A stretch of 64,000 bases of DNA. Origin: Escherichia coli (GTDB lineage: Bacteria > Pseudomonadota > Gammaproteobacteria > Enterobacterales > Enterobacteriaceae). The translations under genes were made by a program, and so were the position numbers. Under the pieces are notes generated by a model. It was not told the origin of the DNA. It did not search any database and saw only the letters and a program-made list of their open reading frames with translations. Below are positions 1 through 64,000 of the stretch, piece after piece; positions within the stretch are counted from its first letter, which is position 1, and each line of letters starts with the position of its first letter. The DNA is taken from the NCBI GenBank assembly GCA_009729775.1, contig GCA_009729775.1_4081.1; one strand, written 5' to 3'.

Positions 1-765
1 ATTCATGAAAATGATGGTTTATATGTTCCAGATAACACTATTAATTATCAAGGTGGAACTGGTATATCAATAACCTCTAATTTAATATCAACAAAAATAA
101 GCACAACTCCCGGCAATAGTTTAACATCTGATAGTACTGGATTATTTGTACCTAGTAGTTCATCTTCATATACTGCTGGTAATGGAATATCGATTAACAG
201 TAATGTGATTTCATCTAAAATAAGTAATACATCTGGTAATATATTAACATCTGATAGTACTGGGCTGTTTGTTAATGGCACTAATACTACTAATTTAGTT
301 CGTAGAAAAAGAGAACTATATTATTCAAACTTAAATATACAATTTACTGATGGTATTGAACAAAATTTAATTCAAATACTCAAGTCATTGACACCAACAA
401 GCGGAACACTAGATACATTCTTTAACACTACTAGTAATAAACTAAATGTTTATAATTTTAACTCATCACTCAACTTTAAATTGAATATATATGGAACATG
501 GACGACAAGTTCATCTAATATGAGTTTTGCTATAAATTTTACAAATACACAATTTAATAATATTAATCAAGTTAGAACACCAACTATTACTGTTGATACT
601 ATATCATTTAATACATTTTTAAGTGTTGATGAAAATGGTAACCTAGTAACTAATGGAACACCTATTACGTTAATGTCACATGGTGGCAAGTTTACAGTTA
701 CTAATTTATTATTAATTGCTGAGCAAATCGTTCCACCTTCAATGAGTGGGGTTTCTGTAGTTTAA
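1..765 (+). CDS. tail-fibre-like repeat protein, 5'-truncated by window edge
   Basis: Frame +1 open from nt 1 to stop 763-765; tandem repeats of motif G-x-G-I-S-I-x-S-N-x-I-S-x-K-I-S-x-T-x-G-N-x-L-T-S-D-S-T-G-L-F-V; S/T/N-rich composition typical of fibres. Confidence 0.55.
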   Translation: MHENDGLYVPDNTINYQGGTGISITSNLISTKISTTPGNSLTSDSTGLFVPSSSSSYTAGNGISINSNVISSKISNTSGNILTSDSTGLFVNGTNTTNLVRRKRELYYSNLNIQFTDGIEQNLIQILKSLTPTSGTLDTFFNTTSNKLNVYNFNSSLNFKLNIYGTWTTSSSNMSFAINFTNTQFNNINQVRTPTITVDTISFNTFLSVDENGNLVTNGTPITLMSHGGKFTVTNLLLIAEQIVPPSMSGVSVV

Positions 766-811
766 TAACATATTAAGGTCAAGTCTATGCTTGGCCTTTT
801 CTTTTAACTAA

Positions 812-819
812 AATAAATA
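812..819 (+). promoter_or_regulatory. late-promoter-like AATAAATA element
   Basis: AATAAATA about 34 nt upstream of ATG 853, GAGGAAA Shine-Dalgarno before the ATG; matches NATAAATA class of T4-type late promoters. Confidence 0.35.
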
Positions 820-852
820 CATCATATAAATCTATTCTGAGGAAATATTTAA

Positions 853-2817
853 ATGAGTATAAATCGAATTAGAGGTGATGGTGGTGTAATTATTGATAGT
901 AAATCTTTTTTAGAGTTACCGAAAGCACCATCAAAAGAAACCGCTGATGTAATAAGATCAGGGATGATTAGATACAATAAGGAATGGAAATCATTTGAAG
1001 GTGTTCTGGATTTTGAAGATGGTACTATGGCATATCGCCGCTTTGCAAACTTAGATGCAAATGGTAAACTTCTTACTTCCCAATTACCAGATTCAGTAAC
1101 TAGTGGTTTGCAGTTTGTTGGTACATATAATCCTATTCCAGATGATATTGACCCACCTTTAGCACAAACGCCACTACCAGCACCATCAGCATCACTAAAT
1201 GGTGATTATTATGTTGTTCGTGGTATTATGGATGCAGCACAAGCACACTTTGAAGCAAATAACCCACAAACAAGTCCGGTTACATTTACACCTACGAACC
1301 CAACTGGTCAAGGTAATTGGATTGAAATTTTATATTATGTTGACTCCAATCCAAATATATCTGGTGCTAAACTTGTAACATACGCTTTTGCAAGAATTAT
1401 TACTGCATCTATTCCTAGTACTGGTCATGATGGTCTTAAAAATTTAGCAACAGATGCTGACTTAACCAAACCATTTGCTTCAGGCGTTCCAATGAACCAA
1501 ACCGCACTATCAGATGGTGATTGGATCATTATAACTGAAGATAAAAACATACGTCTACGCCAGTCAAGAACAAGCATTTCTGCTGCTTCTGTATTATATG
1601 ACAATACAGTAATGATTGCAAACCATCGTCAATTTAGAACGAACGCAGGAACCGTACAAACATCCATAGATAACGTTGTGATTGAATGTTTACGTAGAAC
1701 TGGTGATTCCATGTATAATGATGGAACAAGCGGCTCAGGGCGTTTTGGTGTGGTGTATGGTAGTGCAGCAGCACCAGCATTGACATTTAATAACAATCCA
1801 TTTGATCCAACCAATAACCCAGGTAATGACCCAGCTAAGTGGTCCGATGCTAATACTGGTATATTTCATCCAGCCGATGACGCAATTGGGTTCAGTACTG
1901 CTGGTACAGAACGTGTTCGAATTAATAATTCAACACTAACATTATATCAATCAACATCAACACCTGCATCAACACCAGTACTAAGATTTGATAATGCAAC
2001 TAATACTAATGTGGGATTAAGTGCTAGTAGTAATATTATTTCATTTAGTTCAATGAATAAAGTTCAAGTTGAATTTAAAAATGGCGAAAGTGCGTTTCAT
2101 GGTAATATTGTTGTTGATGGTACAAGTACATTAACTGGGGATACATCAGCTAGTAATATAACTGCTAGTGGTAATTTAAACATTCAAGGTAATACCACAT
2201 TAGGTGATGCTGCATCAGATACCATTACAGTTAATGGTGTTAGTACTTTTACAGCTAATACTAATTTTAATGGAACAACTAATAAATTTAAAAATATAAA
2301 TCTATTAGCTAATGGTATAATTACATTAGAAAGTACTACTAATCAAAGTACAATCCAATTAGTTAGTTCTGATTTAAAACTATCAATGGGTAATTATGCT
2401 GATGTAAGTATCTATGATAATGGAACTATAAGAACACGTTTTAATAGATATGGTATCCAATTACCAGTACTAGCTACTATTGATAACTCTGTTGGCGTTG
2501 ATGGTATGATTGCATACTCCAATACCGAGCGTACTTCAATGCAAAAAGTTCAAGGTCAATGGGTTCCAATTGGTTCAGGTTCAGTGAGAACCGATGCTTT
2601 TACCATTTCATCTTGGGTATTAAGTGGTGACTACTACACCCTTACTGTAACAGCCTCAAACATCGTCACAGCAGAGATACAGGAACAGGTTAGTCCTGGT
2701 GTCTATACTCGTGTTGAGGTCGATAGCGTGACGTTTAACGGCACTAACGTAGTGTTCAGTATACCTTCAACACCTGATGTACGTTTCGACGGAAGAACAT
2801 TGGTAACAATTAGATAA
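853..2817 (+). CDS. tail fibre / receptor-binding-like structural protein (654 aa)
   Basis: Long ORF with SD; S/T/N/G-rich with beta-rich repeat-like stretches; adjacent to other fibre-like gene; no enzymatic motif seen. Confidence 0.55.
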   Translation: MSINRIRGDGGVIIDSKSFLELPKAPSKETADVIRSGMIRYNKEWKSFEGVLDFEDGTMAYRRFANLDANGKLLTSQLPDSVTSGLQFVGTYNPIPDDIDPPLAQTPLPAPSASLNGDYYVVRGIMDAAQAHFEANNPQTSPVTFTPTNPTGQGNWIEILYYVDSNPNISGAKLVTYAFARIITASIPSTGHDGLKNLATDADLTKPFASGVPMNQTALSDGDWIIITEDKNIRLRQSRTSISAASVLYDNTVMIANHRQFRTNAGTVQTSIDNVVIECLRRTGDSMYNDGTSGSGRFGVVYGSAAAPALTFNNNPFDPTNNPGNDPAKWSDANTGIFHPADDAIGFSTAGTERVRINNSTLTLYQSTSTPASTPVLRFDNATNTNVGLSASSNIISFSSMNKVQVEFKNGESAFHGNIVVDGTSTLTGDTSASNITASGNLNIQGNTTLGDAASDTITVNGVSTFTANTNFNGTTNKFKNINLLANGIITLESTTNQSTIQLVSSDLKLSMGNYADVSIYDNGTIRTRFNRYGIQLPVLATIDNSVGVDGMIAYSNTERTSMQKVQGQWVPIGSGSVRTDAFTISSWVLSGDYYTLTVTASNIVTAEIQEQVSPGVYTRVEVDSVTFNGTNVVFSIPSTPDVRFDGRTLVTIR

Positions 2818-2824
2818 TAAAAAA

Positions 2825-2844
2825 GGGAGAACTGATGTTCTCCC
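2825..2844. terminator. bidirectional rho-independent terminator between convergent genes
   Basis: Perfect 8-bp stem GGGAGAAC/GTTCTCCC with 4-nt loop, flanked by AAAA upstream and TTTTCTTTT downstream; lies between plus-strand stop 2817 and minus-strand stop 2852. Confidence 0.7.
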
Positions 2845-2851
2845 TTTTCTT

Positions 2852-3781
2852 TTATACAGCCATCGGTGCTTTAATTGTTGGCATTGGATTGTAATTCACT
2901 AATTTGAAAGAATCCATTGTGAAATCTTCAATATTAGTAATTGTAGGATCAAGCCATAATTCAGGTAATTCACGAGGTTTTCTCTGTAGTTGTTCTTTTA
3001 CTTGTTCAACGTGGTTTTTATAAATGTGGCAATCACCACCATTCCAAATAAATTCTCCAACATCTAAACCAGTAATTTGTGCAATCATATGAGTTAGTAG
3101 TGAATAACTACTGATATTAAATGGAACTCCCAAAAATAGATCAGCGGATCTTTGATGTAGAATGCAGCTTAGTTTCCCTTGTACTACACAAAATTGTACA
3201 AAGCTATGACAAGGTGGCAACGTCATATCATCAAGCTCACCAACGTTCCATGCACTTAGAATATGGCGACGACCATATGGATCGGACTTTATACCATTGA
3301 TTAGTTCCTGTAATTGGTCAGTTGTACGTTTCATAACAACACCATGTGAACCAGTATAATCGATAACTTTGTATCCTTTATCTTTTAATTCTTGAATTTC
3401 TTCAGTACTGGAACTAAATTTATAATCTTCCCATTCACGCCATTGCTTACCATACACTGGACCTAACTCACCATCAGTATAACCAAGAGCAACGCCTTGA
3501 TTTAGGTAATTATCTGTCCAAATAGTTTTCTTTTCTGTATCACGAGTTCCATGCAAAATTTCACAAAGGCGACGCTCATCATGGGAACCTTCAATAAACC
3601 ATAGTAATTCTGAAGTCATTGCTTTCCAAGCTAGACGTTTTGTCGTCACTGCTGGGAAACCATCTTTAAGGTCAAAACGCATTTGTTGACCGATAAGTTT
3701 GATTGTTCCAACACCAGTACGGTCAACGCTTTCTACGCCTTCATCTAGAATTTTTTGATATAGTTCTTGTAGTTGTTTCAT
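2852..3781 (-). CDS. thyA: thymidylate synthase
   Basis: 309 aa; active-site motif LPPCHSFVQF and overall ThyA-like sequence; uninterrupted (no intron). Confidence 0.93.
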   Translation of the reverse strand: MKQLQELYQKILDEGVESVDRTGVGTIKLIGQQMRFDLKDGFPAVTTKRLAWKAMTSELLWFIEGSHDERRLCEILHGTRDTEKKTIWTDNYLNQGVALGYTDGELGPVYGKQWREWEDYKFSSSTEEIQELKDKGYKVIDYTGSHGVVMKRTTDQLQELINGIKSDPYGRRHILSAWNVGELDDMTLPPCHSFVQFCVVQGKLSCILHQRSADLFLGVPFNISSYSLLTHMIAQITGLDVGEFIWNGGDCHIYKNHVEQVKEQLQRKPRELPELWLDPTITNIEDFTMDSFKLVNYNPMPTIKAPMAV

Positions 3782-4374
3782 TATTCTTCCTTGAAAAATG
3801 TAATAAAATGTTCCATATGTTTTTCTGTGGCATTGCGTGAACCAATACCAGTCCAGTTACCATGTGGTGCTGGAACGACGAATGTTTGTGTGAACTCTTT
3901 CAGTACTGTATCGAAATAAAATACTGAACGTGAATTCATATCATAACAATAAATTTCAGGATTTTCAACTGAATCCATATACATCTGTACTGCCCATGCA
4001 GTACCACCACTTACCTTAGTTGGTGATGTGATATTTGCAATACAATATATTCTTTCTGTATTAAGTATCTGATAACTATTCCTTGCAAGTAAGTTGTAAA
4101 CATAAGAACCTGGCTTTGGTACTTTTCGCTGCAACGAGTAACATGCAATGTTTAGTTGATTTAATATAGAAATATCAGATAGAATATTGGATGGTATTTC
4201 TAATATAGTACTTTCATCTACACTATGCTCATGACCTTTGAATGAAAAATTAATAACTTCAAATCCATTATTTTTTGCATAGATAGAAAAAAGGCGGTCA
4301 GCACCTGCTGCCCCGCCACTAAAACATACATTAGATAAACCTTTAATTGCTTCATCTAATTCATTCTTTTTCAT
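3781..4374 (-). CDS. hypothetical protein, possible SLOG/YpsA-like nucleotide-binding fold
   Basis: 197 aa; Gly-rich motif CFSGGAAGADRL near N-terminus resembling Rossmann-type SLOG motif; assignment weak. Confidence 0.5.
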   Translation of the reverse strand: MKKNELDEAIKGLSNVCFSGGAAGADRLFSIYAKNNGFEVINFSFKGHEHSVDESTILEIPSNILSDISILNQLNIACYSLQRKVPKPGSYVYNLLARNSYQILNTERIYCIANITSPTKVSGGTAWAVQMYMDSVENPEIYCYDMNSRSVFYFDTVLKEFTQTFVVPAPHGNWTGIGSRNATEKHMEHFITFFKEE

Positions 4375-4377
4375 ATT

Positions 4378-5034
4378 TTATTTTGCTTTACGTTCTGCAA
4401 ATAGTTGTTTTACTTTCTCAATAGCTTTAGTCTGTGAAATACCTTCTGGAATTTCTAGATAAATTGTTTTACTATCTTTCGGTTGTTCAACAACTTGTGT
4501 TTGCGGACGCAAGCTTGGCTCTAAATTGTATGCACGTTCATAATGTTCTTTAGCCAGTTTTTCATATTTTTGTGCATCAGTGAGAAGTTGTTCTACAATA
4601 GTAGCTTCTTCTACTTTAGTGTCTGCTTCTTGTGGATTGAATGGGTTAAAGTCTTTTACTTTACCATCTTCTTGTACTTTCGCTTGATTTTCATCTAATG
4701 CTTTGTTTAGAACATCAAGAGAAATTTTATTATTACCACCAGTGTGCATATCAATATCACAAGTACGAACGCGACGTAGATGCTGCATGTTGTGTAGAAC
4801 ATCTAGCATTTTGCGTCCATCGAGATAACCAATTTTATGCATTACTTCCCACAAATCAATATTAGATTGACCATGACCCATAACAATATCAGTTACTGCG
4901 TGTACATATGCTTCTGGTAGTGAATCACGATAAACGATAAGGCAGTGTTCAGGATCATCTGGTAGTGAACGCCAAACAACAAAAACACGAGAACCTGTAT
5001 TACGCATTACACCAACATGACGAATAGCTGCCAT
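4378..5034 (-). CDS. hypothetical protein (218 aa)
   Basis: ORF tightly packed with co-oriented neighbours; no recognisable motif. Confidence 0.5.
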   Translation of the reverse strand: MAAIRHVGVMRNTGSRVFVVWRSLPDDPEHCLIVYRDSLPEAYVHAVTDIVMGHGQSNIDLWEVMHKIGYLDGRKMLDVLHNMQHLRRVRTCDIDMHTGGNNKISLDVLNKALDENQAKVQEDGKVKDFNPFNPQEADTKVEEATIVEQLLTDAQKYEKLAKEHYERAYNLEPSLRPQTQVVEQPKDSKTIYLEIPEGISQTKAIEKVKQLFAERKAK

Positions 5035-5036
5035 AA

Positions 5037-5282
5037 TTATTCTCCTTTATCTTCTTGAGTTTCACTATCTTGTGATTCAGCTTCTTCTTTAGCTGCATCT
5101 TCTTGTGCTTTAATATCTTCAAGAGCTACATTTGCAAAAGAAACAAATTTAGATACAACTGGAGCAACCTCAACAAGTTCTTCAACTTTAAAGGTGTTTC
5201 GTGCAACAGCAGCTTCCATGATTTTTGCAGCATTGATTAGGTCTAGAAGGGTTAGTTGAATTTGATTATTTTCTTGTTCCAT
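5037..5282 (-). CDS. small acidic hypothetical protein
   Basis: Track ORF 5037..5297; second Met at 5282 is preferred because GGAGAG lies 9 nt upstream of it. Confidence 0.45.
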   Translation of the reverse strand: MEQENNQIQLTLLDLINAAKIMEAAVARNTFKVEELVEVAPVVSKFVSFANVALEDIKAQEDAAKEEAESQDSETQEDKGE

Positions 5283-5316
5283 TTTAATACTCTCCATGTA
5301 TATTGGTACATTAACT

Positions 5317-5325
5317 ATTATATCA
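5317..5325 (-). promoter_or_regulatory. sigma70-like extended -10 promoter (TGATATAAT)
   Basis: Minus-strand TGnTATAAT located between terminator 5358-5379 and start 5282. Confidence 0.4.
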
Positions 5326-5357
5326 TATTTTTATAAGTTGTCCCACTTATAAAAGAA

Positions 5358-5379
5358 GAGAACGGAAAATTCCGTTCTC
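5358..5379 (-). terminator. rho-independent terminator after VWA gene
   Basis: Stem GAGAACGG/CCGTTCTC with 6-nt loop, followed on minus strand by TTCTTTTAT; immediately downstream of stop 5392. Confidence 0.6.
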
Positions 5380-5391
5380 ATTATTTAGTAC

Positions 5392-6816
5392 TTAACTACG
5401 TTGACGCTTTTTATCAGCTTCATATTCGTAGTGTACAGTCTCACCAAATGGTGCAACTTTATTTGGGTTACTGTGAATCACGAACAGTGTTTTACAGTAG
5501 TTTGGATCACCCCATGACTGCCACGGTTCACCATCAGTAAACATTACAAGCTGTTTAGGCTTGTAGTTGTCGTTCTTCATATGAACCCATACTGCTTCAA
5601 AGTCAGTACCACCACCACCTTTTACTGGATATTCCAGAATCTTACGTTCTTCGCCAGTTTTGTAATCCTTTACAGTATAAACTTCAGTATCAAAAGTCAT
5701 GATACGAATCTTAAACTGTTTGAATTGTTTAGTGATGCCAAGAACTTCACTAATGAAATCACGAAGCATATCTTCAGAAATAGACCCAGAAGCATCTAGT
5801 GCAATCGCAATATCAATATCATCATCTGGTTTCATCCCTGGGTAAATTGGATTACCATAGAATGAACCATTAGAACCAAAACCTGCACCCCAAGAACGAC
5901 GATTAGGATTTTGATATGTTGCATCAGACTTCAACCAACTACGAAGTGTACGTTGAAGTTTTGAACGCCAGTCAATCTTTGGTTCTTTAAAGTTGTTAAT
6001 CATACGAGCGATTTCTGCTGGTGTACCACCTGCACGAGCAGCATTCATCATTGCTGTTTTGAAATCATCCATGTAATCACGTTTTTGCTGTTCACTTGAA
6101 CCACCCTCTTGACCTTCTTGTGGAACGTCATGCTGGTCAATGGTAGTACCTTTTGGTTTACCCTTACCATCTTTAATATCGCCAAAAGTACCGCGATTTT
6201 TACCTTCACCTTCGCCACCACCACTTTGTGGTTGACCTTCACCTTCACCATCTTCTTTTTGTTCTTCTTCTTCAAGAAGAATGTAAATCTCTTCTGCGGT
6301 CATACCTTCATATTTTTTATCATACAACCATGAACTTTGGATTTTTCCAATTTTCTCACGAACGATGATTTGGTTAATGGCATAATCCGCTGCACGGTTA
6401 TAACGTTGTGGATCACGCATACCACGACGAAGGAAGTGATCGTAAGCACAGTGTAGAATTTCATGACAAATTACAGCAATAAGGTTTTCATCAGTCAAAC
6501 CTTCAGTCATTTCTTTTAATTGTTCGTCTGTAACTTCAGGATGCTTTTCACGAATAGCTTCTTCATATTCTTTCTTTTTAGATGGGTCTTGAATACCCAT
6601 TACAAATTCTACGTTGTAGAATAGATGTTTACCATCAACTGCTAGAGTACGACACCATGTATTATTAGCAACTGGACGTAAACGTGAAGCGAGTACACCA
6701 AAGAATGGTGCAGTTAACATCAAAGATGTACGAGCCAGAACCAGACGATCTTGACATTCTTTCTGGAGTGCCGGAGATACTTCATTGAATCTGGAAGTAG
6801 ATTTGTTATCTGACAT
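5392..6816 (-). CDS. VWA-domain protein with N-terminal HExxH metallopeptidase-like region
   Basis: 474 aa; HEILH motif; C-terminal MIDAS-like DASGS motif (IALDASGSISEDM); Gly/Glu-rich linker; partner of upstream AAA+ ATPase. Confidence 0.8.
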   Translation of the reverse strand: MSDNKSTSRFNEVSPALQKECQDRLVLARTSLMLTAPFFGVLASRLRPVANNTWCRTLAVDGKHLFYNVEFVMGIQDPSKKKEYEEAIREKHPEVTDEQLKEMTEGLTDENLIAVICHEILHCAYDHFLRRGMRDPQRYNRAADYAINQIIVREKIGKIQSSWLYDKKYEGMTAEEIYILLEEEEQKEDGEGEGQPQSGGGEGEGKNRGTFGDIKDGKGKPKGTTIDQHDVPQEGQEGGSSEQQKRDYMDDFKTAMMNAARAGGTPAEIARMINNFKEPKIDWRSKLQRTLRSWLKSDATYQNPNRRSWGAGFGSNGSFYGNPIYPGMKPDDDIDIAIALDASGSISEDMLRDFISEVLGITKQFKQFKIRIMTFDTEVYTVKDYKTGEERKILEYPVKGGGGTDFEAVWVHMKNDNYKPKQLVMFTDGEPWQSWGDPNYCKTLFVIHSNPNKVAPFGETVHYEYEADKKRQRS

Positions 6817-6890
6817 GTATATTTCCTCGTTTAGTTAAGATAAAAGAAGGATACCATTAGGCATCCTTCTTGTCAACAACTCTTTGTTAA

Positions 6891-8216
6891 TTAGCCAAGA
6901 GAGCGTGCTTTACGTACAAGTTCAGAGTACTTAGCGATGAAATCTTTAAACGCTGGTACATCTTTAATGGAAATCGCAACCTTATGAAGCGTGATGGTAC
7001 GAATTGCCAGTACTGCCAGTTCTGCTTGAGTTGCAGAGAAGTTATGGTCTAGGAAGGTGATGAAGTTGTTACACAGTTTACCCCATTCTTCCACTGGTAG
7101 ACGTTGTTCTTGCTTCTCATTGAACAGGTCGATAATTTTATAAACCAAGTTCAGAGTGATAAAGTAGTTCGCAGAAATATCCAGAGTTGCGTCGATTTCT
7201 TTGATTTCACCAGACAGAATAGACATAGTATCTGGTAGTTTAGCAACGTTCTCAACGTACTCAATGTATTCAGTTGCAACACCTTCACCAACACGACCAG
7301 CAATCATTGCACGGAACACTTCTTTATCAATTGTCTTAGTTTTCTTGAGATCTTCGTAGCGTGCTACTGCTTCCCATGAACGTGGAGAAGTACCACCGCT
7401 GTGAGAAGGATCTTGTGGACTAAGTGTGTTAAAGTACTTAGAACCAGTGTTGTTGATGAACGCAACAGTTGCTGGGTTCAAACGTTTTGCAATCGCATAA
7501 TCGTTAATCCAATCTTGATGGTAAGGAATCATCTCAATGTGAGTCATACGGTCACGCAGTGGTGTAGCAAGAGAGAAAGTTACACCGCCATCAGTTTCAC
7601 GGTTACCTGCTGCAAGAATCAGTGCAGTCTTAGGTAGCTTCATCTCACCAACACAACGGTCGAGGATTAGCTGATAAGACGCTGCCTGAACAATAGGCAT
7701 TGCAGAGTTAATTTCGTCAAACAGAATAACACCTTTCCAATCTTCGGACAATTTCAGAACTTTAGGTGCAGCCCATACTACCGCAGTTTCAGCTACATAA
7801 TCTTTTGCTTCGGCAAGCTCAGATTCTTTCAGAAGAGAACCGTCAGTTTTACGGAAAAGCTTCTCTGGTACTGGAATACCGCGAAGGTCACTTGGTTCGA
7901 TTTGAGACAAACGGAAATCGATAAAGTTAGTATCTTGGTCGATTAGTTTTGCTTCAAATGCAGCCAGTTCACGGCGTAGCTGATCAGCATTTTCAGGGTC
8001 AGCTTCGATTTGTTGTTTCATGAACTCGATTTTAGCTACGTTATCTTTACGCAGTGGGTAATTTTCATCAGCATATTGACGAGCGATAGCAGACTTACCG
8101 ATACCTGGGCTACCCCAAATCATCAGGCTATCTTGAATCATGTCAGCCAGTGCCATTGCTTCTTTAGCTTTCTTTGGAGTCAGTTTAACGTTCAGGATAT
8201 CGTTTTGAGTAGTCAT
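6891..8216 (-). CDS. AAA+ ATPase, MoxR/CobS-like
   Basis: 441 aa; Walker A GSPGIGKS, Walker B ILFDEIN; AAA+ sensor region; adjacent VWA partner. Confidence 0.8.
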   Translation of the reverse strand: MTTQNDILNVKLTPKKAKEAMALADMIQDSLMIWGSPGIGKSAIARQYADENYPLRKDNVAKIEFMKQQIEADPENADQLRRELAAFEAKLIDQDTNFIDFRLSQIEPSDLRGIPVPEKLFRKTDGSLLKESELAEAKDYVAETAVVWAAPKVLKLSEDWKGVILFDEINSAMPIVQAASYQLILDRCVGEMKLPKTALILAAGNRETDGGVTFSLATPLRDRMTHIEMIPYHQDWINDYAIAKRLNPATVAFINNTGSKYFNTLSPQDPSHSGGTSPRSWEAVARYEDLKKTKTIDKEVFRAMIAGRVGEGVATEYIEYVENVAKLPDTMSILSGEIKEIDATLDISANYFITLNLVYKIIDLFNEKQEQRLPVEEWGKLCNNFITFLDHNFSATQAELAVLAIRTITLHKVAISIKDVPAFKDFIAKYSELVRKARSLG

Positions 8217-8257
8217 GTATATATTTCCTTTTGTTGGATAAAATCGTTTAAGTTTCT

Positions 8258-8286
8258 ATTATAGCCAATCCGTGGGCAAAAGTAAA
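8258..8286 (-). promoter_or_regulatory. sigma70 / T4-early-like promoter
   Basis: Minus strand: -35 (C)TTTACT, 17-bp spacer, -10 TATAAT, about 40 nt upstream of AAA+ ATPase start 8216. Confidence 0.45.
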
Positions 8287-8324
8287 GGAACTGTGTTAAA
8301 ATAATTTAACTTATCAGTTCCTTT
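8284..8324 (-). repeat. perfect 10-bp inverted repeat (stem-loop) overlapping promoter -35
   Basis: AAAGGAACTG ... CAGTTCCTTT with 21-nt loop; no adjacent T-run. Confidence 0.5.
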
Positions 8325-8529
8325 GTTACTTCATGAATCATCCGTGTGTTTAAAAGGTAAATCTCTTTGCTGTCTTGATGTGAACATTATATCACATCGT
8401 TTCAACTTGTCAATCACTTTTTTTCTTTTTTTTCAAACTCACATCTTGTGTCGCTTGAAAACTTTATGTCTGATGCTTATTGTATCACATCATTCTATCT
8501 TGTCAACATTTATTTTTAATTCATTTTTC

Positions 8530-8910
8530 TTACATATGAATAGAAAATAACTGTTTAAAATCATCACAACACAATGTTAATTCAGTTATTATCATTGCAT
8601 CTGTCAGATATATGTACTGACCTTCAACATAATAAGGTGAAGTACATATTCTGTCAAGTGATGTAAACATTATAGAACTTTTAAATTCTCTTTGCAAGGG
8701 GATTTTTGTAAATTCATAAAGATTATTTTCTTTACAAATTCCATACCCAAACTTGCTAAGACGTAAACCACCGCCAGTTCTGAAATTTTCAAAAATTGAC
8801 ATCAGAAGCATACGGTCTGTTATTTCTGAATCTGATTCATGTACTTCCCTAACTTTGGAAAGTACATTATTTTGATATTCAGTACTGTTATGTGATGGTT
8901 CTGGAAACAT
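8530..8910 (-). CDS. hypothetical protein (126 aa)
   Basis: ORF in track, co-oriented, no motif recognised. Confidence 0.45.
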   Translation of the reverse strand: MFPEPSHNSTEYQNNVLSKVREVHESDSEITDRMLLMSIFENFRTGGGLRLSKFGYGICKENNLYEFTKIPLQREFKSSIMFTSLDRICTSPYYVEGQYIYLTDAMIITELTLCCDDFKQLFSIHM

Positions 8911-8913
8911 ATA

Positions 8914-9309
8914 TTAGTCTCCAACAAAACCTTGACGTGCAGCATAAGATGGTGCACCAGGTTCATTATAGTGTTGTACACCTTCTTTGTCAATTGTTGG
9001 TCCCATACCTTCAGTACCAAAACAACCTGCAATGGCTTCCAACACTTCGTCATCAGCAACTTCAGTACTTTCATCATTATATCGAATATCAGACAAAATG
9101 TCACAGGCTTTTTGTAGTTTATCTACAATTTCTTTTTGGTCTTCACCAGATTTAATCTTATCAACAATGTTAATAAGACATTTGGTAATATCCTTAAGAA
9201 CATCAACTGCTACAACATCGGATTCAACTTCAACTGAAAAACTTTCGTCTTCATCTCTTCCGGTAATTTCGTCTAACGCTTCAACTAGTTCACGATAATT
9301 ATATTGCAT
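8914..9309 (-). CDS. hypothetical acidic protein (131 aa)
   Basis: ORF in track; acidic composition; 3-nt spacing to neighbours. Confidence 0.5.
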   Translation of the reverse strand: MQYNYRELVEALDEITGRDEDESFSVEVESDVVAVDVLKDITKCLINIVDKIKSGEDQKEIVDKLQKACDILSDIRYNDESTEVADDEVLEAIAGCFGTEGMGPTIDKEGVQHYNEPGAPSYAARQGFVGD

Positions 9310-9310
9310 A

Positions 9311-10291
9311 TTATTTGTCTCCTAAAAATTTCTTGTATTTTTCTTGGAGACTTTCAAAAATATCTTCTACTTCTTCATCAGAATCATCTTCCAAGTCAAT
9401 GTTACCTTCAGGTGAATCATCTTCTTCACTTTCATTAACATTTAGTGGGTTATCTCCTAATGCAGTGCCTGGGAATTTTGGTTCAAATTTATGAACACGA
9501 TTTTCGTTCCCTTCATTATCATAATACTCAGGTTCTGGACGATTGTCAAGATCTTCATCTACAACACGTCTCCAATAAAACTGATTGCCTTTTGCAATTA
9601 CAACAAAATGGTCACCTTCAACACCATTAGTCTTTAGTTGACCATCACGAACTGCATCAGCTTCTGTTCCATATGGACCGTAATCAGTACTGTTAGATGG
9701 TTCTTCATCTTCAGAGATACTTAGATCTGGTAGAAATTGGGTATCTTTCATTTCTTTATCGGTGGCAGGATTACCCTCTACGGAAAAATCTTCGTCTTCT
9801 TCTTCGTTAATACCAGCAAGGGATAGCATACGACTAAAATCGAATTCTTCTTCAATAATTTCTTCTTCTTCCTCATCGTCTTCTTCAACTGATTCTAGTT
9901 GAGGTTGACCACTAAGGTCAAGAGAAAAATCTTCTTCACCTTCTACACCTGGTTCTGAAAATTCAGCATCCATACTAACTTCATCTGAGTCAGCACCAAA
10001 ATCACCAACATCAGCGGAAAGATCATCAACTGCCGCTGCTAGTGGGTCTTCAACTGAAGTTTCAATTCCACCAATTTCTTCTTCAGCACCAATAGAATCT
10101 AGATCTAGTGGAGCAATAGGTGGAAGAGATGGAGTCATAGACCCCATTGATGGTACTGGAGCAGCAACAACTGGGTCTTGACGTTCAGCTTGACCAGCAA
10201 GTGCTAACATACGTGATAGTGTTTCCAAATCATCAGATTCTAAACCTGCGATATCGATTTTAACTTGTGCTTCATTAATTTTTTTAGCCAT
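9311..10291 (-). CDS. highly acidic (D/E-rich) protein, scaffold-like composition
   Basis: 326 aa with long D/E-rich low-complexity tracts; function not assignable from sequence. Confidence 0.55.
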   Translation of the reverse strand: MAKKINEAQVKIDIAGLESDDLETLSRMLALAGQAERQDPVVAAPVPSMGSMTPSLPPIAPLDLDSIGAEEEIGGIETSVEDPLAAAVDDLSADVGDFGADSDEVSMDAEFSEPGVEGEEDFSLDLSGQPQLESVEEDDEEEEEIIEEEFDFSRMLSLAGINEEEDEDFSVEGNPATDKEMKDTQFLPDLSISEDEEPSNSTDYGPYGTEADAVRDGQLKTNGVEGDHFVVIAKGNQFYWRRVVDEDLDNRPEPEYYDNEGNENRVHKFEPKFPGTALGDNPLNVNESEEDDSPEGNIDLEDDSDEEVEDIFESLQEKYKKFLGDK

Positions 10292-10313
10292 TTTAAATAA
10301 ATCCTTTTAGTTA

Positions 10314-11831
10314 TCAATCATTATTATTTAATGATTTTAAAATTTGCACTGTTTCATCCTTTTTACCTGAAAGTAAAATGTCAGCAGCAAGTAGAGAAAC
10401 CTCATCACCACGAGTTAGTAGCACTGTGATTTTTTTAGCATAAGGTGACTCTTTAATTTTAGAAGCTAATGATTGTACGTCATCACCAGCAATTGTTTCA
10501 GATTTAGTTTCTGGTTCAGAAACTTCGTCTGGTTTTTGTTCAGATTCTGGTTCTTTCTTAGGTTCTTCTTTTGATTGAATTTGCTCAGTACCAGAGTCTA
10601 CTTCAGGTGTTTCATCACTTTTAACTTCTTTATCTTGTTCATATTTGGCAAGTAATTTAGCAGCAGTTGCTTTTGGTATAAACTTACCATCAGCACTAAT
10701 GAATCTGTCACCACCAACATACGAATATTCTTTGCCTTGTTTGGATTTAACTTTTGTACCGATTTTCATAGCACCGGAATTGTTATGACGGAAAATATCA
10801 CGCTGTGCTGCTCGTTCAACACTTTTAGAAGCACTTGTGTTAAGTTGCTTTTTACTTTCGATATCATACCACAAGTTATTTTTCTTAGCGTATGTTTTTC
10901 CTTTAGAAGAAGTCATTCTATAACCGTCAGGAACAGTAATGCTTTCAAATTCTTCAATTTCTTCATCTGCTTCATTAATTGATTCTTTAGTTGCAAATAC
11001 TGGCTGTTTAGCAGGTTGTGAAGCTTGTTGTGGCTTTTCACCTGAACCAAAACGTTGCTCACTATGTTCTTGTTCACCCGTTAATGTTGGAAAATCACTT
11101 GGGTTATTCTTAACAAATTGCTGATATGCATTAATAATTGCATGTGCATTTTGTTCTGGAATTACTACATTACCATCATTATCACAAAATTCTTTACCAT
11201 TCCACTCACAACGTGTATTGCCTTGTACTAAGGTTGATTTGATTGGAATTAGTTTATTTTTAGAAGCTAACTGACGAGCAATACGCATACCTTCATCTGA
11301 TAGTTTACGGGTCATTGCTGGATCAACTGCTCGGCCTGATTTCATATCAACAAAACGGTGATTCTTTGGAACAAATTTAAAACCACTTACTTCCATACCT
11401 GCTGGAATTGATATATCATCAGCATATGGTGGAAGAATGTAAAATTTTAATGCATTCCATTCTTTTTGTAGTGTTTCTTTAGAAACATTATATACTCGAT
11501 GATCATCTGCCATTAATTCAGTGATGAATTCACTTTCAGTTAATAGAATTCCATCTTTTGAATTGAAACGGTTTTCACCAATAAATGTACACTCTTTACC
11601 TTCAACAATATATTTGTTACCAATCTTATATTCATTTGAAGCTAGATTGTGCTCGACAATCTGTTGTCGAGCACTTGCGTACATGGATGGGTATTTTCTA
11701 GGGTCTACCATTAACATATTATTGTCATTGAACCAGAATCCTTCAAGAAATACATATTTTGCACCAGTATGTGACGTATATACATATCCATTAGGAACTG
11801 TGGTAGTTTCAGTACTGAAAAAATTATCCAT
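10314..11831 (-). CDS. hypothetical protein with internal tandem domain duplication (505 aa)
   Basis: Two related segments (VPNGYVYTSHTGAKY.../VPDGYRMTSSKGKTY... and KIGNKYIVEGKE.../KIGTKVKSKQGKE...) separated by a low-complexity linker. Confidence 0.55.
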   Translation of the reverse strand: MDNFFSTETTTVPNGYVYTSHTGAKYVFLEGFWFNDNNMLMVDPRKYPSMYASARQQIVEHNLASNEYKIGNKYIVEGKECTFIGENRFNSKDGILLTESEFITELMADDHRVYNVSKETLQKEWNALKFYILPPYADDISIPAGMEVSGFKFVPKNHRFVDMKSGRAVDPAMTRKLSDEGMRIARQLASKNKLIPIKSTLVQGNTRCEWNGKEFCDNDGNVVIPEQNAHAIINAYQQFVKNNPSDFPTLTGEQEHSEQRFGSGEKPQQASQPAKQPVFATKESINEADEEIEEFESITVPDGYRMTSSKGKTYAKKNNLWYDIESKKQLNTSASKSVERAAQRDIFRHNNSGAMKIGTKVKSKQGKEYSYVGGDRFISADGKFIPKATAAKLLAKYEQDKEVKSDETPEVDSGTEQIQSKEEPKKEPESEQKPDEVSEPETKSETIAGDDVQSLASKIKESPYAKKITVLLTRGDEVSLLAADILLSGKKDETVQILKSLNNND

Positions 11832-11844
11832 GTGTTGATTCTCC

Positions 11845-12387
11845 TTAAGAAAGCATACGTAACAGTTGGTCGCGTTGCTCTGGACTTAATTTTTGTAGAG
11901 CATCAGGGATACTGGAACCTTGTGCTTTTGGTTGTTCTTGTTGTGCTGGTTGCTCAGTTGAGGTCGATTGTGATGGTTGTGATTCTGAACTTTCTTCGCC
12001 ACCTTGTTGGTCACGGTAGTCATTCATTATATCACGAGCAGCATTTAATAGAGCAGTACCTACATCTTTTGGTGTAAAAGAACGACGAGGATTGTTCCCT
12101 AAATGTTTAATATCAAGATTGTTACCTTTAAAAAACTGTGCCACATCAGCGTAAGGTACTGATGGTTGAGCTTTACCATATTTACGTCCAACATAACGTT
12201 TAAACTCTGCCCATAAGCGGTTGGCTTCAGCACCAACTTCTTGTGCACCTTGTTCAATCTGTCCACTACCAAAAAAGCCTTTTACTTTTCCTTTTGCACT
12301 ATCAACTGCACTTTGTGAACGACTATAAGGACGAGCTTCATTTAACTCATTGTCTTCATAATCTAACATTTCATTAAGTATACTCAT
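11845..12387 (-). CDS. hypothetical protein (180 aa)
   Basis: ORF in track; Q/S/E-rich C-terminal tail. Confidence 0.5.
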   Translation of the reverse strand: MSILNEMLDYEDNELNEARPYSRSQSAVDSAKGKVKGFFGSGQIEQGAQEVGAEANRLWAEFKRYVGRKYGKAQPSVPYADVAQFFKGNNLDIKHLGNNPRRSFTPKDVGTALLNAARDIMNDYRDQQGGEESSESQPSQSTSTEQPAQQEQPKAQGSSIPDALQKLSPEQRDQLLRMLS

Positions 12388-12390
12388 GTG

Positions 12391-12927
12391 TTAATCCTTT
12401 TTACCAAAACCAGCACTCATATATTGAGAGTATTTATTGTCTTTTTTCGATGCTTCAATTGCATCATCAACGGCAGTGTCTGCACGTTGTTGTCCAGCTA
12501 AGTCATAACTGTCTTCTGGTTTGCCAAAATCCACTCCAATAACTGGTTCATCAACATCATCAAAATCGATATCATCTTCCAAATCAGTCATTTCAATTTG
12601 ACGAGGTTCATCTTTACTACGAACACGAATCAATGCTTCTGTCATGCTTAGTAAATTGCCAATTTCATACATTAGTACATTTGATTGAACGCCACGATGA
12701 CATTTAAAGTCAAACATCCAAATTTCACCACAATCTAATTCATAGAAATCTAATGGTTTTTCCATAAAAATTGTTTTCTTTAGTGCTCCAATTTCAAACG
12801 CATCATAGCGATCCATTAGTCGCTGTGTTACTTTACTAAGTTGTTCAGGTGTTGGTTCAACTGCAAACTTAACTCGGTATTCATAAACTGGTTTCTTTTC
12901 AGTTAGGATTTGTTGTAATCTATTCAT
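12391..12927 (-). CDS. hypothetical protein (178 aa)
   Basis: ORF in track; tight spacing. Confidence 0.5.
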   Translation of the reverse strand: MNRLQQILTEKKPVYEYRVKFAVEPTPEQLSKVTQRLMDRYDAFEIGALKKTIFMEKPLDFYELDCGEIWMFDFKCHRGVQSNVLMYEIGNLLSMTEALIRVRSKDEPRQIEMTDLEDDIDFDDVDEPVIGVDFGKPEDSYDLAGQQRADTAVDDAIEASKKDNKYSQYMSAGFGKKD

Positions 12928-12954
12928 TTTAATAACTCCATAAGGTCGTTTAAG

Positions 12955-15062
<2,108 letters not shown>

Positions 15063-15073
15063 TCATTATCTCC

Positions 15074-15850
15074 TTAAAATCCTACACTACCAAAAACACG
15101 ATCAATGATATCTAAACCTTGATTGACATTTTCAGGTAAAAGTGAATTAATTCTGGTACTATACATTTCTTCAATGTTATCAAATTGTATACAATTATCT
15201 GGTTTGATAGTCACTACCATTTCAACTGGAGAACTTGAACTATAGTCTAATGAATCGTATGATATGTTTTGAATAACACATCCGGTTAAAACAAAGTATT
15301 CCATAACACCAGCACTGTTATAAGAAGAACCACCAATAAATTGATCTACTGCATTTACTAAGCCAGCATTATTTGTTGCAGCAGTTGCAGCATCTACTAG
15401 TGTATCTCTTCCTAGATTTTCTAGTGTATCATCTGAGTTACGACCACTCAACATCTGTATAACTAAACCAAATTTATAAGAACCATAATCTTGGTCATTT
15501 CTTGAAGTTATTCTGCGTTGAAAGTCAAGTTGTTTTTGTAGTTGGCGTGATAATGCTTTTGCTGATGCATTTCCAACTGAATCACGTATAGATATAGTAA
15601 TTGGTTCCCAATCATGACTACCTATATAGGAAGTATTAGTTGTAAATTGATATAGTTTATGAGTACTAAATGTTACAGTAGGTCTATCAATTTTATCAAC
15701 ATCTAATGCGATGTGATCACGTTCATCTATATCAGTACCGAAATTATACACAATAACACGAAACTTGTATTTTGCTTTCGGTTGTAGCATTGAACGATTA
15801 CGCCCCGATGGTAAAGGAACGCCATATTTATTAATCATGTTATTTGCCAT
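15074..15850 (-). CDS. putative tail tube protein, paralog 2
   Basis: 258 aa; clear paralog of 15945..16631 (shared N-terminus YGVPL...KQPKAKYKFRVI); position immediately downstream of sheath gene. Confidence 0.45.
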   Translation of the reverse strand: MANNMINKYGVPLPSGRNRSMLQPKAKYKFRVIVYNFGTDIDERDHIALDVDKIDRPTVTFSTHKLYQFTTNTSYIGSHDWEPITISIRDSVGNASAKALSRQLQKQLDFQRRITSRNDQDYGSYKFGLVIQMLSGRNSDDTLENLGRDTLVDAATAATNNAGLVNAVDQFIGGSSYNSAGVMEYFVLTGCVIQNISYDSLDYSSSSPVEMVVTIKPDNCIQFDNIEEMYSTRINSLLPENVNQGLDIIDRVFGSVGF

Positions 15851-15885
15851 AGCAACCTCTTTTTATTTTATAAGGCATTATACTT

Positions 15886-15892
15886 TATTTAG
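15886..15892 (-). promoter_or_regulatory. late-promoter-like CTAAATA element
   Basis: Minus-strand CTAAATA about 36 nt upstream of ATG 15850, followed by AAAGAGG SD. Confidence 0.35.
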
Positions 15893-15902
15893 CATAAAAA
15901 AA

Positions 15903-15922
15903 GCCCCGAATAGATTCGAGGC
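15903..15922 (-). terminator. rho-independent terminator between the tube paralogs
   Basis: 7-bp stem (one mismatch) GCCTCGAA/TTCGGGGC on minus strand followed by TTTTTTT. Confidence 0.55.
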
Positions 15923-15944
15923 TATATATTAAGTTTAAATAAAA

Positions 15945-16631
15945 TTAATTTTCGTAGAAGTTACTATCTGGTAGAGTAGTACTACTAATATTAGTTTGTG
16001 CACCAGAAATAGAGGTAGCAGTTGATGGATTACCGAAACCACTAACTTCATCACCGAACGCTTCGCCATTTGGACCCAATTTAGCACAACCATCTGGTTG
16101 AACTGTCATTGAAATAACTTGTGCTTCACTTGAGGAATAATCCCAATCACCAAAGTTGCTGGATTCAATAAAGCAACCTTGACATACCCAAGTACTCAAT
16201 GTTCCTTCAAACAAGTTTGTTGTATTTTCACTATTAGAACCATCAAGCTCTTGAATCCACATTTCAAATTTAAATTGTGAATCTGTCATGCGAGATTCTT
16301 GACTGTAGTAGTTAAATTCTTTACGCATTTGGTTGTATAGTGCTTTAGCAGAAGCATTACCTACAGAGTCACGGAAAGCAACATCAATTGTATCCCAAGT
16401 GTATTTCCCTTTGTAGTGTGCAGAACTGTTGTAACTATGAACAGTGACGTTTTCATGTGATACAGATACTGCCCCAACTGTATTGGTGTCTAGTGTAATC
16501 ATATTACCATCATCATTAGTACCAAAACCAAAGAAAATAACACGAAATTTGTATTTTGCTTTTGGTTGTTTCATAGAGATACGACCACCGCCAGCGAGCG
16601 GTACGCCATATCGATCAAGCATTGTAGCCAT
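15945..16631 (-). CDS. putative tail tube protein, paralog 1
   Basis: 228 aa; paralog of 15074..15850; first gene after the sheath intergenic region. Confidence 0.45.
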   Translation of the reverse strand: MATMLDRYGVPLAGGGRISMKQPKAKYKFRVIFFGFGTNDDGNMITLDTNTVGAVSVSHENVTVHSYNSSAHYKGKYTWDTIDVAFRDSVGNASAKALYNQMRKEFNYYSQESRMTDSQFKFEMWIQELDGSNSENTTNLFEGTLSTWVCQGCFIESSNFGDWDYSSSEAQVISMTVQPDGCAKLGPNGEAFGDEVSGFGNPSTATSISGAQTNISSTTLPDSNFYEN

Positions 16632-16666
16632 TTATATTCTCCTATTATGGAATGACATCTTTATAT

Positions 16667-16674
16667 TATTTATC
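16667..16674 (-). promoter_or_regulatory. late-promoter-like GATAAATA element
   Basis: Minus-strand GATAAATA about 36 nt upstream of ATG 16631; GGAG SD. Confidence 0.35.
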
Positions 16675-16821
16675 TATCTGGAAGTATATTTTTAATTAAC
16701 TAAAGTGTCATCAACAGGGAACCAATTAATATTAACACAATATAAGTATCTTTTTCGTTTAGTGTGGTCAATATAGTTTACTGATATAGACCATTTTCCA
16801 TTTGTGTATACTTCGTATTTT

Positions 16822-16947
16822 TCAATTATACCGACAATCTTCTAAATTTTTTAAAAATATATTTAGTATGTGTATTGATTCTAACTGAGTTAAAACTATT
16901 TTACTGACATCTTGTATTGTTCTTTTTAGTATTTCTTCCATATCCAT
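16822..16947 (-). CDS. possible small ORF (41 aa) in sheath-tube intergenic region
   Basis: ATG at 16947 preceded by AAAGGGA 5 nt upstream; below the 60-aa track cut-off; may be spurious. Confidence 0.25.
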   Translation of the reverse strand: MDMEEILKRTIQDVSKIVLTQLESIHILNIFLKNLEDCRYN

Positions 16948-17000
16948 AATGTCCCTTTATAACATCAATATAAAGGTATTTAATTTTAAACAATAAAAAA

Positions 17001-17018
17001 GGGAACCAAAAGGTTCCC
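17001..17018 (-). terminator. rho-independent terminator after tail sheath gene
   Basis: Perfect 7-bp stem GGGAACC/GGTTCCC, 4-nt loop, followed on minus strand by TTTTTT; 9 nt past sheath stop. Confidence 0.7.
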
Positions 17019-17026
17019 TTAGTGTT

Positions 17027-19690
17027 TTATTGAGTTTTTTCGATACGGATTGGTACGTAAATGAAGTTAATACTCTTAGTTGGTTGGATTGCAATATCCA
17101 TCCAAAGTTCATTACGGTCAATACGCTCTGCGGTATTGTTACTTTCATCACAAACTACTGCGAAGTTATAAAGACCCTGTTGTTGAACAATTTCAGCCAA
17201 GAAACTATTAACTACACCACTAAATTCCTGACGAGTACTTGGAGTATTCAAACGGAATAGGAATGGTTCGGAAATAATTTCTAGTTGACGACGAATATAA
17301 ACAACTAAACGAGCAACGTTAACACGACTTAGTGCAGAAGTTTGATTAGCAGATAGAGTTTTATCTCCATAAACAAGCAAACCACGGTTAGGACGCATTG
17401 CAATTGGGTTAATGTTGTTAGTATACATAACGTCACGTTGACCTTGGTTATATACTACTGGTTGATATTCACCTTCGCTGTTGATAAAACCAGTACTTGC
17501 AGCGTTTGTTACAACACCACGAGTTGTACCAGCAGGTGGATACCATACATAACTAACACTATCGCTATATGCATATGTACGCATTGCAATAGTACTACCA
17601 GGAACTGCAACCTCTTCACCATCAACGTTAGTACTTAGACACCAACCCATATACTGAGCAGCATAATCATAAGCAGTTGTACGACCAACTGAACCGTTAC
17701 TTGGTGCATTGTTAGCATTAGTAGCCCATTGTTGTACAGCACTACCGTTTCCGGTTGGATTCAAACGTGCTGGAACGTCAGTAACAATAAATGCAGTTTC
17801 TTTACGATCAGTGTTTAAAGTTACACATTCATCAAGTGTTTCAACATAACCAGGTACACAAATTAGGTTAAAATCAATAAATTCAGAACGAATGTCATCA
17901 TTACCAATAATAACAGCAGCTAGTGCTTCAACTACTAGTTGACGTTGTGCAGCACGACCAAATAGGCCAGCACCATCAAGACTTACACCACTAACAACTT
18001 CCCATTGACCATTAACCATTTTCTTAACAACACCTTCAGTGTTACCTAGGTCAACAGCAAGCATACCATTTTGATACAATGCCGCAGCAGGAACTTGGCT
18101 TGGGAAATTAAAGTCTTGGAAAATCATACCATTTAGTGTACTTTGGTCAGTACTGTCAAGTTTAACCCATTCACCATCAACGTTACGATAGAAATCATAA
18201 CCATCAATGCCTTGAGACAAAGGACAAACCCAAATTAAACGGTCAGCCGCTGGTTCATCAACTTGTACATATTTGTTTTCTTCTTGTACTAGATCCCATT
18301 CATCATTAGCAACATCAGCAACATACATAGTTACAGTTAGATTATCGGAGTTCCCGAAATCATACCAGAGAGTTCCTTCTTTTGCTACACTACGTGGTAC
18401 TGAATAACTAACACGGAAGTTATTAACGTTAATTAGAGAGTAGTTGTTACTATCTACTGTTAGTTTTTGTAGTTCAGATTCAGCAAAAATATCATCACCA
18501 CTTTGTGTGATTTTGAAACTGTAACCTTTTGTATTGGAAACAACTAAACCACCATTAGTTTCACGTTTAAATTTAAAACCATCGTTAATAATTTCAGCAT
18601 TTGCATTTAGATTATTGATGATAGTTTGGGTATTAATAACACCGCCTTGTGGAACTGCTAGTACTTTAACTGATTTATTCAAATAAACAAAAGTCATATA
18701 ACTATCAGCACCTGCTTGTTCAATAATAGTTTCACCAAGTGGCAAAGCAGGAGCACTAATTGTTGTTAGTTTTGCACTTTGAATATAGAAAGAGAAACTC
18801 TTACTATCTTCATCAAAACGAGATGCGATATAACTATTGTTTAGTACACCACTTTTCGCTTCAATTTCTTGGAATGAATTACCAGTATATGCTGGTACAA
18901 TATTCCAAACTTGAGTTAGGGATGCATAACGTTTAATAACAAAACGAGTACCAAAATAGTTTGAACCATTTTGGGTGTAACCATCACGAATCCAAATGTT
19001 ACCTTTTTCTACAGTTGAGCCAACTGGAACTTTGTTAATTGGTGATAGGTAAGTTTCCATTTGCACTAGCCCAGAAGCAGAACGTTTATACATTAGCATC
19101 TGACCATTGCTTGGTTTGTAACGTAGAACTAAATCATCAACATTTAAACCTACTAGACTTACATCTTCAACTTCTTCAGCACTTACAATAGTTACTGGCT
19201 TAAGTTGCCAATCATAAAAACTGCTTGGACTATCTTTCTTCGCTACATACGCTTCTACTTGTGATTGTGCGGTATCAAACCACAAAGTACCATTGGATAC
19301 TGGGCCAGTTGGTGCTTCAGCACTTGGTGCTAGTTGTGCTAGATCGATATCAGCACGAATTACATATGCACGGTTAGTAATGCCTAGATAAGAATATACT
19401 GCATGTAGGCCATATTCGTTTAGTTCATCACCTTGAACAACAGAACCGTTATTCATTTGAAAAATTGGTGTACCATAGGTATCAAGTGAACTTTTTTGTG
19501 ATGTTAGAAGCTGTAGTTTTCCAGCGTTTGCTTTAGTAGTTCCCGCAGCTATTGCACTGCTTCCTGGGACAAGTTTGTCTTCAGCAGTAGCGATTACAAA
19601 TAGTGGTACAGTGCCAGGAGCAGCAGCGGTACTCATACTTTCATCAGTTACTGAAATGGAAACGCCAGGTGAGAGTAGATCTCCTGCCAT
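17027..19690 (-). CDS. tail sheath protein (T4 gp18 family)
   Basis: 887 aa; N-terminal LLSPG motif and C-terminal block VVCDESNNTAERIDRNE...IQPTKSINFI match the T4 gp18 signature as recalled; GGAGG SD. Confidence 0.93.
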   Translation of the reverse strand: MAGDLLSPGVSISVTDESMSTAAAPGTVPLFVIATAEDKLVPGSSAIAAGTTKANAGKLQLLTSQKSSLDTYGTPIFQMNNGSVVQGDELNEYGLHAVYSYLGITNRAYVIRADIDLAQLAPSAEAPTGPVSNGTLWFDTAQSQVEAYVAKKDSPSSFYDWQLKPVTIVSAEEVEDVSLVGLNVDDLVLRYKPSNGQMLMYKRSASGLVQMETYLSPINKVPVGSTVEKGNIWIRDGYTQNGSNYFGTRFVIKRYASLTQVWNIVPAYTGNSFQEIEAKSGVLNNSYIASRFDEDSKSFSFYIQSAKLTTISAPALPLGETIIEQAGADSYMTFVYLNKSVKVLAVPQGGVINTQTIINNLNANAEIINDGFKFKRETNGGLVVSNTKGYSFKITQSGDDIFAESELQKLTVDSNNYSLINVNNFRVSYSVPRSVAKEGTLWYDFGNSDNLTVTMYVADVANDEWDLVQEENKYVQVDEPAADRLIWVCPLSQGIDGYDFYRNVDGEWVKLDSTDQSTLNGMIFQDFNFPSQVPAAALYQNGMLAVDLGNTEGVVKKMVNGQWEVVSGVSLDGAGLFGRAAQRQLVVEALAAVIIGNDDIRSEFIDFNLICVPGYVETLDECVTLNTDRKETAFIVTDVPARLNPTGNGSAVQQWATNANNAPSNGSVGRTTAYDYAAQYMGWCLSTNVDGEEVAVPGSTIAMRTYAYSDSVSYVWYPPAGTTRGVVTNAASTGFINSEGEYQPVVYNQGQRDVMYTNNINPIAMRPNRGLLVYGDKTLSANQTSALSRVNVARLVVYIRRQLEIISEPFLFRLNTPSTRQEFSGVVNSFLAEIVQQQGLYNFAVVCDESNNTAERIDRNELWMDIAIQPTKSINFIYVPIRIEKTQ

Positions 19691-19740
19691 ATTAAATCCT
19701 CCAAAAATAATTGGTTATTCGAAATATATTCGTATAGTCT

Positions 19741-19748
19741 TATTTATT
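19741..19748 (-). promoter_or_regulatory. late-promoter-like AATAAATA element
   Basis: Minus-strand AATAAATA about 51 nt upstream of sheath ATG 19690. Confidence 0.35.
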
Positions 19749-19784
19749 GAAGGATTTAATTGTCCAGTCCTTATTGTTTATAAT

Positions 19785-20411
19785 TTATGTATTAGAATAA
19801 ATAATGTCCATTGCTTTTTTATGTAAATCATCAATAGTACTGTTATTCTGTACAATTATATCAGGATTGTTTATTCCAATCCAAGCCCACTCAGATTCGT
19901 GTACTGATTCTAGTTCAACTGGTTTAATATTAATATCCCCTTTATTATAAGAGGCAGCCAAACCATACCAATGTGGTAGAACACGTTGAACTTCAATAAT
20001 AGTCCCATTATTCGATCTAATCATTTTTAATTCATTTGGAAAACGGCAATCAGTGATGATAATATTTCCATCTATGTCTTGCATTGATTTTTCTAAACTG
20101 AATACCCAAATATCATTATGAAAATACTTACGCAAAATATTAGTACCATAATTCTGCAATACCCATCGAGGGGATACATCATTACGACCTAACTTATCAC
20201 ACCAGTACTGATCCGGTTCTTCACGAATCTTACGACTTTCCTTAGTTGACCCCTCAAGCATTTCACGGTCCCATCCAAAGATGGCAGCAACTGAATCTTT
20301 TAGATTGGTTGCGAATGACATTCGTGTGTAACCATTATTAATAAAAGATTCACCAAATGTATCTTTACCACTTCCAATAGTTCCGTTAATTGCAATTATT
20401 TGTCTTCCCAT
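19785..20411 (-). CDS. deoxynucleoside monophosphate kinase-like P-loop kinase
   Basis: 208 aa; P-loop INGTIGSGKDT at N-terminus, resembling T4 gene 1 dNMP kinase. Confidence 0.75.
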   Translation of the reverse strand: MGRQIIAINGTIGSGKDTFGESFINNGYTRMSFATNLKDSVAAIFGWDREMLEGSTKESRKIREEPDQYWCDKLGRNDVSPRWVLQNYGTNILRKYFHNDIWVFSLEKSMQDIDGNIIITDCRFPNELKMIRSNNGTIIEVQRVLPHWYGLAASYNKGDINIKPVELESVHESEWAWIGINNPDIIVQNNSTIDDLHKKAMDIIYSNT

Positions 20412-20429
20412 TATACTACTCCATGTATT

Positions 20430-20699
20430 TTATATAATTTCTATTAAATCCTTTCCTACTAAACTTTCAAGTAATCCAAGAATTGACTCATTACCATAAT
20501 ATATAGAAACATAAGTAATAAAAAATGTTTCCCCATCATCATCACGATATATACTCGCCCATGCATTTATTCGATCTCTACCGATAACATCAATGATTGA
20601 ATCTTTGATAAATTTCCAGTACTTTTCAGTTGATTCATAATCAAGCGTTGGTCTACCACAACGATATCTGTTATACGTTACATTTATGTTATTATTCAT
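20430..20699 (-). CDS. hypothetical protein (89 aa)
   Basis: ORF in track. Confidence 0.4.
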   Translation of the reverse strand: MNNNINVTYNRYRCGRPTLDYESTEKYWKFIKDSIIDVIGRDRINAWASIYRDDDGETFFITYVSIYYGNESILGLLESLVGKDLIEII

Positions 20700-20775
20700 G
20701 ACAAGTTCCTTTAGATTAATATTATCATTATATCACATAATATGAAAAAAGACTCCATATAGGAGTCCTTTTAAT

Positions 20776-21567
20776 TTAACCAATAATCATACCGAGTGGT
20801 TCAGCACCATCTTGATAACGTTTCAAACGCTCTTTAAGCTGTTCTTGAAGCTGTAAACCTTCATTGCGTAAGGTATCACCATCCATAGAAAACGTTCCCT
20901 GTGGTCCAGGAAGCGATGCAAATTTAGCACGGTTACGACCCAACATAATCATTGCTTCGGATAAAGCCCAATCACGCAACCAAGGATAACTTTGCTGCCT
21001 TTGGAACAACAATGGTTCAGGAATATTATGATAGACGTGTAATAGTACTTCTTCAGTACCACGAATATCACGATCTATAATTAATTTTTTGGTCATTGGG
21101 TTAAATTGAAATATAATATCACGACCAAACATACGACCTACCAGTTCTTGGAACTGAAAACTAAAATCATATGTAGTTAGATCATATCCACCAGCATTTC
21201 GTGCTGAAGTCAATAAGTAAGTGTTGGTGAATGCTAGAGAGAACGGGTCTACTGAGTTCCCACTACCAGAACTTAAGTAACCATTACCATAACGATAAAT
21301 CTTTTTAACAATTTCAACTTCAGTTGGTAGCATATATACAGATTGTGAATCATAAAATTTCATATTTAAAAATGCTTCTTCTTTAGAAGCAGAACTCCAC
21401 GCTCTGTAATTCGATACCGCATTATCAATTGCAATTTCTAATTGACCATCAGTAATTTCTACCTCAACGGCCCCAGCACCCAACATTTGAGTGATAACAT
21501 CTTTCAGTTTTTCACGATGGTCAAAGTTAGGAGCAGCAGGGTTTCCACCCATATAATCGTAAGACAT
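20776..21567 (-). CDS. putative late-expressed virion protein (263 aa)
   Basis: Track ORF 20776..21582; start at second Met 21567 preferred (GAGGTG SD 7 nt upstream); late-promoter motif upstream. Confidence 0.55.
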   Translation of the reverse strand: MSYDYMGGNPAAPNFDHREKLKDVITQMLGAGAVEVEITDGQLEIAIDNAVSNYRAWSSASKEEAFLNMKFYDSQSVYMLPTEVEIVKKIYRYGNGYLSSGSGNSVDPFSLAFTNTYLLTSARNAGGYDLTTYDFSFQFQELVGRMFGRDIIFQFNPMTKKLIIDRDIRGTEEVLLHVYHNIPEPLLFQRQQSYPWLRDWALSEAMIMLGRNRAKFASLPGPQGTFSMDGDTLRNEGLQLQEQLKERLKRYQDGAEPLGMIIG

Positions 21568-21572
21568 AAAAA

Positions 21573-21612
21573 AGCACCTCATTAATGTTTATATACATTA
21601 TTTAGAGGTGCT
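21573..21612 (-). promoter_or_regulatory. SD-sequestering stem-loop containing late-promoter-like CTAAATA
   Basis: 8-bp stem AGCACCTC/GAGGTGCT; 3' arm contains the SD; CTAAATA (21599-21605) sits at start of loop; T-run follows. Confidence 0.45.
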
Positions 21613-21617
21613 AATAG

Positions 21618-21836
21618 TTATTTTGAATTATACAAGCAGTACAGGTATACCAATGGAGTAAAATGTTCGGAATCTATTATATATATTAACTGAGTAACAT
21701 ATATTCCATATAGATCTCGTGATTTATCTCTGTACATTAACAATGATTTATTTAAGTAAGGATCAACCCAGTACTTAATATCATTGTACTTCAACGTGTT
21801 GTTACGGTAACCTGATAGTTTTGAATTTTTATTCAA
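21618..21836 (-). CDS. hypothetical small protein (72 aa)
   Basis: ORF in track; overlaps upstream gene stop. Confidence 0.3.
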   Translation of the reverse strand: MNKNSKLSGYRNNTLKYNDIKYWVDPYLNKSLLMYRDKSRDLYGIYVTQLIYIIDSEHFTPLVYLYCLYNSK

Positions 21837-22206
21837 TTTTCTTACAATTACTCAGTAAGTGAATGATATCATCAGCAGTGAATGGTCCCAATACCAGAAC
21901 TTCTTCACCATTACCGAAAATGCTCAATGGCACTGATTGTTGACCAGCTAGATATTCAATTTGTTCCAGTTCGAAAATGTCATCAGCAGCATATACTACC
22001 TGCTCCATTTCATTATCTTTAATCCATGACTGCCAATGTTCTTTAAACTTCTTAGCTTCGTATTCTTGAACATAGTTAGGTGATTCAGGGTTGTATTGAT
22101 GTAACATAGTCATCCCAGCCATTACTAATTCTTTAGGGGATGGTGTAGAATCTTTCAGTACTACGATAGCTTGGATAGTTTTTACTTTAACGTCATTAGC
22201 AGCCAT
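21829..22206 (-). CDS. hypothetical protein (125 aa)
   Basis: ORF in track. Confidence 0.5.
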   Translation of the reverse strand: MAANDVKVKTIQAIVVLKDSTPSPKELVMAGMTMLHQYNPESPNYVQEYEAKKFKEHWQSWIKDNEMEQVVYAADDIFELEQIEYLAGQQSVPLSIFGNGEEVLVLGPFTADDIIHLLSNCKKIE

Positions 22207-22218
22207 TATATACCTCTA

Positions 22219-22536
22219 TTATAGAATGATTTTATTCTCAGGAACGAAAACTTTTGGAGTGTTTTCGATTGCTTTAATAGCATCAACATAAGCATCAACT
22301 AATGCAGGGTTTGCATCACTAACACTAATAATGTTGGATTTATAAAAAATAACATTTTTCTCCATACTAACAAACTCTAGATAATCACGAAGAATGATTT
22401 CACCATTTTCGTCAGTCCCTAGTTGTGCTGGGTAGTTAACTACAACAGCTTCAGCAGAATCGGTTTGAAGAACTGCTAGTACTGGGCCAATGTTATTGAT
22501 GTTTAGTAGTTTAACGGTCATAGTCATTTTTGTCAA
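22219..22536 (-). CDS. hypothetical protein (105 aa)
   Basis: ORF in track. Confidence 0.5.
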   Translation of the reverse strand: MTKMTMTVKLLNINNIGPVLAVLQTDSAEAVVVNYPAQLGTDENGEIILRDYLEFVSMEKNVIFYKSNIISVSDANPALVDAYVDAIKAIENTPKVFVPENKIIL

Positions 22537-22546
22537 GTCCTTTTGT

Positions 22547-23023
22547 TTATTTTAGAATGTATAAGTGTTTTTCTGCATTGACCAGACGGTGATCAATGAT
22601 TTCTTTGATAACGTTCCAGTTACCGCCGCCCAAATCGGCTCCAATTTTCGGGAAATGTACATGAACATCTCGATCAACTTTACAAAAATAATTTAGATGT
22701 TTGAACACATCGTCAATTGCATCATAACTGACATATTTAGCACCGTCATTACCGTACATTTTTTGGGTAATACAGTTTGCAATAATCAAATTATCGTTAA
22801 TTGCTGAATATGCAATTTGTCCAATTCTAAGAAATCCCATTTCCTTTTCATATGCTTTATAATCATCATATGCCATTGGATAACGATTTCTTAGTTCTTT
22901 TGCAAAACCTGAACCCATTTTACCCTGTGCGTTACAACCATGAGCAATTATATGTAATGCATTTTGATCATCGGTAACAGTACTGAACAATTCAAACAGA
23001 TTACCTCTGTGTTCATGTATCAT
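22547..23023 (-). CDS. macro-domain (ADP-ribose binding/processing) protein
   Basis: 158 aa; HGCNAQGKMGSGFAKEL and FPKIGADLGGGNW resemble macro-domain N-x-N-x-G-G-G and FP-x-I-G-x-G motifs. Confidence 0.6.
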   Translation of the reverse strand: MIHEHRGNLFELFSTVTDDQNALHIIAHGCNAQGKMGSGFAKELRNRYPMAYDDYKAYEKEMGFLRIGQIAYSAINDNLIIANCITQKMYGNDGAKYVSYDAIDDVFKHLNYFCKVDRDVHVHFPKIGADLGGGNWNVIKEIIDHRLVNAEKHLYILK

Positions 23024-23071
23024 TATATTCTCCGAAAAGAAAGGACTCTTTTACAGAGTCCTTATTTTAAA

Positions 23072-23329
23072 TTATTCTTCTTCACCGAAACGGATTTTCT
23101 TTAATTCTTTTCGATGCTTTCTAGCTATTGTACTTTTGTGAAGTCTATTACTGCGTTTTGTGTCTTTTGTAATGTACCATGAATCTTCTGGTGCATCATA
23201 ATCACAAAATCCATCTTCCGTAATTGTTCCTAAAAATGCAGATTTTTTAGGAATATTAGTTTGAGCTTTAGCCTGAAATTGACCTTTTGCTAATTGTTCA
23301 CGAAAACTGAGCATAATAGTATCTCCCAA
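23072..23329 (-). CDS. hypothetical protein (85 aa)
   Basis: ORF in track; basic C-terminus. Confidence 0.45.
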   Translation of the reverse strand: MGDTIMLSFREQLAKGQFQAKAQTNIPKKSAFLGTITEDGFCDYDAPEDSWYITKDTKRSNRLHKSTIARKHRKELKKIRFGEEE

Positions 23330-23360
23330 ATTGTTAAGAAGAACTTTTTGTTCTTCACAT

Positions 23361-23612
23361 TTATTTAGGGTTGCCAGAAACCTTCACATATTTGATAAAT
23401 GCCAAAATATCATCTTTACTAAAAGATTTTACAATAAATTCGACAGCCGAATCATACTGTTCTTGTTTAGATAGATATTCTTTCATTTTGTTAATTTTAA
23501 TCTGGGCTTTTTCTTTAGCTATTGAAATATCAGGAATTTTGAACTCTACTCCCAACGTATCAGCTAGTTGTTTTGCACGAGATGATACTTTTTCAATATC
23601 CATTAGTTCCAA
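23361..23612 (-). CDS. hypothetical protein (83 aa)
   Basis: ORF in track. Confidence 0.45.
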   Translation of the reverse strand: MELMDIEKVSSRAKQLADTLGVEFKIPDISIAKEKAQIKINKMKEYLSKQEQYDSAVEFIVKSFSKDDILAFIKYVKVSGNPK

Positions 23613-23851
23613 CGACCTTCTTTAAGACCTTCAATAAATCCAGTACAACCACCTGGTACATAAATGTCATTTACGAAAATTTGAGGAACTTGACGAACTG
23701 GTTCACCACAAATTTCAGACAGTTTTGAACCATCGATACCTTCAGCAACAATATCTACAAACTCCATTTCAAATTTATTTTGTTCACATACAGCTTTTGC
23801 AGTGTCGCAAAATTTACAACCAGTCTTGCGACCATAAATTTTAACTTTCAT
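23603..23851 (-). CDS. nrdC: glutaredoxin / NrdC-like thioredoxin
   Basis: 82 aa; CKFC redox motif near N-terminus and VPQIF; resembles T4 NrdC. Confidence 0.8.
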   Translation of the reverse strand: MKVKIYGRKTGCKFCDTAKAVCEQNKFEMEFVDIVAEGIDGSKLSEICGEPVRQVPQIFVNDIYVPGGCTGFIEGLKEGRWN

Positions 23852-23852
23852 G

Positions 23853-24254
23853 TTATTTCCTTCTATTTCTTTGAAAAGCTTTAACAGCTTTAATAATACT
23901 GTTACACATTCGTTCAGTCAAATACTTTTGACATTCTCGTACATCAATGTACATGAACTTATCCAATTCTGGATGACTCTTACCATATCTATTAGTGTAA
24001 GTACTTTTACAAACTAATTCATCTGGTATTGGTTTGTCTTTGGCAGTATAAAAGAAAAGTACTAACCTTTTTCCCTTTCTATAGGATACATCACCAAGAA
24101 ACAGAAGATCATCTTCATCGATTTCGTATCCTGTCTCTTCGAAACATTCACGTACAGCAGCTTCTTTGAAAGTTTCATTACCCTCAGCTTTCCCTTTAGG
24201 TAAATCCCAATGATTCTGTCCGTGTTGTATGTCCGATAAGTATCTGACCATCAC
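23853..24254 (-). CDS. Nudix hydrolase
   Basis: 133 aa; canonical Nudix box GKAEGNETFKEAAVRECFEETGY. Confidence 0.85.
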   Translation of the reverse strand: MMVRYLSDIQHGQNHWDLPKGKAEGNETFKEAAVRECFEETGYEIDEDDLLFLGDVSYRKGKRLVLFFYTAKDKPIPDELVCKSTYTNRYGKSHPELDKFMYIDVRECQKYLTERMCNSIIKAVKAFQRNRRK

Positions 24255-24362
24255 GATAAAATATTATACCACAACTATAACGCATATCTTATCTCTTTGT
24301 CATCAATCGATGTTCAGATACTAATAATTATATCAGTTATTGGTTTTTTGTCCCACTATTTT

Positions 24363-25475
24363 TTAGAACATTTGTTTGATTGCTTCGTAACGAAGTTCAC
24401 AAACAAAATCACGAATTTCTGACGTTTCAAGTTCACCATCTTTGACCATTTGCTGAATATCAGGCAATTCAACATCAGTATAACGATCATAAACTTTAAT
24501 AATTAGATCTTCAAGTTCTAAATCAATTTCTTTTCGCAAAATGAAGTATTCCAAAACTTTATAAAGGAATTCTTCACCTCCGTTATTTTTAATATTCATA
24601 TCCAATAAAATATTACCCATTTCAATAGGGGTCTTTTTACGGAATGTTTTGATATCATCACGGAAACGTTTGATATAATTACTAAATTTAACATACTTAA
24701 CTGGAACTTTAATAGCACCGTTAAGTACTGAATCATTATTTACTTCTTCATTTTCAAGAAGAATAGACCACAGAAAATATGGTTTATATACATCCGTACA
24801 GTTCTCTGCAATATAATCAATAAGGTCTAAATTCTTTTTGGTCAAAGATGTATTAAACACCTTTTCGTAATAACCAAATTTACTTAGCGTCTTAAGGAAC
24901 TTTGCAGGCTTTTCTTCGGAAAATGCTTTTTCGAATTCCACAAAAACACGGTCAGGAACAAGATGATTTAGTTCACCACTATTGACCATTCCAATAGCGA
25001 GTTCCTCAGTGCTTTCATGGATAGTAAAGTCTGAATAACGAGTAGCAAATCGAGCAAGACGTAACACGCGTAATGGATCTTCTTTAAAATGGTCAGAAAC
25101 ATGACGTAGTATCTTGTTCTTGATATCAGCTTTACCACCGTATGGATCGATGTGAATTTGTAGTACTGGATCATACGCAATTGCATTAATTGTAAGGTCA
25201 CGGCGATACAAATCTTGTTCTAGTGTTACGCCTTTTGTATCCACTTCAAAGCCACCATATCCAGTACCAGTTTTACGCTCAGTACGGGCTAATGCGTGTT
25301 CATTACCTTCTGGACTTAGATATACTGGGAAATCCTTACCTACTTGCTTATAGCCAATACTTTGCAAGTACTTAAGATCAGATTCGGATGCACCAACAAT
25401 GACATAATCTTTGTCTTTTGCACGGATGCCCATTAAACGGTCACGGACGTAACCGCCAACCAAATACTTTTTCAT
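24363..25475 (-). CDS. CCA-adding tRNA nucleotidyltransferase / poly(A)-polymerase head-domain protein
   Basis: 370 aa; N-terminal LVGGYVRD...DKDY signature of class II CCA enzymes. Confidence 0.8.
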   Translation of the reverse strand: MKKYLVGGYVRDRLMGIRAKDKDYVIVGASESDLKYLQSIGYKQVGKDFPVYLSPEGNEHALARTERKTGTGYGGFEVDTKGVTLEQDLYRRDLTINAIAYDPVLQIHIDPYGGKADIKNKILRHVSDHFKEDPLRVLRLARFATRYSDFTIHESTEELAIGMVNSGELNHLVPDRVFVEFEKAFSEEKPAKFLKTLSKFGYYEKVFNTSLTKKNLDLIDYIAENCTDVYKPYFLWSILLENEEVNNDSVLNGAIKVPVKYVKFSNYIKRFRDDIKTFRKKTPIEMGNILLDMNIKNNGGEEFLYKVLEYFILRKEIDLELEDLIIKVYDRYTDVELPDIQQMVKDGELETSEIRDFVCELRYEAIKQMF

Positions 25476-25476
25476 G

Positions 25477-25599
25477 TTATTCCCCCATCAGCCAATCACG
25501 TAGACGTTCCCAGAAGCCTTTTGGTTGGTATTCTGGGTATTCATATTCATCTGTGCCTTGCTCGGAAACACCCCAATCTTCTTCTAACATAGCAATCAT
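25477..25599 (-). CDS. possible small ORF (40 aa), translationally coupled to CCA enzyme gene
   Basis: ATG at 25599 preceded by GGAGG 5 nt upstream; stop TAA abuts CCA gene ATG; below track cut-off. Confidence 0.4.
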   Translation of the reverse strand: MIAMLEEDWGVSEQGTDEYEYPEYQPKGFWERLRDWLMGE

Positions 25600-25610
25600 A
25601 ATGCCTCCAA

Positions 25611-26033
25611 TTAAATTAATCTATCACGTAGACGGTCGTAATATTTTTTGTGTATAGCTAGTATACACTGATATGCAGAATAGTCAATACCAAATGTATC
25701 ATCAATGAACATGTACTGATCAAGTGTTTCCGGTCCATTATCATCAACTGGTAATGTCCCTTCTTTTTTTGATAGTGTGTGCCACATCAACTCACTTTCA
25801 ATATGGTGAGTTGCGTATGTCAATTCTATCTTACTTTTTCGTAGTAAAATTAACAATTCATCATTGTCGTCGAGTGCATTACGAAATTTAATACGAACTG
25901 TACCCTGGAAATTATTAGTGTACATAACACGATGATGATTGTATGAAATCAAACCACGTCTTTCAGTACTGATTTCGTGTTCAGCAAAGTACTTTAACGT
26001 TTCATTAAATTTTGGAATTTTAGTAACGTCCAA
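25611..26033 (-). CDS. hypothetical protein (140 aa), paralog of next gene
   Basis: Shares IDDTFGIDYSAYQ block with 26020..26436 (IEDTFGIDFDTYQ). Confidence 0.5.
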   Translation of the reverse strand: MDVTKIPKFNETLKYFAEHEISTERRGLISYNHHRVMYTNNFQGTVRIKFRNALDDNDELLILLRKSKIELTYATHHIESELMWHTLSKKEGTLPVDDNGPETLDQYMFIDDTFGIDYSAYQCILAIHKKYYDRLRDRLI

Positions 26034-26436
26034 TCACATAATCCTCATAAAGTTCGTATACCCTCATTATACTCTGATATGTATCAAAGTCAATACCAAA
26101 GGTATCCTCAATGAACTGATATTGCAAAAACTCTTCCTCTGTAGCAGCAATAGGAAGAGTCCCGTTTCGTTGTTCTGTGGATTGAACATCCTCAATATAC
26201 ATCAACACTATACCTTCATCCAGATTTATATCTATCATAAAAACATCTTCACTATAAAATATGTTATATGTACGGATGAAGAGATTTCCTGTTCTATCAT
26301 AACTTGACACGTGTGTTTCATAATACATTTTATCTAAACTAAAGAACAAACCTGTACTATCTGGCTTTTTAGTATTTTTTAATTTAATTTCGATAGCATC
26401 AATAATAGGTTTAATATCAAATTTTTTCATAGACAA
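26020..26436 (-). CDS. hypothetical protein (138 aa), paralog of previous gene
   Basis: Paralog relationship as above. Confidence 0.5.
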   Translation of the reverse strand: MSMKKFDIKPIIDAIEIKLKNTKKPDSTGLFFSLDKMYYETHVSSYDRTGNLFIRTYNIFYSEDVFMIDINLDEGIVLMYIEDVQSTEQRNGTLPIAATEEEFLQYQFIEDTFGIDFDTYQSIMRVYELYEDYVIGRY

Positions 26437-26612
26437 ATCTCATATCGATTAGTGTTTGGATCATAGCAATAATTATCATTAACTTTAACACCAGGTTTAA
26501 GTGTTATTGTTGTTCCTACTTCAGTACTGGATTCCGCATCACAGTAAATCATCACACCAACTCCTGCGAGTAAGGCTACGATACATACAATTACACCAAT
26601 GGTATATTCCAT
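26427..26612 (-). CDS. small membrane protein (61 aa)
   Basis: One hydrophobic segment VIVCIVALLAGVGVMIY. Confidence 0.4.
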   Translation of the reverse strand: MEYTIGVIVCIVALLAGVGVMIYCDAESSTEVGTTITLKPGVKVNDNYCYDPNTNRYEICL

Positions 26613-26625
26613 TTCAATTCCTCGG

Positions 26626-27021
26626 TTATAAAAAGTAATTATACAGTTTATTGTACAATATAAAAAGGTCTTTCACATTATCATAAGTAATATCAGATAC
26701 ATCATGAATTAATGATAACTGAAAAAATGAAGCTTCGTCTATTTCTGCTGGAATTATAACATCACCATCGTCTTCGTCCATTTTATTAGTGTAGTATTTT
26801 ATGTGATCTACATTCAACTCAATAGAGAACGCAATGTTGGTTTTTGTATAATCTTCAATTAATCCAATATATTGAGATTTTTCATTAATAAAAAATCCAA
26901 TCCCAACACAACGGTTATCTGGATATGGATAGTACCATCTATTAATAACTAGGTGTTCAGGTAAGTCCATATCATGTGTTGATATTATAGATTTTACAAT
27001 TTCCATCCAGGAATAATTCAT
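26626..27021 (-). CDS. hypothetical protein (131 aa)
   Basis: ORF in track. Confidence 0.5.
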   Translation of the reverse strand: MNYSWMEIVKSIISTHDMDLPEHLVINRWYYPYPDNRCVGIGFFINEKSQYIGLIEDYTKTNIAFSIELNVDHIKYYTNKMDEDDGDVIIPAEIDEASFFQLSLIHDVSDITYDNVKDLFILYNKLYNYFL

Positions 27022-27074
27022 AATTAAAACTCCATAAGAAAAGGGACAGAATTAATCTGTCCCTTTAGTATATA

Positions 27075-27407
27075 TTACTCTTCGTTTTCTGTCAAATCAT
27101 CAAGAACTGGGTGTTCTGGATGGTTTCGGCGGTGTAATTTAATGCTTTTGTCTTTACTGAATACAGTTTCCATTTTTTCAAATGAATCACCAATTGCTTT
27201 GTATAAATCTGCTGCATCGGCAGTAACTGATTTACTACCTGATGTTAGAGTCACAGAGTATTGAGACTTATGCTCTTTCTTCACATGAACTTCAATATCC
27301 ATTACAGTTGAAGTACGGAACTTTTCAAGACATTTAGCACCATCGTAAATTGCATCTTGAATTGCTGTAGTAAAATCAACATTACCTTGAATATTTAATT
27401 TTAGCAT
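27075..27407 (-). CDS. ribosome hibernation factor homolog (HPF/RaiA/YfiA family)
   Basis: 110 aa; aligns by eye along full length with E. coli HPF/RaiA as recalled (LNIxGN..TxAI..KLE...TL...A.A..D.Y.AI....K.E..L.K.K). Confidence 0.7.
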   Translation of the reverse strand: MLKLNIQGNVDFTTAIQDAIYDGAKCLEKFRTSTVMDIEVHVKKEHKSQYSVTLTSGSKSVTADAADLYKAIGDSFEKMETVFSKDKSIKLHRRNHPEHPVLDDLTENEE

Positions 27408-27423
27408 AATTTACCTACCTTTT

Positions 27424-28383
27424 TTAGAGTGAACTTAACAACAAATCTGCTCGGTTTGTAACTTGACGATACCATAAGGAATTCATTATTTCTTTTTTAA
27501 ATTTCTTAGGGTTATCATTTTTTACACTGTTCCAAAGTTTATTAAACGAAGCTAACTTATCTACTCCCATTGTATAGCACATTTCAAAAAGAATACGTTG
27601 TTGTTCTTTGGTCAGATTTACTGCTTGTTTTTTCTGCATCAATAATAAAAAGTCATCATATGTTCTTTTCATATCTTGCATTAAAAGTTTGTTGGCTTGA
27701 GCTTTGGTAATACCGTTTCTGTACTTGATAGCATCAGATTCTTTTCTTCCCAAATAATGCCCATAACCGATTGTATAATTACCTTTCATATCCTTGTAAG
27801 GATGAAATTTAGAATTGTGGAAAGGAACTCCGACTTTCCCACCAAGTAAACGGCGTTTGTTCTTGGACTGAAATTCAATTGAACCTTCAGCTTCTTTGAT
27901 GTGATTGACAATTTCTGGATCATTATAATCAAACTGTACAGTCACATCTGGTAACAATACGTTCTTCAAATCCTCTTTTGTTGGGATAAAGATACCCTGA
28001 GAAGTATGAAGAGTAGCATTTAAATTGATATTTTTCAACAAAATAACATACTCTTCAAGTTGTACATTTTTAGGTTTAAACTTTTTAGCAATAGAATAAT
28101 AACTATCACCAGGTTGAACCGTATAATGCTTCTCGCCGCGTGGAACATCCTTTGATATTTCTACCTTTGGTAATTCCTGCTTTTGAATTTGCGTAACTTG
28201 TGGTTTTAAATTGTGTACCTGACTTTCGTCCGATGATGATACACGATCATTTTGAGAAAAACCATAAAATCCAATCGCAGCGACAAGTACTGTGCAAACT
28301 AGAACACCATAAGTAGTCTTAGTTTTCAGTGCTTTTTTCGCTTGTTTCAAAACGCCTCCTTTGTTGATTGTTAAGATGGGCAA
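27424..28383 (-). CDS. membrane-anchored LysM + T4-lysozyme-like (GH24) protein, endolysin candidate
   Basis: 319 aa; N-terminal hydrophobic segment; LysM (HYTVQPGDSYYSIAKKF); C-terminal GNYTIGYGH...lysozyme-like region resembling T4 e. Confidence 0.7.
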   Translation of the reverse strand: MPILTINKGGVLKQAKKALKTKTTYGVLVCTVLVAAIGFYGFSQNDRVSSSDESQVHNLKPQVTQIQKQELPKVEISKDVPRGEKHYTVQPGDSYYSIAKKFKPKNVQLEEYVILLKNINLNATLHTSQGIFIPTKEDLKNVLLPDVTVQFDYNDPEIVNHIKEAEGSIEFQSKNKRRLLGGKVGVPFHNSKFHPYKDMKGNYTIGYGHYLGRKESDAIKYRNGITKAQANKLLMQDMKRTYDDFLLLMQKKQAVNLTKEQQRILFEMCYTMGVDKLASFNKLWNSVKNDNPKKFKKEIMNSLWYRQVTNRADLLLSSL

Positions 28384-28518
28384 TCACAAAGATGGCAAAG
28401 AGGCCATTTGCAAAAGCCTCATCGGACTTTCTACAGTACAAAAACGTTCTTTTCAAATGTTTAAGTAGTATAGCATATTTTTATTTTATTACAAGACATA
28501 TTTACTGTAAAAACCACA

Positions 28519-28929
28519 TTAATCGTAGTAGGTTCTACCTACAGTTATGTGATATTTAAAGTACTTGGTTGGTAGTCCTAGTTCATTTCTAATATGTGTG
28601 ATGAAATCATCTTCAAATTCAATGATAAAGAATGAACCTGGATTCTTTTTATCTTTTACTATCTCAATACAAGGATTGAACTTTATCTTTACTTTCATTC
28701 CATCGTATTTTTTCCAGAACTCTTCATGTGGTGGTACTTCACCACGCACTATACTAACATGTGCTCCCCATTGAGGATCTTTAACGTCAATATGTAAATC
28801 AGTTCTGATGAAGTACTGGTAGTATCTAACCAACTGTAATGGAAGTTGCAGTACTAACCAGAAGTCCTTCTTCTTTTTCATAGTGCCACGGTCTGGATCA
28901 TACACCAGAGTTCCTTCCATTTCAATCAT
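28519..28929 (-). CDS. 2H phosphoesterase-superfamily protein (LigT-like)
   Basis: 136 aa; two H-x-[ST]-x motifs (AHVSIV and YHITVG) about 72 residues apart. Confidence 0.5.
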   Translation of the reverse strand: MIEMEGTLVYDPDRGTMKKKKDFWLVLQLPLQLVRYYQYFIRTDLHIDVKDPQWGAHVSIVRGEVPPHEEFWKKYDGMKVKIKFNPCIEIVKDKKNPGSFFIIEFEDDFITHIRNELGLPTKYFKYHITVGRTYYD

Positions 28930-28936
28930 ATTTTAC

Positions 28937-29140
28937 CTATAAAATTACATATATGTTTTTATTTTCAATACGAACATATGTTTCCAAAACATCTTTCGGA
29001 ATTTTATTACTTGTTTTGAACCATGTAGTATTCTCTACTAAAACAAAAGTTTCACCTTCAGTTTCACCAAATGTACTTAGTGCATAAATGAAGTAATTTG
29101 GTGCTGCACTACAATAGATATCAGCATTAATTTCAATCAT
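28937..29140 (-). CDS. hypothetical small protein (67 aa)
   Basis: ORF in track. Confidence 0.35.
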   Translation of the reverse strand: MIEINADIYCSAAPNYFIYALSTFGETEGETFVLVENTTWFKTSNKIPKDVLETYVRIENKNIYVIL

Positions 29141-29286
29141 ATGTTACACCACAATAAAGCTTAATACAACGAGTGTAATAAACACACCCACAATAGCAGT
29201 CATTTCTGGGTTTGCATCATATGTATAGCGTATACATTTTAGAAAATCTTTACCAAATTTCTTTAGTCCATTCATATATTTTCCTT

Positions 29287-29643
29287 TTATTTCTTGTGTA
29301 AAGGTTCATCACTTTCATAATAAATTGTATCATTATTTCGCTCTATAGTAAAGCTCTTTTGACACAACTCTTCAGCTAAACCCTTTGCATAGTTTAATAC
29401 ATCTCGGTTGAGATATACTTCTTCTTTTGGAAAGCGTGGGTACTGAATAATACGAGCACACATCCCACTTTCAAGACCGCCAGTGTAGATATATTCACAG
29501 GGAATTAATTGTACACAAAAGCCATACTTAAACGCAAATTTTCTTGTGTACTCTCTTGCTGTTTGAATATCACCAGCAATATGGATATTCCAGTACTGTG
29601 TCTCCACTGTACCTTTATCGATGTATTTCATACTCATCTCCAA
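29287..29643 (-). CDS. hypothetical protein (118 aa)
   Basis: ORF in track. Confidence 0.45.
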   Translation of the reverse strand: MEMSMKYIDKGTVETQYWNIHIAGDIQTAREYTRKFAFKYGFCVQLIPCEYIYTGGLESGMCARIIQYPRFPKEEVYLNRDVLNYAKGLAEELCQKSFTIERNNDTIYYESDEPLHKK

Positions 29644-29660
29644 TTATAGCACTAAAAATC

Positions 29661-30050
29661 TCACTTTCCCAACTCTTCTATGATTCTTTTTATTGAATCA
29701 TGATTTTCCAGACATAAAGTACTGTAATTTCTGCCAGTTTTTTCATTGAGGTCGTCGATTTCAATCATAAGATATCCATATGTAATATCTTGAACCCTAC
29801 TTCGTTTTACCCTTGAGTACAGCTTGATTGGTACTGATACACGAGTATTCAAAAACAATTCAGATAAATCATAACGATACACCTGGTATTCATTCTTGGA
29901 ACGCTTACGACTGTACGATTCTAAACACTGCGGATAACGTCTATCAAAAATACTGGTCCTTAGCTGAAGAATCATCGGATCTAACTTATGTGAGTAATAT
30001 TTTTTAATTATTTTCTCAAAACGCTTAATGTGACGTTTCTTCCATCTCAT
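29661..30050 (-). CDS. hypothetical protein (129 aa)
   Basis: ORF in track; basic N-terminus. Confidence 0.45.
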   Translation of the reverse strand: MRWKKRHIKRFEKIIKKYYSHKLDPMILQLRTSIFDRRYPQCLESYSRKRSKNEYQVYRYDLSELFLNTRVSVPIKLYSRVKRSRVQDITYGYLMIEIDDLNEKTGRNYSTLCLENHDSIKRIIEELGK

Positions 30051-30544
30051 GTTCTAACTCCTTTCAATAATACAATAGGAAAATACTGTGTATCTCTATC
30101 AGAAATACTATTACAGTACTCAATAATTTCTTGATGGAGTGTGTTTATATAAATGCTAGGATATGGAATTGGTGTTTGTATTAGTCCAGAACTATAAACA
30201 CAATCAGTTCTTTGACAATCAATATAGTGTGTTGTTGGTATACCTTTACCACGTTCCTCAACTACAATTGAGTACGTGTCAGCAATAAAGATGAACGCAT
30301 TGTTAATTGATACATATTGGAGGGAATACACATCATCATGAACTTCAATCAAAGGACCATCAAAATTCATCAATACCGAACGGCGATATCCTAACACATC
30401 ACTCATTGCATCGAACTGTTCTTGTGATGAAAGAAAACAAAAACACGTATCACGACATACGTCTATAAAACGCTTAAATGTTTCTGTTTCTATAAGCATA
30501 TAATTTTCCTTAAAAAAGACCCCACATAGTGAGGTCAAATACAT
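30047..30544 (-). CDS. hypothetical protein (165 aa)
   Basis: ORF in track; 4-nt overlap with downstream gene. Confidence 0.5.
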   Translation of the reverse strand: MYLTSLCGVFFKENYMLIETETFKRFIDVCRDTCFCFLSSQEQFDAMSDVLGYRRSVLMNFDGPLIEVHDDVYSLQYVSINNAFIFIADTYSIVVEERGKGIPTTHYIDCQRTDCVYSSGLIQTPIPYPSIYINTLHQEIIEYCNSISDRDTQYFPIVLLKGVRT

Positions 30545-30769
30545 TTAATCGTTATCATCATCCAATGCGTCACGGTAAACATAATAAACATGTGCACCTA
30601 GCAAAGCAATAAGTACAATAAAGACTAACCAGAATGGTACAAAATGCAGTACTAGAGAAAATGCCAGTACTGTAATAACCATTACAACTGAACTGAAAAT
30701 AAGACGGACTGCTTTTTCAAATCCAGATAGTAAATTTTTAAAGATTTTTTTCATAAATGAATCAACCAT
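30545..30769 (-). CDS. small membrane protein with two TM segments and acidic C-terminus (holin-like features)
   Basis: 74 aa; two hydrophobic stretches and DALDDDND tail; holin role is speculative. Confidence 0.45.
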   Translation of the reverse strand: MVDSFMKKIFKNLLSGFEKAVRLIFSSVVMVITVLAFSLVLHFVPFWLVFIVLIALLGAHVYYVYRDALDDDND

Positions 30770-31112
30770 TTTTAATCCTCAAGAAAGTATGCTTACATTT
30801 TAGTTTATTACCATAGAATGAAATAGGAACATTAAACATTTCAATCTTATCTTCTTTCAACAAACGTAGAATATCAGGATCATTTTTTGTTTGAATACAA
30901 TGAAGACCATTAACCTGAATTTCTAAACCTTTCTTTAGATATTCATAAATTTTTTGACGACGCATCCCGCCATAACTATCATTATGTACCACATCACGTA
31001 GTTCTTTATATTCTTCCTTTAATGTTCGGTCTACAAGTGTTCCATCTTTCTTCCTGATCTCTGCAATACATTTATATTGATTTGAACCTCTAAGAGCCAT
31101 GTTGTACCTCAT
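30762..31112 (-). CDS. hypothetical protein (116 aa)
   Basis: ORF in track. Confidence 0.45.
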   Translation of the reverse strand: MRYNMALRGSNQYKCIAEIRKKDGTLVDRTLKEEYKELRDVVHNDSYGGMRRQKIYEYLKKGLEIQVNGLHCIQTKNDPDILRLLKEDKIEMFNVPISFYGNKLKCKHTFLRIKNG

Positions 31113-31569
31113 TAGGGTATTTTTTCATCAATTCGTGTAAACGCTGAATCTCTTGTTCTTTTTTTCTATCACTCTCGTATTTTCGAGAAAGTTTCTTTTT
31201 TGTATTTGCTTCTTCTAATCTAATATCAGTACAGAATTTGTCATTTTTTAAAAAATTGATACGCAATGCATTGTAAACAGCATTGAAATCGTTTCCTAAT
31301 TCTTTAGACGTGTCAGTGTAATTATGAAAATACATGTTATTTGTCATATTTACATGTTCAATTACTGCACCATTATGAGTTACGATAAACATTATATCGC
31401 CATACTGTTCATGTGGTTTTGAACGATATAGATATATATGTTGACGTAAATAATCTTTTAATTCATGTTCAATGCCACTTTGTTCATAACTTTGATATAC
31501 TAAAACCTCACCATCAGTTGAACTGTTGTCAGATTCATATGGTTCGCGGATAATTATAAGATTATACAT
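31090..31569 (-). CDS. hypothetical protein (159 aa)
   Basis: ORF in track. Confidence 0.5.
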   Translation of the reverse strand: MYNLIIIREPYESDNSSTDGEVLVYQSYEQSGIEHELKDYLRQHIYLYRSKPHEQYGDIMFIVTHNGAVIEHVNMTNNMYFHNYTDTSKELGNDFNAVYNALRINFLKNDKFCTDIRLEEANTKKKLSRKYESDRKKEQEIQRLHELMKKYPNEVQHGS

Positions 31570-31577
31570 ATTACTCC

Positions 31578-31859
31578 TTATACCGGAGATACGGTACTCA
31601 ACATTAGTAAAGCTGTATTTTCATCAATTTCATGATAGTTGTCGCATACAAGTGTTTCCAACAAATCAGGATGATAATAATAATGTTCATAATCAGTATC
31701 ATTAGGAATATGATGATATACAAATACAATATCAAAAACATCATCATCATTTTCACACTTGAAACGCTTTAATTCATCGACACTTTCAACAAAGCCATAT
31801 TCTTCAAAAGCAGTTGTACCATCTGGTAGTTTCATCCATGCACTTGCAACAATTTTCAT
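31578..31859 (-). CDS. hypothetical protein (93 aa)
   Basis: ORF in track. Confidence 0.45.
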   Translation of the reverse strand: MKIVASAWMKLPDGTTAFEEYGFVESVDELKRFKCENDDDVFDIVFVYHHIPNDTDYEHYYYHPDLLETLVCDNYHEIDENTALLMLSTVSPV

Positions 31860-31876
31860 AAATTTGTGAATCCTTA

Positions 31877-32461
31877 TTATTTTGTAATGTTTAGTTTAGA
31901 AACGAAGTATTCTTTGGCTTCTTCATATGTCATTGAAGTATACATAGGATTCCATTTATCGTCAATATCGATAAGTACTTTAACTTCCATTACATCTTCT
32001 GGTGTATAGAATTGCCATGTATTGTGATCTGGCTCATAGTTAGGGTCTAGTACAAAAACCGTACCATCCTGACCATAAACTTCCCCATCCTCTAATAGCT
32101 CACGGAAGAAATCTTCTCCAGTAGTTGGGTCTTCGTATGCATTATAAAAACGAAAAACAACATTCTCAACATCAGTTCGGGTAGTACCATCGTCTTCATC
32201 ATATTCCACCAAACGGTCCTGATGAAATACTAGGTCAATAGAACCAATGCGAGGTTTATTATGTGGAGTTTTGATTTCTTGCTGGGAATTCAAATCAATA
32301 CGTTCAGTACTGATGAATACTCCACTAGGGGTAATTTCAATACCAGACACATTTTCTGGTGAATAGTAAGCGTCACACATGTCATCAATGTGCATGTGCT
32401 CATGATACACTTCCATTTCAGGATTCTGCAACAACAGTGCTGCTAAGTCTTTTGCTTTCAA
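31877..32461 (-). CDS. hypothetical protein (194 aa), paralog of 32831..33463
   Basis: N-termini MKAKDLAALLLQNPEMEVYH / MKSHELAKLLLSQPNLEIYH and TPSGVF/TPSGIF blocks shared. Confidence 0.5.
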   Translation of the reverse strand: MKAKDLAALLLQNPEMEVYHEHMHIDDMCDAYYSPENVSGIEITPSGVFISTERIDLNSQQEIKTPHNKPRIGSIDLVFHQDRLVEYDEDDGTTRTDVENVVFRFYNAYEDPTTGEDFFRELLEDGEVYGQDGTVFVLDPNYEPDHNTWQFYTPEDVMEVKVLIDIDDKWNPMYTSMTYEEAKEYFVSKLNITK

Positions 32462-32850
32462 TCTTCAATCTCCATAGAATTATCATCATCATAATCATCA
32501 CTGGTGTACTTAGTTTTTACCTCAATACCATTCTCATGTAGGTATGTGATAAAACCATTACCATAAACGAATTGATTATAATATGTATTTTCTTCTACAT
32601 GTGCATCATAATCATCTTCATAATATGTGGGTATTGTAACATCATGACCTACACTTTGCAAGTACTGGAACAATTCTTTCAGTACTACTTCGATATCACC
32701 TTCTTCTGTACCATAACAATAAGCAGGTTCACCGTGAGTGAATTTGAAACCTTTACAGGAAACTGTATAAATGTCACTCATTTGTATACCACAATCATCA
32801 CATTCATGTATAGAACAATGCTGGTGGAATTTAATCTTTTTGATTTGCAT
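32458..32850 (-). CDS. hypothetical Cys/His-rich protein (130 aa)
   Basis: ORF in track; CSIHECDDCG cluster near N-terminus. Confidence 0.5.
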   Translation of the reverse strand: MQIKKIKFHQHCSIHECDDCGIQMSDIYTVSCKGFKFTHGEPAYCYGTEEGDIEVVLKELFQYLQSVGHDVTIPTYYEDDYDAHVEENTYYNQFVYGNGFITYLHENGIEVKTKYTSDDYDDDNSMEIED

Positions 32851-33463
32851 TTAGAAATTCACCAATTTTGGTAGTTGATGCTTTAACATTGAATTCAGAA
32901 TCAGGAAAATCTTTAGAAAATGATTCATTTTGTTCTTGTGAAAGTTCTTTTTTCGGTGGAAATAACATTTTGGCTAAATTTTTACCACATTCAATTGCTT
33001 CATCATATGACATATTTTCCCATGTTTCATGCCAAGTATTAGGATCATATTCTGTCAGTACTGAAATGAAATCAATATCATCAGATGTATAACAAACAGC
33101 ATGTTGATTAGAGAATTGTGTTGATTGATTTTTACCTAATAAAACAATTGGCTTTTCATAAGGAATGTTAAATACCAACCCATATTCTAAGCTAAGAACA
33201 GTTTGAATATGTGAACCCTCCAATTTTGGAGTAATAGTACCATCCTTAAAGAAAATTTGCACATGACCCAAGAGGGGGGTTTCGTATGGTGTAAGTACAT
33301 TTTCAGAAACTGATGTAGGTTTTACCGTTGTGAAAATACCAGATGGTGTAACCATTAATTTATTATCAAAATTCTGATAATGCAAGTCACTCTCTGCATC
33401 ATAATGATAAATTTCTAGATTTGGTTGAGATAGTAGTAATTTTGCTAACTCATGCGATTTCAT
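32831..33463 (-). CDS. hypothetical protein (210 aa), paralog of 31877..32461
   Basis: Paralog relationship as above. Confidence 0.5.
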   Translation of the reverse strand: MKSHELAKLLLSQPNLEIYHYDAESDLHYQNFDNKLMVTPSGIFTTVKPTSVSENVLTPYETPLLGHVQIFFKDGTITPKLEGSHIQTVLSLEYGLVFNIPYEKPIVLLGKNQSTQFSNQHAVCYTSDDIDFISVLTEYDPNTWHETWENMSYDEAIECGKNLAKMLFPPKKELSQEQNESFSKDFPDSEFNVKASTTKIGEFLNANQKD

Positions 33464-33511
33464 ATTATTTCTCCAAAAGAAAAGGAGAGTCGCTATGACT
33501 CTCCATATAGT

Positions 33512-33952
33512 TTATTGTAAAACTTTAAGTTTGTAAAGTACTCCTTCAACAAAACTCATAATATCTTCTAATGTGTTTACACTGCCGTAATCACCCGATT
33601 CTTCAAGCATATCATGAATTGCTCTGCATTGCTCAACATATTCTTCAAGAATTGGTACACAATCTTCAATTGGTGTAAAACGATAACTATTACCAGTCCC
33701 AACTTGCAAAGCACCACGATTATTCATGATACCTTCAACAAATGCGTCTACATATTCTGGTAATTCTTTATATAGTTCATCTAATTGTAAATGCTTTGTA
33801 TAAAAATGACATTGTAAGTGCCAGTTATGTGCAGCAGAACTTAAAAACAAACTATTTTCAATAAAAGTTAATAGTACTTCATCATATGAATTATCTTCTT
33901 CAGTACTTCCGATAAAGTCCATTACGTGTCGTAAATCATTAATATCTTCCAT
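33512..33952 (-). CDS. hypothetical protein (146 aa)
   Basis: ORF in track. Confidence 0.5.
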   Translation of the reverse strand: MEDINDLRHVMDFIGSTEEDNSYDEVLLTFIENSLFLSSAAHNWHLQCHFYTKHLQLDELYKELPEYVDAFVEGIMNNRGALQVGTGNSYRFTPIEDCVPILEEYVEQCRAIHDMLEESGDYGSVNTLEDIMSFVEGVLYKLKVLQ

Positions 33953-33984
33953 AATATCTCTCCTTAGAGTTATTCTCTTATTAT

Positions 33985-34413
33985 TTAGTTAATAATAAAG
34001 GTAATTTCAGGATTCATTTCCGAAACTGCATTGCGTTTACTTCTATCCCATAGTATTCTGTTATTATACAAAGAAGAATCACATACGACAAGTAAGCAAT
34101 TTCTTAATCTACTTACAGTACTTTGATTATTTAAATCAGTTTCTGAGATAAAAAATACATTTTCAGGAACTACTAAAGGAATAGATTTATCAAAAAACAA
34201 AACTACAATAGGTCTTGTTGTATGAACTGATTTAACAAAATCCAAAATACTATTATAAAAATTAGTTTCTTTAGTAATTACTGACGGATCTTTAATTCTT
34301 TTCAAATATTGCTGTGGTAATTGATGTTCGTCTTTTATCTGAAACTCAAAATATTCTTTGAATAACATTTGTGTTAATTCAGATTTATCGGATATTTTCG
34401 TTGTGTTACTCAT
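33985..34413 (-). CDS. hypothetical protein (142 aa)
   Basis: ORF in track. Confidence 0.5.
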   Translation of the reverse strand: MSNTTKISDKSELTQMLFKEYFEFQIKDEHQLPQQYLKRIKDPSVITKETNFYNSILDFVKSVHTTRPIVVLFFDKSIPLVVPENVFFISETDLNNQSTVSRLRNCLLVVCDSSLYNNRILWDRSKRNAVSEMNPEITFIIN

Positions 34414-34558
34414 TCACTTCGTTCTCTCGTAACTCAAGAAGTCACTGCGTTTACTTCGTAAACTAGTTCCTTCTGAAAATGATAATGTACTTTAAAAACT
34501 TGACGGGATTTGTTGAGGACTATTACATCCCCCCGCAGGGGAATGAAGGTAATAAAAA

Positions 34559-34576
34559 AGAGACAATTAAGTCTCT
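34559..34576 (-). terminator. rho-independent terminator-like hairpin
   Basis: Stem AGAGAC/GTCTCT, 6-nt loop, followed on minus strand by TTTTTTATT. Confidence 0.5.
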
Positions 34577-34615
34577 CTTGACGATGATGGCATCGGATAT
34601 TATCGAATTGCGAAT

Positions 34616-34654
34616 TTCTCAAATTTTGGACGGATCTTTCTTGTACCAAAATTT
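34616..34654. repeat. direct repeat copy 1 (TTCTCAAATTTTGGACG...CTTTCTTGTA) with own 9-bp hairpin
   Basis: 17-nt core identical to copy 2; stem AAATTTTGG/CCAAAATTT. Confidence 0.6.
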
Positions 34655-34767
34655 AGAGAGCGAAAGCGGGTTGCTCGGTTTCTCTCTATCGCAGTCATAT
34701 GCAACGGTCGCTGGTCTTTTCATCAACAGCACTCAGTACTAACTCTATTCGATCAAAGTAGTACTTG

Positions 34768-34809
34768 TTCTCAAATTTTGGACGCAACTTTCTTGTAAAA
34801 ATTGCGTCC
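34768..34809. repeat. direct repeat copy 2 with 8-bp hairpin GGACGCAA/TTGCGTCC
   Basis: 17-nt core plus CTTTCTTGTA identical to copy 1; 152 bp from copy 1. Confidence 0.6.
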
Positions 34810-35103
34810 GCTATCCTTGAACTCCCTTAGCAAATCTGGTAAGGTGCGAACCTTATACATCTATCTAGGAACTCTCTGTATGCTTATCGGAGTTCTTTAT
34901 ACAGCCGTGTCGCCGTGATTCGTGGTCTTACATCGTGTTTGTTTAAATGCCAGTACTCTAACAGGTTTCTTCTGCTGTTCGCTACAACGGTAAAGCTCAT
35001 CTATCCTTTACATTTTCAAGAGAAGTAGGTTCTCAGTGTCCATTTTTCAATGTCCGTTGTCATTTTCTATATACATTATATCATTGGAACATATAATGTC
35101 CCA

Positions 35104-35580
35104 TTACATGTATACTTTTTTTAAATCCTTAGAACAACGATCAAAAATTGTGTTTATGAATTCAACATCTTCGATAATATTCGAATCGTTAGCAACATTT
35201 TCATTTCTTGTCGTGTTCCTATATGTGTGTTCAGGATGATTGTATACCACCTTGACTACATTATTTAGGTCTATAAAATTTGACGTTTTTTGTGTATAAG
35301 AAGCCTGAAGCTTGATGAGTTTACCATCATTCTCAAGATTGGTTTTATGAATTAGTTCTTCAATGCCAGTTAAATGGCTATAGCTATCTTTTTCTTTTAC
35401 AAAAGTAATAGTAACAAGAACTGCTTTCTCATCTCCCATATCGGAAATGTTTTTTACAGCACTGATAATTTCTAAGTTTGAAAAATCTAATTCTTTAAGC
35501 ATTTTACAAATATTTCCACAAAGTTCGATAAGTGATAATTTCTTCTCTGGTAACAGAAACTTCATTGCACTTAACACCAT
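35104..35580 (-). CDS. hypothetical protein (158 aa; alternative start at 35502)
   Basis: ORF in track; overlaps upstream ORF unless Met27 (35502) is the start. Confidence 0.45.
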   Translation of the reverse strand: MVLSAMKFLLPEKKLSLIELCGNICKMLKELDFSNLEIISAVKNISDMGDEKAVLVTITFVKEKDSYSHLTGIEELIHKTNLENDGKLIKLQASYTQKTSNFIDLNNVVKVVYNHPEHTYRNTTRNENVANDSNIIEDVEFINTIFDRCSKDLKKVYM

Positions 35581-35860
35581 CAGTTTCAGTACTGAATGGT
35601 TGTACTGGTCTATCTTCTGTTAAACCTCGTTCATAAGTACAATGATAAAACTTATTTGTGCTCATGTCAAGAAATACGAGATCAAATTCTTCAGTCCACC
35701 TTCTGTTCCCTTTGCTTTCATTGTAGATGATTTTATATTTTACATCTGGTTTAAAAGTTTCAGTACTGTCATCCCATGCACCATAGTCAGTATATTCATC
35801 ATTTTCATCTAACTCTGCTAGATGCCACATTAATTGTGGTAAAAAGATTTTAGATTTCAT
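35504..35860 (-). CDS. hypothetical protein (118 aa)
   Basis: ORF in track. Confidence 0.45.
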   Translation of the reverse strand: MKSKIFLPQLMWHLAELDENDEYTDYGAWDDSTETFKPDVKYKIIYNESKGNRRWTEEFDLVFLDMSTNKFYHCTYERGLTEDRPVQPFSTETDGVKCNEVSVTREEIITYRTLWKYL

Positions 35861-35912
35861 TTATTTTCTCCAAAAAAAAGGACTTGAATACTCAAGTCCC
35901 TATAATATCATA

Positions 35913-36524
35913 TCAATCATGTTTATTCAATTTCTTCTGTTCTTTTTTCAAAGCTTTCATATGACGACCAAACTCTCGAACATGCCATAGATGATCAGTT
36001 TCCCATAATTCTTGACGTAACCTACGTTCTTCTAGTAGTTTCGACTTGTCAATGTTATTTTTCTTTTTTTGTACATTAAAGAAATTATTCATATGTTCTT
36101 GGAGAAGATTACGACCTTTAACTTTCTCAAGAAACTCATCAACTGTTTCAGTTTTATTCGAACGTAGTTGATTACATCTGGAGCACATAGTATTAAAGTT
36201 TGACTCTAAATCAGGTCCACCCTTAGATGCCAGATGATTATGGTCAACTGTCATTAAAACTTCATAAAGACCACATACAGCATATACATTTAAATGTGGT
36301 TTACCATATACTGGATCAGAACATAATGAACGTTCAATGCGTACTTCAGTAGCTTCAATCCCACATGCCACGCATTTTGGATTCTTAATAAATGTAAGAA
36401 CTTTTTGTGGGAAATATCGAAAAGTAATACCATTTAAAGTGTAGCGTTTCATCTTAGTACTTCGTTGATTTAATTCGTCAAGAAGTGATAATTTGGTCGT
36501 ATAGTAAACATGATATTTGTTCAT
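35913..36524 (-). CDS. HNH homing endonuclease
   Basis: HNH motif VDHNHLASKGG...N and Cys pairs (CVACG, CSRCN); track ORF extends to 36569 but Met16 avoids overlap with upstream gene. Confidence 0.8.
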   Translation of the reverse strand: MNKYHVYYTTKLSLLDELNQRSTKMKRYTLNGITFRYFPQKVLTFIKNPKCVACGIEATEVRIERSLCSDPVYGKPHLNVYAVCGLYEVLMTVDHNHLASKGGPDLESNFNTMCSRCNQLRSNKTETVDEFLEKVKGRNLLQEHMNNFFNVQKKKNNIDKSKLLEERRLRQELWETDHLWHVREFGRHMKALKKEQKKLNKHD

Positions 36525-36525
36525 T

Positions 36526-36834
36526 TTATTCCTTGATATTGATTTTAATATCTTTACCTTGTAAATCACGAATAGTTTTAATTAATGCATCATGTTTTAA
36601 AGCACATTCGTTGTATACTGCATCCCAACGAGTAAGTACTTTAAGAATTTCTGCACCATCATAACCTTTAAAACCATTTTTGTCAATCATAATTTTTTGT
36701 GGTAGAGGTGTATCATCATCACATCTTTCTAACAGAATTTCTTGTTTAATTGGTGCAGGGGATTGTAGTTTTACTTGTTCTGCACATCCACTTATAATTA
36801 AAAAAGAAATAAACGGAACTAATAATTTTTTCAT
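36526..36834 (-). CDS. lipoprotein, o-spanin candidate
   Basis: 102 aa; signal peptide with lipobox IISGC; Pro-containing mature region; ATGA overlap with upstream i-spanin candidate. Confidence 0.45.
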   Translation of the reverse strand: MKKLLVPFISFLIISGCAEQVKLQSPAPIKQEILLERCDDDTPLPQKIMIDKNGFKGYDGAEILKVLTRWDAVYNECALKHDALIKTIRDLQGKDIKINIKE

Positions 36835-37205
36835 TTGAATTTATTCCTCGCAGCTTGAGAATTTTGTTTTAGTTCATTCAGTACTTTTACACCATCTTCA
36901 TCTAAACATACATTCTTATAAACTTCACGTTCTACAATAAAAGGAACTTTTGTTTCAATAACTTTAGCATTATCTTCCATGATTTTTTTAGTTTCAAGGT
37001 AATTTTTTGCATTTTCTTGTTGCATTTTATCTAAGGCGGTATCAACTTTTTTAGCTATTTGTTGCTCTATGCTTTGTTGATAGCCACTGTAATAAGTATT
37101 AGCTTCCCAGCCAGCATAAGCTGAACCGCCAATCAATAATACAAAAGAAATTGGTTTCCAAAATGGAATAAGAATTTTTGAAACAATTATTTCTAACATA
37201 CTCAT
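36831..37205 (-). CDS. type-II membrane protein, i-spanin candidate
   Basis: 124 aa; single N-terminal TM segment then charged coiled-coil-like periplasmic region; late-promoter motif and TAGGAG SD upstream. Confidence 0.45.
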   Translation of the reverse strand: MSMLEIIVSKILIPFWKPISFVLLIGGSAYAGWEANTYYSGYQQSIEQQIAKKVDTALDKMQQENAKNYLETKKIMEDNAKVIETKVPFIVEREVYKNVCLDEDGVKVLNELKQNSQAARNKFK

Positions 37206-37232
37206 AATAATATCTCCTATAGTTGATGATAT

Positions 37233-37239
37233 TATTTAG
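37233..37239 (-). promoter_or_regulatory. late-promoter-like CTAAATA element
   Basis: Minus-strand CTAAATA about 28 nt upstream of ATG 37205. Confidence 0.35.
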
Positions 37240-37258
37240 AGTATATAATTGTATAGAT

Positions 37259-37678
37259 TTACAACATTTTTTGAATATGTTCTGCTAGTTCATACAGCTT
37301 AGTTTCATTATTCTCGAACTTTTCATCAACTTGAACATTGAATTTTTCTTCTAGTTCCATTACCATTTCAATCCAATCAAGCCAATCAAAATGGAATTTT
37401 TCTTCGACTTCCAATTTAGTAAGATTGAAGTTCGCTGATACATCATTCTCTGATGTATCACAATAACGAGTAGTGATGAATTTGACAATTTCTTTTTCAA
37501 CATCGTTTAATTCACGAGTTTGATATTCGGGCTGAAGATACCACCACTCTCCCTTATTAATAGATTCCAATTCTTGTTTGATTTCATGCATTACTTTATA
37601 ACGGTCAGTACTTTTATGAATAGAATTGACTTCTTGATTCAATACATGTAGTGCATTTTTAATACGTTCATTTAACAT
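37259..37678 (-). CDS. acyl-carrier-protein-like domain protein lacking the phosphopantetheine serine
   Basis: 139 aa; C-terminal FDWLDWIEMVMELEEKF resembles ACP DSLDTVELVMALEEEF with Ser replaced by Trp. Confidence 0.55.
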   Translation of the reverse strand: MLNERIKNALHVLNQEVNSIHKSTDRYKVMHEIKQELESINKGEWWYLQPEYQTRELNDVEKEIVKFITTRYCDTSENDVSANFNLTKLEVEEKFHFDWLDWIEMVMELEEKFNVQVDEKFENNETKLYELAEHIQKML

Positions 37679-37697
37679 TTTATCACCTTATAAAAAA

Positions 37698-37721
37698 AGA
37701 GAACTCCATATGAAGTTCTCT
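37698..37721 (-). terminator. rho-independent terminator after 929-aa gene
   Basis: Perfect 8-bp stem AGAGAACT/AGTTCTCT, 8-nt loop, followed on minus strand by TTTTTTT. Confidence 0.6.
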
Positions 37722-37752
37722 AATTATACATAATTACTTTTTCTATGTCAAG

Positions 37753-40542
37753 TTATAAATCACGGAAACGATTTGGTGTGTTTAAACGATACATTGAGTA
37801 CAATCCCAATCCACGCATAATCTCACCTGCCCAGAAACCAAAAAACATACCATTATCAGTACCTTCTCTGACTGCTGGACTCCATGAACCATTCATTGGA
37901 GAACCTGGACTTACAATAACATAGTTCTTTTGAAGTTCGAGAACTAAGTTATCAGCGAGTGTTGTTAGACCTTCTATTTTACATCCAGCCAATCCAGCAG
38001 CACAAGCCCCAGCTAACCACAACCCACACATATGACCTGTAAAGTCCCAATCTGGACCTTCAACTGTGCCATCTTTATTGAAGATTGTTGGTGAACGACC
38101 ATCATTATCTTTTTGAAATTGAATTAAAAAGTGAATCCAATTCTCACAAAATTCAACAAGATCTGCTGGTGGTTCAATTCCTCTCTCTGCGAGTTCTTGC
38201 CATGCTCTGGCAGCCCCAAAGAACGCACGTGGTTCATACCCACTCCATGCTTGATCACCCCAATGTAGCATAGTAAATGTATCTGGTTCACCATATTTTA
38301 AGTTATCCCAGCGGTTCCAAACATATGCTTGTGCACATGGACCAACAGTACCGAATTGTTGAGTAAACCATGTTTGAGAATCTTTCATAAAGCTTAACAT
38401 GTTGCCTAAACGTGTGTTATCAACTGGTTGGTCTTTAAAACAATATATCACTGGATACTGATAACCAGGATAAGGCAAACCACGCCAACCTGAATACTGA
38501 TTCGCATACGGGTCAGTGATGTTAGAAAATGGTATTGTTCCTGGAGTGTAATGCAATGAGTTTAACAAATAATCTTTGATTACACAATCCCCTAACTGTG
38601 CAGTATAAGGTGATTCACCTGCAATTGTTATTGAAAATGTCATGGTATAGTCATCACCGTCAGCATCCGTATATAATTCTGGAATGTCATTAATACAATA
38701 CCAATCAATTATTGCAGCAACGCCATCTACTGGGGTTGTATCAGGTAAAATAGTAATATCTTCTAGCTCACTATAAACTGGTGCATCTGGTCTTGGGTCA
38801 GAACTTGGATGATTTGGCTGATACCCAGATAAACGTAATGTATCAGAACTTAGTGTGATAGTAGTCCATTCCCCGTGTGTTGCAGGAATCATCCACCACC
38901 ATCTCCAACCATTATCATCTATAATTCGTATATTATAATCATCTTCATATGAACGATATGTGAAAGATTTAACTTCAGACTTATTTGTTGCTAATAACCA
39001 AAATCCAATAACAGCACCATCATCTTCACCACAAACCAACTGATTAATTGTATCGCGTCTTGTGATTAATATATCAGTACTATATAACATTTCGGACGTA
39101 GCTGCACCATAAGGAACAACAATTCTACTATCAGCAATTATATAAGGGGAACCATCTGCTTTCTTTTCTCTAACAAATGCACTTAACGGTGTTAATGAAT
39201 GTGTGATATTTTGGTCTTTACTTTCTGGTAAGCCGCAACGATAACGAACAACATCATGGTCATTTTTTGTTTTTGACAATTCCAGTACTGGTTTAAATGA
39301 TAACGGTTTACCATCATCGCACACGCCACCATAGTCAACTAGCAATTTTGAATCAGCATTTACCCTGAACCAAATAGCTTGTTGCTCCATAGTACTCTGT
39401 GCACTTTGGTCTTGTCTGATAGTAATGTATCCTAACGAATTTCTACCAAACTTAGCAATAGCATCACTTGGATAAAAATATTCATAGGAAATACCATCAG
39501 TGAATGGTGTGGTTACAATTGTACTTTGTCTGAAAAATTTATCTCTGGAGTCGATATCACCATAAGCATAGCATGTGAGTAGTGAACATTTCCAACCCAA
39601 ATAATGTTTTCTTTCTTTAGTTATTTTATATAACAAATACGAAGCATCACTAAACCATAATTCTGCATCTGATGCGTTATCAGCAAATTCTAAATCAATT
39701 GGAACATGAAGTGGGCGGTTGTGTTGCATTTCATTTCGTTGAATTATTACACCACCATATTCTACTGGTTGACGATTAGCAAAATTTAATTTATATACAC
39801 CATTAATTGTTGTATTCTTTAATTGAACAGTTCCTTTTTCAGATTCGTCAAAACCTTCTGCTAAAATATTACCATCCCAGTCGATTTTTCTACCCATGAA
39901 ATCAATAATCCAGTCAACATCATATTGTTCACCTGGTGTATCCCAATCAACACTACCATCTGGTAATAAAGCTTTTACTGACGCATTTATTTGGTTCCAT
40001 GCTAAAGCACCTTTGAATGCAAATGTCACTTTATCCAAGAACTGACCATAATATGGTGCACCATGTGGTATTTTGCATTGACCATTAGTAAATGTAAATT
40101 CTACTCCCTTGAAACCACCATGTGTGGGCCAGCCATCATCAGCTAAAGGCCAGTTAGCCAATATAGGTTCTTTTGCATTAACTATCCAGTTACATTGTAG
40201 CGGTGTAGGTGGATCTGGTAATTCACGTCCAGCATAAAAGTACTGATGATATGCGTCCCAATACCACTTTGCCTTATCTAAAAACAATGGATCATTTGTA
40301 GCCAGATATGCATAAATGTATCCTAAAATTAATAGACTTTGACCTTCTGTTGTCCCGTCACCGTTTGGTTGACCTTCCATTGCAGAATAGTTAATAAAAT
40401 GGCGGTTGTTCGCCAAAACACCCTGATTGTTCACCACATAATGCTGTACTGTTGGATCTATAGTATCACCAGTATTTCTTTCAATAAATTTGTGATGCCC
40501 ATAAAGAAGTTGTACAATATTATCAATATTATTGTTTAACAT
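37753..40542 (-). CDS. large Trp-rich protein (929 aa), possible virion-associated hydrolase or fibre component
   Basis: Long ORF, W/Y/G-rich; no motif confidently recognised. Confidence 0.55.
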   Translation of the reverse strand: MLNNNIDNIVQLLYGHHKFIERNTGDTIDPTVQHYVVNNQGVLANNRHFINYSAMEGQPNGDGTTEGQSLLILGYIYAYLATNDPLFLDKAKWYWDAYHQYFYAGRELPDPPTPLQCNWIVNAKEPILANWPLADDGWPTHGGFKGVEFTFTNGQCKIPHGAPYYGQFLDKVTFAFKGALAWNQINASVKALLPDGSVDWDTPGEQYDVDWIIDFMGRKIDWDGNILAEGFDESEKGTVQLKNTTINGVYKLNFANRQPVEYGGVIIQRNEMQHNRPLHVPIDLEFADNASDAELWFSDASYLLYKITKERKHYLGWKCSLLTCYAYGDIDSRDKFFRQSTIVTTPFTDGISYEYFYPSDAIAKFGRNSLGYITIRQDQSAQSTMEQQAIWFRVNADSKLLVDYGGVCDDGKPLSFKPVLELSKTKNDHDVVRYRCGLPESKDQNITHSLTPLSAFVREKKADGSPYIIADSRIVVPYGAATSEMLYSTDILITRRDTINQLVCGEDDGAVIGFWLLATNKSEVKSFTYRSYEDDYNIRIIDDNGWRWWWMIPATHGEWTTITLSSDTLRLSGYQPNHPSSDPRPDAPVYSELEDITILPDTTPVDGVAAIIDWYCINDIPELYTDADGDDYTMTFSITIAGESPYTAQLGDCVIKDYLLNSLHYTPGTIPFSNITDPYANQYSGWRGLPYPGYQYPVIYCFKDQPVDNTRLGNMLSFMKDSQTWFTQQFGTVGPCAQAYVWNRWDNLKYGEPDTFTMLHWGDQAWSGYEPRAFFGAARAWQELAERGIEPPADLVEFCENWIHFLIQFQKDNDGRSPTIFNKDGTVEGPDWDFTGHMCGLWLAGACAAGLAGCKIEGLTTLADNLVLELQKNYVIVSPGSPMNGSWSPAVREGTDNGMFFGFWAGEIMRGLGLYSMYRLNTPNRFRDL

Positions 40543-40543
40543 A

Positions 40544-41080
40544 TCATACTCCTGCTCTAATTAATGCACCGTACCATGTAACTCCTTTATCATATGTTTC
40601 TAATGAAATAATATCTTTTTCACCAATTTCATAAGAAAGAACAACTGGTCTATTATATGACCATTTAACATTTGAACCCCAATTAACGAGGTTAGACCCT
40701 GTTTGCTGAGTTAATAGGATAGTAATTGAATAAACTTCAGTAGGAGCAGAACCAATAGCAATAGTGGTATTTCTATCAGATAAATTAATATTAAAAACTG
40801 TATTACCTGATAGGGGATTAATTAAAATATTATTAGAACTCAATACATTATATAACTTGTTACTAGCACTATCATACAATGTTACCCATTCTGTTTCATG
40901 ATTCTCATTAGTAGCTTTAGCTTTTATTTTTACATTATTTTCGGAAGAAGTCATTCCAGTCCAGCCAGAAATAATAAAAGAACTGTTTTTATTTGTTCCA
41001 AATGATGCAATTACCGAATCACTAAGAGAACTATCTTCACCGTCAATAGATCCGAGTACTGACAATGTTAAAACCATCAT
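40544..41080 (-). CDS. fibre-like S/T/N-rich protein (178 aa), possibly 3' part of a frameshifted gene
   Basis: No SD before ATG 41080; upstream ORF 41043..41243 ends inside an A5 run one frame away. Confidence 0.5.
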   Translation of the reverse strand: MMVLTLSVLGSIDGEDSSLSDSVIASFGTNKNSSFIISGWTGMTSSENNVKIKAKATNENHETEWVTLYDSASNKLYNVLSSNNILINPLSGNTVFNINLSDRNTTIAIGSAPTEVYSITILLTQQTGSNLVNWGSNVKWSYNRPVVLSYEIGEKDIISLETYDKGVTWYGALIRAGV

Positions 41081-41243
41081 TTTTAATGTCTACGCCAGTT
41101 GCACCTGAAAAATTATTTTGAAATTTAATAACTCCGGTAGTGTGGATATCTGTGAAAATTTGTTGTGCCATACTTAATCCTTGCGTTAATTTATATTGAG
41201 TATTTATCGAGTATAATGGCATTTTTAGTACCATTATACTCAT
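41043..41243 (-). CDS. small ORF (66 aa), possibly 5' part of a frameshifted gene
   Basis: Starts 5 nt after stop of upstream NTase gene; terminates within overlap with 40544..41080. Confidence 0.35.
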   Translation of the reverse strand: MSIMVLKMPLYSINTQYKLTQGLSMAQQIFTDIHTTGVIKFQNNFSGATGVDIKNDGFNIVSTRIY

Positions 41244-41248
41244 GTATA

Positions 41249-42481
41249 TTACTTATACCATTGCATTTCTCTGATATCAATGATAATTTTTGATGCTAAT
41301 TTAATGTTTGGTTTTTTGGGAAGTACTGATTTCTTATATAGAACATCACGAATGTATTGTACTTTATCATCGAAATATTCTAATACTTCTTCATACTTCC
41401 ACTTACCATTACGAATATCCATCAACATTTGTGCATCAGGTCGTTTAACTTGAATAATTCCACTCTGTAATGCTTCTTCTGCACTATTCAAAAGTCTAAT
41501 TGTGTGCATAGCATGTTTGCAATCGAATCCGTGTTGTGATTCTAAAATAGCACGTTTGGCATTACGATTTTCTTTCCATTTATGATAACTTTTCCTATTC
41601 TCACTATTTTCCTGATATTCTTTTTCGTTAAATTTTACAATTAGTTCTGGTTTGGTTTTCAACTCTTCAGTACTACGCTCTTTAGAAAAATAACGCAATG
41701 AACCATCACCATTGATAGTACTTTCATTCGGATTTTTAATAATCGCAAAAATGTTTTCTCCGTAATGAATTAGTTCATAGCCATTATTAAAATTCAATAA
41801 ATTGAAATCACGATCTAGAATTTTATCAGTAGTGTAGTTATGCACTAATCTTACAAAATGATATTGCTTTAATGGATTTTTCGAAACTAACTGCAATGAC
41901 GTATCACGCATATATTTTTCAAAATCAATCTTTTTAGCATTAAATGGATGTAAGTTCGATGTATCTAAACGTTCAACAAGATATTGTGGAAATGAATCAT
42001 ACATCCACGCAAGAACCTCATCGACTGGGTGTTCTTCTAAAATCTCATTTAATCGTTTTTCAGCAATACGCTCTTTATCCATCCAACCGTGATGATTTGT
42101 CATACGCTTAATCTGATTATATGCATATCCAGTGTATGAAAATGCAATCTTGGAACTAAGAAGTTTTTGGTTAAATGAACGAAGATAGTCATAAATTTCA
42201 GTACTTTCAACAATGTGTTCAGGTTCAACCCAAAGTGATTCAAGAATATTAGGGTTAGCTTCAGTGTATAATTTTAAATACTGATTCAACTCATAGAATT
42301 TAGTATCTTCTTCGCTTTTATCAGCTACCTCTTTGACCTTATAGAAGGGTGTAAGAATAAATTCTTTATTAGCAAGAAAAATACCACGATAATCAGTATC
42401 ACTTTCAGGTGTACTGGTTCCGTAGGCTTGTGACCCAGCCAAGTGTTTCACTATTGTTTGTTCAATATATTGGTTATTCAT
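41249..42481 (-). CDS. Pol-beta-superfamily nucleotidyltransferase (410 aa)
   Basis: N-terminal GSQAYGTSTPESDTDYRG fits G-S-x(9-13)-D-x-D nucleotidyltransferase signature; rest unassigned. Confidence 0.6.
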   Translation of the reverse strand: MNNQYIEQTIVKHLAGSQAYGTSTPESDTDYRGIFLANKEFILTPFYKVKEVADKSEEDTKFYELNQYLKLYTEANPNILESLWVEPEHIVESTEIYDYLRSFNQKLLSSKIAFSYTGYAYNQIKRMTNHHGWMDKERIAEKRLNEILEEHPVDEVLAWMYDSFPQYLVERLDTSNLHPFNAKKIDFEKYMRDTSLQLVSKNPLKQYHFVRLVHNYTTDKILDRDFNLLNFNNGYELIHYGENIFAIIKNPNESTINGDGSLRYFSKERSTEELKTKPELIVKFNEKEYQENSENRKSYHKWKENRNAKRAILESQHGFDCKHAMHTIRLLNSAEEALQSGIIQVKRPDAQMLMDIRNGKWKYEEVLEYFDDKVQYIRDVLYKKSVLPKKPNIKLASKIIIDIREMQWYK

Positions 42482-42879
42482 AGATAAATTGTTAACTCCT
42501 TTAAGAAACCATTATAATAACGATTAAAGTCATGTTCTAATGTTTTATAATCATCAAAACTAAAACCTAAATTGATAATTGTATCTTCTTGAAAGAAAGT
42601 TTCTTCATTCATACATTCAATAGGTTCGTAATTAATTCCACCTTTGAAAACTTTTGTAAAAAACATTCCATCATTATTAATTTCAACATACATAAAATTA
42701 TTTTCTGGATCACGAGGACAGACGATATTCAGTGAACTATTTCCACTTGTATTGTACTCATAAGAAATTATATCAAAAGAATCAATACCATAACACTTAG
42801 ATTTTTCTTTATCGCCAAATACTTTTCTATCTGTACTCATATTGCGTATAGTGCTATAGATATCATCAACTGTAGTCAT
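42478..42879 (-). CDS. hypothetical protein (133 aa)
   Basis: ORF in track; 4-nt overlap with NTase gene. Confidence 0.45.
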   Translation of the reverse strand: MTTVDDIYSTIRNMSTDRKVFGDKEKSKCYGIDSFDIISYEYNTSGNSSLNIVCPRDPENNFMYVEINNDGMFFTKVFKGGINYEPIECMNEETFFQEDTIINLGFSFDDYKTLEHDFNRYYNGFLKELTIYL

Positions 42880-42881
42880 AG

Positions 42882-43391
42882 TTAACCACCATACTTTGAC
42901 TTGTATGTTTCAAGTGATAAAGATATACGATTTTGCTTTTTAATTCTTTCATCAATATCCTTTGAATTCTTCACACTTCGGTATACGTCAGCTAATAAAT
43001 TATAATCTTCTTTATTTGAGCTATGCTGTGTCCAACCTATGTCTGTTTTAATACGAACACTTGCTTTATTTGACGAGTAAAAGAAACTGAAACCATTTGA
43101 CCCATCAAAAATATCAAAAGTATCTACCCAATCACCATAAGGAAAACTCATTGGGACTGACTCGTGGTCGATTGTGATATCCGATAAATTTTTTGAACAG
43201 TACTTCGCAAAGTGATAAACGATTGGATCACATTTTGATAATTCGTATTTGTATTCAATGATAGTTTTTCTATTAGCATCATTGATAGCATATTCTTTTA
43301 TCAATGGACTTTTTTTGATGATAAGAGTCCATAGAAACGATTCTAATCCGGTTTCATCAACTTTTTGTTTCTTTTTGAAAAATGAAATCAT
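42882..43391 (-). CDS. small-protein paralog family member 3 (169 aa)
   Basis: Shares block xxD(N/D)DR(K/R)xxI(E/D)xKYxLSK with 43388..43909 and 43916..44482. Confidence 0.5.
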   Translation of the reverse strand: MISFFKKKQKVDETGLESFLWTLIIKKSPLIKEYAINDANRKTIIEYKYELSKCDPIVYHFAKYCSKNLSDITIDHESVPMSFPYGDWVDTFDIFDGSNGFSFFYSSNKASVRIKTDIGWTQHSSNKEDYNLLADVYRSVKNSKDIDERIKKQNRISLSLETYKSKYGG

Positions 43392-43909
43392 TTATATAAA
43401 CCCTTAATTTTCTGTCTATTATGTATATCATTTTGCTGGATTTTCAATTTAGTAAGGTTGTTTCTTACACCTTCAACTCCACGCATTATTTGTAACATAA
43501 TTAGTGATTCGTCATATGTTAGTACATTGCTATTATTATCGATATATACTTTCACTCCACTTTCAAGATAATCATTTTCTTTGGAGTTAAAGTTTCTAAT
43601 AACAAACTTAACGCCATTTGATGTATCACTGAAAACATATCGTTCCGCACCGTAGAATGTTTTTCCACGAAATAAACCGCCGTCTTCCCACTTCCAACGA
43701 CTAGATTCATAATCATTAACGTAATCAATGATTAAAGAAAGTAAAGGATGTTTGCTCAATTTATATTTTGCATCTAACAGGATACGTCTATCATTATCTG
43801 TGGTAATAATATCCTTTAGTGAGTAGCTTTTAGATATAATTTTAAAGATAATTTCATGCCAAATTAAAGTACTGTTTTGTTTTCCAACTGATCCAAAAAA
43901 CATATCCAT
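43388..43909 (-). CDS. small-protein paralog family member 2 (173 aa)
   Basis: Paralog block TDNDRRILLDAKYKLSK; SxRWKWEDGG. Confidence 0.5.
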   Translation of the reverse strand: MDMFFGSVGKQNSTLIWHEIIFKIISKSYSLKDIITTDNDRRILLDAKYKLSKHPLLSLIIDYVNDYESSRWKWEDGGLFRGKTFYGAERYVFSDTSNGVKFVIRNFNSKENDYLESGVKVYIDNNSNVLTYDESLIMLQIMRGVEGVRNNLTKLKIQQNDIHNRQKIKGLYK

Positions 43910-43915
43910 TCCTCA

Positions 43916-44482
43916 TTAGTATAAATCAGTAATGTCTTTGTATGCATTAATCTGTTTTTGTTGTAATGAAAGTTCATTGAGTTTAGTTACCATTTTATCT
44001 ACACCAACACGTGTATAGAAAATAATAAATGAATCTAAATTGCCTAGAGTAATTCTTGAACTGAAATTTGAAAGTTTTCTTGCATAAACATAAATTTCTT
44101 CTTCACTTGGTAAACGTTTCTCAATCGGCCAGCTTTCCACACCATTCGGCTCATAATCGATTTCAAATTCAACTCCCATCACTGTGTCTTGAATGCGATC
44201 CGTATATGAACCACCGTAAAAATACTCTCTTGGTTTGGATCTCCAACGAGGACTAAATGGGTCAGTTGCGTATTCTTTTACAAATTTGTAAAAGGACATT
44301 TTACTGAGCATATACTTCATCTCAATTAGTGCTTTGCGGTCATCATCAGTTTTAAACTCTGCTTTTAGCGATGGACTTTTACACAGTAACTTAACTAAAT
44401 TGTTGTACATCTTTAATGTACGTTGTTCTTTCATTTCTTTGATTTTGTGACGTTTTGGTGGTGGTAATAAAGATTTGACCAT
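43916..44482 (-). CDS. small-protein paralog family member 1 (188 aa)
   Basis: Paralog block TDDDRKALIEMKYMLSK; SPRWRSKPRE; AGGAGG SD. Confidence 0.5.
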   Translation of the reverse strand: MVKSLLPPPKRHKIKEMKEQRTLKMYNNLVKLLCKSPSLKAEFKTDDDRKALIEMKYMLSKMSFYKFVKEYATDPFSPRWRSKPREYFYGGSYTDRIQDTVMGVEFEIDYEPNGVESWPIEKRLPSEEEIYVYARKLSNFSSRITLGNLDSFIIFYTRVGVDKMVTKLNELSLQQKQINAYKDITDLY

Positions 44483-44524
44483 AATTTCCTCCTATTTTTA
44501 TTCAATTATACACATAAAAGAAAA

Positions 44525-44553
44525 GCCCGTCAATAGACGAGCTTTAAATTTAT
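44525..44553 (-). promoter_or_regulatory. near-consensus sigma70 promoter (-35 TTGACG, 17 bp, -10 TATAAT)
   Basis: Read on minus strand; about 40 nt upstream of ATG 44482; -35 lies inside the upstream terminator hairpin. Confidence 0.5.
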
Positions 44554-44565
44554 TTCCAACGTGTG
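44542..44565 (-). terminator. rho-independent terminator overlapping fibre gene stop
   Basis: 10-bp stem with one mismatch, 4-nt loop, followed on minus strand by TTTTCTTTT. Confidence 0.55.
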
Positions 44566-47279
44566 CCTGGACCTGATGGTACACCAGTACTGGCAGGTAT
44601 CGCTGAACCACGTTTCGTTGTACTTGGACGATATGTCAAAAAACGAGTTACTTTTTCTGTATCAATTGAATTTATTCCTGAAGTTCCAGTAACTATCTTA
44701 CCAATGTAAGTGCTAGTTAAAGATTCATCAATTGTTTCAGTACTAATAACATATGACGCTTTCTTAGTATTCCTGTTCATTTGTATATACAAATAGAACG
44801 TAGTATTAGCTGGATTACTTTTTACAGTACTTAAATCAACACTTTGTATAGGTAGTCTGTCGAAAATTCCACCTAAAAACACCGGAACTTCACGTGTAAA
44901 GTACACTGAGAATCCTTGTGCAACGTCTTGTGATACTACCACAATCTTTTCTTTAACGCTACCATTTCCGCTAATTAAACCATCCATTTCAGCAGATGTT
45001 GTACCAAAAACGCTGAATACAGATTTGGTTTGATAGTCAGAATCTTGAAAATTGTAATATCCAAAACCAACACCAGGAATAACACCATGTTGATATGCTG
45101 CACCAAGTTGGATGTAACTAGATGATAAAAAACGATTTGATGTTATGACACCATCTACTGTTTTAGCTATCATCATCTTAAATTGTGCATTACCTGGTTG
45201 TGAAAATTGATGTACGGCATCAACACCAATGTAACCAAATCCTGAATATTTTGCAACTGTTAGACCAGTACAACGTTTCATATATGCTTCAGTAATAATT
45301 CCTGTAACAGAACTCAGTGTTTCATATCTAGTACTCACCAATGTAGCTGAAGTTATGTTAGTTCCAGATAATACAACATCAACTTCGGCATAGATTGCAT
45401 AACCTTGGTTATTGTTAAGATTATATGCTGAAACTACTGCGATGGATTTAGAAAAAGTATTATCAGGTACATAATATAATACAATTTGTCCAGATAGTGT
45501 ACCAACAATGCCAGAGTTTCCTATATTAGCAAAAATATCTTGTTTTAATGATTCTAATACCGTTGGTTCTATTGTATATGTTTCATCAAATTCTAAAGTA
45601 TCTGGATTTAATAATCCACCACTTGTTTTATATACACCTTCAATGAATGATGTTCCATAGCATCTAACACTACCATCGGTATCAACAAGAGAAATCATAG
45701 CAGTGTATGTAAAATCATCGCCTATTTGTTTACGATTAGATTGTGGTGCAAAACCATTTAATGTAGTATTATGTTGAACTGAGTTATATTGATATGTTGG
45801 TTGTGAACCTATTTCAGAAAAAACAGTATTATTATAATTATATGTTACATCATCATACGTACCAGAACATGCTAATAATATTTTTCTATTATCGATGAAA
45901 CGTACACCTAAAAGGTTTGCACCAACAGCACTACCAAAAACTGGTAAAACGTTTGCATTTATAACATTACTTGCGGATCTAGTACTGGCAACCCATGAAT
46001 CAAACGGTGTACCACTAACCTTATATCGTTGTAGACCATAAAATTCAGTTGAACTCCATCTAAATTTAGATGCAAATACCAAACCATCTTTAGTTTGACA
46101 TAAACCACCTGCGTTTCCTAATACGCCAGCAGCAGTTGTCCCGGTGAAGTTGACCATATCAATTTCAAAAGGGTTAGAAACTTGAAATCCATTATTATAT
46201 GAAACAGTCGCAGGTGCACGAGCACTACCATCTAGGGACATAGATTTTGAGTTTATATTATAAACAAAACTTATGCCAGTACCATAAACTGTTGAAATAT
46301 ACAAAGGTGTAACCATTCGATGTGTTGGATATAAAGTTACACGTATTTTTGATAAATCAGGACTAACGTTGGCTTGTATATTAAAGTCTGTATAATCTGA
46401 AAATTCTACACGTGATACGGGTGATGTAACTTCGAATAATGAATCCGAGCTAGTACCAACACTATATAATTTATCGAACACTCTTATGTTATTAGATGCA
46501 GAATAACTTGTGTTTCGAACAGTTTGTCCTGATAACCCAGTAACTTTTGTTAATGATGCCATTGAGCTTGCTTTCACATCACTTAGCTCTACTGTGTAAA
46601 TGGAAAGTGCTAATCCCAAATTAGAAACACTCTTATCTTTACACCAAATATAAACCTTTGTCCCAACAATATGTGTATATATTGGCATATCATTACCAAA
46701 AGAAGTACTTGGTACTTTAGCATGAATATGTGATATTTCGTTAAATGTACCATTGGTTATAGTGAAAATATAATTATCTTCAGTACTTAAACACCCAAGC
46801 ATTTCATAACCATTAGAGCCAATAAAGTACTTAATATTTTCAGTACTACTCATAATTGAAGGTTTATACATTGAATTGGTTGAAATAACACTTTCTTGTG
46901 AAATCATAGTTATATTTCTGATTTCTCGTATAAATGAATAATAAAAACCTTTAGTACTACCATTGGTTCCGCTACGCAGAACAACGGCGGTTCCATCATC
47001 TTCAATAATTGTTGGCTGAACTACTTGGTCACTTGACATAGGTGTAGCACCTTCATACGACCCACTTACGTTTAATGGTAAGTAATCCATTTCTCCTATA
47101 CGTGATATAGGCAACATATCTAAAATACTTTGAACTTCAGAACGCTTATATATTGGATATTGAACAATTCCAGTATTGGCATTCGGTGAGGTTCCATTAA
47201 AAGTACGCATAGCGTACCTTTGTCCAATTGCCAAGTTCCCAAGGATCTCGGCACTTCCTATAATTCGTTTTGATGACAT
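44550..47279 (-). CDS. tail fibre protein (about 909 aa)
   Basis: Track ORF 44550..47369; start at Met31 (47279) avoids overlap; N-terminus paralogous to 47895..50591; conserved C-terminal module shared with two neighbours. Confidence 0.6.
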   Translation of the reverse strand: MSSKRIIGSAEILGNLAIGQRYAMRTFNGTSPNANTGIVQYPIYKRSEVQSILDMLPISRIGEMDYLPLNVSGSYEGATPMSSDQVVQPTIIEDDGTAVVLRSGTNGSTKGFYYSFIREIRNITMISQESVISTNSMYKPSIMSSTENIKYFIGSNGYEMLGCLSTEDNYIFTITNGTFNEISHIHAKVPSTSFGNDMPIYTHIVGTKVYIWCKDKSVSNLGLALSIYTVELSDVKASSMASLTKVTGLSGQTVRNTSYSASNNIRVFDKLYSVGTSSDSLFEVTSPVSRVEFSDYTDFNIQANVSPDLSKIRVTLYPTHRMVTPLYISTVYGTGISFVYNINSKSMSLDGSARAPATVSYNNGFQVSNPFEIDMVNFTGTTAAGVLGNAGGLCQTKDGLVFASKFRWSSTEFYGLQRYKVSGTPFDSWVASTRSASNVINANVLPVFGSAVGANLLGVRFIDNRKILLACSGTYDDVTYNYNNTVFSEIGSQPTYQYNSVQHNTTLNGFAPQSNRKQIGDDFTYTAMISLVDTDGSVRCYGTSFIEGVYKTSGGLLNPDTLEFDETYTIEPTVLESLKQDIFANIGNSGIVGTLSGQIVLYYVPDNTFSKSIAVVSAYNLNNNQGYAIYAEVDVVLSGTNITSATLVSTRYETLSSVTGIITEAYMKRCTGLTVAKYSGFGYIGVDAVHQFSQPGNAQFKMMIAKTVDGVITSNRFLSSSYIQLGAAYQHGVIPGVGFGYYNFQDSDYQTKSVFSVFGTTSAEMDGLISGNGSVKEKIVVVSQDVAQGFSVYFTREVPVFLGGIFDRLPIQSVDLSTVKSNPANTTFYLYIQMNRNTKKASYVISTETIDESLTSTYIGKIVTGTSGINSIDTEKVTRFLTYRPSTTKRGSAIPASTGVPSGPGTRWK

Positions 47280-47295
47280 CTTTCTTTTCCTTAAT

Positions 47296-47883
47296 TTACC
47301 AACCAATTGTACCAGTTTCTGATGGTTTTCCAGTACTGACTGGGAATGAAGAACCTTTTTGTGTAACACTAGGTCTATATGTACTAAATCTGGATACTTT
47401 ATTAATGTTTATATTTGTAATACCACTTGTACCAACGGTCAGTGTTCCAATAAACATTATAATTTCAGATTCTTGTATTTGTGTTGGTGATATTTTATAA
47501 ATTGGTTCACCGAGAACTAACGTTGCATATACGTATTGTGTTTGTGTTCCAGATGAAACTGTTGAAGCAAAAATAGAAACTGCTGGAAATTTATAAAGAT
47601 AACCACCAATAAATGATGGTATCTGTCTATTAAATGTAAGACTATATCCAGATGAAGTGATATTTAGACTTGCATCATCATACAATTCACCGTATTGTGT
47701 GAGGGGTAATCCATTTACAATAAAATTAACTTCATCTTTAGTAATAGAGGGGAATGTACATTCCCCATTTGAATTTGTTGGGTAATAAGTCATATTATTA
47801 CCTAATACACCAAGTCCAGTACTTTTACCTTGTACTGTAACTTGTTGCATTGCCTTAAGGTCTGCTCTTATTTTATATGCCAT
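47296..47883 (-). CDS. short fibre-like protein (195 aa) carrying the shared C-terminal module
   Basis: C-terminus KVSRFSTYRPSVTQKGSSFPVSTGKPSETGTIGW matches C-termini of both large fibres. Confidence 0.55.
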   Translation of the reverse strand: MAYKIRADLKAMQQVTVQGKSTGLGVLGNNMTYYPTNSNGECTFPSITKDEVNFIVNGLPLTQYGELYDDASLNITSSGYSLTFNRQIPSFIGGYLYKFPAVSIFASTVSSGTQTQYVYATLVLGEPIYKISPTQIQESEIIMFIGTLTVGTSGITNININKVSRFSTYRPSVTQKGSSFPVSTGKPSETGTIGW

Positions 47884-47894
47884 TATGTAATCCT

Positions 47895-50591
47895 TTACCA
47901 GTTTATGGTTCCTGTTTGTGATGGTAGACCGTAGCTAACTGGGAACGATGAACCTGCTGATTCAAGTGAAGCACCAAATATATCTAAACGGGAACGTTTT
48001 TGTATATTAATTGTTTCGATTTGAATTGCATTAGTTTGAATAGTACCTATCCAAAAAATATTATATGCAGTTGTTCCTGTTTCAGAAATAACATCAGTAG
48101 TTATGTAATAGTTTGCCAATCCTTGTTCCAATTTAACATATACATAGAATGTTGTATTTGCTGGATTAGACTTAATAGTTCTCAAATCAATATTTGAAAC
48201 TGGTAGTGAAAATGACTTACCTGAAAGAATAACAGGTGTTTCCTCAGTAAAATAAACAATAAATCCTTGTGCAACGTCCTGTGACACTAAGTTAATTGGG
48301 CTACCTTGAGCAGTCCAGTTATTATAGTCTGTAATCGTTGTCCCATATTTTTTGAATGTCATTTTATTTGAGTAATCCATTGGCTCCAAAATTCCAAAAC
48401 CAATACCAGGTAATGCTGCGGGTTGACTTCCTTGTTCATAACTGGCATGAGATCCAGTAATAATAAAACTTGTAAATTGTGCAGTTGATTTAGTTACATA
48501 TGCTCTAAATTGATGAGTTGCAGTATTACCTATTGTTGGATGTGTTAATGGGTCAGAACCACCAATGAAGTAGAATGAACCACCATCATATATTGTCAAA
48601 CCAACAGAAGAAGATGCAATCGAACCATTCCCATTTGGTGTAAAGTTATCACCATATGTATTTTCAAGTACTAAACGCTTGAATGTAATAGATGTAATAT
48701 TACCAACTCTAGTATTAACATTAACTTCAGCAATTCTAATATAGTTTCTATAATCATTAGTAACTGTACTCAACATAACGAAAGCAGGAATGTCTGTTTG
48801 TTGCGGAACAAATAGTGTCATATCACGGTATGCTTGTGCTGATAAATTCCAATCACTTAGAACTTTCGCATATTCAGCATTTCTAAAATTATCAAGTACT
48901 GATTGTGTTACACTTATAATACCTGTACCATTTAAGTTTTTATCATAGGATAAAGATTGTGAATAACGTTGTCCAACCATAAAAATACCACCATTGGTTG
49001 TGACAGTTGACCCAGAAATACTACTAATAAAAATTCTATTATTTGCATTATCATCAACATTAGCACGTTCAACTGTAGGTTCATAACCTTGTATTGTTCC
49101 TAAAGATAATGATTTAAATGTAAAATTAGGAGTACTTTTATGAACTGCATATGATGGTCTAAATCCACCACTACCCGAAGCACGTGAATATTGTTTAGTA
49201 CTGTTATCTGGTAGTAATTCCACACCATTAATAAATGAGCCTACGGCTGAACCAAATGATGGACGAACTATTCCACCTTTGAAATCAGTTGATAGTACTG
49301 CACGGACATTCAGCATACTATAAACTATTTGAATAGGAAACTTAGCTTTTTGCATAAGTAATGGTTCTGCTAAGTTTGGACATGCAGTACAAAATGCTTC
49401 ACCAGAATTTAAATAAAAATAAGAACTGTAAATATTCCTTGCATTTGCATGGTTATACAATGGATCGTTATTTAAAACGTTACCAGTAGGAACTAATGCT
49501 GAACCAGTATCCGTTATAACTAATGGTGCTTGGTATGAACCAATATCATTACCCGCATCTAATGTACATTGTTTAGTACTCATATTGAATACAAAACTGT
49601 AACTATGTTGTGGTCGTGTATTATAAGTTGCCATTGTAAACCAAGCATCACCATTCATTCTAAAGCGGAAATTCTGTGTACCTGGCTGCTGTGCAACATA
49701 TAAATCGATTGATGTCATGTAAATCCCAATACCACGTAGATTTTTTGGAACATACACATAAGGTTTATCAGCGATATTCGTTGATGTTACCTGATTAGTT
49801 ATAACCATATTATTTTGTGCAGAATAAGTTGTATTATAAAATGTTTTAGTAGTCCATCCAGTAATACGAGTTGCTGTATAAGTGCCATTACTGATATTAT
49901 AAACAACTTTAACTACAACTAATTGTAATTGGTTATTTGCATTAAGTACGTTGAAAACATATATAGAACCATCTTCTGCCATCATAGCATATTCAATACC
50001 ACCTTCAGGTGATATATCTGCTTGGTTAACGAAAAAACCAGTATGCAATTTATCATCTAATGTACCATTGGTAATTGATATAAACAAACCATTAGTACTG
50101 TTAGAAGTGTCAATATATCTACCGAGTAAAATATTTGGATCAGTATTGTATAAACCAATCGCAACTCGATTTGAACCAAAAAATCCAGGCTTGTATTGAC
50201 GACTTGTGTTAATTGTACGGCTCATGTCATCAACTGATAATGCGTTAGCTAAATATGAATAAAATAATCCCTCAACACTACCGTTTGTCCCACTACGTAA
50301 AAGCACTAGTGTACCATCGTTTTCTAATAAAATTTTATTTCTACGTTGTGTCTGGTTTTCTGATGCACCATTGAAATCTCCAGAAACACCCGCAGGTAGA
50401 TAGTTTTGTGAACCATAATGGGAGATTGGCATCATACTTACTATATCTAGTACTTCATCTCTTGAATAAGTATCTAGCTCCATATTGCCATTAGCATCAA
50501 ATACTTGATCATTGATACCTTGTATTGTTCTTTTACCATTAACTGTCACATTATGTGTGACATCCAAGCCACCATATATTTTCTTTGACAT
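47895..50591 (-). CDS. tail fibre protein (898 aa)
   Basis: Long S/T/N/G-rich ORF; N-terminal region paralogous to 44550..47279; shared C-terminal module; canonical TATAAATA upstream. Confidence 0.6.
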   Translation of the reverse strand: MSKKIYGGLDVTHNVTVNGKRTIQGINDQVFDANGNMELDTYSRDEVLDIVSMMPISHYGSQNYLPAGVSGDFNGASENQTQRRNKILLENDGTLVLLRSGTNGSVEGLFYSYLANALSVDDMSRTINTSRQYKPGFFGSNRVAIGLYNTDPNILLGRYIDTSNSTNGLFISITNGTLDDKLHTGFFVNQADISPEGGIEYAMMAEDGSIYVFNVLNANNQLQLVVVKVVYNISNGTYTATRITGWTTKTFYNTTYSAQNNMVITNQVTSTNIADKPYVYVPKNLRGIGIYMTSIDLYVAQQPGTQNFRFRMNGDAWFTMATYNTRPQHSYSFVFNMSTKQCTLDAGNDIGSYQAPLVITDTGSALVPTGNVLNNDPLYNHANARNIYSSYFYLNSGEAFCTACPNLAEPLLMQKAKFPIQIVYSMLNVRAVLSTDFKGGIVRPSFGSAVGSFINGVELLPDNSTKQYSRASGSGGFRPSYAVHKSTPNFTFKSLSLGTIQGYEPTVERANVDDNANNRIFISSISGSTVTTNGGIFMVGQRYSQSLSYDKNLNGTGIISVTQSVLDNFRNAEYAKVLSDWNLSAQAYRDMTLFVPQQTDIPAFVMLSTVTNDYRNYIRIAEVNVNTRVGNITSITFKRLVLENTYGDNFTPNGNGSIASSSVGLTIYDGGSFYFIGGSDPLTHPTIGNTATHQFRAYVTKSTAQFTSFIITGSHASYEQGSQPAALPGIGFGILEPMDYSNKMTFKKYGTTITDYNNWTAQGSPINLVSQDVAQGFIVYFTEETPVILSGKSFSLPVSNIDLRTIKSNPANTTFYVYVKLEQGLANYYITTDVISETGTTAYNIFWIGTIQTNAIQIETINIQKRSRLDIFGASLESAGSSFPVSYGLPSQTGTINW

Positions 50592-50625
50592 TATATATCC
50601 CTTATAAATTAGATATTAGTTAATG

Positions 50626-50633
50626 TATTTATA
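50626..50633 (-). promoter_or_regulatory. T4-type late promoter TATAAATA
   Basis: Exact TATAAATA on minus strand 35 nt upstream of ATG 50591, directly after nrdG terminator. Confidence 0.5.
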
Positions 50634-50645
50634 TACATAACAAAA

Positions 50646-50665
50646 AAGCACCCAACGGGTGCTTA
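50646..50665 (-). terminator. rho-independent terminator after nrdG
   Basis: 8-bp stem AAGCACCC/GGGTGCTT, 3-4-nt loop, followed on minus strand by TTTTTT. Confidence 0.65.
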
Positions 50666-50667
50666 TG

Positions 50668-51138
50668 TTAAAAATCTTTATTTTTATATAGTATTCTTTG
50701 ATTATTTGAACCACGGAAAGGTAATTTTAAATTCTTTTCGGACTCGATAAACTTACCATCAACTAATACATCTAAGTACTGAAGTATATCTTTAGCATGA
50801 TTTTTCATAATCTCATCTAAAGTATACCCACTCCAGCACCAAATAGTTTTACTAGGATAAGTTTCTTTAACTACTTTGCATAGATTTAAAACTTCATCTA
50901 TATTCTTTTTCATTAATGGATCGCCGCCTAGAAGTGACAAACCACTAACATATGGTTTTTTTAGTTCCTGTAGTATAATCTCAACTGTTTCAGTACTGAA
51001 CAATTGACCACTTCTGTAATCCCATGCTTCTTCATTGAAGCAACCATCACATCCGTGCGAACACCCACTAACAAATAAAGAGCAGCGAACGCCCTCTCCA
51101 TTTACTAAATCATCCTTGATTATCGTCTGGTAATTCAT
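50668..51138 (-). CDS. nrdG: anaerobic ribonucleotide reductase activating protein (radical SAM)
   Basis: 156 aa; CSHGCDGC (C-x3-C-x2-C) cluster; adjacent to nrdD. Confidence 0.85.
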   Translation of the reverse strand: MNYQTIIKDDLVNGEGVRCSLFVSGCSHGCDGCFNEEAWDYRSGQLFSTETVEIILQELKKPYVSGLSLLGGDPLMKKNIDEVLNLCKVVKETYPSKTIWCWSGYTLDEIMKNHAKDILQYLDVLVDGKFIESEKNLKLPFRGSNNQRILYKNKDF

Positions 51139-51442
51139 CTAATATTGCACTCACTATTTCGACAAGAACATCGCCGTGACATGATTTTGGTTTACAGAAA
51201 CAACCAAGGCGTTTCCCTGCGAGTTCAAGTAATTCATCAATCTTAACTTCTCCACAAGAAATACGTTCAATAATGTATTCTCTGAATTTTTCAATTGATT
51301 CTTCTCTTGTACTAACAATGAACTCGGCTTTGGTTTGTTTATCTTTAATATGGGTAAATGGGTTTCCCCATTTAGACCCACGTCCAATATACACATCATA
51401 CGGTTCTTTGTATTTGTTAACCACAATTGGCTTTAAATCCAT
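51110..51442 (-). CDS. small conserved protein between nrdD and nrdG (DUF4326-like, from memory)
   Basis: 110 aa; motif YDVYIGRGSKWGNPF and CFCKPKSCHGD; overlaps nrdG start by 29 nt. Confidence 0.5.
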   Translation of the reverse strand: MDLKPIVVNKYKEPYDVYIGRGSKWGNPFTHIKDKQTKAEFIVSTREESIEKFREYIIERISCGEVKIDELLELAGKRLGCFCKPKSCHGDVLVEIVSAILDELPDDNQG

Positions 51443-51450
51443 AATTTACC

Positions 51451-53319
51451 TTATTTGTGCTGAATACGCTCACAACACTCTTGTTGTTTGCCTTTATTGA
51501 ATCCACGCGAAGAAGGATTACCCAAGTAACCAGAAACACGACGAATCACTGAGATTGTCTTCTCATTACGATTATCACATACCGGACAGTGGAAACCATG
51601 TTTATCTACACTGAACTCACCCTGGAAGCCACATTCATAACAATGGTCAACTGGTTGGTTAATACCAAAATATGGTATCTTCGTGTAAGCATAGTTAACT
51701 AATGTTTCAAGTGCTTGAATGTTGTTTGCTAAGTTTGGAGATTCAACATAACTGATGTTTCCACCGTTACTTAGGTAAGCAAAGCCTTCTTCATAACTCC
51801 ATTTATCAAATGGAGAACTTTCTACCCATACTGGTTGATGGAAGGAATTTGTGATGTAATCACGTTTTAGTACTGAAGGATATTTTGCTTCAATACAACG
51901 TGCAAATTTATAACAAAGTGACTCTGCTGGCGTTCCATATAGACTAAAAGCTATATTACTCTCTTTTTTGAACTCATCGCATTTTACTTTCATATAATTC
52001 AGTACTGACATACAAAACTCCTTACTGATAGAACCAGTGAGGATTTCTGAACATTCAACAAGTCCAACATAACCAATACTAATACTAGCATAACCATTGT
52101 AAAATAGCTTGTCAATGGTTTCTTCTGCACCTAAACGTGCTAATGCACCTTCCATGAACAAAATTGGATTTTGCTTTGCTTTAGTGCCTTTTAAACGCTC
52201 TACGCGGTTCATCTGAGCACGATATGCAATATTCATATGCTCGTCTATCTTATCAAAAAACTCTCCGTCAGAAGTACTCTCAAGAGCAATTAGAGGTAAA
52301 TTGATAGAAACCACACCTAAATTGAAACGACCGTTGTATTGTTCATTTCCATTTGAATCTTCCCATTTTCCTAAGAATGAACGACAGCCCATCGGTGTTA
52401 CAGCAGTACTACTACTTCCAGTCACTTTGTGATTTAATGGTACTGAAACAAAGTCAGGGTAGATTCGTTTTGATGCACAACGCATAGCTAACTGTTTAAG
52501 GTCATAATTACTATCGTTGGTATTCATGTTTATACCATCTTGTAAAAAGAAAATTACTTTAGGAAACACTGGAGTAATCTTATCTTTACCTAAACCATTC
52601 TCATGGACTTTTAAGTACTGTTCAGTGATTAATTTGCCAAATTTAGAAGTGTTAAGACCTAAACTAAGAGAAATAAATGCAGCTTGACCATTAGTACTAA
52701 TCATTGAATTAGTTTGGTAAAGTAATGTTTGGCAGCCATCATACACTTCTTTACGTAGTTCTTCTTCAATGAATTCATCACTTAGATTATATTTCTTTTG
52801 TTTTTCTAACAGCTTATCCCATGACTTTTGAACGTAAGGTTCTAATCCGACATCAATGTGAGCCAAAGATTGACCACCATACTGGGAACTGGCAACAGCT
52901 TGGACAATTTGTGTCAGTACTGTGCAAGCTACACTGAAACTTTTTGGTTCTTCAATTTTAGCACAACCAATAGTGAAGCCGTTTTTAAGCATATCAGGAT
53001 AGTTAACCAAGCAACAATTGGTCAATGGGCTAATATAGTAATCTAAATCATGAATATGACCATATCCATCATTATGCCATTGCATTAACTCGGTGGGAAT
53101 AACATCTTGTGAATAATGCTTAGATAGAATACCTGCTAGTAAATCTCTATGTGTATTGACGCATTTTGCATCTTTATTAGCGTTTTCATTAGTAAGATCA
53201 GTATTACTCTGATTTAGGAAATTTGTTACATCGGTATATAATTTATCTAATTGCATTGTACATTCCTTGTATTTTGAAATCATCTGGGGGTGAAGATATT
53301 TAATATCACCAGACAACAT
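51451..53319 (-). CDS. nrdD: anaerobic ribonucleoside-triphosphate reductase (class III)
   Basis: 622 aa; NENANKD, TNCCLV, QYGG blocks; C-terminal Zn ribbon and glycyl-radical motif RRVSGYLG; close to T4 NrdD as recalled. Confidence 0.92.
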   Translation of the reverse strand: MLSGDIKYLHPQMISKYKECTMQLDKLYTDVTNFLNQSNTDLTNENANKDAKCVNTHRDLLAGILSKHYSQDVIPTELMQWHNDGYGHIHDLDYYISPLTNCCLVNYPDMLKNGFTIGCAKIEEPKSFSVACTVLTQIVQAVASSQYGGQSLAHIDVGLEPYVQKSWDKLLEKQKKYNLSDEFIEEELRKEVYDGCQTLLYQTNSMISTNGQAAFISLSLGLNTSKFGKLITEQYLKVHENGLGKDKITPVFPKVIFFLQDGINMNTNDSNYDLKQLAMRCASKRIYPDFVSVPLNHKVTGSSSTAVTPMGCRSFLGKWEDSNGNEQYNGRFNLGVVSINLPLIALESTSDGEFFDKIDEHMNIAYRAQMNRVERLKGTKAKQNPILFMEGALARLGAEETIDKLFYNGYASISIGYVGLVECSEILTGSISKEFCMSVLNYMKVKCDEFKKESNIAFSLYGTPAESLCYKFARCIEAKYPSVLKRDYITNSFHQPVWVESSPFDKWSYEEGFAYLSNGGNISYVESPNLANNIQALETLVNYAYTKIPYFGINQPVDHCYECGFQGEFSVDKHGFHCPVCDNRNEKTISVIRRVSGYLGNPSSRGFNKGKQQECCERIQHK

Positions 53320-53397
53320 TATAGCGTCAGAACAGGTTATTTCTCTTGACCTATATCAAGGAAAAGTCACATTGGTTTTTATTTGCACAAATAGAAA

Positions 53398-53416
53398 AAG
53401 CACCACTAGGGTGCTT
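53398..53416 (-). terminator. rho-independent terminator-like hairpin upstream of nrdD
   Basis: 7-bp stem AAGCACC/GGTGCTT, 5-nt loop, followed on minus strand by TTTTCT; sequence related to nrdG terminator. Confidence 0.55.
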
Positions 53417-53518
53417 TAAAGTACTGCTAATATAACAACTGCCCAAATTAACAGTAATACATTGGTTGGGGCTGAAAAAATCATATATGCAGCAATTGCA
53501 CTACAACCTATGACAAGT

Positions 53519-53704
53519 TTAGCTAGTCTCATCTGGACTCCATGTAATAGTCACTGTGAACGTCCCTTCCTGAAAACCAAACTCATCTTGTGGGATTTGT
53601 TCAGCTAATGGGTTAAATCTTGAATCGAAGGCTTCATGCACATCTCGCTGAATATCATAGAGACTTTCACCATCGTATTCTTTTTTAAAGATTTCATTCT
53701 GCAT
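53519..53704 (-). CDS. hypothetical small protein (61 aa)
   Basis: ORF in track. Confidence 0.3.
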   Translation of the reverse strand: MQNEIFKKEYDGESLYDIQRDVHEAFDSRFNPLAEQIPQDEFGFQEGTFTVTITWSPDETS

Positions 53705-54104
53705 TGATACGTAACGACCCTCGTATTATGTCTGGATAGCCATCAAATAGTTCAATAAGTTGGTTTAACGCATAAGAACTGAAGAATGGATTATTCTTTG
53801 CAATTTCTATTCGTTTTTCAATATCCATTAATATAATCTCTGGTCTACTGAAATTACCTTTACGTCTATATGTTAGTAAACGCTCTTTGTGTCCGTTGAA
53901 CTGAAATTCAAAATATGTTGATGATGTATAATCACTTCCATCAGGAATCGGAATTGAGAAATCAACATTGTACTTATAACCAAATGCAAAAAAATAACCA
54001 CCATCTTCGAACGGTATAGTTGTATCATTTAGGTGGAAATCTATTTCATCTCCTAATATATCAAATATCTTGGTACTTAGAGACATAAAATCATCGGCTA
54101 ACAT
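53694..54104 (-). CDS. hypothetical protein (136 aa)
   Basis: ORF in track. Confidence 0.45.
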   Translation of the reverse strand: MLADDFMSLSTKIFDILGDEIDFHLNDTTIPFEDGGYFFAFGYKYNVDFSIPIPDGSDYTSSTYFEFQFNGHKERLLTYRRKGNFSRPEIILMDIEKRIEIAKNNPFFSSYALNQLIELFDGYPDIIRGSLRINAE

Positions 54105-54114
54105 TTTTTTTACC

Positions 54115-54333
54115 TTATTTTATAACTCGACAGTAGTACTGAATAATGTAAGGAAATAATGGATTATTCACGTATGTAGCGAAATTAGCTATTGTAACTT
54201 TTTTATAGTACGAATTATGAATTGTTATAAGAGTGTGGGGATCTATTGATTCTCTATTAGAGAGTTCAACATAACGCCCACACTTCATATAAGCCTTACC
54301 ATAATAATCGTAAATTATGTCATATTTTTCCAT
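54115..54333 (-). CDS. hypothetical protein (72 aa)
   Basis: ORF in track. Confidence 0.4.
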   Translation of the reverse strand: MEKYDIIYDYYGKAYMKCGRYVELSNRESIDPHTLITIHNSYYKKVTIANFATYVNNPLFPYIIQYYCRVIK

Positions 54334-54693
54334 TTATTCTGGATCTTTGTTTTTATCAACTGTGTTGTTTTTATTCAAATCAATTTGTAAAGCCATTGCA
54401 GCTTCAGCATTTTCTTCATGTGTGCCATTGAATTTATACCCATTCTTAATGAGATTCACTGTGTAGTACTTATTGTAAAGAAATGCCCACACGACCATTG
54501 CAATTGTACCCACAATCCAAAATGACACTGCGTTGAGGATGAAGTAAATTACAAATGCACCGATGAACGTAATAAAGTCACCACGAAACAATGCAGGGAA
54601 CGGTCCAAAGAATAATGTTGTCCATGAGAATCCAAAGAAACCATCTTTGCGTTGTCCTACATTTTCATTTTTTAAAGAAATAGTTTTAGCCAT
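54334..54693 (-). CDS. membrane protein (119 aa)
   Basis: Two or three hydrophobic segments. Confidence 0.45.
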   Translation of the reverse strand: MAKTISLKNENVGQRKDGFFGFSWTTLFFGPFPALFRGDFITFIGAFVIYFILNAVSFWIVGTIAMVVWAFLYNKYYTVNLIKNGYKFNGTHEENAEAAMALQIDLNKNNTVDKNKDPE

Positions 54694-54702
54694 TTTAATC
54701 TC

Positions 54703-54927
54703 CTACTTATTATTTGGGTTTGGTATACAGTACACATATACTAGATTACTAAAGTGTTCAGTACTGGAATATTTTGCTAACTCAGTAATGTGAAAGTTCT
54801 TGTCATAAAACCTTCCACTATTGAATGTTGTTATTTGGCAACAATGTATAGGTCTGAAAATATAATAATAAAATATATCATTTTCAACTACAACAGTATG
54901 GTTTGTATAACGCTCGATTTTCTTCAT
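54703..54927 (-). CDS. hypothetical protein (74 aa)
   Basis: ORF in track. Confidence 0.4.
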   Translation of the reverse strand: MKKIERYTNHTVVVENDIFYYYIFRPIHCCQITTFNSGRFYDKNFHITELAKYSSTEHFSNLVYVYCIPNPNNK

Positions 54928-55292
54928 GTGTGGATAATTTCCTTAACCCCGTATTCCATAATTGCTAATGTGCAAATTTCACATGGTTTAGCAGGTACAG
55001 GAATACCATCTTTACTTATCCGTGCAATCAGTAAAGTATGAACATCAGCACGTGCAGCTAATAAGCAAGAAATTTCAGCATGGAGAAATTCACCTTGTGG
55101 ACGTCCAGCACGAATTGCAAAACCTTTCTGTACTGGATGTGTCTGTGTATAAGAATTTGTGCGTGTTGCCAGTACTCGACCTTTTTTATCCAGTGCACGA
55201 GCAATCACACGATACCGCTTGTAGTTCCCTACTTGCTCAATAGGTGGCATCCGGCGTAATTCTTCAACAAGTTTCTCCAATTTACTATTCAT
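54924..55292 (-). CDS. compact CDA-fold zinc-dependent deaminase
   Basis: 122 aa; HAE and PCEIC zinc-binding motifs of cytidine/deoxycytidylate deaminase superfamily. Confidence 0.6.
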   Translation of the reverse strand: MNSKLEKLVEELRRMPPIEQVGNYKRYRVIARALDKKGRVLATRTNSYTQTHPVQKGFAIRAGRPQGEFLHAEISCLLAARADVHTLLIARISKDGIPVPAKPCEICTLAIMEYGVKEIIHT

Positions 55293-55915
55293 AAGTCTAA
55301 GTCTATACCCTTTTCAAGTGATTTTTCTAGAACCCAAAGTTTACATTCTTCACTCTCCAAATGTATCTTTGCCTCTTGCTGTTCTTCTATTGTACAAGAC
55401 TTTATGAATGCACGCAAGGCTTGGATTGTATTTTTTAAATTTTTTATGTCATCGATAATTTTTTCTTTGGTTTCTTCATCGATTACACATGAACTCCAAC
55501 TGTGTCGTTCCTCCCAAACTGTTTTAGTGGGATTATAAATTGATGATGTCGAAATAGCTACATGGATCTTATTAAATTCATCGTCCGCTTCTTGTTGGGT
55601 GTAATCACCATATGTTCTTAGCACATTTTTGTATAATTCATCAATGGCCTCTTCATACGTATCACCACCACAATCCAATTGATAATCATGTGCTTGTACC
55701 CATTCGTCGTCTTGCTCAATATACATTGGTGAAAGAAATTCTACCCAAAATTGAGTCTTTGTATTCAATGCTTTGAAATCTTCAATTCGATTTGTCATTG
55801 GACACACATCATGAGGTTCTATATCAATCCTAGCTGGAACCATATCTTTGTTTATGAATTTAGGATGACCCAAAATCCACCAGTACTTTTCCGATGTAGT
55901 CATAGTAATCTCCAA
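55289..55915 (-). CDS. hypothetical protein (208 aa)
   Basis: ORF in track. Confidence 0.5.
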   Translation of the reverse strand: MEITMTTSEKYWWILGHPKFINKDMVPARIDIEPHDVCPMTNRIEDFKALNTKTQFWVEFLSPMYIEQDDEWVQAHDYQLDCGGDTYEEAIDELYKNVLRTYGDYTQQEADDEFNKIHVAISTSSIYNPTKTVWEERHSWSSCVIDEETKEKIIDDIKNLKNTIQALRAFIKSCTIEEQQEAKIHLESEECKLWVLEKSLEKGIDLDL

Positions 55916-55949
55916 TTAAAAAGTACTGCACACGATGGCAGTACTGATG

Positions 55950-56309
55950 TTAAACGTAACGTTTCTTTTTATAATCATACCCTACTGCTTTGTAAAAGTC
56001 AAACAAAGAAGCATGTTCAAATGTAGGTAATAGATCATATGGGTGCTGATAGTTCGCAATACCAACAATAGCCATCATTGATTCAGCAGTTCTTACGTTC
56101 TCACTATCCCATTCATCTAAACGCCAAAGTGAGCAAAGTACCTCTCGTTCATGTTGCTTACCCAGAAAGAATCCAGCTTCACGGTCACGAAATGCACCTA
56201 CACTGACAGTACTTTTGTACCAGTCTTTTTCACCATATAATGGCATACGGATAATATGTTTTTCTTTAGCTTCTCCAAAGCGATGAAGAAATGCTACATA
56301 ATCACTCAT
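55950..56309 (-). CDS. hypothetical protein (119 aa)
   Basis: ORF in track. Confidence 0.5.
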   Translation of the reverse strand: MSDYVAFLHRFGEAKEKHIIRMPLYGEKDWYKSTVSVGAFRDREAGFFLGKQHEREVLCSLWRLDEWDSENVRTAESMMAIVGIANYQHPYDLLPTFEHASLFDFYKAVGYDYKKKRYV

Positions 56310-56476
56310 AATTTATAACCCATTACAGGTTTGGTATGATCCGGTTCGTAAGACTTTTCAGTACTGAACCCTCTGAAATTACCACGACCTGGATTCGGGC
56401 AAGCCATTCCTTGTACTGAATGCTTACCCTTATCTTTGCCACAATTTTTACATTTGTAGTCAATTACTTCTTTCAT
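56306..56476 (-). CDS. small zinc-ribbon-like ORF (56 aa), translationally coupled on both sides
   Basis: CKNC...C...C pattern; AAGGA SD; ATGA overlaps with both flanking genes; below track cut-off. Confidence 0.45.
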   Translation of the reverse strand: MKEVIDYKCKNCGKDKGKHSVQGMACPNPGRGNFRGFSTEKSYEPDHTKPVMGYKL

Positions 56477-56721
56477 TGTGCATCCTTCGGAACAGTATTA
56501 AGACGTTTGCGATTCACAATCTTCCTGCACATGAGGTTAAGATCTTGCCCATGACGCATAGTATGACATGCGTATAGTGTTCCTTGATGATTTAGTTTTG
56601 TTAAACCTTGACGGATGATTTCAGCATCCATCTCATCAACTTTAGGAGCACAACCACAGAGAATAATGGATACAAATATTGTTAATGTAATGAATATATT
56701 TTTCATGATATTTTTTCTCAT
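56473..56721 (-). CDS. lipoprotein-like small secreted protein (82 aa)
   Basis: Signal peptide with lipobox-like ILCGC. Confidence 0.45.
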   Translation of the reverse strand: MRKNIMKNIFITLTIFVSIILCGCAPKVDEMDAEIIRQGLTKLNHQGTLYACHTMRHGQDLNLMCRKIVNRKRLNTVPKDAQ

Positions 56722-57098
56722 TTAGTAAAACACGAATTATTACTGATAAGTTCATCAAGTACGTTTTGTACTTCGATAGAATTAATATCAACTTTGTAAT
56801 AATTATAGTTTTTAACTCTAAAATGTTCTTTTGATATATCAACTTTAAATTCAATAATATCAAGATTACCAATAAAATCAGACTTATCAGTTCTTAAATC
56901 CAAAATACCTAATTCCGGTTTTTGTGGTTTACATAAAATCAAACCAAATTTATTTTCTTCAAATGCCTGATTAAACATATCATAATAATCACTAATAACA
57001 AATCTAATATTATCAGTGCTTAACTTTCCTGATTTTCCTTTTTTATAAACAGAAACAATGTTTAGTTCAAAGGTTTTACCAAAGCGTGTGATTTTCAT
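56718..57098 (-). CDS. hypothetical protein (126 aa)
   Basis: ORF in track. Confidence 0.45.
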   Translation of the reverse strand: MKITRFGKTFELNIVSVYKKGKSGKLSTDNIRFVISDYYDMFNQAFEENKFGLILCKPQKPELGILDLRTDKSDFIGNLDIIEFKVDISKEHFRVKNYNYYKVDINSIEVQNVLDELISNNSCFTK

Positions 57099-58066
57099 TT
57101 TGGGCTATAACCACTTTTAATTTTAGAAATTACTTTCTTCTCGAAGAACTTACGTGCTTCTTCAATAGTTTCGAATTCTTCACCATCTGTAGTACTAGTT
57201 TTACCAATAGAACCGTACTCAATAATTACTTCACACACTGGAGCATTCAATTCAATATTATAGAATTTGTTTGAAGAATCGTGAACATATTCCAAATGTA
57301 CATTATCAGGAATGTTCTGTACATAATCATAGTTCTTGAAGATAATATCAATCATATTTTCTTCGCCGCGATCAGGAAATATTTCAGTATTATTGAGTAC
57401 TAAACGCTGTGCAGCACGGAACATATCAAAATATTGTTCGCCTTTTTTCAGTTCTTTTGTATCAGAACAGAAATGACCATAATATTCTACATAATCATTC
57501 CAAGGATAAATTCCTTCATCAGCAGTTTCAGACACGTAAGTTTCATCTTGTGGAACTTTAAAACCACGAGTTTTTGGATGAGAAATTAAGCACAGTGAAA
57601 TATTATGACCGATATCTGAATCATCAGTAATACTACCACCAACCATATGAACAACATTTTTAATACTTTCAAAATCTACATCTTCAATTTCATGATACAT
57701 TAAATGTTCTTCAATATTACTTACTAGTAATGAATTACCATTTCCGGCATCGAATTCAAAAATGAAAAGTTCTACACAATCTTCTTCTTTCATTTCAATA
57801 GTATCACTGAGTTTAATATACTCATTTTTTAATTGTTCAATATTTTCATGAGAACCAAAACTATAACGTGAACTGATATAACTACTACCGTCCAACCATC
57901 CCATATCCCAAGGTTCTTCTGACATGTATTCTGAGCTATAGAAATCAGTCAAATCATCTCTCTGAGTACAAACCGTAAGAGAACGAACATTACTAAGACC
58001 TTGAACTTCAAGATTCAGCACTGTAGTATTGCCAATTTTTTGTTCAGAAATAATTTTAGTTTTCAT
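57095..58066 (-). CDS. protein with C-terminal WGR-like domain (323 aa)
   Basis: C-terminal KFYNIEL...EYGSIGKTSTTDGEEFETIEEARKFFEKKVISKIKSGY fits WGR-domain consensus as recalled. Confidence 0.55.
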   Translation of the reverse strand: MKTKIISEQKIGNTTVLNLEVQGLSNVRSLTVCTQRDDLTDFYSSEYMSEEPWDMGWLDGSSYISSRYSFGSHENIEQLKNEYIKLSDTIEMKEEDCVELFIFEFDAGNGNSLLVSNIEEHLMYHEIEDVDFESIKNVVHMVGGSITDDSDIGHNISLCLISHPKTRGFKVPQDETYVSETADEGIYPWNDYVEYYGHFCSDTKELKKGEQYFDMFRAAQRLVLNNTEIFPDRGEENMIDIIFKNYDYVQNIPDNVHLEYVHDSSNKFYNIELNAPVCEVIIEYGSIGKTSTTDGEEFETIEEARKFFEKKVISKIKSGYSPK

Positions 58067-58283
58067 TTAAAATACCTATTGAATTGATTTACGCCATTTG
58101 GCTAGTTTAACATTCATGTAAGTAAGGAACTCACGTTCCATCTCTTCTGAACTCATATTATCGCATTACAAAGCGAACATGTCAAGTGCACAAATGCAAA
58201 GATCTACAGCTTCACCTTTGACACCATCTTTACCTGCTTCTTTATATGATAACCCATCACGGATGTTCATATTTCATATCATC

Positions 58284-58934
58284 CTACTTTTTCGATTGGA
58301 ACAATGCAATCTGTACGCGTGTGATGAACTCACGCTCTACTTCTTCAGCACTGTGTCCTTCATATTGTGTCTTGAAAAGTTCCATTGCTTTTAGGGCCAT
58401 CTGTACAGAAATGTCTGTAATACTTTCAGTACTGGTGCTTTCAAATACGTTTTTGATGGTTAGTTCACCATCACAAACATCATCAACTACAACTGGGGTA
58501 TTGTTTTGTTCATCAATGTAACGTAAAGCTTTGTACTCTGCTTTTGTTAGATTTTCATACCAACGTGGGTGGTGGAACAAATCATGCATTGTAACTTTTG
58601 CTGCTTCCATGAGAAGTAATAGCTCTTCATTTCTGCGAATATGTTTTTCTTCACCTTTATGATTTTTGTAAGTATATGCACAACGCATAATGGCTAATCG
58701 AACTTCACCTGCTTTGGTGATAGTGTATGAATGTATTGCATTATCATAATCACTTTCCCATTTCTGACCAGCATATTCGTACCAAAGTTCATTAGTTTCC
58801 CATTTAATGAAATCAAATTCTAACAAACTGTCAATCAACTTAGCCAAATTACCACTGTACTCACGGCTAATGATATTGAAACCACCATTGTACTTTGCAA
58901 GGTACAGAATCTTTTCTTGAGTTACATTTTTCAT
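58284..58934 (-). CDS. hypothetical protein (216 aa)
   Basis: ORF in track. Confidence 0.5.
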   Translation of the reverse strand: MKNVTQEKILYLAKYNGGFNIISREYSGNLAKLIDSLLEFDFIKWETNELWYEYAGQKWESDYDNAIHSYTITKAGEVRLAIMRCAYTYKNHKGEEKHIRRNEELLLLMEAAKVTMHDLFHHPRWYENLTKAEYKALRYIDEQNNTPVVVDDVCDGELTIKNVFESTSTESITDISVQMALKAMELFKTQYEGHSAEEVEREFITRVQIALFQSKK

Positions 58935-59272
58935 TACATGTAATCCTTGATGTATTTTAGCAGTTTAGATTTCTCTTCGGTACTTAATGATTTCTTGTTC
59001 ATTAAGTGTTTCATTTCTTGACGTTCAATTTCTTCACATCTTTTAGATTCAGCTTCAATTCGTGTATTATATTCTTCGTCAGTTTCTTCTCTGGTCCAAA
59101 TTACATTGTATCCATGAAAACCGCCGTAACCACTGTCTGGTGAAAGACTAATGTGACCGTTATATTCAGCACGATACTTATTAAGAGTGTCAATAAAGGT
59201 ATCAATGCCACACGGTTCAATTTCAATATAACCAATCACTACAGTAACGTCAATTTTGTTCATAAAGTTCAC
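58934..59272 (-). CDS. hypothetical protein (112 aa)
   Basis: ORF in track. Confidence 0.45.
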   Translation of the reverse strand: MNFMNKIDVTVVIGYIEIEPCGIDTFIDTLNKYRAEYNGHISLSPDSGYGGFHGYNVIWTREETDEEYNTRIEAESKRCEEIERQEMKHLMNKKSLSTEEKSKLLKYIKDYM

Positions 59273-59290
59273 CTATAAAATTAGGGAGCA

Positions 59291-59848
59291 TTAGCTCCCT
59301 TTGTATTGATGTTTATGTTTTGTACTGTATTTCCAGCCAGTACTATGTCTTGTTCTGATATCGTCCCAATACGATGGTAATGAACGCATCTTACGTCTTC
59401 CACGTATATCAGGTTCCCCCTCATCCTTCAGTACTGCACAAGCCATACGACGCTCTTGTTGAGTCTTAGGACGCTTGTATCGGGAGTGGTTATGTTTGTA
59501 CATATACGAACGCTTATGACGCCATTCCGTATCACGAGCTTTACGTTTATGTTCCCAGTACTCATTATAGAGTATCATGTATTCACCCATAAGTAAATCA
59601 GGAGATACAAGTAATCCTTTTTCAGTACAAAGATAATAACCCACAAACTTTTCTGGAAACATTTCGTAATAGAAACGGTTCTTCCAAAATGTTTCACGAT
59701 TCTTTTTGTTGAATTCTGCTAAATCAAATTTCATCTTACTGTGGAAACGATCTATCCCTTGATGGTCAGCAATGTATTGAAGTAGATCGTCTACAATCTC
59801 AACTTTACCAGAATCGTGATACAACGTAAATGTTTGGTCAAAAAACAT
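59291..59848 (-). CDS. hypothetical protein with strongly basic C-terminal tail (185 aa)
   Basis: AAGGAG SD 8 nt upstream; K/R/H/Y-rich C-terminus. Confidence 0.45.
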   Translation of the reverse strand: MFFDQTFTLYHDSGKVEIVDDLLQYIADHQGIDRFHSKMKFDLAEFNKKNRETFWKNRFYYEMFPEKFVGYYLCTEKGLLVSPDLLMGEYMILYNEYWEHKRKARDTEWRHKRSYMYKHNHSRYKRPKTQQERRMACAVLKDEGEPDIRGRRKMRSLPSYWDDIRTRHSTGWKYSTKHKHQYKGS

Positions 59849-59950
59849 ATGAAATCTCCTTTAAGTTAAAATAACCTAATGGAAAGTCATTCTTCCTTTA
59901 ATACATGTTCTCATGATTTGTTCCTTTTGTCAAGATATAGATATAAAAAA

Positions 59951-59970
59951 TCCCTGCCAAAAGACAGGGA
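59951..59970 (-). terminator. rho-independent terminator
   Basis: 6-bp stem TCCCTG/CAGGGA, 8-nt loop, followed on minus strand by TTTTTT. Confidence 0.6.
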
Positions 59971-60074
59971 CGAAAAACTGAAATAACACATGGAGTTCTT
60001 TTTAATTTAATAAAAAGTATTATTATTCTTATAAAAGTATTTATTAAGAACTCCACAATATTGCTTCAAATGAA

Positions 60075-60263
60075 TCAAAAACCTTTCTGAGCTACTAGTT
60101 CACGGTACTGTGCACGAGTTAGTACACCTTGCTTGCGTAGAGCTTGTAGACCGGATAGGGTTTCACTCTTACGTTGTTCGTACATACGTTGTTCTTTGGA
60201 TTGAATAACTTTCTCTTTCTTAACTTTTGCTACTGGTTCTTGTTTCTTAGGTTGTTTAGCCAT
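60075..60263 (-). CDS. small basic protein (62 aa)
   Basis: ORF in track; K/R/Q-rich. Confidence 0.4.
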   Translation of the reverse strand: MAKQPKKQEPVAKVKKEKVIQSKEQRMYEQRKSETLSGLQALRKQGVLTRAQYRELVAQKGF

Positions 60264-60331
60264 TTTATATCTCCTTCTGTATTATGATAACAACATTATA
60301 TCATGTATGGGACATAATGTCCCATACAATA

Positions 60332-61771
60332 TTACATATTTTCTTCAGCAAATTCAGCCAGTGGTGAACGAACAACACCTTCTAGTTCGATGACACGACA
60401 ACCTGCCCAGTCTTTAAACTTCTCAGTTACATATGTCAAACCACTGTTAACAGGACTAATAAACTTACTGTCAATCTGACTCAAGTTACCCATAATTACT
60501 ACTTTACAGTTTAACCCTGCTCGTGTCAAGATGGTTTTTGCTTGTGCAGGTGTAATGTTTTGGAATTCATCAACTACTAGAATAGTGTTGGTGAATGAAC
60601 GTCCACGTACAAAGTTTAGTGCTTTAAATTGAATAACATTACGTTTCATAATCTCTTCAATACTACCTTGTGGATTGGCATCATCTTTATGAAGAAACTC
60701 TAACGCATCAATCGCGGCTCCACAGAATGGAATCACTTTTTCTGCTTCTGAACCTGGCAAGAAACCAATATCTTCAAACTGTGAGTCTTGAGTTTTAGAG
60801 AAGATGATTCGGTCGTATTTACGTTTTTCCAGTACTAATTCTAATGCAGTAGCAATTGTAATTAGTGTTTTACCAGTACCAGCAGAACCTAGCAGTACTG
60901 TTAGATGTACATCAGGATCGAGAATACTGTTGATGGCGAGTGCTTGTTGGATATTCTTTGCTTTAATATCCCATACTTTAGCACGTAAAGCCACTGATTG
61001 TCCAATGTCTTGGAATACCAAAATATCTTCTGGTGTTAGTGTTCCATCATCTTCCTCAATTGCTGATTGTCCTTCGTACACAAATAATACGTCAGCATCA
61101 TCATATAGATAATCACCGATGCATAGATTTTGTGGAAGCAGATGTTCAATCAAGCTTTTAGAAATGTAATGATACAAACGACGACCAACTTGTTCGGATT
61201 GAATATTAGTATTGGTTAAGTTGCTGTATACTTCCCAAAAATTGATTTCCAGATGGTGTTGACCAATGTGAATCAAATCACTATCACCAATAACAATATC
61301 ATGGCGATAATCTTGTACCTCGACACCATAACTTAGTGCTTTGATACGCATGTTGATATCACGAGTTACCAGTACTGATTCTGTTGCTAAAGCTACCAGA
61401 ATGATTTTATCATCAGGTACAGTACTTTTGAGAAGGGTTTGAACTTTCTCTTCTGTACCTTTAGTACGAATTAGTGCCTCAGCTTCTTCGTTTGTAATAA
61501 CAAACAATTTGCTATCAGGATTCATATTGGTATGAACATCAGCAATATTAACACCAGTACTACTAATCTCGTCATGTGATGCATCTGCAATAATTGCTTC
61601 AATGTTACGAATAGCAACACGAGCATCGCGTGAAACATCTACATTACGACTCTTAATCGAATCTAATTCTTCCAGTACTGTAAATGGTAGAATGATTGCA
61701 GCACCATCAAAAGCAATAGATGCATTAGGGTCAGATAGTAGTACGTTTGTGTCAATTGTATATTTTTTCAT
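60332..61771 (-). CDS. phoH: PhoH-like ATPase with N-terminal PIN domain
   Basis: 479 aa; PIN-like N-terminus (YTIDTNVLL); Walker A LLGSAGTGKTL; Walker B VVDEFQN. Confidence 0.85.
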   Translation of the reverse strand: MKKYTIDTNVLLSDPNASIAFDGAAIILPFTVLEELDSIKSRNVDVSRDARVAIRNIEAIIADASHDEISSTGVNIADVHTNMNPDSKLFVITNEEAEALIRTKGTEEKVQTLLKSTVPDDKIILVALATESVLVTRDINMRIKALSYGVEVQDYRHDIVIGDSDLIHIGQHHLEINFWEVYSNLTNTNIQSEQVGRRLYHYISKSLIEHLLPQNLCIGDYLYDDADVLFVYEGQSAIEEDDGTLTPEDILVFQDIGQSVALRAKVWDIKAKNIQQALAINSILDPDVHLTVLLGSAGTGKTLITIATALELVLEKRKYDRIIFSKTQDSQFEDIGFLPGSEAEKVIPFCGAAIDALEFLHKDDANPQGSIEEIMKRNVIQFKALNFVRGRSFTNTILVVDEFQNITPAQAKTILTRAGLNCKVVIMGNLSQIDSKFISPVNSGLTYVTEKFKDWAGCRVIELEGVVRSPLAEFAEENM

Positions 61772-61831
61772 AAAACATCCTTGAGTTATGAGTACATCCT
61801 TGTACTCGACTAATGTTATTGACTCGGATTA

Positions 61832-62134
61832 TTACATATTTGGTTCGTATTCAACATAGCAACGTGAACCTCGAACCTTTTCTTCCCAGCACTCCTGGTA
61901 AACAAGTTGACCAATTGAAACTGGTTCTCTTGATAGTCCATTACGTACTTCACCACTTTGGGTTTTATACATGAATGAACATTTGGACTCGCTACATTGT
62001 CCTAAACTAACAACTTCTGCGGTATTGTAGTGAATGTTGGTACGCTTAGTGTTCTCGTGATACTGTCCGAACCAAAGAACTCCTGCACCTAACAGAACAG
62101 TACAAATAAGACTTTTGATGTGTGTTTGAATCAT
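61832..62134 (-). CDS. secreted/membrane Cys-containing protein (100 aa)
   Basis: N-terminal hydrophobic segment; six Cys. Confidence 0.45.
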   Translation of the reverse strand: MIQTHIKSLICTVLLGAGVLWFGQYHENTKRTNIHYNTAEVVSLGQCSESKCSFMYKTQSGEVRNGLSREPVSIGQLVYQECWEEKVRGSRCYVEYEPNM

Positions 62135-62451
62135 AATGCGTTAAATCCATTGTTTAAGTATGTTTCAATATTAATTTTACCAACAGGATTACTACTGTGA
62201 ACAAAGTACTCAAACGGTTCTTTAATATTATTATCAAACATATAATCAATAAGAAACTTAGCAAAAGAATATCCAGTCTTTTCGTCTTCGCTCACATCAC
62301 CCAAGTCATGGTCGAATGATACAAATGCTGGAATTCCATTTTCAATAACATATTCACATGCACTTTTAAAGTCACGACATACCACCATATCTTGGTTTGG
62401 ATAATATAGATTTGCATCACGAATATCATCCAAAAACATTGCGTAAGACAT
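62131..62451 (-). CDS. hypothetical protein (106 aa)
   Basis: ORF in track; 4-nt overlap with neighbour. Confidence 0.45.
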   Translation of the reverse strand: MSYAMFLDDIRDANLYYPNQDMVVCRDFKSACEYVIENGIPAFVSFDHDLGDVSEDEKTGYSFAKFLIDYMFDNNIKEPFEYFVHSSNPVGKINIETYLNNGFNAL

Positions 62452-62460
62452 GTTAAACTC

Positions 62461-63012
62461 CTATAGATAACTAATTAGTAAGTTTTCTTTTTGAATCAGA
62501 TACTCCAATTCTTGTTTTGCTGTACCGATGAAGTTCTGTGTCATAAGATTATTATATCCCGCTTCTCGATTTTGTCCCTTAGAATAACGAGAAATATGAC
62601 ATAAATTTACACCAGCAACTTCAGCACTCGCATGTTTAGCATTAGTGTATCCATCTCTAATGTGTTTCAACTCGTCATAGCTTACTTCATAGCTAAAACT
62701 ATGACTGTTTGCACCTGGGTAAATTTCAAAAGTTTTGAGTGGTCGAAGATGGGAAACAAAAATATTGTAATCCATTTCTTCTTGAACTTCACGACGCAAC
62801 GCATCTTCTAGTGAGATATCAGTACTTTCAACTGTTCCACCACATCCTCCTAGAAGTCCATCCCAACGTAATTGTAGTAATACCAGATTTACTTCTGGTA
62901 TATCATTTAACTCATAGTTTTTGTAAGGGTTGCATTTTCTTGCAAAGAAATAGCAAAATACAAAATTTGCACGTGAGCCATATTCACCAAAGGGAACTTC
63001 TTTAACACTCAT
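62461..63012 (-). CDS. Nudix-like hydrolase (divergent Nudix box)
   Basis: 183 aa; GGCGGTVE...RREVQEEMD approximates the Nudix box with a 3-residue insertion. Confidence 0.5.
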   Translation of the reverse strand: MSVKEVPFGEYGSRANFVFCYFFARKCNPYKNYELNDIPEVNLVLLQLRWDGLLGGCGGTVESTDISLEDALRREVQEEMDYNIFVSHLRPLKTFEIYPGANSHSFSYEVSYDELKHIRDGYTNAKHASAEVAGVNLCHISRYSKGQNREAGYNNLMTQNFIGTAKQELEYLIQKENLLISYL

Positions 63013-63767
63013 TTCATACGTTCCTTAATTATAGTCTCTAGATGTGGTATTGCTTTGGTTGCTGGCTTGATAACTTTTTCATTAAACAAAAAATCATTAT
63101 CATTTTTACGAATGTTAACATTAACACTATAACATGGTAATGCTGCTGCTAATCTCGACCATACCAGTACTGTATCGCTACTACCAATTACAATAACTGT
63201 ATCATTTTCATTAAGAGATTTCAACACATTATTTCGTTCTTCGTAAATTGGTAAGCGTATACCATCAACATAACGATGATATTCTCCAATCATTACTACA
63301 TTTGGTTTAGCAAAAACATCATGTTTTGGTATGTATGGTTCGTATCCGCAGTTAATAACATTATAATCATCAGAATTGATACTATAATTTTCAATAACTT
63401 CACACAAGTTTCCATGAAGTTTAAGCTCATGACCACCAATACGAGTATAAAGATCGTCCATGTTAGAAGTCATATGAAGGAAGCAATCACCATATTGATC
63501 TTCTAACGATTTTATAAAATAATGCATTGCATTTGGTTCGCATTGTCCCAATTTTACACGTAATGTATTATAGAAAGAATGAACAACATGATATTTTGTA
63601 GTTAAACTAGCAATGTTACATACATCATTAATTTTAAATGTATCCCACAAACCATCATCAAATCGAAAAGGTTCCATCCCACTTTCAACGGAAAGTCCTG
63701 CACCTGATATAATCAGTAATCGTTTTTTACCTTCATTGCTTATAAATTTTTCTGATATCATATTCAA
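63009..63767 (-). CDS. short Sir2-like (sirtuin-family) protein
   Basis: 252 aa; GAGLSVESGMEPFR, LHGN, VVMIGE and VIGSS blocks in sirtuin order; zinc-ribbon Cys pairs not evident. Confidence 0.6.
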   Translation of the reverse strand: MNMISEKFISNEGKKRLLIISGAGLSVESGMEPFRFDDGLWDTFKINDVCNIASLTTKYHVVHSFYNTLRVKLGQCEPNAMHYFIKSLEDQYGDCFLHMTSNMDDLYTRIGGHELKLHGNLCEVIENYSINSDDYNVINCGYEPYIPKHDVFAKPNVVMIGEYHRYVDGIRLPIYEERNNVLKSLNENDTVIVIGSSDTVLVWSRLAAALPCYSVNVNIRKNDNDFLFNEKVIKPATKAIPHLETIIKERMK

Positions 63768-63770
63768 TCC

Positions 63771-63965
63771 TTATAAAAAACCAATTAAATATATTGATAA
63801 TAACAGAATGATTCCAATATGATAGGCATACATAAAATTATTATCTTTGTGATAACCATTGGATTTCAAGTCCCTGTATAAGCATTTAGCATTGTTATAA
63901 ATTACAACAATAAAAAAAACTATAAAAAAACTCAAAACCCATTCATAAATTGTGTATGCCATCAT
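63771..63965 (-). CDS. small membrane protein (64 aa)
   Basis: Two hydrophobic segments. Confidence 0.4.
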   Translation of the reverse strand: MMAYTIYEWVLSFFIVFFIVVIYNNAKCLYRDLKSNGYHKDNNFMYAYHIGIILLLSIYLIGFL

Positions 63966-64000
63966 CTATTCTCTTATAATTATATAATTTTAATACTTTA

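Follow-up and report, generated by a model that had tools for sequence, protein, structure and literature searches.

RlaP proteins, characterised biochemically in 2025, add one or two NMPs to the 3′-OH ends of RNA – not to DNA or protein – and the family also takes in the T4 protein NrdC.11, placed in its cluster 5 (PMC12776372). In vitro, RlaP accepts rRNA, full-length tRNA and also single-stranded RNA for labelling, with little NTP specificity, prefers a 3′ end resembling that of a cut anticodon loop, and improves the aminoacylation of tRNA that has been trimmed and religated (PMC12776372). [quoted passage not shown] In jumbo phages, the distribution of RlaP mirrors that of RNA ligases, as described by Iyer et al. 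in 2021 (PMC7824862).

Against nucleases that not only cut tRNA but also trim it, RlaP enzymes are predicted to provide the ‘missing nucleotide’ step of repair. The classical tRNA repair of T4, in which the polynucleotide kinase/phosphatase PseT and the ligase RnlA act against the anticodon nuclease PrrC, follows the same proposed logic yet does not need nucleotide addition; the RlaP step has been postulated only where the nuclease takes nucleotides away as well, as in the case of RloC. A coliphage orthologue with a co-conserved small partner, such as the one described here, would offer a tractable system for setting phage nucleotide addition against RloC-type defences.

A five-gene operon in an Asteriusvirus genome

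The DNA analysed – a stretch of 64,000 nucleotides, referred to below as the window – derives from a jumbo coliphage of the genus Asteriusvirus (121Q/PBECO4/G17-like) and is 98.8% identical to published genomes at the DNA level. It contains a conserved operon of five minus-strand genes (Table 1), separated by gaps of 2–6 nt or overlapping by 4 nt, the two overlaps lying at the 173-aa/169-aa and 133-aa/410-aa junctions; a terminator scan saw no canonical terminator inside it. A previous sequence-only reading had described an operon of these five genes and is borne out on this point, the genes being co-oriented and tightly packed; its observations as a whole were confirmed in part, and its interpretation found partial support.

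We regard the operon as non-structural because none of its five products (0/5) is present in the virion proteome of phage phAPEC6. The locus is already known, as dozens of published genomes contain it in annotated form, and it is largely ordinary in that its main enzyme belongs to an already described family, RlaP; the small companion proteins of this enzyme are the uncharacterised part of an otherwise described locus.

Table 1. Features of the operon and its flanks, listed in the direction of transcription
Feature	Position	Strand	Remarks
Upstream virion structural gene, 909 aa	44550..47279	-	Start is the ATG annotated in G17
Intrinsic terminator hairpin	44522..44545	-	10-bp stem, 4-nt loop, U-tract; ends upstream virion-protein operon
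Sigma70-type promoter	44505..44533	-	-35 TTGACG 44533-44528, 17-nt spacer, -10 TATAAT 44510-44505
Paralogue X1, 188 aa, pI 9.3	43916..44482	-	Orphan family
Paralogue X2, 173 aa, pI 9.2	43388..43909	-	30% identity to X1; phrog_18641/7868 cross-hits
Paralogue X3, 169 aa, pI 8.7	42882..43391	-	Most diverged; 4-nt overlap with X2
Acidic 133-aa protein, pI 4.4	42478..42879	-	phrog_22376 (unknown function)
410-aa Pol-beta superfamily NTase	41249..42481	-	RlaP family (PF10127) by profile; T4/T2 NrdC.11-like
Stem-loop, 13-14 bp, no U-tract	41209..41241	-	Directly after NTase stop codon
T4-type late-promoter-like motif ATAAATA	41201..41207	-	36 nt before ATG at 41171
Inserted fibre module	37753..41171	-	PHROG tail families; outside conserved operon
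42-aa ORF	41043-41171	-	Fibre module
178-aa tail fibre protein	40544-41080	-	Fibre module
929-aa tail protein	37753-40542	-	Fibre module
Sigma70-type promoter, perfect 12/12	37751-37723	-	Abuts terminator hairpin
Terminator hairpin	37721-37698	-	Annotated in G17; ends fibre module

The 410-aa nucleotidyltransferase

The sequence-only reading had left the 410-aa protein as an NTase of unknown substrate; profile comparison assigns it instead to a known kind, the RlaP family of Pol-beta nucleotidyltransferases that includes T4 NrdC.11. It scores 59.5 bits against PF10127, the RlaP model (E=5.4e-16, residues 13–131; gathering cutoff 23 bits), which matches its N-terminal half and leaves the C-terminal half unmatched, and it matches phrog_388 (‘nucleotidyltransferase’) over its full length (E=5e-76). 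PF10127 is also carried by 120 of 120 homologues among the matches listed. The G-S...D-x-D signature that had been noticed in the raw sequence is genuine: G16-S17...D28-x-D30 is invariant, together with D59, in an alignment of 42 homologues, so that the protein has the G-[GS], the D-x-D and the third conserved carboxylate of the Pol-beta catalytic signature. In T2 NrdC.11 the position aligned with D59 is likewise an Asp, and D59 is the putative third metal ligand. Equally invariant is a C-terminal motif, G318-D320-K322-H326-R329, which recurs as G-x-D-x-K...H..R in T4/T2 NrdC.11; the hhalign alignment with the T2 protein (probability 97.7%, E=2e-12) is full-length and covers both domains.

The domain order appears to be that of RlaP – an NTase domain at the N terminus and, after it, a helical domain with many conserved basic residues – and in the AF2 model (pLDDT 92) the N-terminal domain is alpha/beta while residues 286–409 form a helical one. 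Unlike the Pseudomonas enzymes, however, the phage protein, at about 410 aa, has an insertion between the two domains, some 130 residues long, which is not modelled by Pfam and is absent from the homologues of about 350 aa in Vequintavirinae and from the 336-aa NrdC.11 of T2. The latter protein, whose function is putative, is likewise phage-encoded and lies downstream of the nrdD/nrdG region, but it is only about 27% identical, the neighbours of the T-even gene are mobD and nrdC.x genes, and the T2 gene directly upstream is unrelated to that of the 133-aa protein.

Orthologues occur in RaK2-like jumbo phages and in Vequintavirinae. Those of other Asteriusvirus genomes (e.g. 121Q gp506 and G17_00417) are the same gene, 98–99% identical and with no differences to report, followed by Muenster gp239 (73%), CBB_159 (56%) and, over the full length, the enzymes of Vequintavirinae of the PVP-SE1/GAP31 type (35–44%). 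In RaK2-like phages and Vequintavirinae alike – in 121Q, G17 and other records – the gene is already annotated ‘nucleotidyltransferase’. Its flanks differ outside Asteriusvirus: the flanking genes of CBB include those for Thg1 and a methyltransferase, and GAP31 has a CCA enzyme in the vicinity.

It had been suggested that profile and fold searches might reveal an MNT/AbiEii-like enzyme or a CD-NTase. An enzyme with a non-RNA substrate might neutralise a defence system directly, either by nucleotidylylating a protein, as MNT/AbiEii-like enzymes do, or a small molecule, in the manner of aminoglycoside NTases, or by making an oligonucleotide that serves as signal or decoy, like Hailong HalB. The best PDB neighbours are indeed kanamycin nucleotidyltransferase, HalB and MNT, and neither the insertion of about 130 residues nor the coupled 133-aa protein has a counterpart in characterised RlaP. 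Yet these fold matches are weak (E 0.01–0.1, TM about 0.2–0.3) and reflect the generic Pol-beta core only, a search of PADLOC-DB, a library of defence-system proteins, gave no hit at E up to 0.05, and the sequence falls firmly in PF10127, whose tested members modified neither protein nor DNA. We therefore consider a non-RNA substrate very unlikely.

A possible role in tRNA repair

In our analysis, the whole is best explained, with a probability of roughly 0.6, by an operon whose RlaP-family enzyme would act in tRNA repair as a counter-defence. By homology with the biochemically characterised Pseudomonas RlaP, the likely substrates of the 410-aa enzyme would be tRNA halves cut and trimmed by host anticodon nucleases, which the phage PseT kinase/phosphatase and RnlA ligase, encoded some 37–39 kb away, could then reseal into functional tRNA. 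The net effect would be counter-defence through RNA repair. The earlier suggestion of an anti-defence cassette is consistent with this, as the proposed task of the RlaP family is to mend RNA that ribotoxins, such as anticodon nucleases, have cut.

The link to ligation is one of genomes rather than of neighbouring genes. As in the RlaP family, the phage lineage encodes a 5′-phosphate RNA ligase (RnlA) together with PseT, orthologues of both T4 repair enzymes being found in PBECO4, G17, phAPEC6 and Sharanji at the distance given above. Neither within the operon nor beside it is there a gene for an RNA ligase or kinase, and no RNA ligase was found in the operon or in the neighbourhood examined within the 64-kb window, so that the ligase linkage that gave RlaP its name holds at genome level only. 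Whereas the typical neighbour would be RtcB or a 5′-phosphate ligase, the phage gene is in an operon with neither; it is coupled instead to the gene for the acidic 133-aa protein, with an array of orphan paralogues ahead.

This separation also leaves room for an enzyme that puts short non-templated 3′ tails on host or phage RNAs, or tops up tRNA 3′ ends, and so changes how stable or functional these RNAs are, for host takeover without any ligation. The broad in vitro labelling by RlaP would fit such a role, as would the phage’s investment in tRNA end metabolism, visible in the tRNA genes it carries and in a separate enzyme for CCA addition (PMC11895373). On the other hand, the genome already has this dedicated CCA enzyme; RlaP adds only one or two nucleotides and favours an end like that of a cleaved anticodon loop, and RlaP and RNA ligases co-occur across jumbo phages. 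Tailing alone is thus an unlikely account of the enzyme.

The companion proteins

The three small proteins at the head of the operon had been read as tandem paralogues, and so they are, though their similarity is uneven. X1 and X2 share 30% identity (188 versus 173 aa; E=3e-15), X3 matches either of them by BLAST in an N-terminal motif only (E about 1e-4), and all three align over their full length within one family alignment. The family (phrog_18641/phrog_7868) is confined to RaK2-like jumbo phages, with 28 representatives among 1.84 billion proteins; a word search with X2 returned close homologues only. Searches of Pfam, NCBIfam and PADLOC found no match, and those in BFVD were to uncharacterised jumbo-phage proteins, so that no functionally described family or fold was matched in these four resources. 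The predicted fold of X1 has an N-terminal basic helical domain, a four-stranded sheet and a 40-residue C-terminal helix; the combination of a basic helical domain and a long C-terminal helix suggests that the paralogues may be dimeric factors binding nucleic acids or proteins.

The 133-aa protein belongs to no known family beyond phrog_22376. Its stop codon overlaps the start of the NTase gene by 4 nt, translationally coupling the pair, and the gene is co-conserved directly upstream of that for the NTase: the Muenster orthologue is 59% identical, and that of the metagenome contig L009 is 40% identical with the same 4-nt overlap ahead of the RlaP gene. Because of this overlap and co-conservation, the 133-aa protein probably works with the enzyme, as its partner or its regulator.

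A more ambitious proposal would make both the paralogues and the 133-aa protein dedicated accessory factors of RlaP, in a new multi-component RNA-repair or anti-ribotoxin module of RaK2-like jumbo phages. The paralogues could then either inhibit anticodon nucleases of the host or serve as adaptors that select among different kinds of damaged tRNA, with the 133-aa protein as a regulatory subunit. We think this quite unlikely. The genes between the paralogues and RlaP vary among lineages, and the paralogues may for this reason be unrelated in function to the enzyme.

The terminator–promoter unit

Ahead of the operon lies a compact unit that would stop transcription of the upstream late virion-protein operon and then re-initiate it from a sigma70-type promoter. 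The hairpin, G+C-rich and followed by a U-tract as expected of an intrinsic terminator, has a 10-bp stem that includes five G-C pairs, and then TTTTCTTTT; its stability (dG -17 kcal/mol, z = -5.2) was equalled by none of 200 shuffled sequences, and the G17 record annotates a terminator at this position. The promoter, which ends 22 nt ahead of the ATG, matches the consensus at 11 of 12 hexamer positions with a 17-nt spacer, and its hexamers, spacing, position and conservation are those of a sigma70-type promoter. The sequence-only reading was right that such a promoter exists and that it directly follows the terminator – the -35 element sits inside the 3′ arm of the hairpin and the -10 element after the U-tract – but placed it about 20 nt away, at 44525–44553, a range that mostly covers the hairpin itself. 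Transcription is predicted to start near 44498, and 7 nt separate a ribosome-binding site, AGGAGG, from the ATG at 44482.

The arrangement is conserved. The 43-nt hairpin–promoter block is 100% identical in Turkey3, a phage 86% identical; a TTGACA-17-TAxxAT promoter occupies the same position in the more distant lineages of Muenster, CBB and L009, and in CBB and L009 the -35 element again falls within a hairpin. A promoter thus recurs here in four lineages, with its -35 element inside the hairpin in three.

Such promoters are not confined to this position. The exact pattern TTGACN-17-TATAAT occurs three times in the window, against 0.13 expected, always on the coding strand, and matches at 11 or more of 12 positions number 14 on the minus strand and none on the plus strand, many of them within genes. 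RaK2-like phages also encode an RpoD-like, sigma70-like factor of their own (PMC11895373, PMC5259590), and in Turkey3 the spanin (lysis) genes follow the operon promoter without a break, so that the same promoter would serve them. Together with the variable gene content between paralogues and RlaP, this could mean that the operon is expressed mainly in the middle or late phase or constitutively – by read-through from upstream, by the phage’s own sigma factor or by both – and that its products share no pathway. We hold this to be rather doubtful, given the strong, conserved terminator ahead of the promoter, the recurrence of the latter in four lineages, the late motif of the ATAAATA type, found ahead of both flanking structural modules but not of the operon cassette, and the clustering of RpoD-like promoters of CBB in its presumed early region (PMC5259590). 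Early expression itself is a conjecture; our literature search found no Asteriusvirus transcriptome.

Synteny and the inserted fibre module

The order of promoter, paralogue array, 133-aa gene and RlaP is kept in Turkey3, Muenster and L009. CBB keeps the promoter, the paralogues and RlaP, with genes for the tRNA-His guanylyltransferase Thg1, a DUF4326 protein and a methyltransferase between paralogues and RlaP; Thg1, 3 kb upstream, is the nearest RNA-end enzyme. As the operon and the acyl-carrier-like and spanin genes that come after it form a backbone common to Turkey3, Muenster and CBB, the notion of an early module inserted into a late region has to be turned around: it is the fibre genes, absent at this position in these three phages, that were inserted.

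On sequence comparison, these fibre genes are a lineage-specific later insertion with its own late-type promoter motif. Their G+C content is 35–40% against 29–31%, and their assignment draws in part on virion mass spectrometry of phAPEC6 (gp314c and gp315c). Among the flanking proteins, orthologues of the 929-aa one and of the 898-aa one, which belongs to the upstream module, were detected in phAPEC6 virions (PMC7247149). A late-gene motif of the ATAAATA kind has been described for CBB and GAP32 (PMC5259590); in the window, six of its eight minus-strand occurrences lie 35–57 nt upstream of a start codon, against a background of 3.7%.

The 5′ edge of the module is marked by the stem-loop that follows the stop codon of the NTase gene (z = -3.4, with a dG of about -17 kcal/mol; 1 of 200 shuffles). 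Turkey3 lacks it, and there the stop codon lies 10 nt from the next gene. The stem-loop may end or stabilise the transcript, or act as a leaky terminator. The claim that no terminator occurs before 37698–37721 therefore needs qualifying, as the canonical terminator is indeed there but a stable stem-loop precedes it. The promoter abutting that terminator would, judging from its sequence, begin transcription anew, towards the genes for the acyl-carrier-like protein, the spanins and HNH.

Host-range (fibre) cassettes have in this way been spliced into a conserved non-structural jumbo-phage operon, each bringing its own late promoter and terminator–promoter joint – an architecture useful in annotating and engineering jumbo-phage genomes. 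On the upstream side, the 909-aa protein, an orthologue (36% identity, E=2e-130) of CBB_149, which is annotated as structural, is the last of a late module of 898-, 195- and 909-aa proteins preceded by TATAAATA at 50633; an ORF listing gives it 939 aa, from a more upstream GTG, rather than the 909 aa counted from the G17 start.

A five-gene operon of jumbo coliphages

The five-gene cassette on the minus strand of the window (44482 to 41249) is a non-structural operon, and one that probably serves counter-defence. All five ORFs named in the sequence-only reading – three small paralogs of 188, 173 and 169 aa, a 133-aa protein and a 410-aa nucleotidyltransferase (NTase) – are present on that strand, separated by gaps of 2–6 nt or joined by stop/start overlaps of 4 nt, and none of their products (0/5) is found in the phAPEC6 virion proteome determined by mass spectrometry. 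The 3.3-kb operon stretch is 98–99% identical to the Asteriusvirus jumbo coliphages vB_EcoM_CRJP21, G17, Sharanji, 121Q, PBECO4 and phAPEC6; in published Asteriusvirus records the large gene is labelled 'nucleotidyltransferase' and the remaining four hypothetical. The earlier reading was largely right as an observation, and right only in part as an interpretation: the NTase family is already described and its gene annotated in many genomes. Scans of the whole window found neither tRNA genes nor Rfam families, and repeat searches in 37600–44600 returned chance-level pairs only.

The nucleotidyltransferase is an RlaP protein

The NTase had been called one of unknown substrate; profile searches place the protein in the described RlaP family (PF10127; 59.5 bits against a cutoff of 23, residues 13–131), with a full-length match to phrog_388 ('nucleotidyltransferase'). 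PF10127 is carried by 120/120 of the homologs listed in a search of 5.8 billion proteins. In a 42-sequence alignment, G16, S17, D28, D30 and D59 are invariant, as is a C-terminal set (W302, R306, N307, R310, E314, D320, K322, H326, R329, R347, D349 and R357). The AlphaFold model (pLDDT 92) comprises an N-terminal α/β domain, an insertion of ~130 residues and a C-terminal helical domain; the Foldseek comparison with the PDB that had been proposed did match Pol-β cores, albeit only weakly and generically, and neither the protein nor its profile found sequence relatives in the PDB. The NTase has no match in PADLOC-DB, a library of defence-system proteins.

By tblastn the family occurs in 642 phage records, with identities of 73% in Alcyoneusvirus, 56% in the Pectobacterium phage CBB, 35–44% over the full length in Vequintavirinae and ~28% over the N-terminal part in T-even phages. 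Profile comparison with T2 NrdC.11 (probability 97.7%) extended over the catalytic domain and also over the G-x-D-x-K...H..R segment near the C-terminus.

The acidic 133-aa protein, whose gene shares 4 nt with the start of the NTase gene, is co-conserved with the NTase and has orthologs in the Klebsiella phage Muenster (59% identical) and in a distant metagenome contig (L009; 40% identical), where again there is a 4-nt overlap with an RlaP gene; CBB_158 shows marginal similarity only. We infer that this protein may be a partner or regulator of the NTase. Comparison with the T2 gene directly ahead of nrdC.11 showed no relationship.

Proposed RNA repair at the level of the genome

RlaP owes its name to its linkage to RNA ligases and is predicted to restore nucleotides before ligation; according to Iyer et al., no other RNA-end NTase is as prevalent in jumbo phages, and its distribution tracks RNA ligases (PMC7824862). 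A 2025 preprint reports that Pseudomonas RlaP attaches one or two NMP to RNA 3'-OH ends, with no action on DNA or protein and a preference for Mn2+ and for an end mimicking a cleaved anticodon loop, and that it raises aminoacylation of a one-nucleotide-short tRNA after religation; the same work lists T4 NrdC.11 among family members (PMC12776372). A literature search found no functional study of NrdC.11.

Linkage to an RNA ligase at operon level was not found at the NTase locus. RnlA and PseT orthologs are nevertheless encoded in the same Asteriusvirus genomes (identity to the CBB proteins 59% and 58%), ~37–39 kb from the NTase and outside the window, and a CCA enzyme has been reported as well (PMC11895373), so that the RNA-repair reading fits at genome level.

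An orphan paralog family

The three small proteins do form one family, as the sequence-only reading had proposed: the 188- and 173-aa members share 30% identity (E=3e-15), and each of the three can be aligned over its whole length with Muenster gp235 and gp236 and CBB_150, 153, 155 and 156, the 169-aa member having by BLAST the N-terminal motif alone in common with the other two. The family is small: an exhaustive profile search across 1.84 billion representatives recovered only 28 members (46–209 aa, most ~140–210 aa), and among 50,697 phage records BLAST finds it in 45, every one of them from Asteriusvirus, Alcyoneusvirus or close relatives. Its invariant residues (D46, R49, K56, Y57 and S60) lie in one helix, and a Tyr is the last residue. 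The predicted structure (pLDDT 88.7) combines a basic helical N-domain with a sheet of four strands and a C-terminal helix of 40 residues; it has no convincing neighbour in the PDB, and its BFVD matches are limited to uncharacterised jumbo-phage proteins. Neither the paralogs nor the 133-aa protein match anything in Pfam, NCBIfam or PADLOC, and a word-indexed homolog search with the 173- and 133-aa proteins returned close relatives only. A weak PHROG match (E=0.006) between the 169-aa paralog and the C-terminal portion of a family of HNH endonucleases was rejected by profile comparison with the window's HNH protein.

In CBB (locus L003, 2339–5791), four family members upstream of the RlaP gene are interleaved with Thg1 (tRNA-His guanylyltransferase), a DUF4326 protein and an N4-cytosine methyltransferase, Thg1 being a second RNA-end-repair enzyme in the same gene string as RlaP.

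A terminator–promoter joint ahead of the operon

The promoter claimed for the operon exists, about 20 nt from its reported position, with its −35 element inside the 3' arm of a terminator hairpin. In a loose consensus scan of 36–47 kb, real sites resembled shuffles (58 against 61.8), which makes weak promoter matches meaningless; the exact TTGACN-17-TATAAT form, by contrast with its expected 0.13, occurs three times in the window, always (3/3) on the coding strand.

Coordinates of predicted elements and ORFs in the window
Feature	Position	Strand	Remark
Terminator hairpin	44545-44522	minus	dG −17 kcal/mol, z = −5.2; −35 within 3' arm
−35 TTGACG	44533-44528	minus	followed by 17-nt spacer
−10 TATAAT	44510-44505	minus	sequence scan
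AGGAGG ribosome-binding site	between −10 and ATG at 44482	minus	sequence
Stem-loop	41209-41241	minus	first element of spliced-in block
ATAAATA	41207-41201	minus	spliced-in block; late motif
42-aa ORF	41043-41171	minus	phAPEC6 gp315c
178-aa tail fibre ORF	40544-41080	minus	38-nt overlap with 42-aa ORF; +1 frame
929-aa tail protein gene	37753-40542	minus	spliced-in block
12/12 sigma70 promoter + terminator	37751-37698	minus	end of spliced-in block
ATAAATA near starts (first base)	12437, 12962, 16673, 19747, 41207, 50632	minus	motif scan

In phage Turkey3 the 43-nt hairpin-plus-promoter block is perfectly kept within a region 86% identical, the differences beginning directly at both block edges. 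Ahead of the first paralog, CBB and L009 repeat the layout in unrelated sequence, with TTGACA inside a hairpin, 17 nt and TATTAT; in Muenster the terminator stands apart and TTGACA-17-TAAAAT comes after it. We interpret the element in the window as a functional terminator–promoter joint. The RaK2 and K64-1 records (GenBank JQ513383 and AB897757) start exactly at a member of the orphan paralog family (positions 11–208); these linear records were thus opened at the joint.

Sigma70-type matches of at least 11/12 number 14 on the minus strand against 0 on the plus strand of the whole window, and the scan suggests that internal promoters are dense throughout this genome segment. Many of the sites lie within ORFs shortly 5' of the next gene (e.g. 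8993, 9104, 26093, 35670 and 36686). That the operon is expressed 'early' is unproven: promoters like this one are frequent on the minus strand, in Turkey3 the same promoter has lysis genes behind it, and the phages bring a sigma70-like factor of their own; a literature search found no Asteriusvirus transcriptome.

Late motifs and a possible T4-like backbone

The ATAAATA late motif has been described for CBB and GAP32. It occurs eight times on the coding strand of the window, six of them 35–57 nt 5' of a start codon, and twice on the other strand; the placement near starts is consistent with T4-type late promoters. The sequence TATAAATA at 50633 precedes an upstream module of 898, 195 and 909 aa and is found in full nowhere else among the ATAAATA sites.

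Upstream of this structural trio (50668–53319, minus strand) lie nrdD, a DUF4326 gene and nrdG, for which T4 gene order is the base of comparison. Together with the NrdC.11 homology of the NTase, these genes suggest that an old T4-like backbone may underlie the region. In CBB and L009 the DUF4326 gene adjoins the paralog array, whereas in the window it sits between nrdD and nrdG, which indicates that a gene set common to these phages has been rearranged locally.

A fibre block spliced in downstream

The context reverses the image of an early island in a late region: Turkey3, Muenster and CBB have no fibres at the junction, and it is the fibre block that has been spliced in within the window. 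In Turkey3 only 10 nt separate the NTase stop from an acyl-carrier-like gene, after which come spanins and an HNH endonuclease; in Muenster and CBB three small genes stand between the NTase and the acyl-carrier-like gene. These (Muenster L002 8257–9175; CBB L003 8233–9174) are two tandem paralogs with the conserved C-terminus EDY(D/E)CGY and a 200-aa protein, none of the three being present in the window or Turkey3.

The block has a G+C content of 35–40%, against 29–31% in the operon, and such a value for the 929-aa gene, in surroundings of about 30%, fits its recent horizontal acquisition. The phAPEC6 record of this gene carries a note citing the Salmonella phage PVP-SE1 (Vequintavirinae). 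Both large proteins beside the operon belong to the virion: mass spectrometry detected phAPEC6 gp314c and gp323c, and a further flanking protein is the ortholog of CBB_149, which is annotated as structural. Also detected in virions, at 69% coverage, is gp315c; its 42-aa ORF either stands for a virion protein of very small size or supplies the N-terminal portion of a fibre protein made by frameshifting, the 178-aa ORF being without annotation in phAPEC6 and no convincing slippery site for a programmed frameshift having been found between the two.

At the end of the block, a perfect promoter lies directly 5' of a terminator hairpin, in a mirror arrangement of the joint at 44505–44545. As its predicted start falls within the 5' arm, upstream transcripts would terminate and the promoter's own would lack the complete hairpin. 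Beyond it (36526–37678, minus strand) follow a 139-aa acyl-carrier-like protein (a weak PP-binding_2 match, below threshold), a 124-aa i-spanin-like protein, a 102-aa o-spanin-like protein with a lipobox, whose start overlaps the i-spanin-like gene, and the HNH endonuclease – an acyl-carrier-like/spanin/HNH order that is the same in Muenster and CBB.

Follow-up and report, generated by a model that had tools for sequence, protein, structure and literature searches.

Three adjacent genes of a jumbo coliphage, here called A, B and C, encode paralogous proteins which are probably virion components that form a three-chain receptor-binding complex with a headless B subunit, possibly a 1:1:1 heterotrimer. 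The window, the whole 64-kb stretch of DNA that was analysed, is from an Asteriusvirus (PBECO4/121Q-like) phage. The common plan of the three proteins would be a short N-terminal segment, an optional central region, a beta-sandwich and a tail, and it is probably through the conserved ends that a host-recognition complex assembles and docks. The fast-evolving centre of about 700 aa, with its predicted beta-propeller, may be a glycan-binding or glycan-cleaving head. The beta-sandwich of about 95 aa would be a shoulder-type fold, which trimerises receptor-binding proteins (RBPs) and docks them on the baseplate, and the 30-aa tail, rich in Gly, Pro, Ser and Thr and disordered as a monomer, may become ordered only upon oligomerisation or contact with a partner. 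The B protein of 195 aa (B195) is the middle paralog after head loss, probably retained because both ends are still required to build the complex. B most likely co-assembles with A and C, and a 1:1:1 heterotrimer, if formed, would bear two heads and not three.

The gene cassette and its sequence relationships

The cassette lies directly after nrdD-nrdG, and its order is conserved in relatives (Table 1). Intergenic gaps are 11 nt between A and B and 16 nt between B and C, and terminator-like hairpins bracket the three genes; phage UE-S1 has an annotated terminator at the position equivalent to the one between nrdG and gene A. The tight spacing and the bracketing terminators are consistent with a single transcription unit. 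The mechanical ORF list gives an alternative start of gene C, a GTG at 47369 (939 aa), which overlaps gene B and has no AAGGA ribosome-binding site, while AAGGA precedes the gene C ATG. The neighbours of the cassette are nucleotide-metabolism genes and the main structural block is elsewhere, a location that counts against the receptor-binding reading. A tblastn search found no further copies of the N-terminal or C-terminal module elsewhere in the 64 kb. In profile searches A and C match phrog_3573 (E 1e-267 to 1e-273) and B matches phrog_26864 (E 4e-115); PHROG 3573, 26864 and 7449 are all listed as of unknown function, and Pfam finds nothing for A, B or C.

Table 1. Genes, protein segments and borders of the A-B-C cassette (positions in the window)
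Feature	Position	Strand	Remarks
Terminator-like hairpin, nrdG/gene A interval	50646..50664	minus	upstream cassette border; consensus scan and sequence
Gene A	47895-50591	minus	898 aa; first cassette member, full length; ORF list
A N-terminal module, aa 1-85	50337..50591	minus	aligns with B N-terminus and C 3-62
A central region, aa ~86-760	48312..50336	minus	predicted all-beta, beta-propeller inside; most variable part
A C-terminal module core, aa ~761-870	47982..48311	minus	predicted shoulder-like beta-sandwich; aligns with B 77-165; C-module HMM match
A C-terminal tail, aa 871-898, ...GASLESAGSSFPVSYGLPSQTGTINW	47898..47981	minus	conserved
Gene B (B195)	47296-47883	minus	195 aa; middle cassette member, headless: N-module, C-module and tail
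B C-terminal module core, aa 72-165	47389..47670	minus	
B conserved tail, aa 166-195, FSTYRPSVTQKGSSFPVSTGKPSETGTIGW	47299..47388	minus	disordered in monomer model
Gene C	44550-47279	minus	909 aa from ATG; third cassette member, full length; ORF list and ribosome-binding site
C C-terminal module core, aa ~774-879	44643..44960	minus	aligns with B 77-165, 43% identity; HMM match 774-908
C conserved tail, aa 880-909, ...FLTYRPSTTKRGSAIPASTGVPSGPGTRWK	44553..44642	minus	
Terminator-like hairpin immediately after gene C stop	44522..44545	minus	downstream cassette border; consensus scan

BLASTP aligns A and C end to end, with 27% identity over 944 columns (E 6e-61), and the two large proteins are paralogs, as the original prediction held. 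The C-terminal module common to all three proteins is also genuine: B 77-192 matches C 787-906 with 43% identity (E 3e-23) and B 77-195 matches A 774-898 with 36% identity (E 9e-17). This similarity is positional over about 120 residues under composition-adjusted statistics, and is not the low-complexity effect that would have spoken against the original prediction. The N-terminal blocks LPISRIGEMDYLP / MPISHYGSQNYLP and LRSGTNGS, which had been described as shared by the two large proteins, align between A and C by BLASTP. The original prediction missed that B also shares its N-terminal 70 or so residues with A and C; B 1-85 and A 1-74 are 33% identical (E 5e-7). The end motif that had been assigned to all three proteins holds in part, since GS(A/S)(I/F)P(A/V)S.G.PS..GT..W is present in A, B and C, but RF(S/L)TYRPS only in B and C, and A carries SRLDIFGASLES in its place.

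Column identities among orthologs are higher at the termini than in the centre and peak in the tail. The N-terminal module of A, which contains a conserved helix and an LP(I/L)SxYG motif, has a column identity of 0.63-0.68, against 0.42-0.57 for the centre, although H183, R309, R326, D345, R509 and E622 in the centre of A are invariant. The tail of A is its most conserved block (0.74), yet its pLDDT is below 50 in the monomer model. The tail of C reaches 0.79-0.80 among C orthologs, the highest value in the protein, and the tail of B is nearly invariant across aligned B homologs. The A-type and C-type tail signatures are each kept across genera.

Predicted folds of the central region and the C-terminal module

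The AlphaFold2 model of A (pLDDT 84.7, pTM 0.76) is a compact all-beta structure that covers all but residues 1-55 and 871-898, and propellers lead its list of structural matches. It has no long fibrous repetitive shaft of the triple beta-helix or coiled-coil type, and the term fibre, under which these proteins were first described, does not suit a protein modelled as globular and all-beta around a centre of the propeller type. The modelled central region includes a beta-propeller whose fold resembles those of lectins and glycosidases, and sugar binding may be its function. The C-terminal module is predicted as a beta-sandwich with the shoulder fold found in phage RBPs and in the TssK N-terminal domain. 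These assignments derive from predicted monomers, with a mean pLDDT of 70.9 for the B model, RMSDs of 4-16 A and Foldseek E values of 4e-3 to 0.1; phmmer and profile searches of PDB sequences gave no significant sequence homology to solved structures. The attachment role proposed earlier for the C-terminal module fits this predicted fold, which is that of the baseplate-docking, trimerising shoulder of phage RBPs and TssK. The module ends at most 12 residues from the C-terminus in 245 of the 261 family proteins (~94%) and is internal in 16, where further domains follow; these proteins have no Pfam match either.

PhiKZ gp49, a baseplate ring protein (PDB 9XQS), was considered as a homolog after the N+C module profile hit it at E 0.49 in an alignment that looked plausible. 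The 261-sequence C-module profile scores only 0.5 bits against gp49, under many of 2000 shuffled copies, and the match was therefore rejected as chance.

The position of the module at the C-terminus, its presence in different proteins and the very conserved tail at the end would also be expected of an intramolecular chaperone of the endosialidase type, which is cleaved off once it has driven the folding of the trimer, as suggested in the original prediction. Such a role is very improbable, because Peptidase_S74 (PF13884) has no match in A, B or C even at E<=1, while the 780-aa tailspike of the related contig L013, used as positive control, matches PF13884 with E 2.1e-11. The module is moreover predicted to be all-beta with the RBP-shoulder fold, and B195 would be nearly all chaperone, with no mature product left.

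Headless forms and the possible assembly of a complex

Orthologs of all three genes are found in phages CBB and BF. CBB_147 and BF_141 are orthologs of gene A (46% identity) and CBB_149 and BF_143 of gene C (35-39% identity), while B195 matches best the middle paralogs CBB_148 and BF_142, both of full length, which align with it at the N-terminus (1-67 to 1-68) and at the C-terminus (79-195 to 795/798-913/916). Trees of the N-module and of the C-module each have three clades, and the minis fall within the B clade. Judged from these alignments and trees, B195 is the ortholog of a middle paralog of about 915 aa from which some 730 central residues were lost in one clean internal deletion. This positional and phylogenetic orthology, together with the removal of the centre as a single block, replaces the module shuffling that had been suggested. 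The duplication suggested with it stands, as A, B and C are paralogous copies, but it is far older than had been implied: the triplication is older than the split of Asteriusvirus, Mimasvirus and Eneladusvirus.

Homologs of B195 form twelve clusters at 46-99% identity; ten are exactly 195 aa, one is 198, one is 202 and one is a 151-aa partial. With a dN/dS of 0.02-0.15, B195 is by this measure under purifying selection, and on the dN/dS together with the near-constant length across these homologs the reading of B195 as a decaying remnant was rejected.

Phage CBB, Serratia phage BF and one metagenomic phage have all three genes at about 900 aa. Across 19 surveyed loci the order A-B-C is fixed and both termini and the type-specific tails are kept throughout, in the configurations full-full-full, full-mini-full, mini-full-full and mini-full-568 aa. 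In other lineages A is shortened, or A plus half of C, and independent A-type minis occur in P0082, P0086, L021 and L023. The head was lost separately in the A type and in the B type, and the C type gave rise to a half-deleted form. No cassette among the surveyed loci is without any head, and one lineage (L011) has two genes only.

These variants bear on how the chains are combined. The structurally similar proteins, namely the p2 RBP, Mtd, the A-1(L) fibre and TssK, are all homotrimers, and A, B and C could likewise form three separate homotrimers at three different tail or baseplate sites, with B3 as a small plug or adaptor without heads that would occupy a structural site or bear another protein. 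Three such docking sites would explain the conservation of the type-specific tails across genera just as well, and the two-gene lineage would be easier to account for. This arrangement is nevertheless rather unlikely, as a headless homotrimer has no obvious function, the headless A-type and B-type forms and the half-deleted C type arose with their termini kept and still in the cassette, and every surveyed cassette retains at least one head.

A three-chain complex with a headless subunit is preferred here, and a stricter form of it, which we put forward tentatively, is an obligate 1:1:1 heterotrimeric RBP in which three non-interchangeable chains build one shoulder-and-neck unit and the number of heads is tuned by lineage. 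The N- and C-modules would together make a single shoulder domain, into which the head region of about 700 aa would be inserted. Deletion of the head of one chain, with its termini kept, in different phage lineages would then leave three, two, or one and a half heads per complex. The two-gene lineage is unexplained by a strict 1:1:1 heterotrimer and counts against it.

Virion association, tailspike locus and comparison with known systems

Orthologs of the three proteins are associated with virions in some phages, although the mass spectrometry (MS) support is thin. The gene A ortholog of phAPEC6, gp323c, was found in virions with 4 peptides and 5.6% coverage (PMC7247149), and virion MS of GAP32 detected its B-type and C-type homologs (PMC5259590, supplement S5), whereas CBB_147-149 were undetected in CBB virions (PMC5259590). 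The phAPEC6 record MK817115 does not contain the B and C orthologs. An MS study of Agricanvirus used crude lysates, so it is uninformative on localisation.

The cassette occupies the receptor-binding-protein locus of RaK2-like jumbo phages: the RaK2 tailspike genes ORF525w-534 lie directly after nrdD-nrdG, the same genomic position, and in contig L013 an S74 tailspike and a beta-helix tailspike flank the cassette. A search for shared N-terminal anchors found no similarity to the RaK2 tailspikes, the flanking tailspikes of L013 or the 929-aa fibre of the window.

Virion proteins need not act in adsorption, and A, B and C could be anchors of the hair-like whiskers that phAPEC6 and CBB bear on tails and capsids, or else serve as decoration or as enzymes carried along. 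In favour of this, no genes have been assigned to the whiskers of either phage (PMC7247149, PMC5259590), and the MS signal is of low abundance. We regard these roles as improbable. The whisker reading was set aside because GAP32, for which no hairs are described, has all three genes, two of them detected in virions; a globular 900-aa propeller protein alone cannot form 119-nm hairs, and the RaK2 tailspike locus and the fold matches, which are receptor-binding and baseplate proteins, point to adsorption.

Jumbo phages of E. coli and Salmonella, among them PBECO4, 121Q, phAPEC6, SP27 and their relatives, are being put forward as agents of therapy and biocontrol, and the proteins by which they recognise hosts are still annotated as hypothetical. 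The bounded three-gene cassette is a strong candidate for their adsorption apparatus, and in it constant docking ends can be told apart from variable heads, which is what host-range engineering needs. The repeated deletion, in independent lineages, of the head of one paralog with the ends kept is a natural experiment in favour of phage receptor-binding complexes built from non-identical chains. This idea is a very recent outcome of the phiKZ structure, and A-B-C offers a second, unrelated family in which to test it.

CBB_147-149 and GAP32_143-145, which are direct orthologs and all full length, are already recorded as mutually homologous in the CBB paper (PMC5259590, supplement S2), where fold, function and a headless derivative are undescribed. 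The RaK2 proteins ORF525w-534 share the position of the cassette, and tailspikes of their type flank it in the related contig, but they are beta-helix proteins with their own shared N-terminal anchors and no sequence similarity to A, B or C.

The closest folds, by predicted model, are the shoulder of the lactococcal phage p2 RBP ORF18 (PDB 2WZP, 1ZRU) and its relatives in the phage 1358 RBP, Bordetella phage Mtd and SPP1 gp22. The p2-type RBPs have no sequence similarity to A, B and C; they are a single chain in which a neck and then a C-terminal head come after the N-terminal shoulder, whereas the present cassette has three paralogous chains with the shoulder at the C-terminus and the head-like region upstream. 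TssK of the type VI secretion baseplate (PDB 5Y0E, 6N38, 5M30) gives a shoulder-like match weaker than the phage RBPs, and differs as a bacterial secretion-system protein with another domain order and no propeller. In cyanophage A-1(L), cryo-EM shows a shoulder domain that anchors the fibre to the baseplate wedge (PMC10966104); this long tail fibre, gp34 (PDB 8KEC), is homotrimeric, with an N-terminal shoulder, a long fibrous arm and no known paralog set.

PhiKZ gp131, gp133, gp134 and gp135 have been modelled in a 2026 atlas as co-assembling into a hetero-oligomeric fibre base, in which gp131 bears a beta-propeller head (PMC13250141). Searches of phiKZ 125-200 kb, the interval in which gp131-135 lie, with full-length and N+C module profiles found no homologous ORF, and the module shared by gp131-135 is an N-terminal helical bundle, with no headless member described. 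The phiKZ proteins are nonetheless, like A-B-C, tandem jumbo-phage paralogs with a common terminal module, and A, B and C may co-assemble in a comparable manner.

Paralogy and borders of the three genes

The window shares 97% nucleotide identity with the phages around Escherichia phage PBECO4 (121Q, phAPEC6, SP27 and the Salmonella SD phages). They make up the genus Asteriusvirus, whose members are RaK2-like jumbo myophages with genomes of about 350 kb. The neighbouring genes A, B and C, which are labelled hypothetical in all public records, are separated by 11 and 16 nt and bordered by terminator-like hairpins. A mechanical ORF list pushes the start of C out to a GTG at 47369. The ATG at 47279, preceded by an AAGGA ribosome-binding site, avoids overlap with B and agrees with the ortholog starts. 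In the 7t3 record the C ortholog begins at an upstream codon and overlaps the B gene, which is the same artefact, and the downstream ATG with its ribosome-binding site is the likely true start in both.

Features in the window and in related records
Feature	Record	Position	Strand	Length
Gene A	window	47895-50591	minus	898 aa
Gene B (protein B195)	window	47296-47883	minus	195 aa
Gene C	window	44550-47279	minus	909 aa
B and C together	window	44550-47883	minus	
Upstream part of GTG ORF of C	window	47280-47369	minus	939 aa (ORF)
Terminator-like hairpin	window	50664-50646	minus	
Terminator-like hairpin	window	44545-44522	minus	
Small tandem paralogs, region	window	42882-44482	minus	
First small protein	window	43916-44482	minus	188 aa
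Second small protein	window	43388-43909	minus	173 aa
Third small protein	window	42882-43391	minus	169 aa
Gene with weak RaK2 ORF528 match	window	40544-41080	minus	178 aa
gp314c ortholog	window	37753-40542	minus	929 aa
C ortholog	Salmonella phage 7t3 (L004)	5287-8136		949 aa
C and B orthologs, intact ORFs	phAPEC6 MK817115 (L001)	12004-14859, 14750-15385		
C-type protein	L021, L022 (IMG/VR)	10370-12073 in each		568 aa
Protein with internal C-module	Simmy50 (L007)	5664-9119		

A and C can be aligned over their full length (27% identity in 944 columns, E 6e-61). Residues 77-195 of B match the C-terminal ~120 residues of both C (43% identity, E 3e-23) and A (36%, E 9e-17), and its residues 1-85 match the N-terminus of A (residues 1-74, at 33% and E 5e-7). 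These shared ends, the N-module and the C-module, have no further copies elsewhere in the window. The likeness is positional and not an effect of low complexity. Of the motif originally assigned to all three proteins, GSxxPxSxGxPSxxGTxxW is indeed common, and RF(S/L)TYRPS is confined to B and C, A having SRLDIFGAS at this position. Paralogy as such is not new, since the supplement of the CBB paper already gives CBB_147-149 as mutually homologous.

Three small tandem paralogs lie directly downstream of the cassette. The first two share 30% identity over 183 aa (E 1e-14), the third resembles them weakly across ~40 residues (E 4e-4), and none has a Pfam match.

Origin of B195 and loss of the centre

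In relatives, the genes directly following nrdD-nrdG make up the same A-B-C cassette, with three full-length genes (~900-920 aa) in Pectobacterium phage CBB (CBB_147, 148, 149), Serratia phage BF (gp141-143) and the IMG/VR contig L020. A has 46% identity to CBB_147/BF_141 and C 35-39% to CBB_149/BF_143. B195 has its best matches at both ends in the middle genes CBB_148/BF_142 (residues 1-67 to 1-68, 32-40%; residues 79-195 to 795/798-913/916, 45-47%). Neighbour-joining trees built separately from the N-module and the C-module each contain three clades, and in both the B clade includes the 190-202-aa proteins beside full-length B proteins. These identities and this placement show B195 to be the middle paralog minus ~730 central residues, lost in one piece, and not a product of the module shuffling originally proposed.

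B195 is a working gene. Its homologs form 12 clusters (46-99% identity), 10 of exactly 195 aa and the others of 198 aa, 202 aa and 151 aa (partial), and its dN/dS is 0.02 against 121Q and 0.15 against UE-S1, similar to A and C. Synonymous divergence from 121Q (L016) is 0.45 in A and 0.11-0.12 in B and C, which suggests that a recombination breakpoint inside the cassette separates A from B.

Across 19 loci, surveyed with a 261-sequence C-module profile, gene order and type-specific tail signatures are constant: ...RLDxFGxSLEAAGSSFPVSYGLPSxxGTINW in A, ...RFxxYRPSxTQxGSxFPVSTGxPxxTGTIxW in B and ...RFLTYRPSTTKRGSAIPxSTGVPSGxGTRWx in C. What varies is which member possesses the centre, those without any centre being minis (N-module, C-module and tail). 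The cassettes are full-full-full (CBB, BF, L020), full-mini-full (this window, UE-S1, 7t3, 121Q, L013, L017/L018, L019), mini-full-full (L010, L023), or mini-full-568 aa, with C lacking about residues 443-792 (L021, L022). A-type minis, which have 57% identity to BF_141 in the C-module and an A-type tail, clearly descend from A. In L021 and L022, the C-type protein retains residues 1-434 and the last 128 (~350 missing, 443-792 in BF_143 numbering), A is a 193-aa mini and only B has a complete centre.

The pattern of head losses is the most informative result. Any one of the three chains can lack its head, yet the ends and the cassette place are retained in every locus examined, and at least one head survives in each cassette surveyed. 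The simplest explanation for this is that all three chains are needed for one complex, such as a mixed trimer of shoulder domains (which dock phage receptor-binding proteins on the baseplate), a tentative reading that we put somewhat below an even chance. Alternatively, three separate homotrimers may occupy distinct docking sites, one being a headless plug, as favoured by the more distant lineage L011, which has two genes only (191 and 932 aa).

In a search of 1.84 billion proteins, a profile of both modules matches 547 cluster representatives, with lengths clustering at ~190-250, 900-980 and 1150 aa. By tblastn, family members are present in 173 phage records, almost all of them from jumbo phages that infect Enterobacterales, Pseudomonas, Aeromonas and other hosts. 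Tandem triads of genes with the module also occur in distant jumbo phages, such as Erwinia phage Simmy50 (gp19, 420 aa; gp20, 1163 aa; gp21, 1151 aa). In Pseudomonas phage EL, gp114 and gp115 carry the module; the adjacent gp116 matches no profile, and may be a diverged copy only on the strength of a short tail motif recognised by eye. A gene annotated as baseplate assembly protein adjoins this set. Of 261 proteins examined, 245 have the C-module at their very C-terminus.

Virion evidence and predicted structure

Evidence that A, B and C are virion proteins is indirect and of low coverage. MS of purified phAPEC6 virions identified gp323c, the A ortholog (4 peptides, 5.6% coverage; PMC7247149). 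For GAP32, the counterparts of CBB_148 (B type) and CBB_149 (C type) are listed as found by virion MS (CBB paper, supplement S5), and CBB's own MS did not detect CBB_148/CBB_149 (CBB paper). In phAPEC6 the B and C orthologs are unannotated, the sole annotation inside C being the 114-nt 'gp322c', so the published MS could not report either and their absence from the list is uninformative.

RaK2 lacks a homolog of CBB_148/CBB_149, and its tailspike cluster ORF525w-534 sits directly after nrdD-nrdG. In the related metagenomic phage L013 the cassette lies between two tailspikes, one bearing an S74 chaperone domain and the other of beta-helix type, both having segments in common with RaK2 ORF527, 530 and 533. 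The cassette locus is therefore the exchangeable receptor-binding locus of the phage group. The 929-aa protein encoded 4 kb downstream, an ortholog of phAPEC6 gp314c (annotated tail fibre, seen in virion MS), matches no Pfam family and does not resemble A, B or C. The gene just upstream of it encodes a 178-aa protein that weakly matches RaK2 ORF528 (E 2e-4).

All structural statements on A, B and C are monomer predictions. Structural matches include the cyanophage A-1(L) long tail fibre (8.3), the phage 1358 RBP (7.9), the HFTV1 tail fibre, SPP1 gp22, three structures of the T6SS protein TssK, a phi812 baseplate protein and Mtd. The label 'fibre' is misleading, as the proteins are predicted to be globular. 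From fold class alone, the propeller in the centre may bind or cleave sugars. In A and C orthologs, column identity to the window protein is 0.60-0.80 in the ends against 0.37-0.61 in the centre, and the last 50 residues are the most conserved of all. Highest conservation combined with disorder in a monomer model would be expected of a segment that needs an oligomer or a binding partner in order to fold. In the p2 RBP and Mtd an interlaced trimeric neck comes after the shoulder, and the tail could by analogy be its counterpart.

The shared ends are probably the constant portion, serving assembly and docking, and the centre the variable head. The attachment role first suggested for the C-terminal module is supported. 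The intramolecular chaperone suggested beside it is not: there is no S74 match, the predicted fold is all-beta and B195 would be left without a mature product.

Comparison with known systems

We did not find the shoulder-like fold, the fixed A-B-C cassette, its headless derivatives or the equivalence to the RaK2 tailspike locus described in the literature. On predicted structure, A, B and C are classified as putative receptor-binding proteins with a shoulder-type docking domain. They differ from known shoulder-docked RBPs in a reversed or inserted domain order and in having three non-identical chains. In a minority of the family (a Simmy50 protein, P0163, P0178, P0183, P0205, P0210) the C-module is internal and followed by 140-600 residues without a Pfam match, so that, as in the canonical order, the shoulder precedes the further domains. 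In function the nearest parallel is the fibre base of phiKZ, which is built from the paralogs gp131, gp133, gp134 and gp135; their homology to the A/B/C family is undetectable, and their common module is N-terminal (PMC13250141).

Follow-up and report, generated by a model that had tools for sequence, protein, structure and literature searches.

To our knowledge, the WGR domain is well understood only inside eukaryotic PARPs, and we know of no experimentally defined role for any of the thousands of bacterial and phage proteins that contain it. PARP1, PARP2 and PARP3 are DNA-break sensors with a helical regulatory domain and an ART catalytic domain. In the PARP2 WGR domain, K130, Y132, W151, K179 and K183 touch the DNA backbone and the 5′-terminal ribose, Y201 is the reader of the 5′-phosphate, and the R153A mutant is essentially inactive (PMC6294510). 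The PARP1 WGR domain is reported, in a preprint, to act as a reader of PAR (10.1101/2021.12.21.473685). Fusions of WGR domains with ligases have been described (PMC7470946), and jumbo-phage WGR proteins have been listed among predicted transcription factors of a MolR/YehI-like class (Iyer et al. 2021; PMC7824862). A separate jumbo-phage gene neighbourhood containing sirtuin, Nudix, cREC and PIN genes has been interpreted as a predicted NAD-dependent RNA-repair system (Iyer et al. 2022; PMC9503650).

The gene analysed here codes for a 323-aa WGR protein and lies in a 64,000-nucleotide stretch of DNA, referred to as the window (Table 1). Over positions 55000–60000 the window shares 98.0% identity with Escherichia phages vB_EcoM_G17 and Sharanji and 97% with PBECO4 and phAPEC6, all of which are Asteriusvirus jumbo myoviruses with genomes of ~350 kb. 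The gene sits among co-directional minus-strand genes (88 of 95 window ORFs are on that strand, as counted by greedy ORF calling over the window). Copies that are 97–99% identical are present in 17 Asteriusvirus records, with orthologs in PBECO4, Sharanji (gp474) and phAPEC6 (gp336c, 'WGR domain-containing protein'). The product is annotated as a 'WGR domain(-containing) protein' in PBECO4, slurp01, UB, BF17, phAPEC6, Sharanji and others, and the G17 record notes a COG3831 WGR match for the ortholog; the WGR assignment is already public and is not new. The published phAPEC6 virion comprises 62 proteins identified by ESI-MS/MS, in a table where gp341c comes next after gp323c and gp336c does not appear (PMC7247149); on this evidence the 323-aa protein is a non-virion protein.

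Table 1. Coordinates of features discussed in the text (positions in the 64,000-nucleotide window).
Feature	Position	Strand	Basis
Macro-domain ORF	22547..23023	-	PDB matches, phrog_335
Nudix gene	23853-24254		Pfam
Presence/absence cassette of 1.6 kb relative to phage 121Q	56658..58270	.	BLASTN of 55000-60000 against 121Q
Orphan ORF, 126 aa; start overlaps the WGR gene stop by 4 nt	56718..57098	-	ORF listing
CDS of the two-domain WGR protein, complete, 323 aa	57095..58066	-	ORF listing, ATG start
WGR domain, residues 256-322; Y-G-[G/A/S] type without the triad Arg	57101..57301	-	Profile and fold
Orphan acidic alpha/beta N-terminal domain, residues 1-250	57317..58066	-	Net charge -28, pI 4.4
Central beta-alpha-beta-beta-alpha-beta module (ferredoxin/ACT/ring-building-motif-like) and following helix, residues 66-162	57581..57871	-	
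Signature G144-x3-D148-D149-x-D151 at the C-terminal end of strand 139-144	57614..57637	-	Family conservation
Sigma-70-like promoter match, about 90 nt upstream of the start codon	58157..58185	-	Consensus scan
PIN+PhoH gene	60332-61771	-	
Small membrane protein gene	61832-62134	-	phrog_14661
cREC_REC gene	62131-62451	-	
Nudt16-like Nudix gene	62461-63012	-	
Sir2 gene	63009-63767	-	

An earlier note, made from the sequence alone, had proposed a WGR domain in the C-terminal ~80 residues and suggested a PF05406-type HMM search. That search matches residues 256–322 (E=1.2e-10; 41.8 bits against a gathering score of 22), and the C-terminal module of the structural model superposes on solved WGR domains, in which an antiparallel sheet packs against a C-terminal helix; the identification is confirmed, well beyond chance. 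The triad itself reads Y284-G285-S286 in place of W-G-R, and membership of the Pfam WGR family does not strictly need the W-G-R triad. An HMM made from the WGR columns of the family was used to align 271 WGR domains of the nearest non-family proteins. The family retains the general WGR signature (K267, Y269, Y284, G285, A304, K310, K315, K317, G319 and Y320). The triad glycine is invariant, and the aromatic residue is tyrosine in 33 of the 34 members, which is also the commonest residue at this position in other bacterial WGR domains. In contrast, the third residue is G, A, S or P in 33/34 family members and K or R in 239 of the 271 nearest other domains, and loss of the basic triad residue is, on these alignments, specific to the family of the 323-aa protein. 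Lysines at positions 289 and 311 are particular to the family; the net charge of the domain is -4 in the 323-aa protein and about 0 in the family (median +0.5), against a median of +2 in the others.

A HMMER alignment to the PARP3 WGR domain, combined with the published PARP2-DNA crystal structure (PMC6294510), places PARP2 K130, Y132, W151, K179 and K183 at K267, Y269, Y284, K311 and K315 respectively, each of which is kept in at least 30 of the 34 family members. PARP2 R153 corresponds to S286, and the C-terminus of the 323-aa protein falls short of the position of Y201. The domain is therefore predicted to keep most of the nucleic-acid-contact surface but is a distinct subtype, and this subtype without the motif's basic residue adds to the public annotation.

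Partner domains were surveyed in the 113 nearest WGR-containing proteins, for which 25 of the 27 partner families are listed. Most of these proteins consist of WGR repeats and unannotated sequence only. The recognised partners include ATP-dependent DNA ligase and SUKH/SMI1-KNR4 domains (five proteins each), DUF4132 (three), ankyrin repeats (two), and zf-PARP, BRCT, RNA ligase and capping-enzyme domains (one each), with TPR also among the protein-binding partners; a PARP catalytic domain is absent from the listed families (25 of 27). SUKH (SMI1/KNR4) domains are immunity-type modules. Because the WGR domain is fused either to nucleic-acid-end enzymes or to protein-binding and immunity-type modules, it behaves as an accessory add-on to both.

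The N-terminal region had been left unassigned in the earlier note, and it remains so: neither NCBIfam nor PADLOC gives a match in this region, and PHROGs contains no family for the 323-aa protein. A full-length AlphaFold2 model built on 27 homologs has a pLDDT of 90.1 and a pTM of 0.89, with a linker of ~4 residues between the N-domain and the WGR domain, and shows the protein, as modelled, to be two rigidly joined domains. Modelled alone, the N-domain has a pLDDT of 89.8 and a pTM of 0.90. It begins with three strands (2–11, 14–22 and 27–34) followed by two short helices, continues through a beta-alpha-beta-beta-alpha-beta arrangement (66–72, 73–87, 100–108, 111–116, 118–124 and 139–144), and ends with five helices spanning residues 152–249. 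A PDB profile search with the N-domain gives a single borderline match (residues 86–171 to 4qo6/4qq0; E=0.0017), and it has neither fold nor profile similarity to a known hydrolase or transferase. The suggestion that the N-terminus might be an ART/PARP catalytic fold is not supported, as no such fold or profile was found in the N-domain. Neither an ART catalytic fold (H-Y-E or R-S-E) nor a PARP helical regulatory domain is present in the 323-aa protein, and in the explanation favoured below it is not an ADP-ribosyltransferase.

Conservation within the N-domain is concentrated at a small number of positions. G144, D148 and D149 are invariant in 20 sequences that include five relatives with 15–21% identity, and the invariant N-domain positions of the extended family are G60, G71, G144, D148 and D149; D54, Y63, G110, N117, P164 and K170 are kept in at least 90% of the extended family, and D107 and D151 vary in the distant members. 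Since these conserved residues fall at strand ends and in the loops that follow them, they would fit a ligand or active-site pocket in the modelled structure. The acidic character of the domain is also a conserved family trait, with net charges between -24 and -34 (pI about 4.2) among the 27 close members and between -20 and -30 among the five distant ones, against a median of -2.3 per 100 residues for the proteins of the window. The most acidic window protein among those of at least 120 aa is a 326-aa ORF elsewhere (9311..10291, minus strand), with about -23 net charge per 100 residues and a pI of 4.05.

A search of 5.8 billion proteins yields 27 full-length homologs (314–331 aa; 37–99% identity), all 27 of which carry precomputed PF05406 matches and none of which is truncated. 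Five further full-length relatives of 342–364 aa (P0031, P0032, P0035, P0058 and P0116), with N-terminal regions 15–21% identical to that of the 323-aa protein, come from an exhaustive HMMER search over 1.84 billion cluster representatives. The other ~1100 matches at E ≤ 0.001 appear to involve the WGR part only, as do all non-family matches among the best 150 of the HMMER list. With a profile of the N-domain (250 residues; alignment A2), every match among the 5.8 billion proteins also has PF05406, and no N-domain without a WGR domain or with another partner was found. This shows that the N-domain and the WGR domain are strictly fused across the family, such that the two modules always travel together. 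No paralog is present in the window or in the fetched loci.

The cultured phages with family members are represented by the 17 Escherichia Asteriusvirus records, Erwinia phage Hallingskeid (39.6% identity) and Xanthomonas phage XaC1, and the family is seen only in giant-phage-like contigs. Pattern-based scans, which could miss divergent relatives, confirmed none, either in IMG/VR or among the 185,579 bacterial and archaeal genomes that represent GTDB species. The N-domain, an orphan with a confidently predicted fold, is restricted to giant phages and invariably fused to WGR, and this too adds to the public annotation. Homologs at 37–43% identity occur in Rak2-like phage contigs with the same synteny (PIN-PhoH ... 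GroES ... lipoprotein – WGR ... dCMP deaminase), and this shared stretch suggests that the WGR gene is old in the Rak2-like phage lineage. The most divergent full-length members (about 25% identity), on the metagenome contigs L005 and L006 (8001–9029 in both), adjoin an adenylosuccinate synthase gene and have neighbours unrelated to those of the 323-aa gene; almost no Pfam families are found on these contigs, which presumably come from other giant phages whose genes are ordered differently.

In the window the gene is part of a cassette that contains the promoter-like site, the WGR gene, the 126-aa ORF and the 5′ end of a lipoprotein gene. In phage 121Q the flanks are 96–98% identical and the cassette is exchanged for 222 bp encoding a second lipoprotein of 59 aa (gene 485). 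Because one breakpoint lies inside the lipoprotein signal peptide, the two phage types differ in the signal sequence of a lipoprotein that is otherwise identical. About 15 other Asteriusvirus records have partial coverage like that of 121Q, with flanks of up to about 97% identity. The lack of the cassette from 121Q and the coverage pattern of these records indicate that the WGR gene is dispensable and polymorphic; the gene is shown to be an accessory, presence/absence cassette gene, a further addition to the public annotation. With respect to a 'moron-like' organisation, the presence/absence polymorphism is observed, and the cassette's own promoter is a consensus match only.

The overlapping 126-aa ORF matches no Pfam or PHROG family. 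It was considered as a conserved operon partner and rejected on its independent distribution: it is present in 12 phage records as against 18 for the WGR gene, phage WPEC5 has it without the WGR gene, six phages have the WGR gene without it, and no homolog of it adjoins the distant WGR-family genes, whose neighbours differ. The immediate neighbours have no assignable function apart from a dCMP deaminase 1.8 kb downstream. A 65-aa ORF upstream of the distant homologs was considered as a missing or frameshifted gene and rejected: this ORF is the lipoprotein gene, whose place in the window is downstream.

The promoter-like site matches the sigma-70 consensus at 11/12 positions (5′-TTGACA, a 17-nt spacer and an extended -10 of TG-GATAAT), with no operator-like repeats near it. 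Promoter-like sites in this AT-rich region are no commoner than in shuffled sequences, and the match is a lead only; among the more distant homologs the WGR gene is not preceded by an intergenic gap. In the window, the 218 nt before the gene are filled by two tiny minus-strand ORFs, 58076..58156 (26 aa) and 58166..58270 (34 aa), the second of which is an annotated CDS in G17 and Sharanji; the promoter-like site overlaps its end. The idea that the pair is a frameshifted remnant of a MazG-like gene was dropped, with no Pfam match for either ORF.

The window also carries the macro, two Nudix and Sir2 genes that the earlier note had listed, as judged from Pfam and PDB profile matches. The macro ORF matches a macrodomain (5e3b; E=1.6e-11) and an Appr-1′′-phosphatase (ADP-ribose 1′′-phosphate phosphatase; 6lfu; E=2.7e-6) in the PDB, and phrog_335 'phosphatase' (E=1e-45); its Pfam Macro match is below threshold (E=0.009). 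The PIN-PhoH, membrane protein, cREC, Nudt16-like Nudix and Sir2 genes form a contiguous minus-strand block (60332..63767) that matches the predicted sirtuin/Nudix/cREC/PIN RNA-repair neighbourhood. A Pfam census of 79 window ORFs additionally identifies DUF4326, RlaP (an RNA-repair pol-beta family), a CCA/PolyA_pol enzyme, a TnsA-like endonuclease N-domain, a DUF2201 metallopeptidase/VWA protein and a ribosome hibernation factor (S30AE); DUF4326 has been proposed to process ADPr-linked phosphates (PMC9503650). WGR goes unmentioned in that paper, a systematic survey of NAD/ADPr systems in viruses. The macro, Nudix and Sir2 genes are 4–35 kb from the WGR gene and are not in its cassette, and 658 phage records contain Sir2, 121Q, RaK2 and GAP32 among them, whereas the WGR gene is found in 18 and is absent from those three. 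Neither neighbourhood linkage nor co-inheritance of the WGR gene with the NAD/ADPr genes was found, and nothing ties the 323-aa protein to this gene set.

The explanation that best accounts for these observations, to which we assign a probability of roughly 40%, is that the gene encodes an optional intracellular accessory factor of Rak2/Asterius-like jumbo phages in which the WGR domain docks on nucleic acid and the orphan domain acts. Docking would most likely be on the DNA backbone, nicks or ends, through the conserved K267, Y269, Y284, K311 and K315 that align with DNA-contacting residues of the PARP2/3 WGR domains. The acidic ~250-aa N-domain would be the working part, probably a module that binds or senses a protein or small ligand, with polar residues D54, Y63, N117, D148, D149 and K170 positioned at strand ends and loops. 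Expression is probably early in infection and may be driven by a host-type promoter inside the gene's own cassette; the role of the protein may lie outside core replication, in interference with the host or in regulation. Consistent with such a factor are the identity of the WGR domain by profile and fold, the mapping of the PARP2/3 contacts onto the five conserved residues, and the fusion of WGR relatives to DNA ligase, zf-PARP and BRCT domains, which are nucleic-acid-end contexts. The two domains are never found apart and are joined by ~4 residues in a model with a pTM of 0.89, and the acidic character is conserved across the family; the accessory status, the absence of phAPEC6 gp336c from the virion and the 11/12 promoter match in the cassette agree with an optional, early, intracellular role. 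However, the basic triad residue is lost, and mutation of the equivalent PARP2 residue (R153A) essentially abolishes activity (PMC6294510); the protein ends short of the 5′-phosphate reader position; and a near-neutral WGR domain (-4) in a strongly acidic protein is unusual for a DNA binder. The invariant D148 and D149, with N117, could equally mark a catalytic or metal site, such that a non-catalytic N-domain is a guess, and the promoter is a consensus match as common in shuffles, with no upstream gap in the distant homologs.

The alternatives overlap partly with this explanation. One, unlikely but the strongest of them, is that the protein is an immunity-like or anti-defence inhibitor, in which the acidic N-domain would block a basic host DNA-targeting effector such as a nuclease, restriction enzyme or toxin, possibly as a DNA mimic, and the WGR domain would place the inhibitor at DNA lesions or help it to bind protein. 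The strong acidity conserved across the family, the fusion of five of the nearest WGR proteins to SUKH (SMI1/KNR4) domains and of others to Ank or TPR, and a non-virion product with a putative early promoter all point this way, as does presence or absence in a variable slot with flanks of up to about 97% identity, which is typical of counter-defence genes. Marginally less likely still is a ligand-responsive phage transcription factor, with the WGR domain binding DNA as has been proposed for MolR-like proteins and the ACT-like ferredoxin module sensing a small molecule. The transcription-factor role of the MolR/YehI-like WGR proteins is itself a prediction (Iyer et al. 2021); the 323-aa protein has no DUF4132/MolR-type region in Pfam, and DUF4132 occurs in 3 of the 113 nearest WGR proteins.

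By analogy with the WGR-ligase fusions, the N-domain could instead be a new nucleic-acid-terminus enzyme (e.g. a phosphoesterase or a nucleotidyl-processing enzyme) that the WGR domain targets to breaks, with a metal site at D148/D149 together with D54 and N117. Active sites of alpha/beta enzymes are usually at the C-terminal ends of strands and in the loops that follow, and the invariant Asp-Asp, Asn, Lys, Tyr and three Gly residues are located in such places; WGR relatives are also fused to DNA and RNA ligases and to a capping-enzyme domain. The N-domain nevertheless resembles no known hydrolase or transferase in fold or profile, and D107 and D151 vary among the distant members; such an enzyme is improbable. 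A broader proposal, that the N-domain is a new giant-phage fold brought to DNA lesions by the WGR domain, where it would serve either as a counter-defence inhibitor directed at a DNA-targeting immune effector of the host or as a new enzyme for the repair or unmasking of phage DNA ends that are modified or broken, is similarly doubtful; reversal of DNA ADP-ribosylation by DarT-type toxins would be an example of the enzymatic form, and if lesion delivery were true, loss of the WGR arginine and gain of K289 and K311 would represent retargeting to a new ligand. Least credible is the earlier proposal of a dispersed ADP-ribose/NAD toolkit, with a divergent ART/PARP-like N-domain or a WGR domain that reads PAR or ADP-ribosylated targets: despite the familiarity of WGR from PARP1–3, the preprint report of PAR reading by the PARP1 domain (10.1101/2021.12.21.473685) and the macro, two Nudix, Sir2, cREC and DUF4326 proteins encoded in the window, it is very improbable given an N-domain without an ART/PARP fold or profile, the 113 nearest WGR proteins without a PARP catalytic domain in the partner families listed for them, Sir2, Nudix, cREC and PIN genes that belong to a separate predicted RNA-repair neighbourhood surveyed without mention of WGR (PMC9503650), retention of Sir2 in three phages that lack the WGR gene, and genes that lie 4–35 kb away rather than in one cassette.

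The optional, nucleic-acid-docking factor that we favour belongs to a family that offers a workable entry point to WGR function, being compact, with one WGR domain and one confidently folded partner, and confined to giant phages. Phages that naturally carry the gene and others that lack it, with flanks that reach about 97% identity, provide a test of non-PARP WGR binding and of partner function. For annotation, a WGR match in a phage should not be taken as evidence of ADP-ribosylation, and the nearby Sir2, Nudix and cREC genes are a separate, already described neighbourhood.

Compared with known systems, the 323-aa protein lacks the helical regulatory and catalytic domains of PARP1–3 and the equivalents of PARP2 R153 and Tyr201, and its WGR domain is near neutral whereas that of the PARPs is part of a basic DNA-binding assembly. 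The sirtuin-Nudix-cREC-PIN neighbourhood is 2–6 kb upstream (60332–63767), contains two of the 'toolkit' genes of the earlier note and is conserved clade-wide, whereas the WGR gene is sporadic, lies outside it and is not co-inherited with it. Bacteroides fragilis Q64V53 (PDB 2ra8) is likewise a non-PARP WGR protein without known function, but its WGR domain is N-terminal with a different domain after it and has a basic lysine at the triad 'R' position, unlike the family described here, in which WGR is C-terminal behind an orphan acidic domain. The closest non-family WGR sequences (E 1e-41 to 1e-19) are those of WGR-DNA ligase and multi-WGR proteins of bacteria and metagenomes, which have 2–5 WGR copies and recognisable ligase domains in contrast to one WGR domain and an unassignable partner. 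The WGR-ligase proteins and the 323-aa protein have in common a WGR domain appended to an unrelated working domain, and the 323-aa protein is a WGR-domain protein of new architecture.

Follow-up and report, generated by a model that had tools for sequence, protein, structure and literature searches.

The closest described counterpart of the locus analysed here is type 1 of the predicted RNA-repair neighbourhoods that centre on a sirtuin in proteobacterial phages, exemplified by Serratia phage BF (Iyer, Burroughs, Anantharaman and Aravind, Viruses 2022;14:1977; PMC9503650), with which it shares a sirtuin clade, a Nudix hydrolase, a cREC (cyclic-phosphate-processing receiver-like) domain and a PIN nuclease. 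The mechanism preferred below, an NAD-dependent repair of RNA ends, was predicted in silico in that study (section 3.7.3), which makes no mention of zinc loss, of an affiliation to NUDT16 or of a PhoH ATPase joined to the PIN nuclease domain. Other described systems that bear on the locus are the class III sirtuin deacylases E. coli CobB and human SIRT5, the SIR2 NADases of defence systems (ThsA, DSR1/2, SIR2-HerA and pAgo-associated SIR2), NUDT16 and X29 (U8 snoRNA-decapping enzymes and hydrolases of IDP and ADP-ribose), and Tpt1/KptA, which removes the 2'-phosphate from RNA in an NAD+-dependent manner and yields ADP-ribose-1'',2''-cyclic phosphate.

The window (the whole 64-kb stretch of DNA analysed) shares 99.1% identity with Escherichia phage 121Q, an Asteriusvirus in which the sirtuin and Nudix genes are already annotated. 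The locus is already catalogued, its function is a published prediction and its architecture in the window is not new. The present analysis adds the clade-wide loss of the zinc Cys residues, the clade-wide replacement of the TQN Gln, the NUDT16 affiliation and a loss of NadV, NadM and 2H genes that is specific to 121Q-type phages. Compared with the type 1 neighbourhood, the 121Q type has separate Nudix and cREC genes and a genome devoid of 2H and NadV/NadM. Both the sirtuin and the Nudix open reading frames are present on the minus strand, and the features considered are the following:

63009..63761, minus strand: zinc-less sirtuin (Sir2/CobB-like), probably 250 aa from ATG (Pfam SIR2, PHROG 2162, CobB structures, AF2 model)
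63009..63767, minus strand: mechanical Sir2 open reading frame, 252 aa, TTG start
62461..63012, minus strand: NUDT16/X29-family Nudix hydrolase, 183 aa (Pfam Nudt16-like, PHROG 9999, AF2 model)
62131..62451, minus strand: cREC domain protein, 106 aa (Pfam cREC_REC, E 1.8e-22)
61832..62134, minus strand: conserved 100-aa protein with a single N-terminal hydrophobic segment (PHROG 14661 'membrane protein', E 3.9e-44)
60332..61771, minus strand: PIN-PhoH (PhoH2-type) predicted RNA helicase/RNase, 479 aa (Pfam PIN_4 E 8e-20, PhoH E 7e-44)
60075..60263, minus strand: small basic 62-aa open reading frame, final gene of the transcription unit (121Q annotation gp481)
59950..59971, minus strand: terminator-like hairpin followed by a T-run, possible operon end (weak evidence)
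22547..23023: Poa1p-related macrodomain gene (PDB sequence search)

The sequence-only reading had been limited to a sirtuin and Nudix pair and overlooked the longer operon with cREC and PIN-PhoH2, the NUDT16-type box, the existing annotation of 121Q and the published neighbourhood. Its 4-nt overlap between the two genes is confirmed as an ATGA at 63009..63012, in which the start ATG of the Nudix gene lies over the sirtuin stop. The 252 aa that it gave for the sirtuin are those of the mechanical frame opened by TTG; this codon directly abuts the Shine-Dalgarno sequence AAGGA whereas the ATG at 63761 follows after 6 nt, and because of this spacing the true start is probably the ATG, giving a product of 250 aa that matches the annotated gp476 of 121Q. 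Downstream, an AGGAG Shine-Dalgarno sequence of the cREC gene overlaps the Nudix stop codon and the frame of the 100-aa membrane protein overlaps the cREC stop by 4 nt. All five cluster genes are under purifying selection, with dN/dS of 0.05–0.14 in a comparison with a relative that shares 90% Sir2 identity.

A conserved jumbo-phage operon opens with the sirtuin and Nudix hydrolase genes and continues with cREC, a small membrane protein and PIN-PhoH2; the window and 15 of 15 complete Rak2-like jumbo loci have the five in this order, which is retained down to 43% Sir2 identity. The 100-aa membrane protein keeps its position in all 15 and PIN-PhoH is kept downstream in every complete locus; the latter scores 152 bits against the NCBIfam model 'RNA 5'-3' helicase PhoH2', under its cutoff of 680. 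A 123-aa open reading frame placed between Sir2 and Nudix in four loci (L003, L005-L007) has no Pfam or PHROG match. In nine complete loci (L008-L015, L017) Nudix and cREC form one protein, for instance in L008, where the operon order is that of the window, and the fusion is also found in Pectobacterium phage CBB. Because the two are one polypeptide in many relatives, Nudix and cREC act as a single unit. The cREC protein of the window matches Pfam PF20274 with 80.3 bits (cutoff 27) and carries receiver-like acidic residues, FLDD near the N-terminus and SFDHD in mid-protein.

By sequence comparison the identity of the first gene product as a sirtuin is far beyond chance, with matches to Pfam SIR2 (PF02146; E 3.7e-20, 73.1 bits, cutoff 24), PHROG 2162 (E 2e-77) and the CobB structures 6rxj and 1s5p (E about 1e-22). 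The AF2 model (pLDDT 91, pTM 0.90) has a Rossmann fold and superposes on CobB (Foldseek TM 0.76–0.85). The window sirtuin has the motifs GAGLSVESG, TSNMD and LHGN, the last with His118, and they do not vary within the family; a 28-sequence alignment shows no exception at G22, G24, N102, D104 and H118 and almost none at A23 and S26. The claim of sirtuin motifs made from the bare letters therefore stands, given the profile match, the LHGN His and the superposition of the model on CobB. Equally correct was its remark that the zinc-ribbon Cys pairs are missing, which holds across the clade. The window sirtuin has no CxxC...CxxC, and the two Cys that occur in the module (C122, C140) are not conserved. 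Among the 80 Sir2 sequences compared, 68 miss the four zinc Cys (63 of the 75 distinct viral ones) and 12 outgroups, cellular ones among them, keep CxxC...CxxC; the beta strands of the zinc module are still predicted in the AF2 model. The Gln of TQNxD is Ser in the window sirtuin and Ala, Thr or Ser in 67 of the 68 zinc-less sequences.

Further residues of the acceptor side were compared within the clade. Y66 is invariant in the 28-sequence alignment and replaced by a single Phe among the 68 zinc-less sequences. Position +3 of Y-x-x-R, a motif for acidic acyl groups, is Leu or Met in Rak2-like phages and Arg in T5- and rV5-like phages, and an Arg at +4 (R70) is clade-invariant; the pair of Y66 and R70 could bind an anion. 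V103, F/I160, G161/E162 and V200 are the same in zinc-less and zinc-containing sirtuins, with conservation of the (F/I)GE motif. We take the hydrophobic positions V103, F/I160 and V200, together with (F/I)GE, to be those that form the wall of the acyl-lysine tunnel and hold the peptide in known sirtuins.

With CobB and SIRT5 (identity about 28%) the phage sirtuin has in common the Rossmann fold, GAGxS, the Asn and Asp of TQNxD, the catalytic His, FGE and the overall size; unlike them it has no zinc Cys, its TQN Gln is replaced, the Y-x-x-R Arg comes one residue later and an insert of roughly 12 residues, specific to the clade, follows (F/I)GE. A true CobB orthologue was rejected, as the best scores against the NCBIfam CobB equivalogs (93.1, 86.4 and 85.0 bits) are far under the cutoffs (318, 243 and 320, respectively). 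The SIR2 NADases of defence systems likewise have no canonical zinc ribbon and use NAD+, but the phage sirtuin is closest to deacylases, is encoded by a lytic phage and lies within a metabolic operon; no PADLOC SIR2 or defence family matches it at E up to 0.01, and a defence-type NADase was rejected on the basis of this result and of its nearest relatives. The protein is a CobB-derived zinc-less enzyme with intact NAD+ site and catalytic His.

The second gene encodes what looks like a catalytically complete pyrophosphatase of the NUDT16 family. It matches Pfam Nudt16-like (PF22327; E 8.3e-19, 68.5 bits, cutoff 27), Pfam NUDIX (PF00293; E 7.4e-7, 29.7 bits, cutoff 21.1), PHROG 9999 (E 1.4e-90) and, by sequence search, the X29 and NUDT16 structures (E 2e-12). 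The 39 best Foldseek matches of its AF2 model (pLDDT 91) are all NUDT16, X29 or TIRR (TM 0.71–0.80), whereas other Nudix folds reach a TM of at most 0.6. Measured against the signature GX5EX7REUXEEXGU, REVQEE (R74-E79) is unchanged, 11 instead of 7 residues separate E62 from the Arg-Glu and the final Gly is Asp; the 11-residue spacing is identical in aligned human NUDT16 and Xenopus X29. The equivalents of R50, E76, E79, E80 and E136, which in the human enzyme act in catalysis and metal binding, are R49, E75, E78, E79 and E131, invariant in a 13-sequence family alignment, and the four Glu are correctly placed when the model is superposed on NUDT16. The sequence-only reading was right in calling the protein a Nudix hydrolase, and the catalytic Glu are there in the model; its divergent, non-canonical box turned out to be the ordinary signature of the NUDT16 family. 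A degenerate or inactive Nudix was rejected, the box being of the NUDT16 type and every catalytic residue present.

The phage protein and NUDT16/X29 share the fold (TM 0.80), the x11 box and the catalytic-residue equivalents. Identity is about 25%; the base-stacking His24 of the human protein corresponds to Phe23 in a mapping extended from the alignment, F57 and F61 correspond to Gly and Thr in our own alignment mapping and, unlike NUDT16 and X29, the protein belongs to a phage and is fused or coupled to cREC. Relatives of the NUDT16-like domain include fusions to Ham1/ITPase and HD domains and one (P0189) to a cytidylyltransferase/NMNAT-like domain; the neighbours of distant NUDT16-like proteins are unannotated and these contexts added nothing. 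Since the Sir2 profile match and CobB superposition as well as the catalytic Glu of the Nudix protein hold, it was reasonable to regard the two enzymes as a pair for NAD and ADP-ribose handling.

The gene context of the clade in three phage groups points to RNA-end chemistry. In T5-like phages a sirtuin of the zinc-less clade lies near a HAD_SAK_2 'Swiss-army-knife RNA repair' phosphatase, with PhoH about 3 kb from Sir2, and rV5-like phages have T4 Rnl1, cREC, P-loop kinase and Sir2, in this order. Within 6 kb upstream of Sir2, 14 to 15 of 16 Rak2-like loci carry an Acb1-like 2H phosphodiesterase (Pfam Acb1, E about 1e-15; the 2H gene itself in 14 of 16) and NadV, and 12 of 16 a NadM-like NMNAT-Nudix protein. 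Distant stand-alone cREC genes adjoin a calcineurin-like phosphoesterase or lie near an RNA ligase. NadV, NadM and 2H were not found by tblastn in the window or the whole 121Q genome, and no Asteriusvirus was among the best 60 records listed in a NadV search of the phage collection. The phage also encodes Rnl1, a T4-type Pnkp, a CCA-adding enzyme and an RlaP-like nucleotidyltransferase; Rnl1 and Pnkp lie outside the window, about 15–18 kb from the operon, and no RNA ligase adjoins the operon itself (gp460 is an ATP-dependent DNA ligase). The sole macrodomain gene, missed by Pfam and recognised by the PDB sequence search, is about 40 kb away, none being adjacent to the sirtuin. Nucleotide-metabolism genes (NrdD/G, dCMP deaminase) also occur in the operon region, and the window has no tRNA genes, the tRNA cluster of the phage being elsewhere.

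The mechanism preferred for the locus, tentatively and at rather less than even probability, is a KptA-like, NAD-dependent removal of RNA 2'-phosphates coupled to clearance of the ADP-ribose by-product. Using up NAD+, the sirtuin would ADP-ribosylate damaged RNA at a phosphate, namely the 2'-phosphate that remains once a 2',3'-cyclic end has been opened, and the catalytic His would then assist the attack of the ADP-ribose 2''-OH on the RNA phosphate. Repaired RNA, ADP-ribose-1'',2''-cyclic phosphate and nicotinamide would be released, a two-step logic that would be shared with Tpt1/KptA and with sirtuin deacylation. The cREC protein would open the cyclic phosphate of the by-product and the Nudix hydrolase would cut its pyrophosphate, giving AMP and a phosphoribose product. 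Tpt1/KptA is a proposed functional analogue whose by-product would presumably be handled by a cyclic phosphodiesterase, a macrodomain and a Nudix enzyme; its fold is of the ART type as opposed to the Rossmann fold of sirtuins, the two have no sequence relationship, and a 2'-phosphotransferase activity in sirtuins is a prediction.

Several observations count in favour of RNA-end repair: the conservation of the operon, the Nudix-cREC fusion, ATGA overlaps, Shine-Dalgarno sequences over stop codons and low dN/dS (0.05–0.14); the position of the zinc-less clade beside RNA end-healing and sealing genes in two other phage groups; the contexts of cREC, the intact catalytic residues with the Y66/R70 pair, and the other RNA-repair and ADPr-processing genes of the phage; and the divergence from deacylases (zinc Cys, TQN Gln, CobB scores) together with the lack of a PADLOC SIR2 match. 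Against it count the circumstantial nature of neighbourhood evidence in a region that also holds NrdD/G and dCMP deaminase, the nearest characterised proteins by sequence and fold, which are the protein deacylases CobB and SIRT5, and the conservation of V103, F/I160, V200 and (F/I)GE. The phage has no 2H enzyme that would make the 2'-phosphate and already possesses T4-type Pnkp and Rnl1, a pathway that leaves no 2'-phosphates; PIN nucleases are metal-dependent and make no cyclic phosphates, and KptA is already encoded in E. coli. In the literature searched no biochemical or genetic evidence on any phage sirtuin or cREC was found.

The same deacylase affinities are the core of a second explanation, possible if doubtful, in which the sirtuin acts like CobB, taking acetyl or other acyl groups off host or phage lysines, while the Nudix hydrolase and the macrodomain protein destroy the resulting O-acyl-ADP-ribose and ADP-ribose. 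Deacylation was also suggested in the sequence-only reading. In favour of this explanation stand E. coli CobB and SIRT5 as top matches both by sequence (E about 1e-22) and by structure (TM 0.76–0.85), the retention of all catalytic residues plus V103, F160, G161/E162 and V200, the Y-x-x-R of CobB and SIRT5 that persists in more distant clade members, the ADP-ribose complexes among solved NUDT16 structures (5w6x) and the macrodomain gene at 22547..23023. The explanation does not account, however, for the fusion of Nudix to a cREC phosphoesterase and the RNA ligase plus kinase or HAD-SAK phosphatase neighbours of the clade in other phages; in addition, the zinc-module Cys and the TQN Gln are lost clade-wide, the subclade of the window has Leu or Met where Y-x-x-R has its Arg, with an Arg one residue later, and the CobB equivalog cutoffs are missed widely. 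Those RNA-repair neighbours are equally unaccounted for by a counter-defence or NAD-economy module, judged improbable, in which Nudix-cREC would degrade ADP-ribose-derived immune signals or NADase products (ADPr, cyclic ADPr isomers) and return phosphoribose to NAD+ salvage within an anti-defence island, the sirtuin having a secondary or regulatory role. Phage Nudix and cREC enzymes have been proposed to degrade soluble ADPr derivatives (Iyer et al., 2022; PMC9503650), the P0189 fusion joins a NUDT16-like domain to an NMNAT-like one, and the Acb1-like 2H, NadV and NadM-like genes near Sir2 in Rak2-like loci are in line with this role. A countering of NAD-depleting defences, raised in the sequence-only reading, fits such relatives but not this phage, as the 121Q genome lacks all three genes and yet keeps Sir2-Nudix-cREC intact under purifying selection; moreover, the sirtuin consumes NAD+, which opposes the proposed effect, and neither it nor the Nudix protein matches PADLOC or a known anti-defence model.

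A role in host RNA decay is considered very improbable: the Nudix hydrolase would act on bacterial RNA as NUDT16 and X29 do on eukaryotic caps, stripping off 5' caps (NAD, FAD or Np4N) or pyrophosphate (ppp) and exposing the RNA to the co-transcribed PIN-PhoH2, with the sirtuin acting on NAD-capped RNA or independently. Among solved structures the Nudix protein is indeed closest to those of the decapping enzymes X29 and NUDT16, an FAD complex among them, the operon always contains a PIN-PhoH2 protein that matches the model 'RNA 5'-3' helicase PhoH2' and PhoH accompanies Sir2 in T5-like phages too, but cREC and the Nudix-cREC fusion are left with no role, the Ham1/ITPase and HD fusions of Nudix relatives point to small-nucleotide substrates and the PhoH2 match (152 bits) is far from the cutoff of 680.

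The RNA-end repair mechanism can be extended to a broader claim, which is rather unlikely: that zinc-less phage sirtuins are the first sirtuins with a nucleic-acid phosphate as physiological acceptor (as RNA 2'-phosphotransferase or RNA-phosphate ADP-ribosyltransferase), that Nudix and cREC turn ADP-ribose-1'',2''-cyclic phosphate into AMP and ribose bisphosphate, and that the adjacent NadV/NadM of most Rak2-like phages regenerate NAD+, closing a self-renewing RNA-repair cycle. If the RNA-repair prediction were true, sirtuins would act chemically on RNA ends as well as on protein lysines, large phages would gain a second, NAD-dependent route for reversing the cuts that host toxins and anticodon nucleases make in RNA, and the cREC domain and the phage branch of NUDT16 would gain a biochemical function.

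A promoter scan was uninformative (25 sites found, 22.4 expected), and between 59500 and 64000 one terminator-like site was found against 1.6 expected from shuffles, the one at 59950..59971. The 62-aa open reading frame that precedes it is weakly conserved after PhoH in L003-L009 (phmmer E 1e-4 to 8e-8).

The sirtuin (Sir2) and Nudix genes lie in a part of the window (60000..64000) that shares 99.1% identity with Escherichia phage 121Q and 98% with PBECO4, phAPEC6 and further Asteriusvirus (Rak2-like) jumbo myoviruses. GenBank/RefSeq already names the first 'Sir2-like protein / Sir2 (NAD-dependent deacetylase)' and the second 'nudix hydrolase'. Every gene near this end is encoded on the minus strand, and a protein with a cyclic-phosphate processing receiver domain (cREC, E 1.8e-22) is encoded directly after the Nudix protein:

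63009..63767 (-), sirtuin ORF, read from its first possible start, TTG
62461..63012 (-), Nudix ORF, 183 aa, start within the sirtuin stop codon (ATGA)
62131..62451 (-), cREC gene, AGGAG Shine-Dalgarno sequence overlapping the Nudix stop codon, 106 aa from ATG 62451

The sirtuin TTG at 63767 touches the Shine-Dalgarno sequence AAGGA while the ATG at 63761 is 6 nt downstream of it, thus the product is likely the 250-aa protein annotated for 121Q gp476. The cREC gene probably starts at ATG 62451, giving 106 aa; RefSeq annotates 121Q gp478 four codons shorter (309 nt). The next gene overlaps cREC by 4 nt and encodes a conserved protein of 100 aa whose N-terminus is hydrophobic, followed by the 479-aa PIN-PhoH (PhoH2-type) protein; a 62-aa gene and a single weak terminator-like hairpin close the series. 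Directly upstream of Sir2 is a 64-aa hydrophobic ORF (63771..63965, minus strand) whose stop codon overlaps the Sir2 Shine-Dalgarno sequence; it is limited to 121Q-type loci, and other Rak2-like phages have a 2H phosphodiesterase gene at this position.

The sirtuin matches Pfam SIR2 (E 3.7e-20) and PHROG 2162 (2e-77), and among solved structures it is closest to CobB of E. coli (6rxj, 1s5p; E about 1e-22), then to archaeal Sir2 and SIRT5. A confident AlphaFold2 (AF2) model built with 28 homologues (pLDDT 91, pTM 0.90) superposes best on CobB (TM 0.76–0.85, E 6e-18), and the NAD-binding and catalytic residues G22, A23, G24, S26, N102, D104 and H118 are invariant or nearly so in the family alignment. 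A CobB orthologue is ruled out (CobB NCBIfam models score 85–93 bits against cutoffs of 243–320), as is a defence-type SIR2, no PADLOC model matching the protein.

For the Nudix protein, Pfam Nudt16-like (PF22327, E 8.3e-19) outranks generic NUDIX, and Xenopus X29 and human NUDT16 are the closest solved relatives (E 2e-12 to 3e-11). Its box, described as non-canonical in the sequence-only reading, does differ from the generic one, but E62-x11-R74-E75-x2-E78-E79 has the spacing of human NUDT16 (D63-x11-R75-E76-x2-E79-E80); the catalytic Glu residues E75, E78 and E79 are present, and equivalents of NUDT16 R50 and E136 are invariant across the phage family. With the AF2 model (pLDDT 91), the top 39 PDB matches are NUDT16, X29 or TIRR (TM 0.71–0.80), other Nudix folds being far behind; among viral structures, the Nudix-cREC fusion from Pectobacterium phage CBB comes closest (TM 0.98). 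Searching 1.84 billion representatives with a profile recovered 489 relatives (E up to 1e-3), mostly stand-alone proteins of 160–200 aa. Those that are fused carry cREC, Ham1/ITPase, HD or cytidylyltransferase-like domains or ankyrin repeats, partners which suggest small nucleotides or nucleotide adducts as substrates. The sirtuin-Nudix pair is confirmed as real: two enzymes that look catalytically complete, in a tightly coupled operon.

The order Sir2, Nudix, cREC, membrane protein, PIN-PhoH is kept in all 15 complete Rak2-like loci from IMG/VR, down to 43% Sir2 identity, and dN/dS is 0.05–0.14 for all five genes (against a relative with a 90% identical Sir2). Nudix and cREC form a functional unit, being a single polypeptide of about 300 aa in nine of these loci (L008–L015 and L017). 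Four other Rak2-like loci (L003, L005–L007) have an additional 123-aa ORF between Sir2 and Nudix (about 6750..7121, plus strand), with no Pfam or PHROG match.

The absence of zinc-ribbon Cys pairs, remarked on in the sequence-only reading, proved correct and general. No Cys of the small domain is conserved in a family set of 42 protein clusters (43–100% identity, all ~250 aa, mostly on jumbo-phage-size contigs), whereas cellular outgroups have CxxC...CxxC. In a wider comparison of 80 viral loci (80 Sir2 sequences: 75 distinct viral and 5 cellular outgroups) the four zinc Cys are missing in 68, spanning Rak2-like, T5-like and rV5-like phages, and kept in seven viral and the five cellular sequences. 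All but one of the 68 have Ala, Thr or Ser for the Gln of TQNxD; G(S/C)S stands in place of GTS, an aromatic residue is gained (W/F203), and Arg70 is invariant, four residues past the nearly invariant Tyr66. At the canonical Y-x-x-R position, members of the Rak2-like subclade carry Leu or Met. RNA end-processing genes recur as neighbours of the zinc-less clade: in T5 a HAD_SAK_2 'Swiss-army-knife RNA repair' phosphatase comes after the sirtuin T5.102, rV5-like phages have the order T4-type RNA ligase 1, cREC, P-loop kinase, Sir2, and distant cREC genes adjoin a calcineurin-like phosphoesterase or stand near an RNA ligase. T5.105 (7139..7645 in the T5 locus L082, NC_005859) is labelled 'Sir2 (NAD-dependent deacetylase)' in RefSeq, yet Pfam identifies it as a HAD_SAK_2 phosphatase (E 4e-20); the label is probably an error carried from the neighbouring T5.102.

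A KptA-like role in RNA repair is our preferred but tentative reading of the operon. The sirtuin would ADP-ribosylate an RNA 2'-phosphate at the expense of NAD+, and His118 would promote attack of the ADP-ribose 2''-OH on the 2'-phosphate, releasing 2'-OH RNA and ADP-ribose-1'',2''-cyclic phosphate; cREC would then open the cyclic phosphate and Nudix would cleave the pyrophosphate. The two-step logic parallels Tpt1 and normal sirtuin deacylation. Against this reading, the nearest characterised sirtuin relatives are true protein deacylases, and residues that line the acyl-lysine tunnel in known sirtuins are conserved; a CobB-like deacylase is only somewhat less likely than RNA repair. Also against RNA repair, the phage has no 2H enzyme that would make the 2'-phosphate, and its T4-type Pnkp/Rnl1 route has no need of 2'-phosphate removal.

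The sequence-only reading took the pair as NAD/ADP-ribose handling enzymes that might modify host targets or counter NAD-depleting defences. This is supported in part: the identities stand; the cREC, membrane protein and PIN-PhoH context had been unseen. A counter-defence or NAD-recycling module is improbable here, and RNA decapping feeding PhoH2 is more doubtful still. Upstream of Sir2, relatives have an Acb1-like 2H phosphodiesterase (14/16), NadV (NAMPT, 15/16) and a NadM-like NMNAT-Nudix (12/16). The 121Q type is the exception and has lost these genes, none of the three turning up in the window or across the whole genome of 121Q. For the 2H of L003–L017 (0.2–4.2 kb upstream of Sir2), Pfam Acb1 (anti-CBASS) is a better fit (E about 1e-15) than the general model for 2'-5' RNA ligases. 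As this 2H adjoins NadV and the NadM-like gene, the Sir2 region of these relatives may double as an anti-defence island.

The three neighbourhood types, exactly as found here, have been described (Iyer, Burroughs, Anantharaman, Aravind, Viruses 2022;14:1977, section 3.7.3; PMC9503650), with the proposal that a distinct sirtuin clade removes RNA 2'-phosphates KptA-like while partners resolve cyclic phosphates or process ADPr>P; cREC was defined in a 2021 jumbo-phage paper by Iyer and colleagues. The feature is thus already annotated, described and interpreted in silico, and the present analysis is an independent reproduction; the system is of no new type, and its architecture in the window is a known one. 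The 2022 text makes no mention of zinc loss, NUDT16 affiliation, PhoH fusion or 121Q. A literature search turned up no experimental study of a phage sirtuin or a cREC domain, and the remaining interest is the predicted sirtuin activity on RNA phosphate ends.

Further RNA-repair and ADP-ribose genes of the phage are:

locus L089, 1797..2939 and 4036..4968, T4-type RNA ligase 1 (Rnl1, both domains) and Pnkp (kinase and HAD phosphatase domains); 121Q 201.8–205 kb, outside the window, about 15–18 kb from the sirtuin
22547..23023 (-), macrodomain protein; PDB 2fg1/2afc E about 1e-15, Streptomyces macrodomain 5e3b 1.6e-11, yeast Poa1p 6lfu 2.7e-6
23853..24254 (-), NudE-like Nudix hydrolase; Pfam NUDIX 1.1e-12, PHROG 1185
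24363..25475 (-), CCA-adding / poly(A) polymerase-family tRNA nucleotidyltransferase, adjoining the NudE-like gene; PolyA_pol 7e-19
121Q 240061..241293, roughly window 41–43 kb (inexact mapping), gp506, 410-aa 'nucleotidyltransferase'; Pfam RlaP (RNA repair pathway DNA polymerase beta family) E 6e-16

The macrodomain ORF, missed by Pfam, gives the window a second enzyme that processes ADP-ribose, yeast Poa1p being an ADP-ribose-1''-phosphate phosphatase. Because Rnl1, Pnkp, the CCA-adding enzyme, the NudE-like Nudix and this Poa1p-related macrodomain are encoded, the remainder of an RNA-repair pathway is available. The phage has at least three Nudix genes (NudE-like, gp477 and, outside the window, MutT-like gp578) and a tRNA gene cluster at 72–78 kb. 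Between ~25 kb and ~60 kb the coordinates of window and 121Q shift by about 1.4 kb against each other (collinearity would place the CCA enzyme at about 25758..26870), so the window must differ from 121Q by at least one indel.
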